Below are positions 1 to 32,000 of a stretch of DNA of 32,000 nucleotides, one piece after another. Source of the stretch: Pirellula staleyi DSM 6068. GTDB taxonomy: Bacteria; Planctomycetota; Planctomycetia; Pirellulales; Pirellulaceae. The notes under the pieces were generated by a model. The model saw only the letters and a list, made by a program, of their open reading frames with translations, had not been told where the DNA came from and ran no database searches. The position numbers were made by a program, and so were the translations under genes. The stretch spans positions 2,640,001-2,672,000 of the forward strand of contig CP001848.1 in the NCBI GenBank assembly GCA_000025185.1. Reading direction: 5' to 3'. Numbering within the stretch: the stretch's first letter is position 1; the number at the start of each line of letters is the position of its first letter.

Positions 1-904
1 GCCCGTTCTCGAGATTGATGCCAGTCCGTCCCGAAACGACACCGAGATTAAAATCGTCTTGCTCGGGGAAGCTATCGACCTGACTCACGCCGCCAGTGTG
101 ATACTGCGAGCCTTGAATGCTGAAGTATTTTCGCTCGTCACCGGCTTGGGCCGACAGCGTGACCTGACCCGTTTGAAAACTGCCACCCATCGTTCCGGCG
201 GTGACCGAAAGTGGTCCTTGACCCCGTTTGGTGATGATGTTGATCACACCACCAATCGCGTCGCTGCCGTAGACCATGCTTTGCGGGCCGCGGAGGACTT
301 CGATCCGCTCGACGTTATCGGTGGTGAGGGTCGAGAAGTCGAAGAGTCGCGACGCATTTTGGGGAGCGTTCAGCGGAATGCCGTCGAGCAGCACTTTGGT
401 ATGCGACGAGTTGGCACCGCGCAAAAACACACTGGTGATGCTACCGGGTCCACCTTGGCGAACCACATCGACACCTAGCTTGCCGCGGAGCACTTCAGCG
501 ACCGATGTTTGGCCGCTGCGAGCAATGTCGTCGGCCGTGATGACGGTGATCGACGAGCCGGTTTGCGATGCGGGGGTCGGCATGCGGTTAGGAGAAACCA
601 CCGTGTCGGCCGGAAGTGGCTCGGCCGGGAAATTGCTCAGCCGACCGGGAACCACCGTTTCAGGAAGCTCGGGAATCGCCTCGTTTTCGAGAGGGACTTC
701 AGCAGGGGCCTCGGCCGGAGGCTGATACGAGGCGTTCTCGACGGCTGTTTCCGTCGGCTGATCGCGGTAGCGATTCGGCGTCTCTTCGTCAGAGATATTG
801 GCAGTCGCCAGATCGTCGGCCCACAAGGTCCGAGCCAGCGGCGACGAGAATTGCGGAAGAAGAGCAGCAGTGAGCGCGCACTTCCACCAAAACGACAAAC
901 GCAT
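1..904 (-). CDS. btuB: TonB-dependent outer-membrane receptor, BtuB-like (N-terminal part; gene runs off the left edge)
   Basis: My own minus-strand translation from ATG 904..902 stays open to nt 2. It is absent from the ORF track because it has no stop in the window. It starts with a signal peptide (MRLSFWWKCALTAALL). Plug-domain motifs follow: SSITVITADDIARSGQTSVAEVLRG, SVFLRGANSSHTKVLLDGIPLN and NVERIEVLRGPQSMVYGSDAIGGVINIITKRG. A cobalamin riboswitch lies directly upstream. Confidence 0.85.
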   Translation of the reverse strand, partial: MRLSFWWKCALTAALLPQFSSPLARTLWADDLATANISDEETPNRYRDQPTETAVENASYQPPAEAPAEVPLENEAIPELPETVVPGRLSNFPAEPLPADTVVSPNRMPTPASQTGSSITVITADDIARSGQTSVAEVLRGKLGVDVVRQGGPGSITSVFLRGANSSHTKVLLDGIPLNAPQNASRLFDFSTLTTDNVERIEVLRGPQSMVYGSDAIGGVINIITKRGQGPLSVTAGTMGGSFQTGQVTLSAQAGDERKYFSIQGSQYHTGGVSQVDSFPEQDDFNLGVVSGRTGINLENG

Positions 905-949
905 GCGAAGTTCCTTTCCCTCCCACGGGGAAATGAAGCGATAAAGAAA

Positions 950-1150
950 CCTCGGCAACGAGCAAGATATCCTGGCTCGGGTTCGACCTACTTGCCCGAC
1001 CTTCCCGGCGCTTCGTGCGAAGCATCAGTGGCCATCTGCTGGGCGTTCGTCCCCCTTACAGTCGCGGGGCGGCGGAAGTTTTTCACTTCGCTTCCCTCGC
1101 TTGCTGCCGTACAACGGGCCCCGTCACGTTTCCCACCTACGGATGGACGA
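950..1150 (-). promoter_or_regulatory. Cobalamin (B12) riboswitch in the 5' leader of the TonB-dependent receptor
   Basis: The minus strand reads GGTGGGAAA...AGGGAAGCGAAGTGAAAAACTTCCGCCGCCCCGCGACTGTAAGGGGGACGAA...GGCCACTG...CGGGAAGGTCGGG...CCCGAGCCAGGATATCTTGC. These are the conserved core, the GCCACTG element and the B12 box, in the canonical order. Confidence 0.9.
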
Positions 1151-1337
1151 AAAGTGAGAGGCACATAGCTAGTCATCGTCTTTGCGTGTGGTGCCGGTTG
1201 TAGCAATTCTGATGCTTTGACCGCTTGTAACGCCGCTAGCACCCCGCTCCGTGGCAGAGTTTAACGACAGGGGAAGAGAATCGGCCCCGGAAAGCTGCTA
1301 TCAGGGCCGGACGAAGGTGGGGTAACCGTGCGGCCTC

Positions 1338-1373
1338 GAAACGAAAACACCCCGCGAGCATGCCCGCAGGGTG
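1338..1373 (-). terminator. Intrinsic terminator after the small membrane ORFs
   Basis: The minus strand reads CACCCTGCG-GGCATGCT-CGCGGGGTG followed by TTTTCGTTTC. This is a 9-bp GC-rich stem with one mismatch. It starts 18 nt after the stop of ORF 1392..1619. Confidence 0.5.
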
Positions 1374-1391
1374 ACGGGAGGGAAATGCAGT

Positions 1392-1619
1392 TCAAGTGCC
1401 AATGACGAGGAGAGTGGCAGCCGGGATCAGAAACGCCAACGCAATTCTCTCGAAGTGGGCCATAAAGTTGTTTTGCGTCGGATAGAGGGCGCCGAAAAAC
1501 GGCTTGCACCTGCCGAAAACGTGCGGAACATGAGCTAACCAAGCAAGGCGAAGATGAGCGTGAAAAATCGGAAGACAGCTTCCAAATCGACCCAGGTGCA
1601 ACACCTTGATCTGCCTCAC
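1392..1619 (-). CDS. Hypothetical small protein with a C-terminal hydrophobic segment
   Basis: 75-aa ORF. Its GTG start overlaps the stop of the upstream ORF (GTGA, 1619..1616), and a terminator follows it. There are no recognisable motifs. Confidence 0.3.
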   Translation of the reverse strand: MRQIKVLHLGRFGSCLPIFHAHLRLAWLAHVPHVFGRCKPFFGALYPTQNNFMAHFERIALAFLIPAATLLVIGT

Positions 1620-2116
1620 CCCAACTGCAACTCAAGTCCGGTGTAAAAACAGTGCAATCGCCCGGGAAGCCAAAGATAGTATCGTGTCTCGGCGACACCC
1701 ATTCCGCGATCAGCAGTAGCTACATAGTGCTGGATGACGAAAGGGCATGGAGTCGACGGAGTACCGATGAAGTGCCACGAGATTGGTAAGTCATCGTCGT
1801 CCTTGCCTTCGCTTACCGGATCGAAACTAAGCGAGGTCGATTGTAATTCTGGGTATCTTTGAAACCAGCGATCGGCTGTGCTGACGGCGGCAATGCCTCC
1901 GAAGTAATGAGTTGTCACCCAACATGAAACGTAGAGGGCGACGATCACTAAGGCGTACGCAAAGTGGTTTCTGCGTTGCAGGTAATAGGCAGCACCGATT
2001 AAGGCGACAGGAGGTGCGCTCAGTGCAAGTCCGAGGAAGCGATGTTCATAGAACATCGACACCAACACGAAAAAGCAGGCGATCACTGCATTGAAGCTCA
2101 ACAGGCTGAATCGCAT
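1616..2116 (-). CDS. Hypothetical integral membrane protein
   Basis: 166-aa ORF with about three hydrophobic helices at the N-terminus (FNAVIACFFVLVSMF, LALSAPPVALIGAAYYL, YALVIVALYVSCWV) and then a soluble tail. No family recognised. Confidence 0.5.
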   Translation of the reverse strand: MRFSLLSFNAVIACFFVLVSMFYEHRFLGLALSAPPVALIGAAYYLQRRNHFAYALVIVALYVSCWVTTHYFGGIAAVSTADRWFQRYPELQSTSLSFDPVSEGKDDDDLPISWHFIGTPSTPCPFVIQHYVATADRGMGVAETRYYLWLPGRLHCFYTGLELQLG

Positions 2117-2301
2117 GGCAGTGCCGATACGGAAGTCGCAATGCTGCAGTACGATCCATGTCCCGTGAAATTGGGTGGCTCATAGCTGGCTTGACCAGCA
2201 GTGCGCAACTCCCAGAGGCTAAAACTCTGTGGAGCTGCGAGACGCACAGCCACCCTTAGGAATCACGGATCGCTTGATGGCGAGCCAAGTTAGCGGGGTG
2301 A

Positions 2302-3279
2302 TTAGAAATCGTCTTCGCTCAGCTTGGTGGTCTGCATGGTGTAGACCGCAGCAATGGGGGCGTTGGTGCCGGGTTCTTTGTACTTCGAACCATTGCTGGT
2401 CATCAGGCGGCAGTAGACGGTGTAGTCGATCGTGTCGCTGCGGAACGCCACGCTGCCATCGCACATCGTGGTGTTGAAGCCACCAGGGTGGCGGCTCGAA
2501 GGACGGGCATAGTCGAAACCTACCGCTCCGTTGCCTGCCTGACGATTGAGCCCGACGGTGGGTGGATCGTTGGTGGTCCACAGGATGGCGACGTCATACT
2601 CGTTATTGCAGCTGGTCCACTTCACCACGTCGAGGTTTTCGCTGAACTTGATGGTGTTCGACGTGCCATCACCGTTGGCGATGTCGCCCGAATTGGTCTG
2701 AAACACCTTGGGGAAGTTGTCCGTTCCCTTCAGGCGATCATCGAGAGCACCGTTGGCGGGCCAGTCGAAACCGTAGAGGGGGCTGCCAGGGCTGGTGTTG
2801 TTTTCGCGGCCGCCGTTACAGGCGTACGAAAACATCGCCTTCTCGCCGGTGTCGGTGGTATCGCTCGGGCAGACGAGCAAATTGATGCGCTGCTCGAGGG
2901 CGGTGTTGTTGTTGATCGCGCTATTGCTGCTGGCGAGTTGGTCGATCTGGGTCCGGATGTCGGGGCGACCCATTTCTTCCATCAGCACATGCACCCAGCT
3001 GACGTAGCGAGCTGGGGTCGAGTTCCAGTTGTTCCCCGAGTAGGTGCGCGAGTAGTACTGACGCGAAGGGGGCATGTACGACTTGTTGGTCTCGTACAGC
3101 ATCGAAGCCTGGCCGATTTGACGCAGGTTGTTCGTGCACTGCGCACGACGGGCCGACTCGCGAGCCGCTTGCACAGCGGGCAGCAGGAGTGCCATGAGAA
3201 CGGCGATGATCGAAATCACCACCAGCAGTTCGACCACCGTGAAGGCGGTGCGACGAGACAACGAAAAGCGCGATGCCAT
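2302..3279 (-). CDS. DUF1559 protein with prepilin-type N-terminal cleavage/methylation domain (planctomycete H-X9-DG family)
   Basis: From ATG 3279 the product reads [56 protein letters not shown]. The C-terminal [13 protein letters not shown] is an H-X9-DG motif. The track ORF extends to 3360, but the pilin-like leader fits the internal ATG. Confidence 0.9.
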
Positions 3280-3579
3280 AAGACGAAACTCCTCGAGAGC
3301 GATCTGTCTACACAGCGAGCCAATGCGAATGCCAACGCGCGCCGAAGAGTCCTTCGCCAACTTCTGCTGACGAAGAAAGACGCACGTTGCCGCTGTGATC
3401 TCTTGTTCCGGTTCTTATTGTCGCAATCCGGCGGAGCGGTGTCGAGTCGTTTGTCGCTAAAATAGTTCCGCAGCCGTTGCGAATTGGCAGCCGACTGGGC
3501 CTGCTAATCTTCTTCGAATCTTCCTCGAGAACCGCGAGTTGCCGGGGTCCCACAGCTGTAGCAGCCGAGGGAAGACCCG

Positions 3580-6567
3580 CTAGCGAGCCAGGAACAGTCG
3601 TTTCGACATCCGTCGTGGAGGAGTCAGGGCAATCGAGGCCTGATCATCTTCCGTCGCCACGCTATTGCCGGGGGTGCTATCGGGATCGAACTGGTCGCTC
3701 GATTGCACTTGGGCCGTGTTGGTCGACGTGCCGTACGAGGTGACGGTGGCCACGATCTGCAATGTCGCCGAGGCACCACTAGCGAGGGTCGGAACGGTCC
3801 AGATGCCGGTTACCTGGTTGTAGGTGCCGACGCTTGGCGTGCTGCTGACATAGGTCACCCCGGCTGGCAGCAGATCGAGCAGCGTGACGTCGGTAGCCCC
3901 AGCCGGGCCGGCGTTCGACAGCGTAACGGTGTAAGTGACGTTCGAACCGAAGTCGGGGGTGGTGTTACTCACCGTTTTGGTCACCGAGAGATCGGAGATG
4001 TTCGGTGTCACGGTGGCGCTGGCCTGATCATCTTCGTTGGCGTTGTTGTTGTTCGGCGTGCTGTCGATGTCGAACTGATCAGCGGCTGTCACTTGGGCCG
4101 TATTCACCTTCACCGTCGAAGTGGTGACAGTGGCGGTCACTTGCAGCGTGGCGCTGCTGCCGTTGGTGAGCGAGGGAATCGTCCAGACACCAGTCGCCTG
4201 ATTGTAGGTTCCCACGCTCGGTGCCGAACTGACGAACGTCAAACCGGCTGGCAGAACGTCGGTGACTGCAATGTTAGTCGCATCTTGAGGACCATCGTTC
4301 TCGATGGTGATGGTGTAGGTGATCTGCTGATTCTGATCGGGGGTCGTATCGCTCACAGTCTTCGTGAGCGAGAGATCGGCGATGTTGGGATCGAGCACCG
4401 CATCGTCTTCGTTGTTGTTAGGATTGCTATCGAACTGATCGACCGCAGTGATCTCGGCGTTGTTCGTCAGCTGACTGCTGCTCGTCACACGAGCGTTGAT
4501 CGTCAGCACGGTCGAGGCGCCAGCGGCCAGGTTGCCAATCGTCCAGATGCCAGTGCCACTCACATACGCGCCGCCACCGTTGTCGCTCACGTACACAAGT
4601 CCCGCTGGCAACTGATCAGTCACTTGCACGCCTGTGGCAGCGACACCGGTGTTGTTGGTGACCGTGAGAGTGAACACCACCACTTGGTTGTTGTTCGGGG
4701 TTGCATCGTCGACCGTCTTGGTGATCCCCAGGTCGTTGACGTTCGGCGTGAGGATGACGGAATCGTAGTCGTCTTCGGTGGTGATGCCATTGTTCACCGT
4801 GCTATCGCTATCGAACTGATCGGTGGCAGTGATTTCAGCGATGTTGGTGATCGTCGCGCTGCTGGTCACTGTGGCGCGAATCGTGAGGACCGCATTGGCA
4901 CCTGCGGCCAGGTTGCCAATCGTCCAGATGCCAGTGCCGCTCACATAGGCGCCCGCACCGGTGTCGCTGACATACGTCAGCCCGGCGGGGAGCAGATCAG
5001 TCACCACCACACCGGTGGCAGCGACGGCGCTTTCGTTCGTCACCGTCAGGGTGAACACCACTTCCTGATTTTCGTTCGGTGTGGTGTCGTCCACCGTCTT
5101 GCTGATCGCCAGATCGGTGACGGCGGGAGTGAAGGTCACTTCGGCGTAGTCGTCTTCAGTGGTGATGCCGTTATTGGGGGTGCTGTCGATATCGAACTGA
5201 TCGGCGGCGGTCACTTCAGCCGCGTTCAAAATGGCCGTTTGCCCCGTGAAAGAAGCGACAATTTGAATCGACGCACTCGCGCCGACGGCGAGATTGCCGA
5301 CGGTCCAAATGCCGGTGCCGCTCACATAAGCCCCCGCGCCAGTGTCGCTGACATACGTGGTGCCCACTGGCAGCAGATCGGTCACCACCACACCGGTGGC
5401 GGCGTTGGTGCCGTCGTTAAACACGGTGAGTGTGTAGGTGACGTTCTGGCCGTTGTTGGGATTGGTCGGGAGCACCGTTTTGGTGAGCCGCAAGTCGATC
5501 GGCGTGAAGTTGTCGATGTCGACCGTTTGAACTGTTGGACCGAGGGTTCCGAGCAGTTCGATGCCGACGTCGTTGCCACCTTCCGTCGTGGTGATGGTGA
5601 CGACAATCGCCCCGACATTGGTGAAGTCGGCTCCCAGCCCCGTGTCGACAAAATCATCGAAGTTGAAGAGCAGTTCGGTGCTGTTTGCGTCGGGAATGCC
5701 AATCGTCAATTCCGAGTAATCGACAGCCGAGGTATAGACCCGAATGGTGGCGGTGGCATTCGGCTGTTCCGAACTGATCACCATTTGGAAGGCTGTTTGT
5801 GTTCCTGCGGAAGTGAGATCGATGCCGCCGAGGCCAGTGGGGTCGAGGGTTGTTGCGTCGGCATCGGTTCCATCGTAGGTGGCTGTGAAAATGCCGGTGG
5901 CGTTGAGGTTCGCATCGATGTAGAGCTGACCAGCAATTCCCTCAAACCCGATGTTGTCAGCCGCATTGTTCGATGTGAGTTCGGCAAACAGATCGCGCTC
6001 GCCACCGAGCACTTCTGCCCCAGCTTGCACGCCGTTGTCGGTGCTCCCGACCGGGAACGAGACCGAGAGAGCAGGGCCGAGGGTGGTGAACGAGTCGATT
6101 GAAGTTCCGGTGATACCTTGGGCCTGCAGCGGTGTGATGGTGACGAGCGAGCTGACTTCTTCGAGCAAGTTCACTGCGCCGACAACTTGGGCCGGTTGGC
6201 GCACGAAGTAGTTGCCAGCCGAGAGGCCATCGAATCGATAGCGGCCTTCGTTGACACCAGCAGCGACGGTGTTTTGCGTATCAACGAGTGTATCGCCAGC
6301 GTCGTAGAGTCCGTCGCCGTCGTCGAGATAGAGCCGCACTTCGGCATTGCCCACTTCTTCGACACCCACATCGAGGCCGTTGCCAGTTACGTCTTTGAAC
6401 ACGATGCCGGTGATGGCGGCGAAATCGGTGGCCATCATAGCGCGTCCCTCGAGCGATTCGAATCGCGAGTGACGTTTCGCAGGTGCGCGAGGTTTGACTT
6501 TCTTCGCCGGACGCTCGAGCAGCGTCAGAAAGAACGAGTGGAGCGAAGCGGCAACTTCCCGCAGCAT
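3580..6567 (-). CDS. Giant secreted surface protein: SdrD-B-like domain plus five DUF11 (conserved repeat domain) units
   Basis: The track ORF is 3580..6651. I prefer ATG 6567 (MLREVAASLHSFF...) because it gives the same 33-aa spacing before the SRFExxExR motif as the other giant protein. The N-terminal region reads GIVFKDVTGNGLDVG...RYRFDGLSAGNYFV. There are five repeats of L(S/T)KTV...TYT(L/I)TV.N.G...ATGVVVTD.LPAGLTYVS...G.WTIG.L. Confidence 0.9.
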   Translation of the reverse strand: MLREVAASLHSFFLTLLERPAKKVKPRAPAKRHSRFESLEGRAMMATDFAAITGIVFKDVTGNGLDVGVEEVGNAEVRLYLDDGDGLYDAGDTLVDTQNTVAAGVNEGRYRFDGLSAGNYFVRQPAQVVGAVNLLEEVSSLVTITPLQAQGITGTSIDSFTTLGPALSVSFPVGSTDNGVQAGAEVLGGERDLFAELTSNNAADNIGFEGIAGQLYIDANLNATGIFTATYDGTDADATTLDPTGLGGIDLTSAGTQTAFQMVISSEQPNATATIRVYTSAVDYSELTIGIPDANSTELLFNFDDFVDTGLGADFTNVGAIVVTITTTEGGNDVGIELLGTLGPTVQTVDIDNFTPIDLRLTKTVLPTNPNNGQNVTYTLTVFNDGTNAATGVVVTDLLPVGTTYVSDTGAGAYVSGTGIWTVGNLAVGASASIQIVASFTGQTAILNAAEVTAADQFDIDSTPNNGITTEDDYAEVTFTPAVTDLAISKTVDDTTPNENQEVVFTLTVTNESAVAATGVVVTDLLPAGLTYVSDTGAGAYVSGTGIWTIGNLAAGANAVLTIRATVTSSATITNIAEITATDQFDSDSTVNNGITTEDDYDSVILTPNVNDLGITKTVDDATPNNNQVVVFTLTVTNNTGVAATGVQVTDQLPAGLVYVSDNGGGAYVSGTGIWTIGNLAAGASTVLTINARVTSSSQLTNNAEITAVDQFDSNPNNNEDDAVLDPNIADLSLTKTVSDTTPDQNQQITYTITIENDGPQDATNIAVTDVLPAGLTFVSSAPSVGTYNQATGVWTIPSLTNGSSATLQVTATVTTSTVKVNTAQVTAADQFDIDSTPNNNNANEDDQASATVTPNISDLSVTKTVSNTTPDFGSNVTYTVTLSNAGPAGATDVTLLDLLPAGVTYVSSTPSVGTYNQVTGIWTVPTLASGASATLQIVATVTSYGTSTNTAQVQSSDQFDPDSTPGNSVATEDDQASIALTPPRRMSKRLFLAR
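3620..5500 (-). repeat. Five tandem in-frame coding repeats (DUF11 units), period about 360-381 bp
   Basis: GTTGCCAAT at 4531 and 4912, and ATTGCCGAC at 5293, recur at exactly 381-bp spacing. The protein repeats are about 119-127 aa. Confidence 0.85.
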
Positions 6568-6916
6568 GTGCGTAGGCATAATGCATTGCATCCGTGCAAG
6601 TGATCGCGGTGATTCGGCAAACCGGCCAGGGCGTTCTGCAAGCAAACCCAAGCGGGCTGCACCAGCTGTTCCGTACGACTGGCGTTCCCCTAAGCGACGT
6701 ATTTCCTCAGCGATCCGAGCTTTGCCCCTGCGAGCGCAAAGCGAGTGGCACTAGGAAACGTCCAGCTTGTTTATCGGATCAAACGAAAGGCTTCCCTGCG
6801 AACATTCCCTTGGGTGGGGGTCAGGTAAGCGGGGCGATCCCTAACGACAAAAAACGGGGGATCGCCACTCATCAGCCCCCGCTAGCAGTCGGCAGGGGCG
6901 CTTCTTCGCTGGTTCG

Positions 6917-7330
6917 CTAAGTGGCGGCGTGATGCGACGAGCTGGCGGAATCATGCTGAGCAATCGCTGCCGATGGGAGGGGATGCTTCAGGGCGTGGTA
7001 CATAGCGAGTTCACGCTCCATCGTCTCGCGGTCGATCGCTCCGAGCTTGATCAGCAGCTCGCCAATCGGGGTTTGGCGTTTGCGCTGTTGCTGCAGCAGT
7101 TCCAGCACTTGCGGCTGGGTCAGGTAGCCCAAGTCGACCGCCACCGATCCAAACGCTTCGTCTTCGAGGTTTTGCGTATTGAGGATGTCGAACAGCTGTT
7201 TCATGTTGATGAAACCGGCTTCTACCGCCAAACGGCCGATGGGGGTTCGCTCGCGAATCTGTCGGTCGAGCGCTTCCACCACGTGAGCTGTCGAAACGAG
7301 CTGTTTGGCAACCAAGTATTTTCCGAACAT
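6917..7330 (-). CDS. Small protein built of four MshEN/GspE-N-terminal-like 24-residue units
   Basis: 137 aa. The units FGKYLVAKQLVSTAHVVEALDRQ, PIGRLAVEAGFINMKQLFDILNTQ, AFGSVAVDLGYLTQPQVLELLQQQ and PIGELLIKLGAIDRETMERELAMY are each separated by exactly 5 residues. Confidence 0.75.
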   Translation of the reverse strand: MFGKYLVAKQLVSTAHVVEALDRQIRERTPIGRLAVEAGFINMKQLFDILNTQNLEDEAFGSVAVDLGYLTQPQVLELLQQQRKRQTPIGELLIKLGAIDRETMERELAMYHALKHPLPSAAIAQHDSASSSHHAAT

Positions 7331-7634
7331 CGTGCACCTCGCCTGGGGATCTCAATCGAACATGCGGACAAACAGGTCGGGCGAATCCTCACCCGGCGAT
7401 TCGCCTGCAAAGCTGGCCAACCACCCGAAAACCTAGGTCACCGTGCGACGGTGCGCCGCCCAATTTGCCGCAAAGCGCCTGAACTCGACCATTTCGGCCC
7501 TGACGCCCCGCAGAAATGTGCTGTAAGTTGTTTTCTGATAGAGGTTTAGGTGTGTCGGTGCCGGCTCAGAAAAACGCCAGTCCAAGGGCTAAGCCAGGAA
7601 GAAGATCGAGCCGCTGAATCTCAAGCGAGCGCAT

Positions 7635-7669
7635 AGAAAAACCCGTGAGACTTGGGGAAGTCGCACGGG
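7635..7669 (-). terminator. Intrinsic terminator closing the tRNA-Leu transcription unit
   Basis: The minus strand reads CCCGTGCGAC-TTCCCCAA-GTCTCACGGG followed by TTTTTCT. The stem is 10 bp with one mismatch. Confidence 0.6.
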
Positions 7670-7838
7670 CTGTTTTGTGAGGTGCCTGGCAAACTCCCCA
7701 AACGGAGTTGCTGGCGTCTGATGGAGGCTCGTAGCTGCCGGATAGTAAAAGTCGAACGAGCGACTTAAGTCTAGCGAGAGCAACTACTTACCACTCGATC
7801 GAGCACCCCTGGGAGTGCTGATCTTGATCACCATCGAG

Positions 7839-7922
7839 TGCGGGCAAGAGGACTTGAACCTCCACGACCTTTCGGCCACAAGAACCTGAATCTTGCGCGT
7901 CTGCCAATTCCGCCATGCCCGC
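7839..7922 (-). tRNA. tRNA-Leu (anticodon CAG), class II with long variable arm
   Basis: I folded the 84-nt cloverleaf by hand. Acceptor stem GCGGGCA/TGCCCGC. Anticodon stem CAAGA/TCTTG with loop TTCAGGT. Variable arm GGCC-GAAA-GGTC. T arm GGAGG-TTCAAGT-CCTCT. Discriminator A. CCA is not encoded. Confidence 0.93.
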
Positions 7923-7964
7923 AGCAGATCGTCTGAACGTTTCCGCTCAGCGAGTAGCCACACA

Positions 7965-7994
7965 GATATACCTTACGACAATTGGCACCCGCAA
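7965..7994 (-). promoter_or_regulatory. Putative sigma70-type promoter for tRNA-Leu
   Basis: The minus strand reads TTGCGG-N18-TATATC, about 40 nt upstream of the tRNA 5' end. Pattern match only. Confidence 0.3.
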
Positions 7995-8084
7995 GGGGTT
8001 CGCCGAAATTGAGCCGCAGTTGCCCTCTAAGTGTTGCTCTCGACGCTGTTTATCGCGAATTTGCGGGGCACCGGCGACGGGCGA

Positions 8085-8414
8085 TTAGTAGCGGGGAACG
8101 GTCGGATCAACCACCTGCGACCAGGCATCGATGCCACCCGCCATGTTTTGCACGGTCTCGTATCCCTGCTGACGGAGCCACTGCGTGACCCGCATGCTCC
8201 GGCCGCCGTGATGGCAATGGACCACAATGCGGCCCCCTTGATGCGGCGCAATCTCGGCCAAACGGGCCGGGATCTGCTGCATCGGAATCAGCGTCGAACC
8301 AGCAATGCGGCAGTGCGCGAACTCATTTTCCTCGCGGCAATCAATCAGCAGTAGCGGCTGACCATCTTTTTGCATCGCGGCCACCGTTTCGACATCAACT
8401 TCCAGCGGCGTCAT
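8085..8414 (-). CDS. Rhodanese-domain sulfurtransferase
   Basis: 109 aa. It has the active-site loop VHCHHGGRS (CX4R) and the typical LIDCRE..EF..GHI-like context (LLIDCREENEFAHCRIAG). Confidence 0.9.
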   Translation of the reverse strand: MTPLEVDVETVAAMQKDGQPLLLIDCREENEFAHCRIAGSTLIPMQQIPARLAEIAPHQGGRIVVHCHHGGRSMRVTQWLRQQGYETVQNMAGGIDAWSQVVDPTVPRY

Positions 8415-8539
8415 TCGGCTCAGTTCCTTGATTTAGCGGCACTCGGGGGATCGTTCACGCGAGCTACACCATACCCGGTGCTGCGGGGGCTCGGACAGCC
8501 CCGCTGGGCGTGACGACAATCGGACTATAATCAACCACT

Positions 8540-9799
8540 ATGGCCAATATCGACCCCACTCCGATGCGCGAGTTCGCGATCAGCGTTGTGCGTCAGCTGC
8601 GCGCGGCGGGCTATCAGGCGCTCTGGGCCGGTGGCTGTGTCCGCGATCAGCTGCTGGGTCAGCGACCGAAAGACTATGACGTCGCCACCAGCGCCTTGCC
8701 CGACGAAGTCCGCAAGCTCTTTGGCCACAAGCGGACCCTGGCAATTGGAGCCGCGTTTGGAGTGATCACGGTGCTCGGGCCGCGCGAGGCTGGTCAGCTC
8801 GATGTCGCCACGTTTCGGACCGACGCCACCTATAGCGACGGTCGCCATCCCGACGCCATCACGTTCAGCACTCCCGAGCACGATGCCCAGCGGCGCGATT
8901 TTACGATCAACGGGCTGTTCTTCGACCCGATTGAAGAGCGCGTGATCGACTACGTCGGTGGCGAGGCCGACCTCGCCGCGCGCGTGGTCCGTGCGATTCG
9001 TGATCCGGCCGAGCGAATCGAGGAAGATAAGCTCCGTATGCTCCGGGCGGTTCGATTTGCGGCCCGGTTGGGTTTCAGCATCGAAGCCCAAACGCTTGCA
9101 GCGATCGAGCAGCGCGCCGATCAGCTGCAGGTGGTCTCGGCCGAGCGGATTGCTGCCGAGATGGAGAAGATTTTGGTCCACAACAGCCGCGCGCAAGGGC
9201 TCGCACTGCTGCGGCAAGCGAGGCTGCTCCCCGAAGTCCTCCCCGAACTCGCGGAAGTGACCGATTTTACGCTACTAGCGCGCGAGCTATCGCTCCTCGA
9301 GCAGCCCAGTTTTGCGATGGCGATTGCTGCGCTGCTGCGGCACACTGCGGCGGCTCGCAGCCCGCTCACAGCCGCTGCTCTGGCCGATCAAATTGCCGCA
9401 CGCTGGCGACTTTCCAATCACGTGGCCGAGGGCATTTCCCTTGCGCTCCGGCAGTTGCCGCAGCTGCAAATCGCAACGGAGCTCCCTTGGCCGCAGCTGC
9501 AGCGGATGCTCGTTCAGCCACGGATCGGCGAGCTGCTGGGCCTGCTTGCAGCGGTCGAGCGCGGGGCAGGGGAGCGTTCGCCGCAAACCGACTACTGCCG
9601 CGCTAAACTGGCACTCCCCGCCGAGCAGCTGAATCCCCCGCCTCTGCTGACAGGGAGCGATTTGAAGCGTGCCGGACTTTCCCCGGGCCCGATGTTTCGC
9701 GAGATTTTAGAGCAAGTCCGCGATCAGCAACTTCTCGGACAGCTCCACACGCTGGGCGACGCGATAGAGTATGCTGAGAAGCTCGCAGCACCGGGCTGA
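8540..9799 (+). CDS. cca: CCA-adding tRNA nucleotidyltransferase / poly(A) polymerase family protein
   Basis: The product carries WAGGCVRDQLLGQRPKDYDVAT (GGxVRD...DxD), RRDFTINGLFFD and EDKLRMLRAVRFAARLGF. Confidence 0.9.
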   Translation: MANIDPTPMREFAISVVRQLRAAGYQALWAGGCVRDQLLGQRPKDYDVATSALPDEVRKLFGHKRTLAIGAAFGVITVLGPREAGQLDVATFRTDATYSDGRHPDAITFSTPEHDAQRRDFTINGLFFDPIEERVIDYVGGEADLAARVVRAIRDPAERIEEDKLRMLRAVRFAARLGFSIEAQTLAAIEQRADQLQVVSAERIAAEMEKILVHNSRAQGLALLRQARLLPEVLPELAEVTDFTLLARELSLLEQPSFAMAIAALLRHTAAARSPLTAAALADQIAARWRLSNHVAEGISLALRQLPQLQIATELPWPQLQRMLVQPRIGELLGLLAAVERGAGERSPQTDYCRAKLALPAEQLNPPPLLTGSDLKRAGLSPGPMFREILEQVRDQQLLGQLHTLGDAIEYAEKLAAPG

Positions 9800-9844
9800 T
9801 AGCAGCTTCTTCACACCACACCTTCACCCCCACGACGCACAACG

Positions 9845-10399
9845 ATGAACGGCGATCCACTGTTTCTGCTGACCCTGGCACTTCGCTATGCTCACATCCT
9901 CGGGGCGATTGCCATGATGGGTGGCACCATCTTCGCGCGATTCGCGCTCGTGCCTGTCCTAAGCGAGCAGAAAGATCCGCTGAAGAGCGAATTGCACGAG
10001 CAAGTCCGCCGGCGCTGGGCCAAGTTCGTTCATATTTCGATCGCGCTGCTGCTCATCAGCGGCTTTGCAAATCTGGGTCTGGCCTCGCGCTACAACTTTG
10101 GCGACGCTGGCGAGTACAAGGCGCTCTACAACATTCTGGGCGGCGTAAAGTTCCTGCTCGCCCTGCCGATTTTCCTCTTCGCTAGCTTCCTCACCGGCAA
10201 GTCGAACGCAGCGCGGAAGTTTCAGGCGGCTGGCCCGATGTGGATGAACGTCACGCTCGCGCTCGCGCTCGTGATGGTGCTGATGGGCGGCTTCCTGCGA
10301 TTCGTTCCACGGACGCTCAAATCCAAAGCGCCCGCTGCCACCTCGCAAGTGGTTCCTGCTGAAAATGGGCCTATCAGCCTCGAAAATCGAGCTTCGTAA
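9845..10399 (+). CDS. Hypothetical integral membrane protein (about 4 TM)
   Basis: 184 aa with four clear hydrophobic helices. It starts 45 nt after cca on the same strand. No family recognised. Confidence 0.7.
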   Translation: MNGDPLFLLTLALRYAHILGAIAMMGGTIFARFALVPVLSEQKDPLKSELHEQVRRRWAKFVHISIALLLISGFANLGLASRYNFGDAGEYKALYNILGGVKFLLALPIFLFASFLTGKSNAARKFQAAGPMWMNVTLALALVMVLMGGFLRFVPRTLKSKAPAATSQVVPAENGPISLENRAS

Positions 10400-10642
10400 A
10401 ACGCCTATAAAGTCGCCTGGCAATTTCGTCGGAATTCTCTTTCCTGATCCAGAGCGTCTGAATAAGCTAGAACTAGTTGAGTGCACCGAGCTTCTATCGC
10501 GGCACTCCCTCCTGCCTGGGCACGTTCTCCACAATGTGCCCAAAGTAGCCTCCAAGCTCGGTCACTTGGTCAAGCATCCCCCGCCTGATCGTGCACTTCG
10601 CGCATTGCGACGACGAGTGCACCGCTATTGCTGGAGACCGAT

Positions 10643-11344
10643 ATGAACGATCGCGCCCGTGCGCTCCATGTTCTCAAAGATGCACGCGACATCTTGGCTC
10701 GCCGACTCACCGAGCGTGTCTTGGAAATGACCGAAGAGATCCTTGCGGATGCTCGCGGCGATTCCTACATGAACGATATCGAAAATGTCTACGAAGCGCT
10801 CGGCATGCGTCTGTCGCATGTCACGCAAATGATTAGCAATCTCCCACCCGATCTCGAGCCGACCACCACCAGCAAACACGCGTCGGCCGAGTCGATGCGC
10901 GACGATACCTTCACCCTCGCCACCGAAACCACCACCGGTGCCGATGCCATGGTGGCCGACACCACACCCGCGCTCGCTGGCCCCGTGTTCGTAGCGACTC
11001 CGGCGCTCCCTGCTCCGCATCAAGAGGAGTCGCCGCGCAGCCCCGCTTCGTTTCAGCGTTTCGCGACCCTCGTACAATCGGGCGATGTGGAAGAAGCTGG
11101 CATCACCCTCGCCGAGCTGTTCGAACTCCCCGAAGATCGCGGCATTGCCTGCGCTGAATATTTTGCCGGTCGGCTCCATAGCGAACCTGGCTTCGTGAAG
11201 AAAGCGATGCAGTTGCGGGCCGAACTACTCGCCGGAAGTCACAACGCGGTGATGGTGCTGCTCTACGAATGTTTTGGTCTCGTGGGGCTCGAATCGATCG
11301 GCGTCATGCAGGTCCTTCATCGCCGCTTGAGCTGGGGTAGTTAG
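10643..11344 (+). CDS. Hypothetical protein
   Basis: The track ORF is 10628..11344. ATG at 10643 is preceded by GGAG at 10633. The N- and C-terminal parts look helical and the middle is T/A/P-rich. No family recognised. Confidence 0.65.
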   Translation: MNDRARALHVLKDARDILARRLTERVLEMTEEILADARGDSYMNDIENVYEALGMRLSHVTQMISNLPPDLEPTTTSKHASAESMRDDTFTLATETTTGADAMVADTTPALAGPVFVATPALPAPHQEESPRSPASFQRFATLVQSGDVEEAGITLAELFELPEDRGIACAEYFAGRLHSEPGFVKKAMQLRAELLAGSHNAVMVLLYECFGLVGLESIGVMQVLHRRLSWGS

Positions 11345-11448
11345 CGCGCTCGAGCGCACGGCGCAGACCGAACTTCTTTCCGTTATACTTCGGCACCACG
11401 ACGGGCCACCGCCAGCATTGGCTCGGTGGCCAGTCTCTCTCCACCACG

Positions 11449-11649
11449 ATGAGTTCGGACCCGCGAGGAGCATCCCCAGCGATGGACGGCAAAGCGAAGA
11501 AACGCCTCGAAGTGATCAAGCAGAAGCTCCTGATGCTGCGCCAGCAACTGGCTGGCGCCAAGAAGCAAGAAGACGAGCCGGGCGAAGTCGCAGCGATCGA
11601 AAAAGAGATCGCCACCCTCGAAGCCGAAGCCAAAAAACTGCGGGAATAA
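11449..11649 (+). CDS. Small K/E-rich coiled-coil protein (hypothetical)
   Basis: 66-aa ORF with an alternative internal start at MDGKAKK. It has a heptad-like charged sequence, KRLEVIKQKLLMLRQQLAGAKK...IEKEIATLEAEAKKLRE. Confidence 0.45.
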   Translation: MSSDPRGASPAMDGKAKKRLEVIKQKLLMLRQQLAGAKKQEDEPGEVAAIEKEIATLEAEAKKLRE

Positions 11650-11727
11650 TCTGCCCGCCCCCAACAGCACTCTCGATGCTTGCCTAGAGCATCTGCCTAT
11701 CCATCGATCTCACGCCTCATCAGGCGC

Positions 11728-11765
11728 GACTGTGCTGGGCTCGGCTTTCTGGCCGCAGCACAGTC
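11728..11765. terminator. Hairpin between convergent genes
   Basis: GACTGTGCTG-N18-CAGCACAGTC is a perfect 10-bp stem. It has only a weak T tract (GGTGGGTTTGG) on the plus side. Confidence 0.4.
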
Positions 11766-11785
11766 GGTGGGTTTGGAGTCGATGG

Positions 11786-14700
11786 CTACTGGCTATCGCC
11801 GACGGGGGTGGTGCCGGGCTGATCGCGATAGACAGCCACCTCGTCGATGCCGTCGCCATTAAAGTCTCCAGCGACCGGCTTATCTCCCATCTCTCCTAGT
11901 TCAATCACGTCGTCGCCGTCGTCGATCTGACGGTTGCTGTTGGTGTCGAGATAGAACTTGCCCCCGCGGAAGACACCCAGGTCGTCGATGCCGTCGCCGT
12001 TGAAGTCGCCGACGACAGGACGATCACCCTTCTGGCCGAAGTGGGCTACTTTGTCCCCTTCCGACCAGCGGCCATCGCCATCCATATCGAGGTGCCATTT
12101 GCCGTCGCGGAACACACCGATCGACGCAATGCCGTCGCCGTTCCAGTCGCCGGTGATCGCCACATCGACACTGTTACCAAACTGGAACACGTGATCGATG
12201 AGATCGGCGCGCTCCTTGCCGCGAGCGGTCAAGCGGAGCAGACGTTCGCCGTCGGTCGCTTCGTCGTAATCGGGTGGCAAGTTCTTGGCGCGAGGCATCG
12301 CCTTCGGAGCGTTGTCGGGATCGGGCAAACCAGGCTCGTTTTCGATATGACGTTCGTCACCCGGCCACTCAGGACCAAAGATGCCGATGTCGTCTTTGCC
12401 GTCGCCATCCCAGTCCCCGGTGACCGGCTGATCGTTGGCGTCTCCCAGTTTGGCCCACAAGTCCCCTTCGTCCCACTTGCCGTTGCCGTTGAGATCGAGG
12501 AACCATTCTCCCTTGTAGAACACGCCGAGCTCAGAGCGGCCATCGCCGTTCCAGTCTCCGGCGACCGGCAGTGCGCCAGGAATGCCAAACGCAAAGTGAG
12601 GGGACTGGGCAGAGTCGTCTCCGGTGTGAATCGTCCAAATGCCGTCGCGCAGACGTTCGCTCTGCCAGTCGGTTTTGTCGACAAACAGCACCGAGCGGTA
12701 GACCACGTCGGCCATGCGTGTCGCGCGGCCGTTGGTGCGTGGCAAACCAGCGTCGATGATGCTCAAGTGCCACGTGAAGATGCCGCCACCACCGGTGATG
12801 ACATCTTGCGGCTTGATCAGAATCGGAGCCAGCGGCGGCGGAATCTCGAGCTGAACCGGTGGAATGAACTCGGGATCTTCCGGTGGAGGATCGAGCTCCT
12901 TCGGTGGATCAGGCGGAATGACGTAGGTCGTTATTTTCACTTCGCTGAAGTTGTTCAGCTGCGACTCTTGTCCAGCAGCCAGCGGAATTTGCAGAATCGC
13001 GTCGAAGCGGAAGCTGACACCTTGCGTGGCAAACCGCTGCACCAGCAGCGGGCTCACCAGCGTGTTGCGGTTCACAGCCAAGCCGCTTGTGGTTCCGGCC
13101 GTATCTTTGCTGTCGATATACCCTTCTGGCTGGGCCTGGAACACGCTGTAGTTGCCCGCCTTCAGCCCACGGAACTGATAAAAGCCGTTGGCATCGGTCC
13201 AGACACGAATCGCCCCCGGTGGATACATTCCTGGCAGAGCATCTTCAGCTGTCACTAGCTCGCCGGTCAGGGTGTGCCGAAGTTCCAGCAGCACGCCACC
13301 AATGCGGATGTCGTCGGGGGTCAGCAGACCGTCGCGATAGTCCTCGACGTTGTCGGGAACTTGTCCGTTGGGGGTCACGATCGGCGCGCCATCTTGGAAC
13401 ACATAGCCCGAGATCGCTGCCGGAGGAATTTCGCTGAAGTCGTAGTTGACTGCGACCACTCCGCTGCCGAGGTTGATTTGCGAAATCACGTCATCCTGCG
13501 AATCGTCGCCCCCTTCCGATCCGGCCTGTTCACAGCCGTCGAAATACGCGAGAGGCTGCGTTTCACGAATCGTGTAGGTGCCTGGGTTGAGTCCGGCAAA
13601 GATGTATTCGCCAAGCGCGTTGGTTTGCGTGGTTGCTACCAGATTGCCAGCACTGTCGTACAGCCGAATCGTCACACCGGCGAGCAACGCTTCCCCAGCA
13701 TCGTAGGTGCAGTTCGGGGTGGTATCGACCCAGACTTTACCGCTGACACTGGCGGGCAATTTTTCGCAGAAGTCGTAGCTCACACCATTTGCGCCTGGGC
13801 CAAGCACAATGTTGCTGATCGTGTCGTTGGCGCTCTTAGTGCCGTTGAGCACGCCCCCCACTTTCCCGATGTGGTCGCCGCCGTCGATCAAGCCCACCGG
13901 GGTTTGCTCGACGATGGTGTAGGTGCCGGGCGGGAGTTTGTCGAACTTGTAATTGCCGTTGGCATCGGTGACAGTCTGCGCGATCACAGTGCCGCTGGCA
14001 TCTTTCAGAAGGATCACCGCGCCGACGACTGGATTGTTTTCCCAACCTTCGTAGTAGCAGTCCCCATCTTTATTGGTCAGGTGGACGTTGCCGCTGATGC
14101 TGGCTGGCTCGAGTTCGCCGAAGTTGTACCGAATACCGGTGGCACCACCACCGAGGACGATCATCTCGAGGCTGTCGCCCGGATTGTTGACCGTGCCGAC
14201 CTGCACGCCGTTGACCGTACCAGGGGTGTCGAGACCATCGAAATAGCCGGTCGGCTGTGTCGGCTGAATGATGCGATAGGTGCCCGGGGCAAGTCCGGTC
14301 GCTTCGTAGAAACCATTAGCGTCGGTGACGAGCGTAATCACGCTTTGCGGCGAAATGGTGTTCACCGGAATGACTTGGATCTGCACCCCTGCGAGCGGTG
14401 TTTCGCCCGGATCGAACACCCCATCGTTGTCGGCATCGACGTAGACATAACCACTCACCGCAGCGGCGAGCGCTTCGGCAAAGTCGTACCGCACGCCATG
14501 CATGTCGCCGAGCGGAATGGTGATCTCGGTGAGGATATCTTTGTCGCCAGCGACGGTGCTACCGACCGTATTGCCGCCGACTTTACCGACGATCGAGCCG
14601 ACGCTGAAATAGCCCGTGGGCTGCGTTTCACGCACCTGGTAGGTGCCGGGTGTGAGCCCCAGGTTGGTGCCAAACTCGTAGTCGCCGAGGCTGTTGGTGG

Positions 14701-15619
14701 TGGTCGTAAACCCGGTGAAAACGTAGGAATTCCCCTGCTTTTTCCAGAGTCCGAGGGTCACCCCCGAAAGCCCTTGTTCACCGGCGTCTTGCGTCAGGTC
14801 GAGATCGTTATCGAGATAAACGCGGCCACCAATCGAGATCGGCAGCGGCTGTTGCTGCAGCGGCAGCATGGTGCCGGTCGAGCGGTCGCGTTTGCCGTCG
14901 AAGTTGTCAAACGGCAGGCCACTCGGGTTGCTGTCGGTGCGGAGCAGGGTCGTGCCGGCGAACAGCGGATCGTAGTTGTTGCGGAACTCGCTCGTGCCGG
15001 TCACTTCGTAGTAGTGCGGCGCTACGAACGTGGCGGTGAGCATCGAGCCTTGGAATTCGACACCCGAAGTGATCGGGTCGACACCTTCGTTGATGAGATC
15101 CTGGTTGGTGATCGAGGGGTCGTAGTCTTGCACTTCGTCGACATCGATCGAGAAGACGAGTTTCTCGCCAACGTCGAAGCCTTTGAAGTTCAGGATGAGC
15201 TTGGTGCCACCATCGGCGACGCTCCAGGTCACTTCCTGGATGCCACTGGACGAAACGATCTGCATGGGGAAGGCTTCGTCGGCTCCCCAGCCCCCTTTGA
15301 TGGTGTCGAAGAAGAGATCGCCGACGCTCCAGCCGGTGGGGCCGTGGTCGGTGTCGATGATCAGCTGCGTGAGCTGCGTGCCAGGTGCACCCCCTTCGAA
15401 TTTGATTTCGAAGGTGTCGCCGTGAAGATCGCTACCGCTATCTTCCTCGATGTAGACCATACCGACCTTCAGCGGATCGGCGTCCATCAGGCGGCGCGAC
15501 TCGACCTGTTCGAAGCGGCTTTGGCGACTCTTTTTCGCACGCTTGCGTTTGATCGGTGCAGGCGCGCTCGTGGTAACGGGGGACTTACGAAAAAAGTTCA
15601 GCAGGCTCCACAATCCCAC
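11786..15619 (-). CDS. Giant secreted protein: five SdrD-B/Cna-B-like domains plus C-terminal FG-GAP/VCBS repeats
   Basis: 1277 aa. The leader reads MGLWSLLNFFRK...KRKRAKKSRQSRFEQVESRRLM. It has repeats of SG.V..D...G..D.GE..L.GV.I.L.....TD.NG.Y.F..L.PGTY...E..P.GY. The FG-GAP-like units are AGDWNGDGRSELGVF, TGDWDGDGKDDIGIF, TGDWNGDGIASIGVF, VGDFNGDGIDDLGVF and AGDFNGDGIDEVAVY. Confidence 0.9.
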   Translation of the reverse strand: MGLWSLLNFFRKSPVTTSAPAPIKRKRAKKSRQSRFEQVESRRLMDADPLKVGMVYIEEDSGSDLHGDTFEIKFEGGAPGTQLTQLIIDTDHGPTGWSVGDLFFDTIKGGWGADEAFPMQIVSSSGIQEVTWSVADGGTKLILNFKGFDVGEKLVFSIDVDEVQDYDPSITNQDLINEGVDPITSGVEFQGSMLTATFVAPHYYEVTGTSEFRNNYDPLFAGTTLLRTDSNPSGLPFDNFDGKRDRSTGTMLPLQQQPLPISIGGRVYLDNDLDLTQDAGEQGLSGVTLGLWKKQGNSYVFTGFTTTTNSLGDYEFGTNLGLTPGTYQVRETQPTGYFSVGSIVGKVGGNTVGSTVAGDKDILTEITIPLGDMHGVRYDFAEALAAAVSGYVYVDADNDGVFDPGETPLAGVQIQVIPVNTISPQSVITLVTDANGFYEATGLAPGTYRIIQPTQPTGYFDGLDTPGTVNGVQVGTVNNPGDSLEMIVLGGGATGIRYNFGELEPASISGNVHLTNKDGDCYYEGWENNPVVGAVILLKDASGTVIAQTVTDANGNYKFDKLPPGTYTIVEQTPVGLIDGGDHIGKVGGVLNGTKSANDTISNIVLGPGANGVSYDFCEKLPASVSGKVWVDTTPNCTYDAGEALLAGVTIRLYDSAGNLVATTQTNALGEYIFAGLNPGTYTIRETQPLAYFDGCEQAGSEGGDDSQDDVISQINLGSGVVAVNYDFSEIPPAAISGYVFQDGAPIVTPNGQVPDNVEDYRDGLLTPDDIRIGGVLLELRHTLTGELVTAEDALPGMYPPGAIRVWTDANGFYQFRGLKAGNYSVFQAQPEGYIDSKDTAGTTSGLAVNRNTLVSPLLVQRFATQGVSFRFDAILQIPLAAGQESQLNNFSEVKITTYVIPPDPPKELDPPPEDPEFIPPVQLEIPPPLAPILIKPQDVITGGGGIFTWHLSIIDAGLPRTNGRATRMADVVYRSVLFVDKTDWQSERLRDGIWTIHTGDDSAQSPHFAFGIPGALPVAGDWNGDGRSELGVFYKGEWFLDLNGNGKWDEGDLWAKLGDANDQPVTGDWDGDGKDDIGIFGPEWPGDERHIENEPGLPDPDNAPKAMPRAKNLPPDYDEATDGERLLRLTARGKERADLIDHVFQFGNSVDVAITGDWNGDGIASIGVFRDGKWHLDMDGDGRWSEGDKVAHFGQKGDRPVVGDFNGDGIDDLGVFRGGKFYLDTNSNRQIDDGDDVIELGEMGDKPVAGDFNGDGIDEVAVYRDQPGTTPVGDSQ

Positions 15620-15734
15620 AAGGCACCTCCGTGCGCTATCGTGCTGGCGTTGATCGTCGCCGTCGTTCGCGTGTGAGGTACATCATGCACCTGACAGCGC
15701 GAGGACTGTTGTTGTACGGGTGGTTGGTTCTGGA

Positions 15735-16814
15735 CTATTTGCGTAGCGGCTCGATGACATCGGGTCGGCGGCCGAGCTGGCCCCCATTGCCGTCGCCACG
15801 CGCCACGTTGTCGGTGATGGTCCAGATGCGAATCGTTGTGTCGTAGCCCGCCGAGACGAGCGTGTTGCCGATGCAATCGAGGGCCGCCACGCTGCCGGTA
15901 TGTCCGGTCAAAATGCCGGTCTCGACCTGGGTTTCGACATCCCACAAGCGGATGAGGTTGTCGCTGCCAGCGGTGGCCAAATGCGTCGGGCTATAGAACG
16001 TGATGGCGAGCACTTTGGCGGGGCGACGGGGCAAAAGAAACGGAGCCGCGCCACCCAGTGGCGAAATGTGAACCAGGCGATCTTCGCCAGCCGACGCGAG
16101 GTACGCACCATCGGGCGAGAAGACCATCGCGCGGACCCGCTGACGATGCGCGGGCATGTCGCTTGGTGGAGCATCGCTCGACACGCTGCTGACACGCACC
16201 ACGCCGCTGCGACCGGCAATCGCCAAGTTTTGATCGTCGGGCGAAAAGGCGACCGAGCGATGGTCGTCGCAAGGTCCCGCGATTTCTTTCACCAACTTGC
16301 CGGTGGCGACGTCAAACAGGCGGATCGTTTGTTCGAAACCGGCAGCGGCGAGCAGCTTCCCATCGTGGCTAAAGCGAATTGAAGTGACAGCCTGAGGCAG
16401 CTTGGCAAATTCGGATTTGAACTCCCCTGTCTCGGCATTCCAGAGCAAGATTTGACGATCGTTGCCGGCGGAGGCAAGCAGGGTGCCGTCGGGCGAATAG
16501 TCGATGGTGCGGACCCAGTCGATATGTTTGTCGAGCCGCTGGATCATCTTTCCATCGGCGAGTCCCCACACACGGACAATGTGATCGTCGCCAGCGGTGG
16601 CGAGCATTTGTGTTTGGCGATGGAGTCGCACGGCGGTGACCACCGGCGCTTTTTTGTTGTTCCGTTCGTCGATTTCGGGGGGCAGCTGAATGGTCCGCGA
16701 GGGCCAGTTCACAGCAGCCACTTCGTTGGCGGAGAGGAGGGGGCGACCGGCGACAAAGGCTGCCGCCAAGGTTCCCGCGCCAACCAAAAACTCGCGACGG
16801 TTTGGATTGTTCAT
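15735..16814 (-). CDS. WD40-repeat beta-propeller protein with twin-arginine (Tat) signal peptide
   Basis: From ATG 16814 the product reads MNNPNRREFLVGAGTLAAAFVAG. About seven WD-like units follow, for example LATAGDDHIVRVWGL, LASAGNDRQILLWN, LATAGSDNLIRLWDV and LVSAGYDTTIRIWTI. Confidence 0.88.
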   Translation of the reverse strand: MNNPNRREFLVGAGTLAAAFVAGRPLLSANEVAAVNWPSRTIQLPPEIDERNNKKAPVVTAVRLHRQTQMLATAGDDHIVRVWGLADGKMIQRLDKHIDWVRTIDYSPDGTLLASAGNDRQILLWNAETGEFKSEFAKLPQAVTSIRFSHDGKLLAAAGFEQTIRLFDVATGKLVKEIAGPCDDHRSVAFSPDDQNLAIAGRSGVVRVSSVSSDAPPSDMPAHRQRVRAMVFSPDGAYLASAGEDRLVHISPLGGAAPFLLPRRPAKVLAITFYSPTHLATAGSDNLIRLWDVETQVETGILTGHTGSVAALDCIGNTLVSAGYDTTIRIWTITDNVARGDGNGGQLGRRPDVIEPLRK

Positions 16815-17147
16815 GCCAAGCACACCGAGCGGAGGAAAGGGAGCGAACGCTAGCACTGAGAAGCGATCGCACGTGTGCGCTAGGGACACACGCAACGTCA
16901 TGTATCGGCGGCAAGAGGTGGAGCCATACAGTCGAAAAAGAGTCTCTAAGGCGTGTTCATACGCCCTATCGCGTCACTGCTGGCAAGGAAATCGCAACGC
17001 ATCAATAGCGATGCGTTTAACGGATAACCGTCTGCAAAAGATGGGCAGACTAGAGAGAGTTTCTGCATCGCTGCGAGCGCGCTGCTGTCGGCTGCGCCTG
17101 ACTGGCAGCGCGAGGCTCGATGTAACGACCAAAAGTGCCGCAGCCTG

Positions 17148-18938
17148 TTATTCGATGACTGCTGGCAGTGCTATCAGGTCGTCGGACTTGGGAATGTAGT
17201 AGGGCAAGTCGAGCGAGGCGATGCGGTAGGCCAGGTTGTCGAGCATGCTCTTGCGGAGCGTGGCGTCGTTCACTTCTTCGGAGAAGCTGCGCGAACTGGT
17301 GACATGCATCACCTCGCGATAGAGAGGCTGATTCACCCCCGCCGCCAGAAACTCCACCACCACTTCACCTTCCGCTTCCACGGCGGTGCGGCCGGTGTTG
17401 ACGCCGAAGAAATCGAACCGCGATTGCCGCTCGAAAATCGGCAGACGATCGCCGGCTCGTTCCGCCAGCCGAATACGAAACGCAGTTTGCTGCCCCCCTT
17501 CGAGTTTCATCTTGAACTGGGCCAGCCGCCGGTTGATTGCCTCTTGCACCTTGGTTTGTGCTTCCCCCGCATCGCCACGGAGACCAGCGAACTCGACAAT
17601 CAGGCTGGTCGAGGTGTTGGGGGCGATGTAGGCATCGGAGTCGTTCTTCATGGCGGCGAGTGTGCGATAGAGCAGCTCCCACGGAATTCGGACCGTTTCG
17701 ACAGCGGATTCTCCCTTACCAAACTTGCCGATCCAGCGGTTTTCGTCGAGAGGCTGTAGCGCCAGATCGCTACCGATGCCGCGACGAACGCTCAGCAGCG
17801 TCAGTTTCGACTGCCGCTCGACCATGCAGCCGTTGATCAGCCAACCCATGTTGCCGGGAAGCCAGAGGATGGTTTCGCGAAGTCCGTGGCGGGGGACTGA
17901 TGTCAGGATTGCATCGGCGGTGATCTTTCCTTTTTCATCCCACACCAAGAGCCGCGGCTCGGGATAGGTGGTGAACCCGGCCAGCTCTTTGCCATCGGGA
18001 GAGAAGGCGAGGGTTTCGAGTCCACCGAACGTGAAGCGGTTGTTGAGCTTCGCCTGGATGTTGTTTTGGAGGGCGCTCAGCGGAACAGGTCGCTTGGAAG
18101 CGGCGGCGACAGCGGCGACCACCGGCGACTGCATGCTGGCAACAATCTTGCTGGTGGCGGTGTTGCAGACCACCACCCCTTCATCGCCAATGGCGGCAAA
18201 GTAGCGGCCGTCGGGAGAGAAGAAGAGCTTTCGGTCGTCCCATTTGTTTTGGTAGGGGAGGGGCAATTCCTTGGCGACTTTGCCCGCCTCGCAGTCCCAC
18301 ACTTCCGCCGCGAAGGAATCGCGCGTGGCGAGAATCAGGTACTTATCGCGCGAGAAGGTGAGGGTGGTGAGCGAACTGGCCGACGACGGGAGCGGAATGC
18401 GAACTGCCAGTTTGCCGGTGGCGGTGTTCCAGACCAGCAGCTTGTAGCCACCTGCTGAATACTCCGCTTCGGCGACAAAGTAGGTGCCGAGCTGGCTCAA
18501 AATGCGAGCCGACGAGCCATGCTGCTGATAGTCGTCGTCGAGCTGCGAAATCTCGTTGCCGGTCTCGACGTTGTAGACCCGCTTACCAACCACCGCCACC
18601 TTGCAGCCGACCTGGCCCAGTGTCACCACTTCGCCCGCAGGAACCTGAATGCGAATATCCCCCTCGCTGTTGGCAGTCACTTTGGGGGCGTTGTCGGGCT
18701 TGGTTTTGAACGGATCGAAGTCGGGGAGCTGCGGCGCTGCTGGCTGCTGCTGTCCCGGTGCTGTTGGGGCAGGCGTGGATTGGGCCGCCACGCTCGAGAC
18801 AAGTGCCACCAGCGCGACCAGTGCAAGCGATCGAGTTACAAGCGATCGAGTTACAAGCGATCGGAGCAGAGCGGCGGCGCAGCGCTCGGAAGCCTGGTTT
18901 CGAGCAAGCGAATCGACATGCGAGGATCGAAGGGACAT
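17148..18938 (-). CDS. Secreted beta-propeller-like (WD40/PD40-like) protein, hypothetical
   Basis: 596 aa with signal peptide ...RSLALVALVALVSSVAAQS. It has repeated blade-like strings (LLVWNTATGK, AEVWDCEAGK, LFFSPDGRYFAAIGDEG, LAFSPDGKELAGF, LLVWDEKGK). The C-terminal ~180 aa are unassigned. Confidence 0.8.
   Translation of the reverse strand: MSLRSSHVDSLARNQASERCAAALLRSLVTRSLVTRSLALVALVALVSSVAAQSTPAPTAPGQQQPAAPQLPDFDPFKTKPDNAPKVTANSEGDIRIQVPAGEVVTLGQVGCKVAVVGKRVYNVETGNEISQLDDDYQQHGSSARILSQLGTYFVAEAEYSAGGYKLLVWNTATGKLAVRIPLPSSASSLTTLTFSRDKYLILATRDSFAAEVWDCEAGKVAKELPLPYQNKWDDRKLFFSPDGRYFAAIGDEGVVVCNTATSKIVASMQSPVVAAVAAASKRPVPLSALQNNIQAKLNNRFTFGGLETLAFSPDGKELAGFTTYPEPRLLVWDEKGKITADAILTSVPRHGLRETILWLPGNMGWLINGCMVERQSKLTLLSVRRGIGSDLALQPLDENRWIGKFGKGESAVETVRIPWELLYRTLAAMKNDSDAYIAPNTSTSLIVEFAGLRGDAGEAQTKVQEAINRRLAQFKMKLEGGQQTAFRIRLAERAGDRLPIFERQSRFDFFGVNTGRTAVEAEGEVVVEFLAAGVNQPLYREVMHVTSSRSFSEEVNDATLRKSMLDNLAYRIASLDLPYYIPKSDDLIALPAVIE
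18824..18863 (-). repeat. 15-bp in-frame tandem repeat (2.7 copies) inside the signal-peptide coding region
   Basis: The plus strand reads CAAGCGATCGAGTTA CAAGCGATCGAGTTA CAAGCGATCG. It encodes RSLVT-RSLVT-RSL. Confidence 0.85.
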
Positions 18939-19205
18939 AAGCTGCGTACTCCCACTCTCTGGCCGCCGGATGGCTGATCACTGCGTATGCTCGGTTGTAA
19001 TCTCCCCCACCCAGGCGATGCAAACGAAGCTTCGAAAAATTGATCTTGCAACGATTGCAAATTCTTTGTTACGGTCCGCACCCCCTAGAAAAAGTGGACA
19101 TCCAGCGCTGTTGTGGCGCGCTCGAGCGCGGGAAATGCTCGACGGCGCTCACGCTGCGCCAGGAGCCTGCCCCATGGCAGCTCGGCCACATTTGGCTTTG
19201 GGAAA

Positions 19206-20498
19206 ATGGCGGAACAACGGTCTACCCCAACACGCTTCGGAACCAACACCGGCATGCGCTGGGTCTACGTCTTTATCGTGCTCATCGTCTCAGCATCCTC
19301 GGCGGCTGCGCAAGGAGAACCTGCGCCCGCACCGGGCTATGGCACTCCCAGCTATCCACCGCAGGACTTTGCTTCCGCGGGCTATACCACCCCGAACTAC
19401 TCGCCTCCGAACTATCAGCAGTACGGCCCATATGCCACTGCGCCGCAGCCCGCTTACAGTCCCCCGCCGAGCTACGCCCCGGCGAACAGCATGCCAGCGA
19501 GTTACGGTGCTCCTGCGCCGTACGGTGCCCCAAGCTATGGCGCGCCGAACTACAGCAGCGCGCCGACTTATCCGGCCAGCTACCCACCTCCGACCGGCGC
19601 AGCGTATGGTCCCACGATGCAAGCGCCGCAAAACGGACAGCCGCCGGCGTACATGACGAGCGGTGGAGCAGGGGAGGTGCAGCGGATGCCCGACATCAGC
19701 ACCGAAGTGACGCAGGAAGAAATCTTCACGCCACCACCCGCAGCAGCAGCTCCCGACGGAGCGGCGCCTGACGGAGCAGCCGATTCGGCCGTGGAGTTTG
19801 AAATGGGTGAGCCCGATCCGACAAGCTGGTGGAGTCACAGCTACTGGGATCCCTGGGAAGGGAGCGTTGAACTGGGGCTCAGCGGCACCGAAGGGAACAG
19901 CGAAACGTTTAACGTTCGCGCAGGTCTCAAGGCCAAACACTCCACCGAGTTCCTCGAGCGAACTCTCGAAATCACGAGCATTCAAAAATCGGCCAATGGT
20001 GTTACCACGGCCAACACGGCCCTCATAGATGGTCGCGTGGTTTGGCCTCTGCCGCAGTCACGCTTCAACTATTTCATCCACGGACTGGTGGAGTACGACG
20101 AGTTCAAAGCGTTTGATTGCCGCGTCTCGGCCGACACCGGTCTCGGGTACGAATGGATTCAAAACGACTTAACGAAGCTGATGTCGCGAGCCGGTATCTC
20201 GGCTTCGCAAGAGATTGGTGGACCGAACGATTCGCTCAACCCCGAACTTTTGCTCGGTGGCGAGTATGAGCACAAATTCAACGATTCGCACAAAGTTTCG
20301 GCAAAGGTCGACTTCTATCCCACGATCGATGACTTCAGCGATTTTCGTCTGAACAGTCAGGCGGCGTGGGAGATCGCACTTTCGTCGGATTGGGGGCTCA
20401 GTTTGAAGCTGAGCGTGATTGATCGCTACGACAGTACACCGAGTGGTGCGAAGGCGAACGACCTCGACTACTCGACGCTGCTGATCTGGTCGTTCTAG
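19206..20498 (+). CDS. DUF481 (YdiY-like) outer-membrane beta-barrel with N-terminal Tyr/Pro-rich low-complexity region
   Basis: The track ORF starts at 19113; the ATG candidates are 19206 and 19254. The signal peptide is MRWVYVFIVLIVSASSAAAQ. The barrel part reads WEGSVELGLSGTEGNSETFNVRAGLKAKH... and ends in the aromatic terminus LLIWSF. Confidence 0.85.
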   Translation: MAEQRSTPTRFGTNTGMRWVYVFIVLIVSASSAAAQGEPAPAPGYGTPSYPPQDFASAGYTTPNYSPPNYQQYGPYATAPQPAYSPPPSYAPANSMPASYGAPAPYGAPSYGAPNYSSAPTYPASYPPPTGAAYGPTMQAPQNGQPPAYMTSGGAGEVQRMPDISTEVTQEEIFTPPPAAAAPDGAAPDGAADSAVEFEMGEPDPTSWWSHSYWDPWEGSVELGLSGTEGNSETFNVRAGLKAKHSTEFLERTLEITSIQKSANGVTTANTALIDGRVVWPLPQSRFNYFIHGLVEYDEFKAFDCRVSADTGLGYEWIQNDLTKLMSRAGISASQEIGGPNDSLNPELLLGGEYEHKFNDSHKVSAKVDFYPTIDDFSDFRLNSQAAWEIALSSDWGLSLKLSVIDRYDSTPSGAKANDLDYSTLLIWSF

Positions 20499-20611
20499 TC
20501 GCACGCTTTTTGTTCCTGCAGATCATTCACTACTCCCAGCCTGATACACGCAGCCCCCATACATACTGCTTAGTACACGCACAAAATCGACCCTCGCCCG
20601 GAGGACAATTC

Positions 20612-21955
20612 ATGCTTCGAAGACTCACAATCCCCCTGCTCGCCTTGCTGGTGTCGCAAGCACTCGCTTTGGCGGCTGTTGCGCAAACCGGGGGGCAGAT
20701 GCGGCGCAGCAGCGGCGCGTACACCGCTCCCGCCTCGTCCGAGAGCACCGTCAGCTACGACGATGTTCCGGTTGAAGGCGAAATGACCAGCAGCGACTGG
20801 GCAGGGAGCTGCAGCGACGGGACTTGCGGTCCTGAGTGTGGCATTTGCCGACCTCTCGGTGGCAGCTGGGCCCGGCTCGAAATGCTCCTTTGGACCACGC
20901 GCGGCATGAACGTGCCAGCGCTTGTCACCACCAGCAACACCGGCACGGCGCGCAACATTGCTGGCGTTCTGGGGGAAGGCTCGACACGCGTCCTCTACGG
21001 CGACGACACCGTCAACAGCTACACGCGCATCGGCGGCCGGTTCACCGGTGGTGTCTGGCTCGACGAGTGCCGCCGACTCGGTATCGAAGGTGACTACTTC
21101 GGCCTCGAGAACGAAACCGAGAACTACAGCCAAAACACCGCTGGCAACGCGATCCTCGCGCGTCCGTTCTACGACATCGTCAACGGCCAAGAGACTGCGC
21201 AGCTGGTCTCGTTTCCGAACGTGATTTCAGGCTCGGTGAATGTCGACGCTGTCACTAAGTTTCAAGGCTCGGGCATTCGCTTCATCAACAACTTGTGCGG
21301 CGCTCAAGGGTGCTGTCCTTCGATTCTGAACAACTGCAACACCGTCCCCACCAGCTACCAGGTGCAGATGCTCCTCGGCTATCGCTACCTGCGACTCGAC
21401 GACTCGCTCGAGATCACCGAGGATCTGACGTCGCTCGATACCGCCGCACCGGGCTCGTTCTTTGTGCGCGATATGTTCGAAACCGACAACCAGTTCCACG
21501 GCGGCGATATCGGATTTGTCTACTCGACGCGGCGCGGCTGTTGGTCGCTCGATATCCTTTCGAAAGTGGCGATCGGCAGCACCTACAGCCGCATTTCGAT
21601 CGACGGCAACACCCTCATCACCGAAGGGAACCAAACCACTAACAACACCGGTGGTTTGCTCGCTCAGCGAACGAACATTGGCGACTACACCGCCAACGAG
21701 TTCGCGATGGTCCCCGAACTGGGGCTCACGCTCGGCTATCAGCTGAATCCTTGCTGGCGGTTCACGATGGGCTACACGCTTCTGTACTGGAGCCGCGTGG
21801 CTCGCGCTGGGGATCAGATCGATACCGATATCAATCCCAACTTGATTCCGCCAGAAGATCCAGCGGTCACCACCCATCTGCGCCCCGAGTTCAATCTGGC
21901 CTACACCGATTTCTGGGGAACCGGGCTTAACTTGGGTCTCGAAGCGACCTGGTAG
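20612..21955 (+). CDS. BBP7-family putative outer-membrane beta-barrel protein
   Basis: ATG 20612 is preceded by GGAGG. The signal peptide is MLRRLTIPLLALLVSQALALAAVAQ. LEMLLWTTRGMNVPALVTTS is a BBP7-type start. The rest shows an alternating beta-strand pattern and ends LNLGLEATW. Confidence 0.82.
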   Translation: MLRRLTIPLLALLVSQALALAAVAQTGGQMRRSSGAYTAPASSESTVSYDDVPVEGEMTSSDWAGSCSDGTCGPECGICRPLGGSWARLEMLLWTTRGMNVPALVTTSNTGTARNIAGVLGEGSTRVLYGDDTVNSYTRIGGRFTGGVWLDECRRLGIEGDYFGLENETENYSQNTAGNAILARPFYDIVNGQETAQLVSFPNVISGSVNVDAVTKFQGSGIRFINNLCGAQGCCPSILNNCNTVPTSYQVQMLLGYRYLRLDDSLEITEDLTSLDTAAPGSFFVRDMFETDNQFHGGDIGFVYSTRRGCWSLDILSKVAIGSTYSRISIDGNTLITEGNQTTNNTGGLLAQRTNIGDYTANEFAMVPELGLTLGYQLNPCWRFTMGYTLLYWSRVARAGDQIDTDINPNLIPPEDPAVTTHLRPEFNLAYTDFWGTGLNLGLEATW

Positions 21956-21987
21956 TCCGCGGTACTCTTAGTACCTGAGCGCAAAAA

Positions 21988-22022
21988 AGAAAGCTGCGAT
22001 GAGCGTCACTCGTCGCAGCTTT
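21988..22022. terminator. Bidirectional intrinsic terminator between convergent genes
   Basis: GAAAGCTGCGATGAG-CGTCA-CTCGTCGCAGCTTTC forms a 15-bp stem with one G-U pair. It is flanked by AAAAAA upstream and TTCGTTTCTT downstream. Confidence 0.75.
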
Positions 22023-22060
22023 CTTCGTTTCTTGTAGCTAAAAAATCGTCGGCGCGTGGC

Positions 22061-23233
22061 TTACTCGTCGCGGCCGATGCGCGAGCGTTTACGCGACGAA
22101 CGTCGTGTACCCTTCACGCCCCGCTTCTTCTTCCGCTTGATCGAATCGCCGGAGCTCGAGGGTTTCTTCACCTCTTGAATCAGCAGCGAATGCCAGCCGG
22201 TGGCGTAGGTCTCAAAGCCGGGCGAGAGAGCATGCGCGACGCAGCAATTGCGGCTTCCGACATTCGTCACGACAAAATCTTTGGCCTTCGCAAACAGCTG
22301 ACCACGTTCCGAAAAATCGATCGTATCGCCGAGAATTCGGTTCCGCGAATCGGCAAGCACCGTTCCACCATCGTCGACAATGCACACCCGCGTGCGGCTC
22401 TTTTCTTCAGCCGTCAGCGAGACGCCGTTGACGATCGTTTGCGCGAGCCCTTCCCAGTTGAACACAACACCCAGCACGCCAATCGGCTTGCCATTCACGT
22501 CGCCACCTTCGCGCACGCAGCACGAATAGACCACCGTGTATTTGTCGTTCACCAGCGGACTGCGGTGCACACTCTCAAAACCAAACTCTTTGCCGCTGCG
22601 AGTCCGCAGGGCACTCTGAAACCAAATGGCGTGCGAATGTTCGGTTCCCATCGAACGGTAGAGATCGGGGCGGCCATTGGCCACAATCTTGCCGGAGAGA
22701 TCGCACAGCACGAGATCGAAATAAACGGTGTACGAATCGAGGATCACGCCGAGTCGTTTCGAAGCATGATCGAAAGCGGCTGGACTTCGCTCGGTCAGCG
22801 CGGTGACGAGGCTGGCATCGGTCGCCCACCAGCGAACATCGCACGAACGCTCGTAGAGGTTGCGATCGATCAGGTCGATGTTCATCAGCGCGATGTCGGA
22901 GAGTCGTGTGCCGTTGAACTCTGTGCCCATCCGCGTGCTGACGTTGCCGATGCGGGTCAGGGTCCGTCCGCTACGACGCTTCAGGTTCGAAACCACTTTG
23001 GCACTGGTGTTCGAGAGGCCGGCGATTTCCATCGCCACGATGTTGAACGCTTTGCCCGCTTCACCTGCCCGGGCAGCTTCGATCCGTGCATTGAGGGCCA
23101 GCACGCGAATCTGATCGTTCACGTTATCAATGGCGGCAATGGTGCGATCCATGACCGTGTCGAGCTCACGCGTGAGGTCGGCAACAGCTTCAGGGTTGAA
23201 CTTCTTTTGAGCGTCAGCCGTGGCAGCGGTCAT
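22061..23233 (-). CDS. Soluble MCP-like protein: minimal N-terminal signalling-hairpin tip plus C-terminal putative sensor domain and basic tail
   Basis: IRVLALNARIEAARAGEAGKAFNIVAMEIAGLS, at about aa 42-74, is the conserved MCP tip. There is no TM segment or HAMP domain. GGAAG lies 8 nt upstream of ATG 23233. Confidence 0.85.
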   Translation of the reverse strand: MTAATADAQKKFNPEAVADLTRELDTVMDRTIAAIDNVNDQIRVLALNARIEAARAGEAGKAFNIVAMEIAGLSNTSAKVVSNLKRRSGRTLTRIGNVSTRMGTEFNGTRLSDIALMNIDLIDRNLYERSCDVRWWATDASLVTALTERSPAAFDHASKRLGVILDSYTVYFDLVLCDLSGKIVANGRPDLYRSMGTEHSHAIWFQSALRTRSGKEFGFESVHRSPLVNDKYTVVYSCCVREGGDVNGKPIGVLGVVFNWEGLAQTIVNGVSLTAEEKSRTRVCIVDDGGTVLADSRNRILGDTIDFSERGQLFAKAKDFVVTNVGSRNCCVAHALSPGFETYATGWHSLLIQEVKKPSSSGDSIKRKKKRGVKGTRRSSRKRSRIGRDE

Positions 23234-23551
23234 AACGGCAGCTTCCTATCGAAAATCGGTTGCGAATGACCCACATCGAAGTGGGTGGTACGAGTAACGA
23301 ATCCCCCGCATGGCGGCAACGGACGCCACACACGCAAGTCAGGCAACCGTAGCTTGCAAAAAGTGCGCAAGGGTTGTCGAAGCAGATCTGAGCCGAGAAT
23401 TTTCGGACTTTCTCAGCTTTTACACGTTCTTCACAAACGGCGACCTGGCCTGTCGTGGTCGGTAAAGCAGGGGGGCGACCTCATCCACTAGCGGTGGCAT
23501 CCAGAACTTCTATCCGGTTTCTGAGGCCGACCTCCACTTTGTTGACGAATT

Positions 23552-23580
23552 GCAACTTGCCACCCCGCTGGCGTGGTCTA
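23552..23580 (+). promoter_or_regulatory. Shared cis-element, copy upstream of cheA
   Basis: TTGACGAAT-N8-GCCAC-CCC-GCTGGCGTG-G-TCTA. It is collinear with the copy at 27510..27544. Confidence 0.4.
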
Positions 23581-23849
23581 AGTTTTCGAAGCTTCGGGCC
23601 CGGAAGCGTTGCTGCGCACTCTCCCGCACACTTGCCGGACCCCAGCCTGCGGATTGACTCAGGGGCAAATCGCTTGCCATTAGAGGCTGCGAAAGCGGGC
23701 CCTATCGCCACCCGGTGCGGCCCCCTGAGACCACTGACTCGTAAGGGTAGAGGACGAGAAAAAAGAGTGCAAAACGACTGTAAAAACGACCAAAACGTCC
23801 GTTTGTCAGCCGTCACTGCCAGCGATGATTTTGTAGCCAGGAACCTGCC

Positions 23850-26615
23850 ATGAATGATGCTGACCAGCAGATTGTGAACGACTTTGTGATTGAAGCGAGC
23901 GAGCACCTCGCGGATATCGAGAACCAGCTCCTTTCGATCGAAGCGAGCGCCGATAGTCCCAACGTCGAACTCGTTCACGAGGTCTTCCGGAACGTCCATT
24001 CGGTGAAAGGGGTTGCAGGGTTTCTCGGGTTTGCATCGGTAGGATCGCTGGCGCATAGCCTCGAAAGTGTCCTCAACATGGTCCGAGGGGGCGAGCTGCG
24101 CCCGCAAGGTGTCGTCATCGAAACGCTCCTCTCGGGGTTCGATACGCTGCGACAAATGGTCCACCATATCGACCGGGTCGACGACTTTGATGTCACCGGG
24201 CATGTCAACCAGCTGCAGGAAATCATGAACGTCGCCAAGATCGCCCCATCCGCTGGCGAACTTGCCGCCGCAGGCACTTCAGGCGGTTCCGCTGCGAGTC
24301 AGCATCCGCTCGATCTGGCGCAGCAGTTCGTGACCGATTCGGGACTGCAGGCCGATCCCAACGCGATCCTCGCCAGTTTGCGAGAGCAAATGGAGCCGGC
24401 CGCAGCACCGAAAGCGAACGCACAAAGTAGTCAGCAGCCCAAGATCGCATCTGAACCGGCCCCTACCAGCGACGCCGCGATCAACAGCAAGATTAGTGCA
24501 GCTAACGGTGCCGCTGCCGAGTCGACACCGAGCAAAGGGAGTGCGGCCGACGCCAATATTCGCGTTCCGGTGGCGATTCTCGATCGGCTGATGAATCTCG
24601 CCGGCGAACTGGTACTCGGTCGCAATCAGCTGTTGCAGATCTTGCAGAACAAATCGGGCGCGGGGCTCGACACCGTCGGCGCGCGGCTCGATCAAGTCAC
24701 CACCGAGCTGCAAGAGGCGATCATGAACGCCCGCATGCAGCAGGTAGGGACCGTTTTCAATCGCTTCCCCCGCATGGTCCGCGATGTGAGCCAAAAGCTC
24801 GGCAAACAGTGCCGCTTACAACTCGAGGGGAGCGAAGTCGAGCTCGATAAAACGATCCTCGAAAACATTTGCGATCCTCTCACGCACCTCATTCGCAACG
24901 CCATCGATCACGGCATCGAGCGCCCTGAAGTTCGTGCTCGTGAGGGAAAATCAGAAGCTGGCACCCTCACGATCCGCGCGTTTCACCAGGCAGGCAAAGT
25001 CCATATCACGGTGAGTGACGACGGTGGTGGCATTCACCCGCAAAACCTGCGCGATAAAGGTGTCCGCAAGGGTTGGTTTAGCGCCGAGCATGCCGCTTCG
25101 CTCTCCGATCGCGAAGCGCTCCGGCTGATCTTCCGCCCTGGTTTTTCAACAGCCGAAGTGGTCACCGAAGTGAGTGGCCGCGGCGTTGGCATGGATGTTG
25201 TCAAAACCAATATCGAAAAACTAGGGGGGACGGTAGAAGTCGACAGTACACCTGGCGCGGGGACGACCGTGCATGTGAAACTTCCCCTCACACTGGCCAT
25301 CATTCCGTCGCTGATCGTTGGCAGCTGTGGCGAGCGTTATGCCATTCCCGAAAGCTCGATCATCGAGCTCGTCCGCTTCACGCCGGGCGATAAGAGCATG
25401 CGTGTCGAACGTTTCCAGGGTGCCGAAGCGCTCCGGCTGCGGGGAACACTCTTGCCACTCGTTCGTTTGAGCTCGCTCCTATCGACCAGCTCGAAGAAAA
25501 CGCCGATTGCGACCGATACTTCGCGGGCTCACAACATCATTGTGGTCGAAGGGGGAGTCGTTCGTTATGGGATTGTGGTCGATGCGGTCCTCGACCCCGA
25601 GCAGATCGTCGTGAAACCACTGGGGCGGCACATCAAGAGCTGCCGCTGTCTGGCTGGTGCGACGGTGCTCGGCGATGGACAAGTCGCCTTTATTCTCGAT
25701 ATTCCTGGGATCGCAGCGCATGCGTCGCTCGTTGCCGGGGAATCGCTCGAGGCCGAAAATCGCCGCTTTGCCACACAAGACACTGCCGAAGAAACGCAAA
25801 CCATTTTGCTCTTCCAAGGGCTGCGCGGCGATCTGTTTGCCGCCCCCATGGCGATGGTCTCGCGCATTGAAAAGATTGGCCGCGAGCAGGTCGATCGCGT
25901 CGAGTCGCGACTCTTGCTGCAATACCGTGGCGGCACACTCCCACTGGTTCAGCTCGAACCAGGGACCCAGCGCGAGGAGCTTCCCGAATCGGTCTACGTT
26001 CTCGTCTTCCAAGTGAAGGGTTACGAGATGGGACTGATCGTGCCACTGATCGTCGACATCTGCGATGCCTCGACGGCGGTCGACACGCGAGTCTATCGCG
26101 AGAAGGGAACGATGGGGGTGCTGGTGATCGAGGGACGCGTGGTTCGTTTGCTCGATGTGCATGAACTAGCAGCGAGCATGGCTCCGCCGCAGGCCGACAA
26201 TCCACGTCTGCAAAATTCGCCGCTGCAGGGGCGTCGGCTTACCGTGTTGATGGCCGAAGATTCCCCATTTTTCCGCGAGCAGATCGGCAAATTCCTCACC
26301 GAAGAGGGACACACCGTGATTGCCTGCGAAGATGGTTTGGAAGCGTGGGAAACGTTGCAGCAACCCTCGCTGCAAATCGACCTGGTGGTGACCGATGTCG
26401 AAATGCCGCGCATGAATGGTTTTGAGTTCTGCCGCAAGATTCGCTCGTCGGCGGCGCATCGGCATCTCCCTGTGATCGCCCTCACTTCGCTGAACGAAGC
26501 CAAGCATGTTCGCATGGGAGCAGAGGCGGGGGTGAGCGACTATCAAGTGAAGATGGATCGCGACAAACTGCTCGCCGCGATCACCAAGTTCATGGCCCAA
26601 ATGAAATCGACGTAA
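23850..26615 (+). CDS. cheA: Chemotaxis histidine kinase CheA fused to a CheY-like receiver, with two CheW-like (P5) domains
   Basis: The Hpt region reads FRNVHSVKGVAGFLGF and the dimerisation region IRVPVAILDRLMNLAGELVLGRNQL. The HATPase region reads DPLTHLIRNAIDHGIE...GRGVGMDVVKTNIEKLGGTVEVDSTPGAGTTVHVKLPLTLAI. Two CheW-like blocks follow, then REC (VLMAEDSPFFRE...DLVVTDVEMPRMNGFEF...PVIALTS...K). Confidence 0.95.
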   Translation: MNDADQQIVNDFVIEASEHLADIENQLLSIEASADSPNVELVHEVFRNVHSVKGVAGFLGFASVGSLAHSLESVLNMVRGGELRPQGVVIETLLSGFDTLRQMVHHIDRVDDFDVTGHVNQLQEIMNVAKIAPSAGELAAAGTSGGSAASQHPLDLAQQFVTDSGLQADPNAILASLREQMEPAAAPKANAQSSQQPKIASEPAPTSDAAINSKISAANGAAAESTPSKGSAADANIRVPVAILDRLMNLAGELVLGRNQLLQILQNKSGAGLDTVGARLDQVTTELQEAIMNARMQQVGTVFNRFPRMVRDVSQKLGKQCRLQLEGSEVELDKTILENICDPLTHLIRNAIDHGIERPEVRAREGKSEAGTLTIRAFHQAGKVHITVSDDGGGIHPQNLRDKGVRKGWFSAEHAASLSDREALRLIFRPGFSTAEVVTEVSGRGVGMDVVKTNIEKLGGTVEVDSTPGAGTTVHVKLPLTLAIIPSLIVGSCGERYAIPESSIIELVRFTPGDKSMRVERFQGAEALRLRGTLLPLVRLSSLLSTSSKKTPIATDTSRAHNIIVVEGGVVRYGIVVDAVLDPEQIVVKPLGRHIKSCRCLAGATVLGDGQVAFILDIPGIAAHASLVAGESLEAENRRFATQDTAEETQTILLFQGLRGDLFAAPMAMVSRIEKIGREQVDRVESRLLLQYRGGTLPLVQLEPGTQREELPESVYVLVFQVKGYEMGLIVPLIVDICDASTAVDTRVYREKGTMGVLVIEGRVVRLLDVHELAASMAPPQADNPRLQNSPLQGRRLTVLMAEDSPFFREQIGKFLTEEGHTVIACEDGLEAWETLQQPSLQIDLVVTDVEMPRMNGFEFCRKIRSSAAHRHLPVIALTSLNEAKHVRMGAEAGVSDYQVKMDRDKLLAAITKFMAQMKST

Positions 26616-26671
26616 GTTGGCGAGCCTGAGTTTTTTGCGCAAGTGTGGCTGAGTGAAGAGAGAATGAGATC

Positions 26672-27160
26672 ATGCAAACGATGATTGCCAAGCCCCAGCA
26701 AGTTGCTCGTCAAGAGCTTGAACTGGTGACCTTTCGTGTCGGCAAGTTGACCTTTGGAATCGAAATCCATCACGTCAAAGAGATCAACTCGCATCTGGTG
26801 CCGACTCGTGCGCCGCATGCGCATCGCGCGGTGCTGGGAGTGATGAACCTGCGCGGCGACGTGATTACTGTCGTCGATTTAGCCACGCTGCTGAAGCTTC
26901 CGCAGCGCTCCGAGGGAGCACGCGGCAAGGGAGTGATTGTCTCGGTGGAAGGTGAGCTGGTGGCGGTGGCGGTCGATCAGGTGGAAGATGTGGTGACGCT
27001 CGAGCGTCACGAGCTCCATCCTCTGCCGCCGAACTTTCGTCTCGGTGATTCGCGCGTTTACCAAGGGGTTTATCCAACGGAGCATGGCCTGGTGGTGCTG
27101 CTCGATATCGTCGAGGCGATGGAAATGCACCTGCAACGCGAATCGAGCAGCCGCTCGTAG
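26672..27160 (+). CDS. cheW: Chemotaxis coupling protein CheW
   Basis: 162 aa. The product reads LVTFRVGKLTFGIEIHHVKEI...AVLGVMNLRGDVITVVDLATLL...VAVAVDQVEDVV...GLVVLLDI. Confidence 0.93.
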   Translation: MQTMIAKPQQVARQELELVTFRVGKLTFGIEIHHVKEINSHLVPTRAPHAHRAVLGVMNLRGDVITVVDLATLLKLPQRSEGARGKGVIVSVEGELVAVAVDQVEDVVTLERHELHPLPPNFRLGDSRVYQGVYPTEHGLVVLLDIVEAMEMHLQRESSSRS

Positions 27161-27367
27161 TCGTCCGTCGATCAATCAAGGTCGGGTTGATAGGGTGCCA
27201 CTGGCATCTTGCCAACGCAGATGTTGGAATCGATGTTTTTGGCGAAATCTGCTTGAAATAGAGAGTCAAATAACACTTCTCACTGAGCAGAGCCGCGTGG
27301 CACACTGGATTACAGCCTAGTCAATGCTGCCTGACATCATCGACCGACGAACTAGTAGATGATGTTC

Positions 27368-27399
27368 GCTAACAGGCCATGTTGCTAACAGGTCGTGTT
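27368..27399 (+). repeat. 16-bp tandem direct repeat in the flp upstream leader
   Basis: GCTAACAGGCCATGTT / GCTAACAGGTCGTGTT, 14 of 16 identical. Confidence 0.7.
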
Positions 27400-27509
27400 A
27401 AGGAATGGAAACAGCGGCGCTGCTGAAAAACGTTTTGCCATAGGTCAAGAGTTGGTGAATGATTTTTGAGGACTTTGCCTCGAAGTATCACGTAATTTCT
27501 AAAAAACTC

Positions 27510-27544
27510 TTGACGAATCAATCGCCACGCTGGCGTGCAATCTA
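27510..27544 (+). promoter_or_regulatory. Shared cis-element, copy upstream of flp
   Basis: TTGACGAAT-CAATC-GCCAC-GCTGGCGTG-CAA-TCTA. The TTGACG also forms the right arm of a 10-bp inverted repeat (27442..27451 / 27505..27514). Confidence 0.4.
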
Positions 27545-28204
27545 TCGCTTAGGTGAGCTATCTCGCTCGTAGCGCTTCTCCGGGGTGGGGAAGTGCCGGT
27601 GGTGACGATTATGTCATCCCACGCTCCGGAAGTAGATCGAAAAAATTTTCGAACTCCTGCTGAATTGCTCAAGCAGTTCGTTTGACACCTGAGGAAACCG
27701 ACCTAGGTTTTCGTTGTACGGATGAGCGGAGTGAATCGGCTCTTCGTGCATGAAATGAGAGTGCCTGGGGAGGCGTGTTCGCTGCGGTATTTCCGCTGTG
27801 AAATGCGTCTCACTTGGTGCTTCTGATTTCGGGCGGCCTGCCGCCTCACATCCTCGATAAGGGCAAACCGGTAGAGATGCCGGGGCGCAAAGCAAAGGGC
27901 CTTTGGCCCGCTGGGATCACGCAAGTGAACTGGTGGGCCGATGGTAGCCTGGCTGCCGAAAGGGTGTCGACGAGTTGGAACTACATCGCACAGCGATGTG
28001 CCTCCAGTTACGAGACGACCTGACAGGCGAGATAACGAGAACGAGGCGAGCTTCGTCTGTTGTTTTGGATTCCGGTGAGCTGGTTTGGCAGGCCGGAGCG
28101 GGCCATGTTTGGCACGCTTACTACCAGCTACAGGGGTCCAGTGTGTTCTGTCGTGTCGGGTGCTTAGCGACTACGTTCGCAGCACGTAACTGAGGAGGAA
28201 GCCA

Positions 28205-28393
28205 ATGAAGAATCTCGCTCTGAAAGTGCAACGTTTCCTGGTCTCGGAAGATGGTCCAACTGCAGTGGAATACGCTGTGATGTTGGCGCTCATCGTGATC
28301 GTGTGCCTCACGGCCATTCAGGCCATCGGCACCAACGCCAACGCGACGTTCAACAGCGTCGCCACCAAGCTCTCGAGCGGTGGCGGTTCGTAA
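28205..28393 (+). CDS. flp: Flp-family type IVb pilin (copy 1)
   Basis: 62 aa with the processing motif G/PTAVEYAVMLALIVIV. The RBS GAGGAGG lies 6 nt upstream. Confidence 0.93.
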   Translation: MKNLALKVQRFLVSEDGPTAVEYAVMLALIVIVCLTAIQAIGTNANATFNSVATKLSSGGGS

Positions 28394-28400
28394 TGTCGTG

Positions 28401-28424
28401 CGAGCTTGCCGCGAGGCAAGTTCG
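28401..28424 (+). other. Stable GNRA-loop hairpin immediately after flp copy 1
   Basis: CGAGCTTGCC-GCGA-GGCAAGTTCG forms a 10-bp stem with one G-U pair. No U tract follows. Confidence 0.5.
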
Positions 28425-28732
28425 ATGAGCGCATCCATTGCTTTGAGATGCGACACAATCCCCGGTGGTCGGTGGTAGAGCCTGTCTCTGCTACCGGCCA
28501 CGGGCTTGTGACTCGGGCCGGGAAACAGTCCTGGCGAGTCACCCACGTTGTCCTGAGGTAGTGCTGGCGCGATCAAGTTCGCAGCCGCTTACCGCACCCC
28601 ACGCTGGCGACGCGATTCGATTCGCCTCAGCCGCGCGAATTTCAAAACTGATCGGAGCTATTCGGGAGCTCGTCGATGTTCGACCAGCACGAATTGGCAC
28701 CGCCACAAACACGTGAATGAAGAAGAATCAAC

Positions 28733-28921
28733 ATGACTGCCATTGCCAGCAAAATCGGTCGTTTTCTGAAGAGTGAAGATGGTCCAACCGCCGTGGAATA
28801 CGCTGTGATGCTCGCGCTCATCGTGATCGTGTGTCTCACCGCCATCCAAGCGATCGGCACCAACGCCAACGCCACGTTCAACAGCGTTGCGACCAAGCTC
28901 TCGAGTGGCGGCGGTTCGTAA
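28733..28921 (+). CDS. flp: Flp-family type IVb pilin (copy 2)
   Basis: 62 aa. The product is identical to copy 1 from residue 14 onward, and the leader differs. Confidence 0.93.
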   Translation: MTAIASKIGRFLKSEDGPTAVEYAVMLALIVIVCLTAIQAIGTNANATFNSVATKLSSGGGS

Positions 28922-28976
28922 TCCATCCACTGGCCTGGCGACTTGAAGGCACATAACCGAAGTGGAGACTCCTGCG

Positions 28977-29084
28977 ATGTACTGTGTGATTCCAAGCGAT
29001 TTACTTGCTGGCGGACTAGAACTCGTCTGCTGCGGATTCACGCTCGTGGCAGCGGTCGTCGGCTATGTGCTGAGCGCACGATAG
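28977..29084 (+). CDS. Candidate 35-aa hydrophobic peptide (not in ORF track)
   Basis: My own translation gives MYCVIPSDLLAGGLELVCCGFTLVAAVVGYVLSAR. GGAG lies 9 nt upstream of the ATG. It sits between flp copy 2 and cpaA. Confidence 0.3.
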   Translation: MYCVIPSDLLAGGLELVCCGFTLVAAVVGYVLSAR

Positions 29085-29182
29085 GCCTCACCAACCTTAG
29101 CAAATATCAAGCAACGTCGACCCCCGGATGACAACCGCTGCGAGCTGCTATTTCGCTCGCACGCTTCGACCGGGCGACTTGC

Positions 29183-29201
29183 TTGACGATCAATCAACAC
29201 G
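29183..29201 (+). promoter_or_regulatory. Variant of the TTGACGA(A)TCAATC box upstream of cpaA
   Basis: TTGACGATCAATCAACACG compared with TTGACGAATCAATCGCCACG at 27510 gives 17 matches with one 1-nt gap. Confidence 0.3.
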
Positions 29202-29222
29202 TTTCACGGGGAGAGAATAGCG

Positions 29223-29792
29223 ATGCTCGATGCGATTTACGCAGTGGGTTCGGCCATGGCCGAACATTGGACCGTTTGGCTGGTGACCATTGTTTTGATC
29301 CTGGCTGCGGTGATCGACGGTTTTGAATTGAAGGTGCCCAACTGGATCACCTTTCCATTCATCATCAGCGGCTGGATCTACAGCGTGGCTGCGTTCGGCT
29401 GGGAAGGGCTCGGCTGGAGCCTCGTCGGAACGGTGGTTGGTTTGGCGCTGCTGCTTCCCGCCTATTCGATCGGCGGCATGGGAGCAGGGGACGTGAAACT
29501 GCTAGCAGGTGTCGGAGCCTGGATGTATGGAACGCACACGTTCTATGCCTTCTGTGCCTCGGCGGTGGTGGGAGCCCTCTGTGCTGTCATCATGGTGCTG
29601 GCAAAACGAGCCTGGAAGAAACACTCGGATCAGTTCTGGCTGATCCTCAATGAGATCATGGTGATTGGAAATCCTGAGAAGCTGGCAGTGATTGCAGCGA
29701 AGCGTAAGCCTTCGATGCTGCTGCTCCCTTATGGAATTCCAATCGCAATCGGCACGATTGGCTACTTTTTGGTCCGAGGCATGTTGGTGTAA
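29223..29792 (+). CDS. cpaA: Prepilin peptidase CpaA/TadV (A24 aspartic peptidase)
   Basis: Polytopic membrane protein. The first catalytic Asp context is AAVIDGFELKVPN and the second is GGMGAGDVKLLAGVGAW. Confidence 0.92.
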   Translation: MLDAIYAVGSAMAEHWTVWLVTIVLILAAVIDGFELKVPNWITFPFIISGWIYSVAAFGWEGLGWSLVGTVVGLALLLPAYSIGGMGAGDVKLLAGVGAWMYGTHTFYAFCASAVVGALCAVIMVLAKRAWKKHSDQFWLILNEIMVIGNPEKLAVIAAKRKPSMLLLPYGIPIAIGTIGYFLVRGMLV

Positions 29793-29835
29793 GAGCCACC
29801 TGCCGTAGACCGGGTAATCTGGGAGGGGTTTGTCG

Positions 29836-30306
29836 ATGGCAACGATGAGGCAGCCCGAGCAGAGTTTGCAGGTCCAGTTACCGAAACTGGATAAACCTTA
29901 CCGGTCGTACCGAAGAAATCGTCGGGCGGCGGCCACAGTCGAGTTTGCTGTGGTCGCACCGATCTTCTTTCTTCTCGTCCTCGGCATGATCGAGTACGGG
30001 CGGATGGTGATGGTCCAACAGGTCATCACCAACGCTTCGCGAGAAGGGGCAAGGACGGCTGTGCTCGACGGGACGACGACGGCGGAAGTAACTGCCACAG
30101 TCAACTCCTACCTCGCTAGCGGTTCGATTTCAGGCGCGACTGTAGTGGTCACACCTAATCCTCCGACGAATGCCGATGGTGGGGATCCAGTGACTGTGAC
30201 GGTTTCTGTTCCTTTCAGTCAAGTCAGTTGGCTCCCGTCGCCAATGTACTTAGGAGGGAAGACTCTCTCGTCGACGACCGTAATGCGCCGCGAGTCGGTG
30301 CAGTAG
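29836..30306 (+). CDS. tadE: TadE-like pseudopilin
   Basis: RRAAATVEFAVVAPIFFLLVLGMIEYGR is the TadE N-terminal motif. ATG 29836 is preceded by GGGAGGGG. Confidence 0.88.
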   Translation: MATMRQPEQSLQVQLPKLDKPYRSYRRNRRAAATVEFAVVAPIFFLLVLGMIEYGRMVMVQQVITNASREGARTAVLDGTTTAEVTATVNSYLASGSISGATVVVTPNPPTNADGGDPVTVTVSVPFSQVSWLPSPMYLGGKTLSSTTVMRRESVQ

Positions 30307-30400
30307 CTAGCAACACCAGCGACTAGCTCTTTACGGCCGTCCAGATGGTTCAGCGTCTCATCATTTGTGTTTGCTGGCGGCAAGCGAAGGAAACCTCGCA

Positions 30401-31519
30401 ATGCGGATGAAGTCTCTAATCCTGATCTTCATTGCCCTAGGCTGCGGTCTGGTCGCTTCGATCGGCATCAGCCAGGTGATGGAGCGTGGTGGCAGCGGAG
30501 CTGCGCCAGCCATGGAGATGGAGCAGATCCTCGTTGCGCTCGCCGACATCGATATCGATGCCAAGCTGAACGCCGAGAATGTGCAACTCGAAGAGTGGCC
30601 CAAATCCAAGGTTCCCGAGGGGGCGGTTCGCTCGCTCGATGAAGTCGAGGCCAAATTCGCTCAGCAGCGATTCTTTAAAGGAGAGCCGATTCTCCTGGCC
30701 AAGATCAGCGACCAAAACGTCAACCCGATGATCCGCATCCCGGAAGGTTACCGGGTCATGCCGGTGAAAGTCGACGATGAAACGGTGCTGAAAGCCATTT
30801 CGCCCGGCGATCGCGTCGACGTGATGGTGTTCCTCCGCCGTAGCGAAGAAATCAAGCAGACCGCGACCTATACGATTCTGCGTAATGTCCGTGTGTTCGC
30901 TGTGAATTCCAATACCGAGCGCGATCTCGAGACCAAGGGGCAAGACGTCAATGCTCGCACCGTGTCGCTGATCATTAAGCCACAGCAGTCGCGAGAACTC
31001 GCGGTCGCTTCGCAGATTGGCAAGATCATCCTGACGATGCGTCGCCCCGATGAAACCGACGAAGCGGGCGAAGGTGAAGACGTAACTCCTATCACGGAAA
31101 TCCTTTCGGGCAAAGCATCGCTTGGCGATGAAGAGCAGCCCGCACCAGCGGCACCAGTCGCTGCTCCGGCACCGATCAACAGCTTTCTGACCGAAGTGAC
31201 CACGCCTGCTGCTCCAGCCCCCGCACCAGCGGCTGCTGTCCCAGCAAAGCCTGCCTTCACGATGCACATCTTTGGCCCTGCTGATGTGAAAGCCTACGAA
31301 TGGCAAGACACCAAGCAGCTCCCAATCGAAACGAGCCTGGGTGGCCAGCCCACACCTGTGGTCGAGCCTGCACCAGCCCCAGTGGCTCCGGCTGCTCAAC
31401 CAACGCCAGCTGCCGAGCCAACTTTGGAAGAACCAGTATCAGCCGAGCCAGTGACCGTGGAGCCTGTGACCGAAGAAGCAGGCACGTCTCCACCTGCGTA
31501 TGCACCACCTGTCGACTAA
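30401..31519 (+). CDS. cpaB: Flp pilus assembly protein CpaB/RcpC with long Pro/Ala-rich C-terminal extension
   Basis: MRMKSLILIFIALGCGLVASIG provides the N-terminal TM segment. The SAF-like region reads ILVALADIDIDAKLNAENVQLEEWP. The core reads GYRVMPVKVDD...GDRVDVMV...VRVFAV. Confidence 0.9.
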   Translation: MRMKSLILIFIALGCGLVASIGISQVMERGGSGAAPAMEMEQILVALADIDIDAKLNAENVQLEEWPKSKVPEGAVRSLDEVEAKFAQQRFFKGEPILLAKISDQNVNPMIRIPEGYRVMPVKVDDETVLKAISPGDRVDVMVFLRRSEEIKQTATYTILRNVRVFAVNSNTERDLETKGQDVNARTVSLIIKPQQSRELAVASQIGKIILTMRRPDETDEAGEGEDVTPITEILSGKASLGDEEQPAPAAPVAAPAPINSFLTEVTTPAAPAPAPAAAVPAKPAFTMHIFGPADVKAYEWQDTKQLPIETSLGGQPTPVVEPAPAPVAPAAQPTPAAEPTLEEPVSAEPVTVEPVTEEAGTSPPAYAPPVD

Positions 31520-31760
31520 CGAGTGGAGCGATAGCGTCAGCGAACCGACACCACGACATTCACGACCGAGCATCCTGAGAGACCACACGAGCCAAATCAC
31601 CTTCCCACACTCGATTTTTCATCTGCAGCAATATGCGAGAGGCCTTGGAGGGCGAGCTTGCATGTACTACGGACGCGAGTGATACAGCACACCCTGCCAA
31701 GCCGATACGAACAAGACAGTCCCGATAGCGCGTTTACAACGCATGCAAGGAAGCATAAGG

Positions 31761-32000
31761 ATGGCCATCGCAAACTCTCCAGGGCGCTTGCAAAAGCGAT
31801 ACTCCCTGCTGGCAGGATTGCCCGCGCTACTCGTGGCACTCACGTTTGCCGCACCTGCGTTTTCGCAGCCAATGAGCCTTCCCGGAGTTGGCCCCATGCC
31901 AGCCGCCGTGAAGTTCAAGGTCCAAGGACCTGCGGAAAAGCTCGAAATGACGGTCAACACCAGCCGCGTCGTCGAATTTCCGTTCGACGTCCCGAAAATG
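31761..32000 (+). CDS. cpaC: CpaC/RcpA secretin, N-terminal part (runs off the right edge)
   Basis: My own translation gives MAIANSPGRLQKRYSLLAGLPALLVALTFAAPAFSQP... then KLEMTVNTSRVVEFPFDVPKM, which resembles the pilus-formation N-terminal region. It is in the expected position after cpaB. An alternative ATG lies at 31743. Confidence 0.7.
   Translation, partial: MAIANSPGRLQKRYSLLAGLPALLVALTFAAPAFSQPMSLPGVGPMPAAVKFKVQGPAEKLEMTVNTSRVVEFPFDVPKM

What the first reader, a model, noticed from the sequence alone, without database searches (positions are those of the whole stretch)
22061..32000. Orphan chemosensory module joined head-to-tail to a Flp/Tad pilus operon
Three chemosensory genes sit together: a soluble MCP-like gene (22061..23233, minus strand), a CheA-REC hybrid (23850..26615) and CheW (26672..27160). 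After an AT-richer leader of about 1 kb, the same strand continues with flp, flp, a small ORF, cpaA, tadE, cpaB and cpaC. No cheB, cheR, cheZ or stand-alone cheY is visible in the window. The module therefore looks like a non-adapting, alternative-function Che pathway rather than a flagellar one. Chemosensory control is well established for type IVa pili (Pil-Chp). I know of no characterised Che-type pathway dedicated to Tad/Flp pili. Adjacency plus a shared cis-element (separate finding) make this the best candidate in the window for an undescribed regulatory system. The functional link itself is inference from gene order.
Basis: partly seen in the sequence, partly recalled or inferred. Interest (0 to 1): 0.7.

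Follow-up and report, generated by a model that had tools for sequence, protein, structure and literature searches.

The report
Chemosensory trio beside riboswitch-controlled Flp operon
A compact three-gene chemosensory module and a Flp/Tad pilus operon do sit side by side in this planctomycete, but the pairing holds only in its closest relative, and the pilus operon has its own c-di-GMP riboswitch, so they look like two separately controlled units rather than a new Che-to-Tad pathway.

Summary
These are a soluble MCP-like gene (22061-23233, minus), CheA-REC (23850-26615), CheW (26672-27160), a roughly 1 kb leader, then flp, flp, a small ORF, cpaA, tadE, cpaB and the start of cpaC. No cheB, cheR or cheY is in the window.

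Three results change the interpretation.
1. The leader holds a c-di-GMP-I-clan riboswitch aptamer (27853-27961, 63.2 bits against a gathering score of 59). It is also present before flp in all four related operons examined. A conserved promoter-like site lies between cheW and the aptamer.
2. The divergent trio is kept in every ortholog locus where the kinase side can be read. Tad genes lie nearby only in a congener (same order) and in one other lineage (different order). At least nine lineages have none. Three of four flp-operon lineages have no Che trio upstream.
3. CheA reads Hpt-dimerisation-kinase-CheW-CheW-REC, the architecture typical of the F5 class, which is a predicted flagellar class.

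The receptor is unusual. It has only the roughly 90-residue MCP tip hairpin fused to a cytoplasmic dCache fold, so it cannot adapt by methylation. Its family is large and about 50% identical between bacteria and archaea.

Interest is moderate to low.

The parts
22061..23233 (-). Soluble mini-chemoreceptor. Residues 14-104 form the MCP tip hairpin only. Its second helix runs on, up to residue 137, into a cytoplasmic dCache (tandem PAS-like) domain. A basic, disordered C-terminal tail follows.
   Evidence: Pfam MCPsignal covers only profile positions 36-90 of 172. NCBIfam aligns residues 31-100 to Tar/Tsr positions of about 362-433. The best PDB sequence matches are the T. maritima receptor tip fragments 4jpb and 3ur1. 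The AF2 model has pLDDT 84. Foldseek best matches are the DctB, PctA and Tlp3 dCache domains, E = 1e-11. There is no transmembrane segment.
23234..23849 (.). Divergent intergenic region. It holds a promoter-like site, TTGCCA(23557-23562)-N16-TAAGTT(23579-23584), and the left copy of the shared element TTGACGAAT...CGCTGGCGTG (23542-23575).
   Evidence: The block TTGTTGACGAA.TGCAACTTGCC...CGTGGTCTAAGTTT is conserved with L174. The element has two copies in the window. The promoter reading is inference from the sequence.
23850..26615 (+). CheA hybrid kinase. Domains: Hpt (His50 in HSVKG), linker with no P2 detected, dimerisation, HATPase_c, CheW/P5 (488-624), a second CheW domain (about 655-775), and REC (799-911, Asp849).
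   Evidence: Pfam, sequence. All four tested segments (Hpt, P5, second CheW, REC) are found in 11 of the 12 trio orthologs with a complete CheA. In L011 the second CheW was not detected at the threshold used.
26672..27160 (+). CheW coupling protein.
   Evidence: Pfam CheW, 97.9 bits.
27682..27709 (+). Candidate flp promoter: TTGACA-N16-TAGGTT.
   Evidence: It lies in a block at about 27661-27710 that is nearly identical in L174. This is inference and no transcription start was measured. The consensus scanner did not report it.
27853..27961 (+). c-di-GMP-I-clan (GEMM-I) riboswitch aptamer. The extended P1 spans about 27847-27968.
   Evidence: Rfam RF03167, 63.2 bits against a gathering score of 59, E = 7e-13. 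Homologous aptamers precede flp in L036 (two copies), L174, L175 and L176. The six-sequence alignment shows compensatory pairs.
28041..28066 (+). Terminator-like hairpin followed by a U-rich run. This is a candidate expression platform.
   Evidence: Found by the pattern scan. Stem and T-run are conserved in L174, and the loop has one base change. It is a weak hairpin and its function is untested.
28205..28393 (+). flp1, a Flp pilin with the G/PTAVEY processing motif.
   Evidence: Pfam Flp_Fap, sequence.
28733..28921 (+). flp2. Its mature part is identical to Flp1 and only the leader peptide differs.
   Evidence: Pfam, repeat D1 at 87% DNA identity, sequences.
28977..29084 (+). Conserved 35-codon hydrophobic ORF between flp2 and cpaA.
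   Evidence: tblastn: 77% to L174, 61% to L176, 40% to L175, where a 35-aa gene is called at the same place.
29223..29792 (+). cpaA, the prepilin peptidase.
   Evidence: Pfam Peptidase_A24.
29830..30306 (+). tadE-like pseudopilin.
   Evidence: Pfam TadE.
30365..31519 (+). cpaB/rcpC.
   Evidence: Pfam RcpC and SAF.
31743..32000 (+). Start of the cpaC secretin gene, cut off by the window end.
   Evidence: 75% identical to the N-terminus of the L174 gene that carries T2SS-T3SS_pil_N and Secretin. The fragment alone has no Pfam match.

Best explanation
Two separately controlled units lie next to each other.

Unit 1 is a three-gene cytoplasmic chemosensory core that is conserved in Pirellulaceae.
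- The receptor is a soluble protein, presumably a homodimer as other MCPs are. Its dCache domain is expected to bind an intracellular small molecule or cofactor.
- The signal would travel along the continuous helix (residues 61-137) into a minimal tip hairpin of about six heptads per arm.
- With CheW and the two CheW-like domains of CheA, the hairpin would set CheA autophosphorylation at His50.
- The phosphoryl group would go to the fused receiver (Asp849), and probably also to a receiver protein encoded elsewhere.
- The receptor has no methylation helices, so there is no CheB/CheR adaptation. The fused REC could serve as a phosphate sink.
- The CheA architecture (two CheW domains plus REC) is that of class F5, so the most likely output is motility-type control. 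This step is the least certain.

Unit 2 is the flp/tad operon.
- It has its own promoter-like site.
- Its 5' leader carries a c-di-GMP-I-type aptamer followed by a terminator-like hairpin.
- Pilin and assembly gene expression would therefore be set by a cyclic dinucleotide signal, most likely c-di-GMP.

The head-to-tail arrangement is a genus-level accident of gene order, not a conserved functional coupling.

What is shown: the domain content, the fold, conservation of the trio, the riboswitch and its conservation, and the lack of conserved adjacency.

What is inferred: ligand binding by the dCache domain, the phosphotransfer route, the output, the promoter and the terminator.
For: Trio:
- Every locus whose receptor is at least 61% identical and whose kinase side is readable has the divergent CheA next door. 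CheW follows wherever the contig reaches that far.
- Hpt, both CheW domains and REC are detected in 11 of the 12 orthologs with a complete CheA.
- The catalytic His, the N, G1, F and G2 boxes, and the receiver Asp, Thr and Lys are all present.

Receptor:
- The tip matches the crystallised CheA/CheW-binding fragments.
- The model shows a hairpin plus a dCache fold.
- CheA-, CheW- or receiver-type genes are the commonest neighbours of the family, in 75 of 174 loci. Other MCPs come second, in 32 loci.

Independence:
- Tad-specific genes lie near the trio only in the window, L174 and L005.
- The flp operons in L036, L175 and L176 have unrelated upstream genes: LPG_synthase plus a tRNA, or HTTM.

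Riboswitch:
-.
- The promoter-like block and the hairpin are conserved with L174.

F5 architecture:
- The second CheW domain scores 41.9 bits on its own.
Against: - The order is exactly kept in the congener L174 (receptor 95%, CheA 81%, Flp1 100% identical).
- Filament genes recur loosely near the module. L005 has tad genes on both sides. L169 has two T2SSE ATPases. In L036 an orphan paralog of the receptor lies 2.2 kb from the orthologous flp operon.
- No convincing terminator follows cheW, so read-through into the leader cannot be excluded.
- A 26-32 nt element is shared between the cheA upstream region and the flp leader.
- The F5 assignment rests on domain architecture only. No class HMM or tree was available. 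F5 clusters normally carry cheY, cheB and cheR, which are absent here.
Confidence: 0.55

Rival explanations
1. The trio is a dedicated, non-adapting Che-type pathway that controls Tad/Flp pilus expression or activity, at least in this genus. It would be co-regulated with flp, or co-transcribed into it.
For: - Same strand, head-to-tail, with the order kept in L174.
- The shared element TTGACGAAT...CGCTGGCGTG lies upstream of cheA and in the flp leader (2 copies, 0 in 100 shuffles). The right box also precedes flp2.
- Filament genes lie near the trio in L005 and L169, and near a paralog in L036.
- No clear terminator follows cheW.
- A full-text search found no paper describing a Che pathway for Tad pili.
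Against: - At least nine ortholog lineages have no pilus genes within 10 kb.
- Three of four flp-operon lineages lack the trio.
- The flp leader has its own conserved promoter-like site and riboswitch.
- The CheA architecture is F5-like, not ACF or Tfp.
- The right-hand box of the shared element is not conserved in L174 at either site, and the element is absent from all other loci.
- Type IV filament genes are very common in planctomycete genomes, so loose proximity is weak evidence. This rests on general knowledge. DUF1559 and N_methyl genes turn up by chance.
Confidence: 0.12
2. Indirect, Wsp-like coupling. The CheA-REC module phosphorylates a receiver-GGDEF or receiver-EAL protein encoded elsewhere. 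This changes c-di-GMP, and the flp riboswitch reads that change.
For: - The flp leader carries a c-di-GMP-I-type aptamer.
- CheA-REC hybrids that drive a diguanylate cyclase are known from the Wsp system of Pseudomonas (established knowledge).
- The trio encodes no output protein locally.
Against: - No GGDEF, EAL or PilZ gene appears next to the trio in the ortholog loci whose neighbours carry Pfam calls.
- The two-CheW architecture is not that of ACF-class kinases such as WspE.
- Any c-di-GMP source in the cell would feed the riboswitch, so the riboswitch does not point to this module in particular.
Confidence: 0.08
3. The trio is independent of the flp operon, but its output is neither flagellar nor pilus-related. 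It would be a cytoplasmic metabolic or redox sensor that feeds an unknown response regulator, in the manner of an 'alternative cellular function' system.
For: - There is no cheY, cheB or cheR in the window or in most ortholog loci.
- The receptor cannot adapt by methylation, which is odd for gradient sensing.
- The dCache domain has invariant Cys131, Arg134, Trp135, Trp136 and His348, and near-invariant Cys284, Cys331 and His334. This suggests a bound cofactor or metal.
- Many family members are orphans far from any CheA. CheA lies within 10 kb in only 17 of 60 loci with full flanks.
- Planctomycetes carry many ACF-class CheAs.
Against: - None of the CheAs with two CheW domains in the data set of PMC10782961 was ACF.
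- A stand-alone receiver gene lies beside the trio in L008 and L011, which fits a CheY-type output.
- In Verrucomicrobia and Thaumarchaeota, family members sit near CheA and CheW genes together with further MCP genes or receiver genes, as in motility-type che clusters.
Confidence: 0.22

Closest known systems
F5-class chemosensory systems (Azospirillum brasilense Che1, Rhodospirillum centenum Che1, Caulobacter crescentus CheAI cluster)
   Same: The CheA has Hpt, dimerisation, kinase, two CheW domains and a C-terminal receiver, with no P2 detected by Pfam (PMC10782961).
   Different: No cheY, cheB, cheR or cheD is in the cluster. The partner receptor is a roughly 12-heptad soluble protein, not a full-length transmembrane receptor with methylation sites. 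Class membership was not tested with class HMMs.
Cytoplasmic chemoreceptors with a C-terminal sensor domain (for example Helicobacter pylori TlpD). This comparison is from my own knowledge.
   Same: Both are soluble MCPs with the sensing domain placed after the signalling hairpin.
   Different: Here the signalling domain is cut down to the tip alone (profile positions 36-90 of 172). The sensor is a dCache fold, which is normally periplasmic.
c-di-GMP-I (GEMM-I) riboswitches upstream of pilus and adhesion genes
   Same: An aptamer of the same Rfam clan sits in the 5' leader of a pilin operon on the same strand. It is conserved across orthologous leaders with compensatory base pairs.
   Different: The best-scoring model for five of the six copies is the GGC variant (RF03167), just above its threshold. 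The L174 copy scores best with the canonical model. All six copies read CGCAAAGC. By my recollection of the Vc2 numbering, this keeps the canonical A47 rather than the variant G. The ligand and the ON/OFF sense are untested.
Pil-Chp (Tfp class) and Wsp (ACF class) chemosensory systems
   Same: Both have a CheA-REC hybrid kinase and an output other than the flagellar motor.
   Different: The CheA here has a single Hpt and two CheW domains. No pilG/H/I/J, wspR-like cyclase or other output gene is in the cluster. Adjacency to pilus genes is not conserved.
Tad/Flp pilus loci (Caulobacter cpa, Aggregatibacter tad)
   Same: Flp pilins with the G/xxxxEY motif, CpaA, TadE, CpaB and CpaC occur in the usual order.
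   Different: There are two pilin genes with identical mature parts. A conserved 35-codon ORF precedes cpaA. In the relatives the operon ends after cpaE, so cpaF, tadB and tadC appear to lie elsewhere. The leader is controlled by a riboswitch.

Membership tests
Methyl-accepting chemotaxis protein (MCP) | Conserved signalling hairpin tip that binds CheA and CheW | tested here: met
   Pfam MCPsignal 49.6 bits against a cut-off of 34.6. The profile matches the T. maritima tip fragments 4jpb and 3ur1 at E = 4e-16. The AF2 model shows a hairpin at 14-56 and 61 onward.
Methyl-accepting chemotaxis protein (MCP) | Adaptation (methylation) helices and a full-length coiled coil. From my own knowledge, the known classes have 24-64 heptads. 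| tested here: not met
   Only profile positions 36-90 of 172 match. Each arm is about 44 residues, roughly 6 heptads. The ORF cannot be extended at its N-terminus because it already starts at the first start codon after the upstream stop. The best 120 family members are 328-474 aa long, median 367.
Methyl-accepting chemotaxis protein (MCP) | Genomic association with cheA and cheW | tested here: met
   The divergent CheA is present in every ortholog locus with readable flank. CheA-, CheW- or receiver-type genes are the top neighbour cluster, in 75 of 174 family loci.
dCache sensor domain | Tandem PAS-like fold on a long stalk helix | tested here: met
   Foldseek best matches are DctB, PctA, CtaA and Tlp3 ligand-binding domains, E = 1e-11 to 1e-8, target-normalised TM-score 0.6-0.75. 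The Pfam dCache_1 match is below threshold (27.4 against 45).
dCache sensor domain | Extracytoplasmic location between two transmembrane helices | tested here: not met
   No hydrophobic segment and no signal peptide.
CheA class F5 | Duplicated CheW domain, usually with a C-terminal receiver | tested here: met
   CheW at 488-624 and a second CheW at about 655-775 (41.9 bits alone), REC at 799-911. The rule is taken from PMC10782961.
CheA class F5 | Placement by the class-specific profile HMMs or a phylogeny of the dimerisation-kinase-CheW core | not testable with these tools
   No class HMMs or reference sequences were available. The paper's bacterial supplementary table as stored contains no F5 rows, only ACF rows and some F1 rows.
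CheA class F5 | Cluster containing cheY, cheB and cheR | tested here: not met
   None is in the window. None is in the ortholog loci, apart from a lone receiver gene in L008 and L011.
CheA class ACF or Tfp | A single CheW domain, often several Hpt domains, and a non-flagellar output gene or pil genes in the cluster | tested here: not met
   One Hpt, two CheW domains, no output gene. In the data set of PMC10782961, CheAs with two CheW domains were found only in classes F5, F1 and F10.
c-di-GMP-I riboswitch clan (Rfam CL00126) | Covariance-model score above the curated gathering threshold | tested here: met
   RF03167, 63.2 bits against 59, E = 7e-13. Five homologous copies in relatives also pass their thresholds.
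c-di-GMP-I riboswitch clan (Rfam CL00126) | Structure supported by covariation, and position in the 5' leader of the regulated gene | tested here: met
   In the six-sequence alignment, 9 of 32 predicted pairs show changes on both sides, for example GC to AU and AU to CG in the first hairpin. Every copy lies about 150-260 nt upstream of a flp start on the same strand.
c-di-GMP-I riboswitch clan (Rfam CL00126) | Binding of c-di-GMP and ligand-dependent control of expression | not testable with these tools
   This needs in-line probing and reporter assays. A terminator-like hairpin at 28041-28066 is conserved in L174 but is weak.
Tad/Flp pilus operon | Flp pilin with the G/xxxxEY motif, plus the dedicated prepilin peptidase, TadE, CpaB and the CpaC secretin | tested here: met
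   Pfam matches. The motif G/PTAVEY is present. The secretin start is identified through L174. The ATPase and platform genes lie outside the window.
   The order is kept only in the congener L174. Among ortholog loci with at least 5 kb on both sides, 2 of 10 have tad-specific genes. One of four flp-operon lineages has the trio.

The most novel reading that the evidence does not exclude
In this genus the soluble-receptor Che module and the cyclic-dinucleotide riboswitch would act together on the same Flp/Tad operon. The module would feed in either through read-through or shared promoter elements, or through a c-di-GMP enzyme encoded elsewhere. That would be the first chemosensory pathway wired to Tad pili. 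Its receptor would be a minimal MCP with a cytoplasmic dCache sensor that cannot be methylated.
Probability: 0.12. Interest if true: 0.7.

Novelty: new variant of a known kind. Interest (0 to 1): 0.35.

Why it matters
The proposed Che-to-Tad pathway would have been a new kind of pilus control. The comparative evidence argues against it, which saves experimental effort on that idea.

Three things remain useful.
- The Flp/Tad operon family of these Pirellulales is preceded by a conserved c-di-GMP-I-type riboswitch. This gives a direct, testable link between second-messenger level and Tad piliation in a phylum where pilus regulation is little studied.
- The trio is a very compact system of one receptor, one kinase and one coupler. 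It could be used to study how a chemosensory array works with a tip-only receptor and a CheA that has two CheW domains.
- The receptor belongs to a large family with more than 4,500 detected members. It is about 50% identical between planctomycetes, Verrucomicrobia, Xanthomonadales, anammox bacteria and ammonia-oxidising archaea. I found no paper that characterises it, and its ligand is unknown.

Tried and rejected
1. The 364-codon plus-strand ORF at 22175-23269, antisense to the receptor gene, reads as Arg/Gly-rich nonsense. Only the minus-strand frame was scanned against Pfam, and it is the one with matches. Rejected.
2. The 132-codon ORF at 23455-23853, which overlaps the cheA start, has no family match and its composition looks non-coding. 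Rejected as a gene.
3. The 62-codon TTG 'small ORF' at 28943-29131 was replaced by the conserved 35-codon ORF at 28977-29084.
4. I looked for the shared cis-element. One composite element was found, but it is not conserved in L174 or in other loci. The cheA-upstream regions of L001, L004, L005 and L008 do not align with the window.
5. The metagenome scan with the receptor returned almost only distant relatives, with one locus at 61% identity or more, so it added little to the adjacency test.
6. Literature searches:
   - No paper links a Che system to Tad pili.
   - No paper describes the mini-receptor family.
   - The paper that I recall as defining the GGC variant (PNAS 2017, PMC5358364) is not held, so its ligand status could not be checked.
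7. I tried to read the CheA class of Pirellulales kinases from the supplement of PMC10782961. The stored table contains no F5 rows.
8. No second riboswitch copy lies before flp2 in the window, and none lies in the cheA upstream region.
9. Rfam found no riboswitch in the trio loci that lack flp: L001, L002, L004, L005, L007 and L008.

Full report
OBSERVATION

Pfam finds the following on the ORFs:
- 22061-23233(-): an MCPsignal match plus a weak dCache_1 match.
- 26672-27160(+): CheW.
- 28205-28393 and 28733-28921: two Flp_Fap genes.
- 29223-29792: Peptidase_A24 (CpaA).
- 29830-30306: TadE.
- 30365-31519: RcpC/CpaB.

The open frame from 31743 to the window end is the start of the secretin gene. 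It is 75% identical to the N-terminus of the gene carrying T2SS-T3SS_pil_N and Secretin that follows cpaB in the related locus L174.

The stretch from 27161 to 28204 has lower G+C, 0.53 against 0.57-0.60.

Pfam scans of the other scanned ORFs in the window found no CheB, CheR or single-domain receiver. The rest of the window is typical planctomycete content: DUF1559 with N_methyl, BBP7, DUF481, and large DUF11 and SdrD_B repeat proteins.

THE RECEPTOR IS NOT AN ORDINARY MCP

Only residues 29-83 match MCPsignal, at profile positions 36-90 of 172. NCBIfam aligns residues 31-100 to positions of about 362-433 of the E. coli-type receptors, which is the tip. A profile of 31 homologs finds the T. 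maritima tip fragments 4jpb and 3ur1 as the best PDB sequences.

The AlphaFold model (pLDDT 84) shows helix 14-56, a turn, and a long helix 61-137 that leads into two PAS-like modules. Foldseek matches this part to the dCache ligand-binding domains of DctB, PctA, CtaA and Tlp3, with E values from 1e-11 to 1e-8. There is no hydrophobic segment.

The protein is therefore a tip-only hairpin of about six heptads per arm, fused through a continuous helix to a cytoplasmic dCache domain. It has no methylation region.

The family is large, with more than 4,590 hits, and strikingly conserved. It is 50-55% identical between this planctomycete and Verrucomicrobia, Xanthomonadales, Armatimonadota, anammox bacteria, Nitrosomonas and Thaumarchaeota. 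The motif NIDLIDRNLYERSCDVRWWATD is invariant or nearly so. Several Cys, His and Trp residues are invariant or nearly so.

It behaves as a real chemoreceptor. Among 174 family loci, the commonest neighbour cluster holds CheA-, CheW- and receiver-type genes (75 loci) and the second holds other MCPs (32 loci). Many members are nevertheless orphans. Among the more distant members, CheA lies within 10 kb in 17 of 60 loci with full flanks.

THE KINASE

The CheA has:
- the phosphorylatable His in HSVKG (His50);
- intact N, G1, F and G2 boxes;
- a P5/CheW domain at 488-624;
- a second CheW domain at about 655-775, which scores 41.9 bits when scanned alone;
- a receiver with the acidic pair, Asp849, Thr879 and Lys901.

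Pfam detects no P2.

Hpt, both CheW domains and REC are detected in 11 of the 12 orthologs with a complete CheA. In L011 the second CheW was not detected at the threshold used.

The survey of 13,673 CheAs in PMC10782961 states three things:
- 99% of F5 CheAs have the duplication.
- Receiver fusions occur mainly in F3, F5, ACF and Tfp.

By architecture the kinase is therefore F5-like, a class predicted to govern flagellar motility. I could not run class HMMs, so this is an inference from architecture and not a classification.

IS THE TRIO TIED TO TAD GENES?

I collected loci around receptor homologs from genomes, from metagenomes and by exact-protein look-up. I screened them by tblastn with the window's Che and Tad proteins, plus TadZ, CpaF, TadB, TadC and TadG from L005 and the two ATPases from L169.

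All loci whose receptor is at least 61% identical keep the divergent CheA at the same distance. CheW follows wherever the contig reaches that far. These make up about 13 distinct lineages, including Anatilimnocola aggregata and Pirellula sp. SH-Sr6A. The trio is therefore a conserved unit.

Tad-specific genes within 10 kb occur in:
- the window;
- L005, where a different layout has TadE, TadG and TadE downstream of an esterase on one side, and TadZ, CpaF, TadB, TadC, TadE, TadE and TadG on the other;
- L174, found from the pilus side.

L169 has two convergent T2SSE ATPases. At least nine lineages have nothing of the kind.

L174 is a congener. Its receptor is 95% identical, CheA 81%, Flp1 100%, CpaA 90% and CpaB 76%. 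It has exactly the window's order.

Starting from CpaB homologs, the next-closest flp operons are L175 and L176, and L036 was found earlier. They have the same flp...cpaA-tadE-cpaB-cpaC order but unrelated upstream genes: HTTM family proteins, or an LPG_synthase-like protein and a tRNA gene.

L036 does carry an orphan paralog of the receptor (55% identical) 2.2 kb upstream. An opposite-strand gene and a tRNA gene separate it from flp.

The head-to-tail arrangement is thus a genus-level feature. There is some loose recurrence of filament genes near the module, but no conserved linkage. With so few independent lineages, and with type IV filament genes so common in planctomycetes, I do not regard the recurrence as significant.

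THE LEADER

Rfam finds a c-di-GMP-I-clan aptamer at 27853-27961 on the flp strand. It matches RF03167 at 63.2 bits against a gathering score of 59, E = 7e-13.

Homologous aptamers precede flp in every related operon:
- two in L036, one before each flp;
- one each in L174, L175 and L176.

The L174 copy scores best with the canonical RF01051 model. In the six-sequence alignment the core is nearly invariant, and 9 of 32 predicted pairs change on both sides. All six copies read CGCAAAGC. By my recollection of the Vc2 numbering this keeps the canonical A47, so I expect c-di-GMP as the ligand. This is untested. The paper that I recall as defining the GGC variant could not be read.

Upstream of the aptamer, a block of about 50 nt is nearly identical in L174. 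It contains TTGACA-N16-TAGGTT at 27682-27709, a plausible promoter.

Downstream, a small hairpin with a U-rich tail at 28041-28066 is conserved in L174, with one base change in the loop. This is a possible terminator-type expression platform.

The first 270 nt or so after cheW have no counterpart in L174.

The flp operon therefore has its own control region. Read-through from cheW cannot be excluded, because no convincing terminator follows cheW.

THE SHARED CIS-ELEMENT

A composite element, TTGACGAAT-(N9-15)-CGCTGGCGTG, occurs at 23542-23575, about 275 nt before cheA, and at 27510-27537 in the flp leader. These are the only two copies in the window, against none in 100 shuffles. The right box also occurs before flp2.

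In the congener only the left part survives:
- TTGACGAAA before cheA, inside a conserved promoter-like block;
- TTGACAACC in the leader.

The right box is different at both sites. No other locus has the element apart from contigs of the same strain. It is real in this sequence but has little evolutionary support as a regulatory site.

MECHANISM, WITH STEPS MARKED

Shown:
- domain content, fold and intact catalytic residues;
- conservation of the trio;
- conservation of the riboswitch and its position;
- non-conservation of the adjacency.

Inferred:
- The dCache domain binds a cytoplasmic ligand or cofactor.
- The signal passes along helix 61-137 to the tip.
- The tip, CheW and the two CheW-like domains of CheA form a cytoplasmic signalling complex that sets CheA activity.
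- Phosphoryl groups flow from His50 to Asp849 and probably to a receiver encoded elsewhere. A lone receiver gene lies beside the trio in L008 and L011.
- There is no methylation-based adaptation.
- Separately, the flp leader senses a cyclic dinucleotide and controls transcription into flp.

COMPARISON AND NOVELTY

The parts are known kinds:
- a chemosensory core with an F5-like kinase;
- a GEMM-I-type riboswitch before pilus genes;
- a Tad locus.

What is unusual is the tip-only receptor with a cytoplasmic dCache domain, and the fact that it comes with a dedicated kinase and coupler and nothing else. I found no paper describing this receptor family and none describing a Che pathway for Tad pili.

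I rate the finding as a new variant of a known kind. The proposed Che-to-Tad link is unsupported but not excluded, at about 0.12. Overall interest is 0.35.

Noticed in passing
window 965-1097 (-): Cobalamin riboswitch aptamer, 63.9 bits against a gathering score of 31.5. The regulated gene would lie below 965 on the minus strand and may run off the window. No annotated ORF there has a Pfam match.
   Followed up: no
window 7838-7922 (-): tRNA-Leu (CAG). The segments 6990-7342 and 7838-8418 match L174 in inverted orientation only about 1.2 kb from its receptor gene. The window therefore has roughly 14 kb (about 8.4-22 kb) between the tRNA and the trio with no DNA-level match in the part of L174 that was fetched. 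This stretch carries the PolyA polymerase-like gene, a 1277-aa SdrD_B/FG-GAP protein, WD40 proteins, DUF481 and BBP7.
   Followed up: partly
window 28205-28393 and 28733-28921: The two Flp pilins have identical mature sequences, from G/PTAVEY to the end, and differ only in the leader peptide. The DNA is 87% identical over 163 nt. Relatives have two or three flp copies, and L036 has a riboswitch before each of its two.
   Followed up: partly
window 28977-29084 (+): A 35-codon hydrophobic ORF (MYCVIPSDLLAGGLELVCCGFTLVAAVVGYVLSAR) lies between flp2 and cpaA. It is conserved at the same place in L174, L175 and L176. It may be a small membrane component of this Tad system. It has no Pfam family.
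   Followed up: partly
window 22061-23233 (-) and alignment A1: The mini-receptor family is about 50% identical across bacterial phyla and Thaumarchaeota. Cys131, Arg134, Trp135, Trp136, Tyr168, Asp173, Trp204 and His348 are invariant, and Cys284, Cys331 and His334 nearly so. This suggests a conserved cofactor, metal or ligand site in a cytoplasmic dCache domain. Many members come from nitrogen-cycle organisms: anammox bacteria, ammonia-oxidising archaea and Nitrosomonas.
   Followed up: partly
window 27368-27399 (+): A tandem 16-mer, GCTAACAGGCCATGTT followed by GCTAACAGGTCGTGTT, lies in the part of the leader that has no counterpart in L174. Its meaning is unknown.
   Followed up: no
L002 5267-6811 (Pirellula sp. 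SH-Sr6A, CP011272.1): A DDE transposase gene is inserted between cheA and cheW of the orthologous trio.
   Followed up: no
L174 13242-14474; L175 13152-14378; L176 12915-14147: In the relatives, the gene after the secretin is a CpaE/TadZ-type ParA-like protein with an N-terminal receiver-like domain. The operon then ends without cpaF, tadB or tadC. In L005, TadZ-CpaF-TadB-TadC form a separate block. The Tad machinery of these organisms therefore appears to be split over at least two loci.
   Followed up: no
L008 11303-11644 (+); L011 5633-5932 (+): A stand-alone receiver (CheY-like) gene lies directly beside the trio in two ortholog loci. It is a candidate cognate output protein and is absent from the window.
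   Followed up: no

Follow-up and report, generated by a model that had tools for sequence, protein, structure and literature searches.

A short, soluble chemoreceptor-like protein of Pirellula staleyi DSM 6068 with an N-terminal MCP signalling tip and a C-terminal double-Cache domain

How ligand binding is relayed to CheA across HAMP domain, methylation bundle and flexible bundle, a distance of some 300 Å, is still debated. Transmembrane receptors (MCPs) with a double-Cache (dCache) sensor include P. aeruginosa PctA, PctB and PctC, P. fluorescens CtaA, C. jejuni Tlp3 and V. cholerae Mlp37. Cache domains are typically found at an extracytoplasmic site between two TM helices, with 78% of them predicted to be extracellular (PMC4822843), and from an extracellular Cache the signal passes on through the transmembrane helix at its C-terminus (Upadhyay et al. 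2016, PMC4822843). H. pylori (TlpD, 433 aa) and S. enterica (McpA, 352 aa) have small soluble receptors whose CZB sensor is C-terminal; TlpD interacts with both CheW and CheV and assembles a signalling complex (PMC13001251). MCPs are divided into 12 heptad classes, 24H to 64H, of which 24H is the shortest catalogued in MiST3 (PMC6943060). The hairpin fragment Tm14s (85-90 aa) of T. maritima Tm14 (TM1143; PDB 3UR1, 4JPB) has been crystallised in ternary complexes with CheA P4-P5 and CheW (PMC13098124). In T. denticola, the CheW-CheR-like SAM sensor CheWS serves as a cytoplasmic metabolite sensor on a minimal Che module (PMC10653840).

The window analysed here, 32,000 nucleotides of P. staleyi DSM 6068 (contig CP001848.1, positions 2,640,001 to 2,672,000), contains an intact gene for a protein termed mini-MCP (Table 1). 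Its two blocks, dCache and hairpin tip, are those of the transmembrane dCache-MCPs. Unlike these, the mini-MCP is devoid of TM helices, HAMP domain, methylation helices and flexible bundle, and its sensor is cytoplasmic. Like TlpD and McpA it is small and cytoplasmic, has no TM segment and carries its sensor C-terminal to the signalling domain; TlpD and McpA, however, use a small helical zinc-binding domain as sensor instead of a dCache, and their longer annotated methyl-accepting (MA) domain is flanked by further helical regions, whereas the N-arm of the mini-MCP comprises only ~44 residues. Small soluble receptors with a C-terminal sensor were known beforehand; a literature search of incomplete coverage yielded no description of receptors with a tip plus C-terminal dCache. 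Members of class 24H share the short bundle and conserved tip of the mini-MCP. Tm14s, which has about the size of the mini-MCP hairpin and sufficed for crystals with CheA P4-P5 and CheW, is a laboratory truncation without a sensor, the mini-MCP a natural truncation with a fused sensor. CheWS is likewise a cytoplasmic sensor on a minimal module, but it is anchored by its CheW domain, the mini-MCP putatively by the receptor tip, and the sensor folds of the two are unrelated.

Table 1. Features of the mini-MCP locus in window coordinates, with the protein segments as predicted from models and alignments.
Feature	Position	Strand	Description	Basis
mini-MCP gene	22061..23233	(-)	390 aa from ATG; stop codon within coordinates	ORF list
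N-arm of hairpin	23063..23194	(-)	aa 14-57; ~6 heptads	both models; alignment
Tip core	23012..23110	(-)	aa 42-74; U-turn at E58	Pfam, alignments, Foldseek
C-arm of hairpin	22922..23062	(-)	aa 58-104; pairs with N-arm	profile alignment, model, Foldseek
Junction and stalk helix	22817..22921	(-)	aa 105-139	full-length model; conservation
Two PAS-like alpha/beta modules of dCache	22169..22816	(-)	aa 140-355	model pLDDT > 90; Foldseek
Disordered, strongly basic C-terminal tail	22064..22168	(-)	aa 356-390	pLDDT < 50; composition
Candidate hairpin	21987..22025	.	17-bp stem; between convergent porin gene and mini-MCP gene	pattern scan
Hybrid kinase CheA-CheW-REC	23850..26615	(+)	divergent from mini-MCP gene	Pfam
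CheW coupling protein	26672..27160	(+)	162 aa	Pfam CheW 97.9 bits

The sequence IRVLALNARIEAARAGEAGKAFNIVAMEIAGLS at aa 42-74, named as an MCP hairpin tip in the initial annotation, lies within a Pfam MCPsignal match (PF00015) of 49.6 bits against a cutoff of 34.6; the match aligns aa 29-83 to profile positions 36-90 of 172, well short of a normal-length signalling domain. With a family profile, aa ~15-115 align to hairpins of T. maritima receptors (4jpb_B, 3ur1_C and 2ch7) and to Tsr 357-428. To judge by sequence, the similarity to solved receptor hairpins (E 1e-11 to 5e-16) is far beyond chance, the best PDB matches being Tm14 and its Tm14s fragment (E about 5e-16). Residues N48, R55, G57, G60, F63 and A67 are invariant in the family, and in the alignment they correspond to the canonical MCP tip residues (N, E, R-A-G-E-x-G-x-x-F pattern). 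E58 is taken here to be the equivalent of Tsr E391. The N-arm is acidic, begins at the conserved P14-E15, of which E15 is nearly invariant in the family alignment, and aligns to the N-helices of Tsr and Tm14. The helix begins at residue 14 in both models (full-length and N-terminal). DSSP leaves it unbroken at the tip in either model, so that secondary structure alone could not show a hairpin; the hairpin is revealed by Foldseek, which superposes the N-terminal model on 6s1k_E, the Tsr tip of the E. coli core signalling unit (98 columns, 2.5 Å, 32% identity, TMt 0.77). Residues 14-104 constitute an MCP tip hairpin. Its two arms amount to ~13 heptads, as read from model and alignment rather than from class HMMs, versus 24 in the shortest class; the bundle falls outside the 12 described classes, as had been anticipated. 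The initial annotation gave ~40 helical residues on either side of the tip, but the helix after the tip has ~79 residues (aa 59-137), of which only the first ~45 pair with the N-arm and the remainder belongs to the stalk of the dCache. CheW and P5 contact an MCP on a surface below about Tsr 357-413 (PMC13098124). This segment maps to aa ~24-80 of the mini-MCP, and therefore the entire CheW/P5 contact surface is retained.

Receptor parts other than tip and sensor are missing, which accords with the initial annotation for the TM segment, the HAMP domain and the methylation helices. The highest 19-residue Kyte-Doolittle mean is 1.39 and hence a TM segment is absent; no HAMP or CZB domain is matched by Pfam, no signal peptide is visible in the sequence, and the C-terminal pentapeptide is absent. 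Within aa 1-137 there is neither a site for the methylation consensus [ASTG][ASTG]xx[EQ][EQ]xx[ASTG][ASTG] nor an adjacent E/Q pair in the helices, and only one of 36 family members matches the consensus.

In the full-length model one continuous helix extends over aa 14-137, with the C-arm running on as the long N-terminal helix of the dCache, and is followed by the two PAS-like alpha/beta modules. The stalk segment GTRLSDxALxNIDLIDRNLYERSCDVRWWATD is the most conserved part of the protein (conservation index 0.94 for aa 108-139 vs 0.78 for the tip). With the stalk helix included, the dCache fold spans residues ~105-355. Foldseek retrieved DctB, PctA, CtaA, Tlp3 and Mlp37 (E 9e-12 to 1e-7) in alignments of 255-280 columns that take in the stalk helix (TMt 0.6-0.75); for the transmembrane dCache-MCPs the values are E 1e-9 to 1e-7 and TMt about 0.7. 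By its model the C-terminal part is a dCache fold, so that the earlier guess of an alpha/beta, Cache/PAS-like fold is borne out and a ligand-binding fold is present. In Pfam, dCache_1 (PF02743) matches aa 137-306 weakly, at 27.4 bits where the cutoff is 45; tandem relatives reach 78-94 bits, and precomputed Pfam assigns the domain to nearly all homologues. The typical extracytoplasmic placement of a Cache is not seen, since there is no hydrophobic segment. Even with E <= 10 allowed, sequence searches with a family profile of the sensor part retrieve no Cache domain of solved structure, nor is there sequence-level similarity to the solved ligand-binding domains of dCache-MCPs, and a ligand motif is therefore not transferable from known dCaches. 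The dCache position usually held by an RxWY motif is occupied by W204-F205, and the Arg is absent.

The family is present in at least 593 species genomes of Planctomycetota, Verrucomicrobiota, anammox bacteria, Xanthomonadales and Thaumarchaeota. It forms 176 clusters at 50% identity, nearly all with one architecture of 330-390 aa. Archaeal and bacterial members are >50% identical, which points to strong constraint. Natural tandem fusions, (tip-dCache) x2, also occur and are consistent with a dimer as the working unit. P0228 and P0257 (453-477 aa), relatives with a longer bundle, contain the motif RNLYERxxDVRWWATD and a C-terminal dCache; in P0228 the MCPsignal match covers profile positions 2-150. 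These relatives may represent the ancestral state.

The divergent hybrid kinase consists of Hpt, dimerisation, HATPase and P5/CheW domains, a second CheW-like domain and a C-terminal REC domain; a P2 domain was not detected by Pfam. The cheW gene adjoins the kinase gene, as it does in orthologous loci. A divergent CheA-REC and CheW are present in all eight orthologous Pirellulaceae-type loci (L001-L005, L081, L086, L087), and in the window and these eight loci the mini-MCP is the only MCP-like gene beside them. Linkage to che genes is strong: core che genes lie within 8-10 kb in 32 of 87 related loci, and ~60% have no che gene within the flanks examined. In Nitrososphaera evergladensis and other Thaumarchaeota the mini-MCP gene is the first of a che operon beside archaellum genes, and in Verrucomicrobiota the operons read cheW-cheA-mcp-cheB-cheR-[mini]-REC. 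Many che operons with a mini-MCP also encode CheR and CheB, for whose presence the full-length MCP in those operons may account. One anammox paralogue (Kuenenia/Brocadiaceae) is flanked by a GAF/PAS sensor protein and a REC gene in an amt/glnK neighbourhood, with no CheA or CheW nearby. In Xanthomonadales and Nitrosomonas most flanking genes are housekeeping or unannotated, and no partner recurs. The suggestion that the architecture tracks with tad loci fared less well: tad genes are found near it in only 3 of 88 loci (the window, L035 and L086) and not in Anatilimnocola or another 79%-identical orthologue, so this linkage is sporadic compared with that to che genes. In the window itself the three-gene che module adjoins a flp/tad pilus locus with a c-di-GMP riboswitch, which suggests a link of the cytoplasmic signal to surface attachment.

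The mini-MCP is interpreted as a soluble, cytoplasmic, methylation-independent mini-chemoreceptor, with a probability of about 0.7. Its domain anatomy, fold and gene linkage are documented above; docking to CheW and CheA and control by a ligand are putative. Two chains would dimerise via the hairpin into a four-helix bundle ~65 Å long, which would represent no more than the protein-interaction region of an MCP; the bundle would dock onto the adjacent CheW and hybrid kinase, in the grooves of CheW and CheA-P5. The dCache, into whose stalk helix the C-arm continues unbroken in the model, would bind an intracellular small molecule, perhaps an anionic metabolite in view of the conserved Arg and aromatic residues. 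Binding would shift the stalk helix and its packing on the end of the bundle, and would thereby alter kinase activity over ~100 Å rather than ~300 Å, with neither a HAMP relay nor CheR/CheB adaptation. The topology amounts to that of a normal dCache-MCP after circular permutation: the C-arm connects to the helix found behind TM1 in ordinary receptors, and the link from the proximal module through TM2/HAMP to the N-arm is severed; with this chain order the signal must exit the dCache via the N-terminal stalk helix. The initial annotation described the domain order as reversed, which holds in the sequence but probably not in space, where permutation would restore the canonical layout of a sensor stacked on the bundle, as in the transmembrane dCache-MCPs. 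In the window the mini-MCP gene is the sole receptor gene of its che module; elsewhere it forms part of full che operons. Two bulky dCache domains situated only ~65-120 Å from the tip might not fit sterically into a trimer of dimers, in which case canonical arrays may fail to assemble.

The unusually short MCPsignal match is the one feature that would suit a gene remnant left by truncation or frameshift of a normal-length MCP, or a sequencing artefact, but the chance of either is negligible here. An in-frame stop lies five codons upstream of the ATG, and because of it the gene is not extendable without a frameshift. Upstream, the only ORF of appreciable length, 23481..24203 (-), is not matched by Pfam, and no MCP-like reading frame is found there. 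Homologues from hundreds of genomes are of equal length, the same architecture recurs throughout the clusters of the family, and the full-length structure model is confident. A frameshift upstream of 23233, which the initial annotation had considered, was rejected on these grounds. It is also quite improbable that the hairpin has been recruited simply as a coiled coil for dimerisation, either with partners other than CheA and CheW, such as classical histidine kinases or REC proteins, or in a metabolite-binding protein. The position of the Kuenenia/Brocadiaceae paralogue, the orphan state of more than half of the loci and the stronger conservation of the stalk helix than of the tip would all suit such a role. 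A plain coiled coil, however, needs none of the canonical CheW, CheA and trimer contact residues, which are invariant across phyla, and would not be expected to show strong and repeated linkage to che clusters of several types.

More weight, although it is still unlikely, is given to the view that the mini-MCP is an accessory or regulator of arrays rather than a receptor. It would occupy CheW/CheA-P5 sites or insert among full-length MCPs, capping or perturbing signalling units in a ligand-dependent manner and so bringing a metabolic signal into the arrays of other receptors. Che clusters of Thaumarchaeota, Verrucomicrobiota and several Planctomycetota do hold a full-length MCP together with the mini protein, and the latter is without methylation sites although CheR and CheB are encoded there. 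Surplus CheW-binding partners are known to compete at the receptor tip (PMC13098124), and T. denticola CheWS is a precedent for an array sensor anchored by a Che domain (PMC10653840). In the Pirellulaceae-type loci, by contrast, there is no other MCP-like gene beside CheA-REC and CheW, and a sole receptor fits this arrangement better than an accessory.

A wider reading of the mini-chemoreceptor is more tentative and, taken as a whole, rather doubtful. The family would represent an undescribed, ancient and horizontally mobile receptor class that has ~13 heptads, is permuted and is never methylated, and in which an MCP tip driven by the N-terminal stalk helix of a cytoplasmic dCache suffices to control CheA. 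The nearly invariant Arg/Trp-rich stalk and the pocket would sense one conserved anionic intracellular metabolite, possibly a carbon/nitrogen status signal, e.g., a dicarboxylate, or a nucleotide second messenger. Metabolic state would in this way be reported to the che system in ammonia-oxidising archaea, anammox bacteria, Planctomycetota and Verrucomicrobiota. A natural receptor that joins a sensor helix straight to the interaction tip would be a minimal soluble system (~40 kDa) suited to crystallography, cryo-EM, reconstitution and receptor engineering. Since the family appears to provide the first gene of the che operon in Thaumarchaeota and is common in phyla that matter environmentally but are poorly studied, the identity of the ligand would reveal what these organisms track inside the cell.

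The convergent porin gene ends at 21955 and the mini-MCP gene at 22061; the candidate hairpin between them is possibly a bidirectional terminator, the number of such matches in the pattern scan being not above shuffle expectation. Cys131 and His348 were considered as a metal or haem site, since both are invariant in close homologues. The site was set aside, as the invariance of both is lost on inclusion of the longer-bundle relatives P0228 and P0257; these two, like both halves of the tandem protein P0121, have Ala at position 131. The C-terminal tail contains 16 K/R in 35 residues and is, according to the alignment, present only in the Pirellulaceae subgroup.

The mini-MCP gene has an in-frame stop 5 codons 5' of its start. 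The 616-bp spacer between it and the divergent cheA contains no MCP-like (chemoreceptor-like) reading frame, and the sole long ORF of this spacer has no Pfam match. A truncation artefact is thereby excluded, and the gene proposed in the initial annotation is genuine rather than part of a longer, frameshifted one. As also stated there, the product lacks a transmembrane segment (best 19-residue hydropathy 1.39, below transmembrane-like values), a HAMP domain (no match in a Pfam search) and methylation helices, its helical part containing neither a methylation consensus nor a single adjacent E/Q pair. Homologues are annotated in databases as "methyl-accepting chemotaxis protein", which, given the missing consensus, is probably a misnomer for the family.

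The quoted tip motif, marking the kinase-docking end of the receptor hairpin, was found at aa 42-74, and the Pfam MCPsignal match, significant at 49.6 bits against a cutoff of 34.6, extends over aa 29-83 only, corresponding to profile positions 36-90 of 172. NCBIfam receptor models also match solely through their tip regions. A family profile aligns aa ~15-115 with both arms of solved receptor hairpins, including the T. maritima Tm14 fragments 4jpb_B and 3ur1_C (E ~5e-16), residues 111-215 of 2ch7 and Tsr 357-428. Since DSSP left the helix unbroken at the tip, aa 1-140 were modelled separately and submitted to a PDB fold search. The top match was 6s1k_E, a Tsr tip from the core signalling unit of E. 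coli, superposed at 2.5 Å rmsd over 98 columns (TMt 0.77, 32% identity); cytoplasmic domains of Tsr, Tm14 and TM1143 came next. Because of these superpositions, aa 14-104 are, as modelled, a genuine MCP tip hairpin. Taking E58 as the equivalent of Tsr E391, in agreement with the offset of the family-profile alignment, places the N-arm at aa 14-57 and the C-arm at aa 58-104, ~13 heptads in total. The bundle is, as anticipated, shorter than 24H, the shortest of the 12 heptad classes catalogued in MiST3 (PMC6943060). Receptors contact CheW and CheA-P5 through a surface located below about Tsr 357-413 (PMC13098124); this stretch maps to aa ~24-80, so the contact surface is fully kept. The canonical tip residues N48, R55, G57, G60, F63 and A67 are invariant throughout the family.

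In the AlphaFold2 model of the full-length protein (pLDDT 85.7), aa 14-137 form a single long helix and aa 140-355 an alpha/beta region (pLDDT > 90), and both ends are disordered (aa 1-10 and 359-390). Foldseek against the PDB returned double-Cache (dCache) ligand-binding domains as top matches of the C-terminal part, DctB being the best (E 9e-12), with PctA/B/C, CtaA, Tlp3, Mlp37 and KinD among the others (255-280 columns, TMt 0.6-0.75); the earlier guess of a Cache/PAS-like fold was right and is sharpened to dCache. Pfam dCache_1 scores 27.4 bits, below its cutoff of 45, and exceeds the cutoff in tandem relatives. The sensor-part profile retrieved no solved Cache domain by sequence, and therefore the ligand is not readable from known motifs. 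Residues kept even in distant relatives (R124, R129, R134, W135, W136, R160, Y168, Y171, W204, R241, R282 and W347) are rich in arginine and aromatics, hinting at an anionic ligand. The best-conserved segment is the stalk/junction, aa 108-139 (GTRLSDxALxNIDLIDRNLYERSCDVRWWATD), with a conservation index of 0.94 against 0.78 for the tip, which fits a putative role as transmission element.

The dCache stalk helix is a direct extension of the hairpin C-arm. In canonical receptors it comes after TM1, and extracellular Cache domains signal via the C-terminal transmembrane helix (PMC4822843). From the C-arm/stalk continuity we infer a circular permutation of a dCache-MCP: the stalk helix would have been fused onto the C-arm, the link between proximal module and N-arm cut, and the membrane part, HAMP domain, and methylation and flexible bundles deleted, leaving the sensor still atop the bundle in space despite the permuted chain order. 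Two relatives of 453-477 aa (P0228 and P0257) have a longer bundle, the RNLYERxxDVRWWATD motif and a C-terminal dCache as in the mini-MCP; in P0228 MCPsignal spans profile positions 2-150. They suggest that the mini form may derive from a sensor-last soluble receptor by shortening.

The best-supported reading (probability about 0.7) is a soluble receptor dimer that docks CheW and CheA-P5 and is driven by the dCache stalk helix. Its 13-heptad bundle would represent the protein-interaction region alone and dock to both partners, and ligand-induced stalk-helix motion would control it directly, without a HAMP domain or methylation-based adaptation. Tm14s, a receptor fragment of this hairpin size, formed crystalline ternary complexes with CheA P4-P5 and CheW (PMC13098124). 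Since dCache dimers just 65-120 Å from the tip might not fit the canonical trimer of dimers, an unusual higher-order assembly may occur. Tandem (tip-dCache) x2 fusions of 680-734 aa (P0121, P0219, P0247 and P0249) carry two complete units per chain, as expected for a dimeric working unit. Two neighbouring paralogues were also observed in an armatimonadete locus (L065, 7254..9624).

All eight orthologous loci that were examined share the trio of mini-MCP, hybrid kinase and cheW: L001-L005, L086, L087 and the Anatilimnocola aggregata locus L081. Across the 32-kb window, neither CheR nor CheB nor a separate CheY was detected. Class F5 CheA typically has two CheW domains and a C-terminal receiver (REC), and REC-bearing CheA also occurs in F3, ACF and Tfp (PMC10542144). 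Core che genes lie in the 8-10 kb flanks of 32 of 87 related loci. In at least 13 loci of Planctomycetota, Verrucomicrobiota and anammox bacteria (L001, L016, L030, L033, L042, L053-L056, L059, L066, L071 and L083), the gene immediately after the mini gene encodes a single-domain CheY-like REC protein; in the window, REC is instead fused to CheA. In nine verrucomicrobial loci the mini gene follows cheR (cheW-cheA-mcp-cheB-cheR-mini-REC), and in several Pirellulales and Kuenenia stuttgartiensis it adjoins an mcp-mcp-cheR-cheA-cheD-cheY cluster. Thaumarchaeal loci in che clusters are L082, L007 and L017, the latter two with an MCP-like gene between mini gene and cheW. Such recurrent linkage to che clusters of quite varied make-up, together with the invariant contact residues, makes it improbable that the hairpin is a co-opted coiled coil working outside Che pathways. 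The main rival, somewhat less unlikely, is that the mini protein modulates arrays instead of nucleating them where the same operon encodes a full-length MCP. In Nitrososphaera evergladensis the mini gene opens the operon mini-(71 aa ORF)-cheW-cheY-cheB-cheA-cheC-cheD-cheR, a full-length dCache-HAMP-MCP gene lies just 5' of it, and archaellum genes are beside the operon. Neighbourhoods of loci in orphan contexts are uninformative. One exception to the che linkage is an anammox paralogue (L083, a Kuenenia MAG, 7029..11493; L016, Brocadiaceae), which has the gene of a 982-aa GAF/PAS sensor protein on one side, a stand-alone REC gene on the other and no CheA or CheW nearby. Around it are four ammonium-transporter (amt) genes, of which three form pairs with a P-II (glnK-type) gene; this hints at a connection to nitrogen status.

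A word-indexed search yielded 4590 proteins at E <= 0.001, a count that takes in ordinary MCPs matching just the tip; of the best 120, with lengths of 328-474 aa, nearly all have MCPsignal then dCache_1. Among 50%-identity representatives, searched exhaustively, 176 clusters reached E <= 1e-30, nearly all of them 330-390 aa long, and scanning one genome for each species placed the family in at least 593 species. These include Planctomycetota (Pirellulales, Gemmatales and the anammox Kuenenia, Scalindua and Brocadiaceae), Verrucomicrobiota, Armatimonadota, Acidobacteriota, Xanthomonadales, Nitrosomonas and the Thaumarchaeota Nitrososphaera, Nitrosotenuis and Nitrosotalea. Archaeal and bacterial members share >50% identity, which implies strong constraint and horizontal spread.

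The mini-MCP is not categorically new, since soluble sensor-last receptors such as TlpD and McpA are known (PMC13001251) and dCache-MCPs are common. However, the sensor of TlpD and McpA is a small CZB domain (PMC13001251), whereas that of the mini-MCP is a dCache, cytoplasmic and fused via its N-terminal helix. No description of a class joining a half-24H bundle, no methylation region and such a dCache was found in the literature searched. The size of the family, its strong conservation and its minimal mechanism make it of moderately high interest; its CheW/CheA binding, ligand control and output are putative.

Coordinates of features in the window
Feature	Position	Strand	Remarks
Cobalamin riboswitch	965..1097	-	RF00174, 63.9 bits
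Surface/envelope gene	2302..3360	-	
Surface/envelope gene	3580..6651	-	
tRNA gene	7839..7922	-	Rfam, 51.8 bits
Surface/envelope gene	11786..15619	-	
Surface/envelope gene	15735..18938	-	
Surface/envelope gene	19113..21955	+	
Mini-MCP gene	22061..23233	-	ORF call; 390 aa, ATG start
Disordered tail, aa 356-390	22064..22168	-	16 K/R in 35 residues
Spacer ORF	23481..24203	-	
Hybrid kinase	23850..26615		Pfam; Hpt, dimerisation, HATPase, two CheW-like stretches, REC; divergent from mini-MCP gene
cheW	26672..27160		Pfam; next after hybrid kinase
c-di-GMP-I-GGC riboswitch	27853..27961	+	Rfam RF03167, 63.2 bits (cutoff 59); between cheW and flp genes
Flp pilin ORF 1	28205..28393	+	62 aa
Flp pilin ORF 2	28733..28921	+	62 aa
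Prepilin peptidase	29223..29792		after flp pilins
TadE	29830..30306		after flp pilins
RcpC/CpaB	30365..31519		after flp pilins

The suggested tracking with tad loci is local at best: only three loci have tad genes next to the mini gene, namely the window, the Lacipirellulaceae locus L035 and L086, whose che triplet sits inside a tad locus. L035 has one RF03167 copy for each of its two flp genes (6658..6758 and 7607..7718); in the window the riboswitch is detectable for the first flp copy only. c-di-GMP probably controls Flp/Tad pilin expression in these planctomycetes. The two window pilins diverge in their first ~12 residues only, the printed translations being identical from SEDGPTAVEYAVMLALIVIV on. 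The basic tail of the mini-MCP emerges close to the acidic N-arm and is restricted to the Pirellulaceae subgroup, whose members are paired with CheA-REC and CheW; localisation, intramolecular contact and membrane or polyanion binding are possible roles. The cobalamin riboswitch would have its target gene towards or beyond the window start. Among the products of the surface/envelope genes, which are typical of planctomycetes, are a DUF1559 protein bearing an N-methylation motif, a DUF11-repeat protein of 1023 aa, an SdrD-B/SpaA-repeat protein of 1277 aa, two WD40 proteins, a DUF481 protein and a BBP7 beta-barrel porin.
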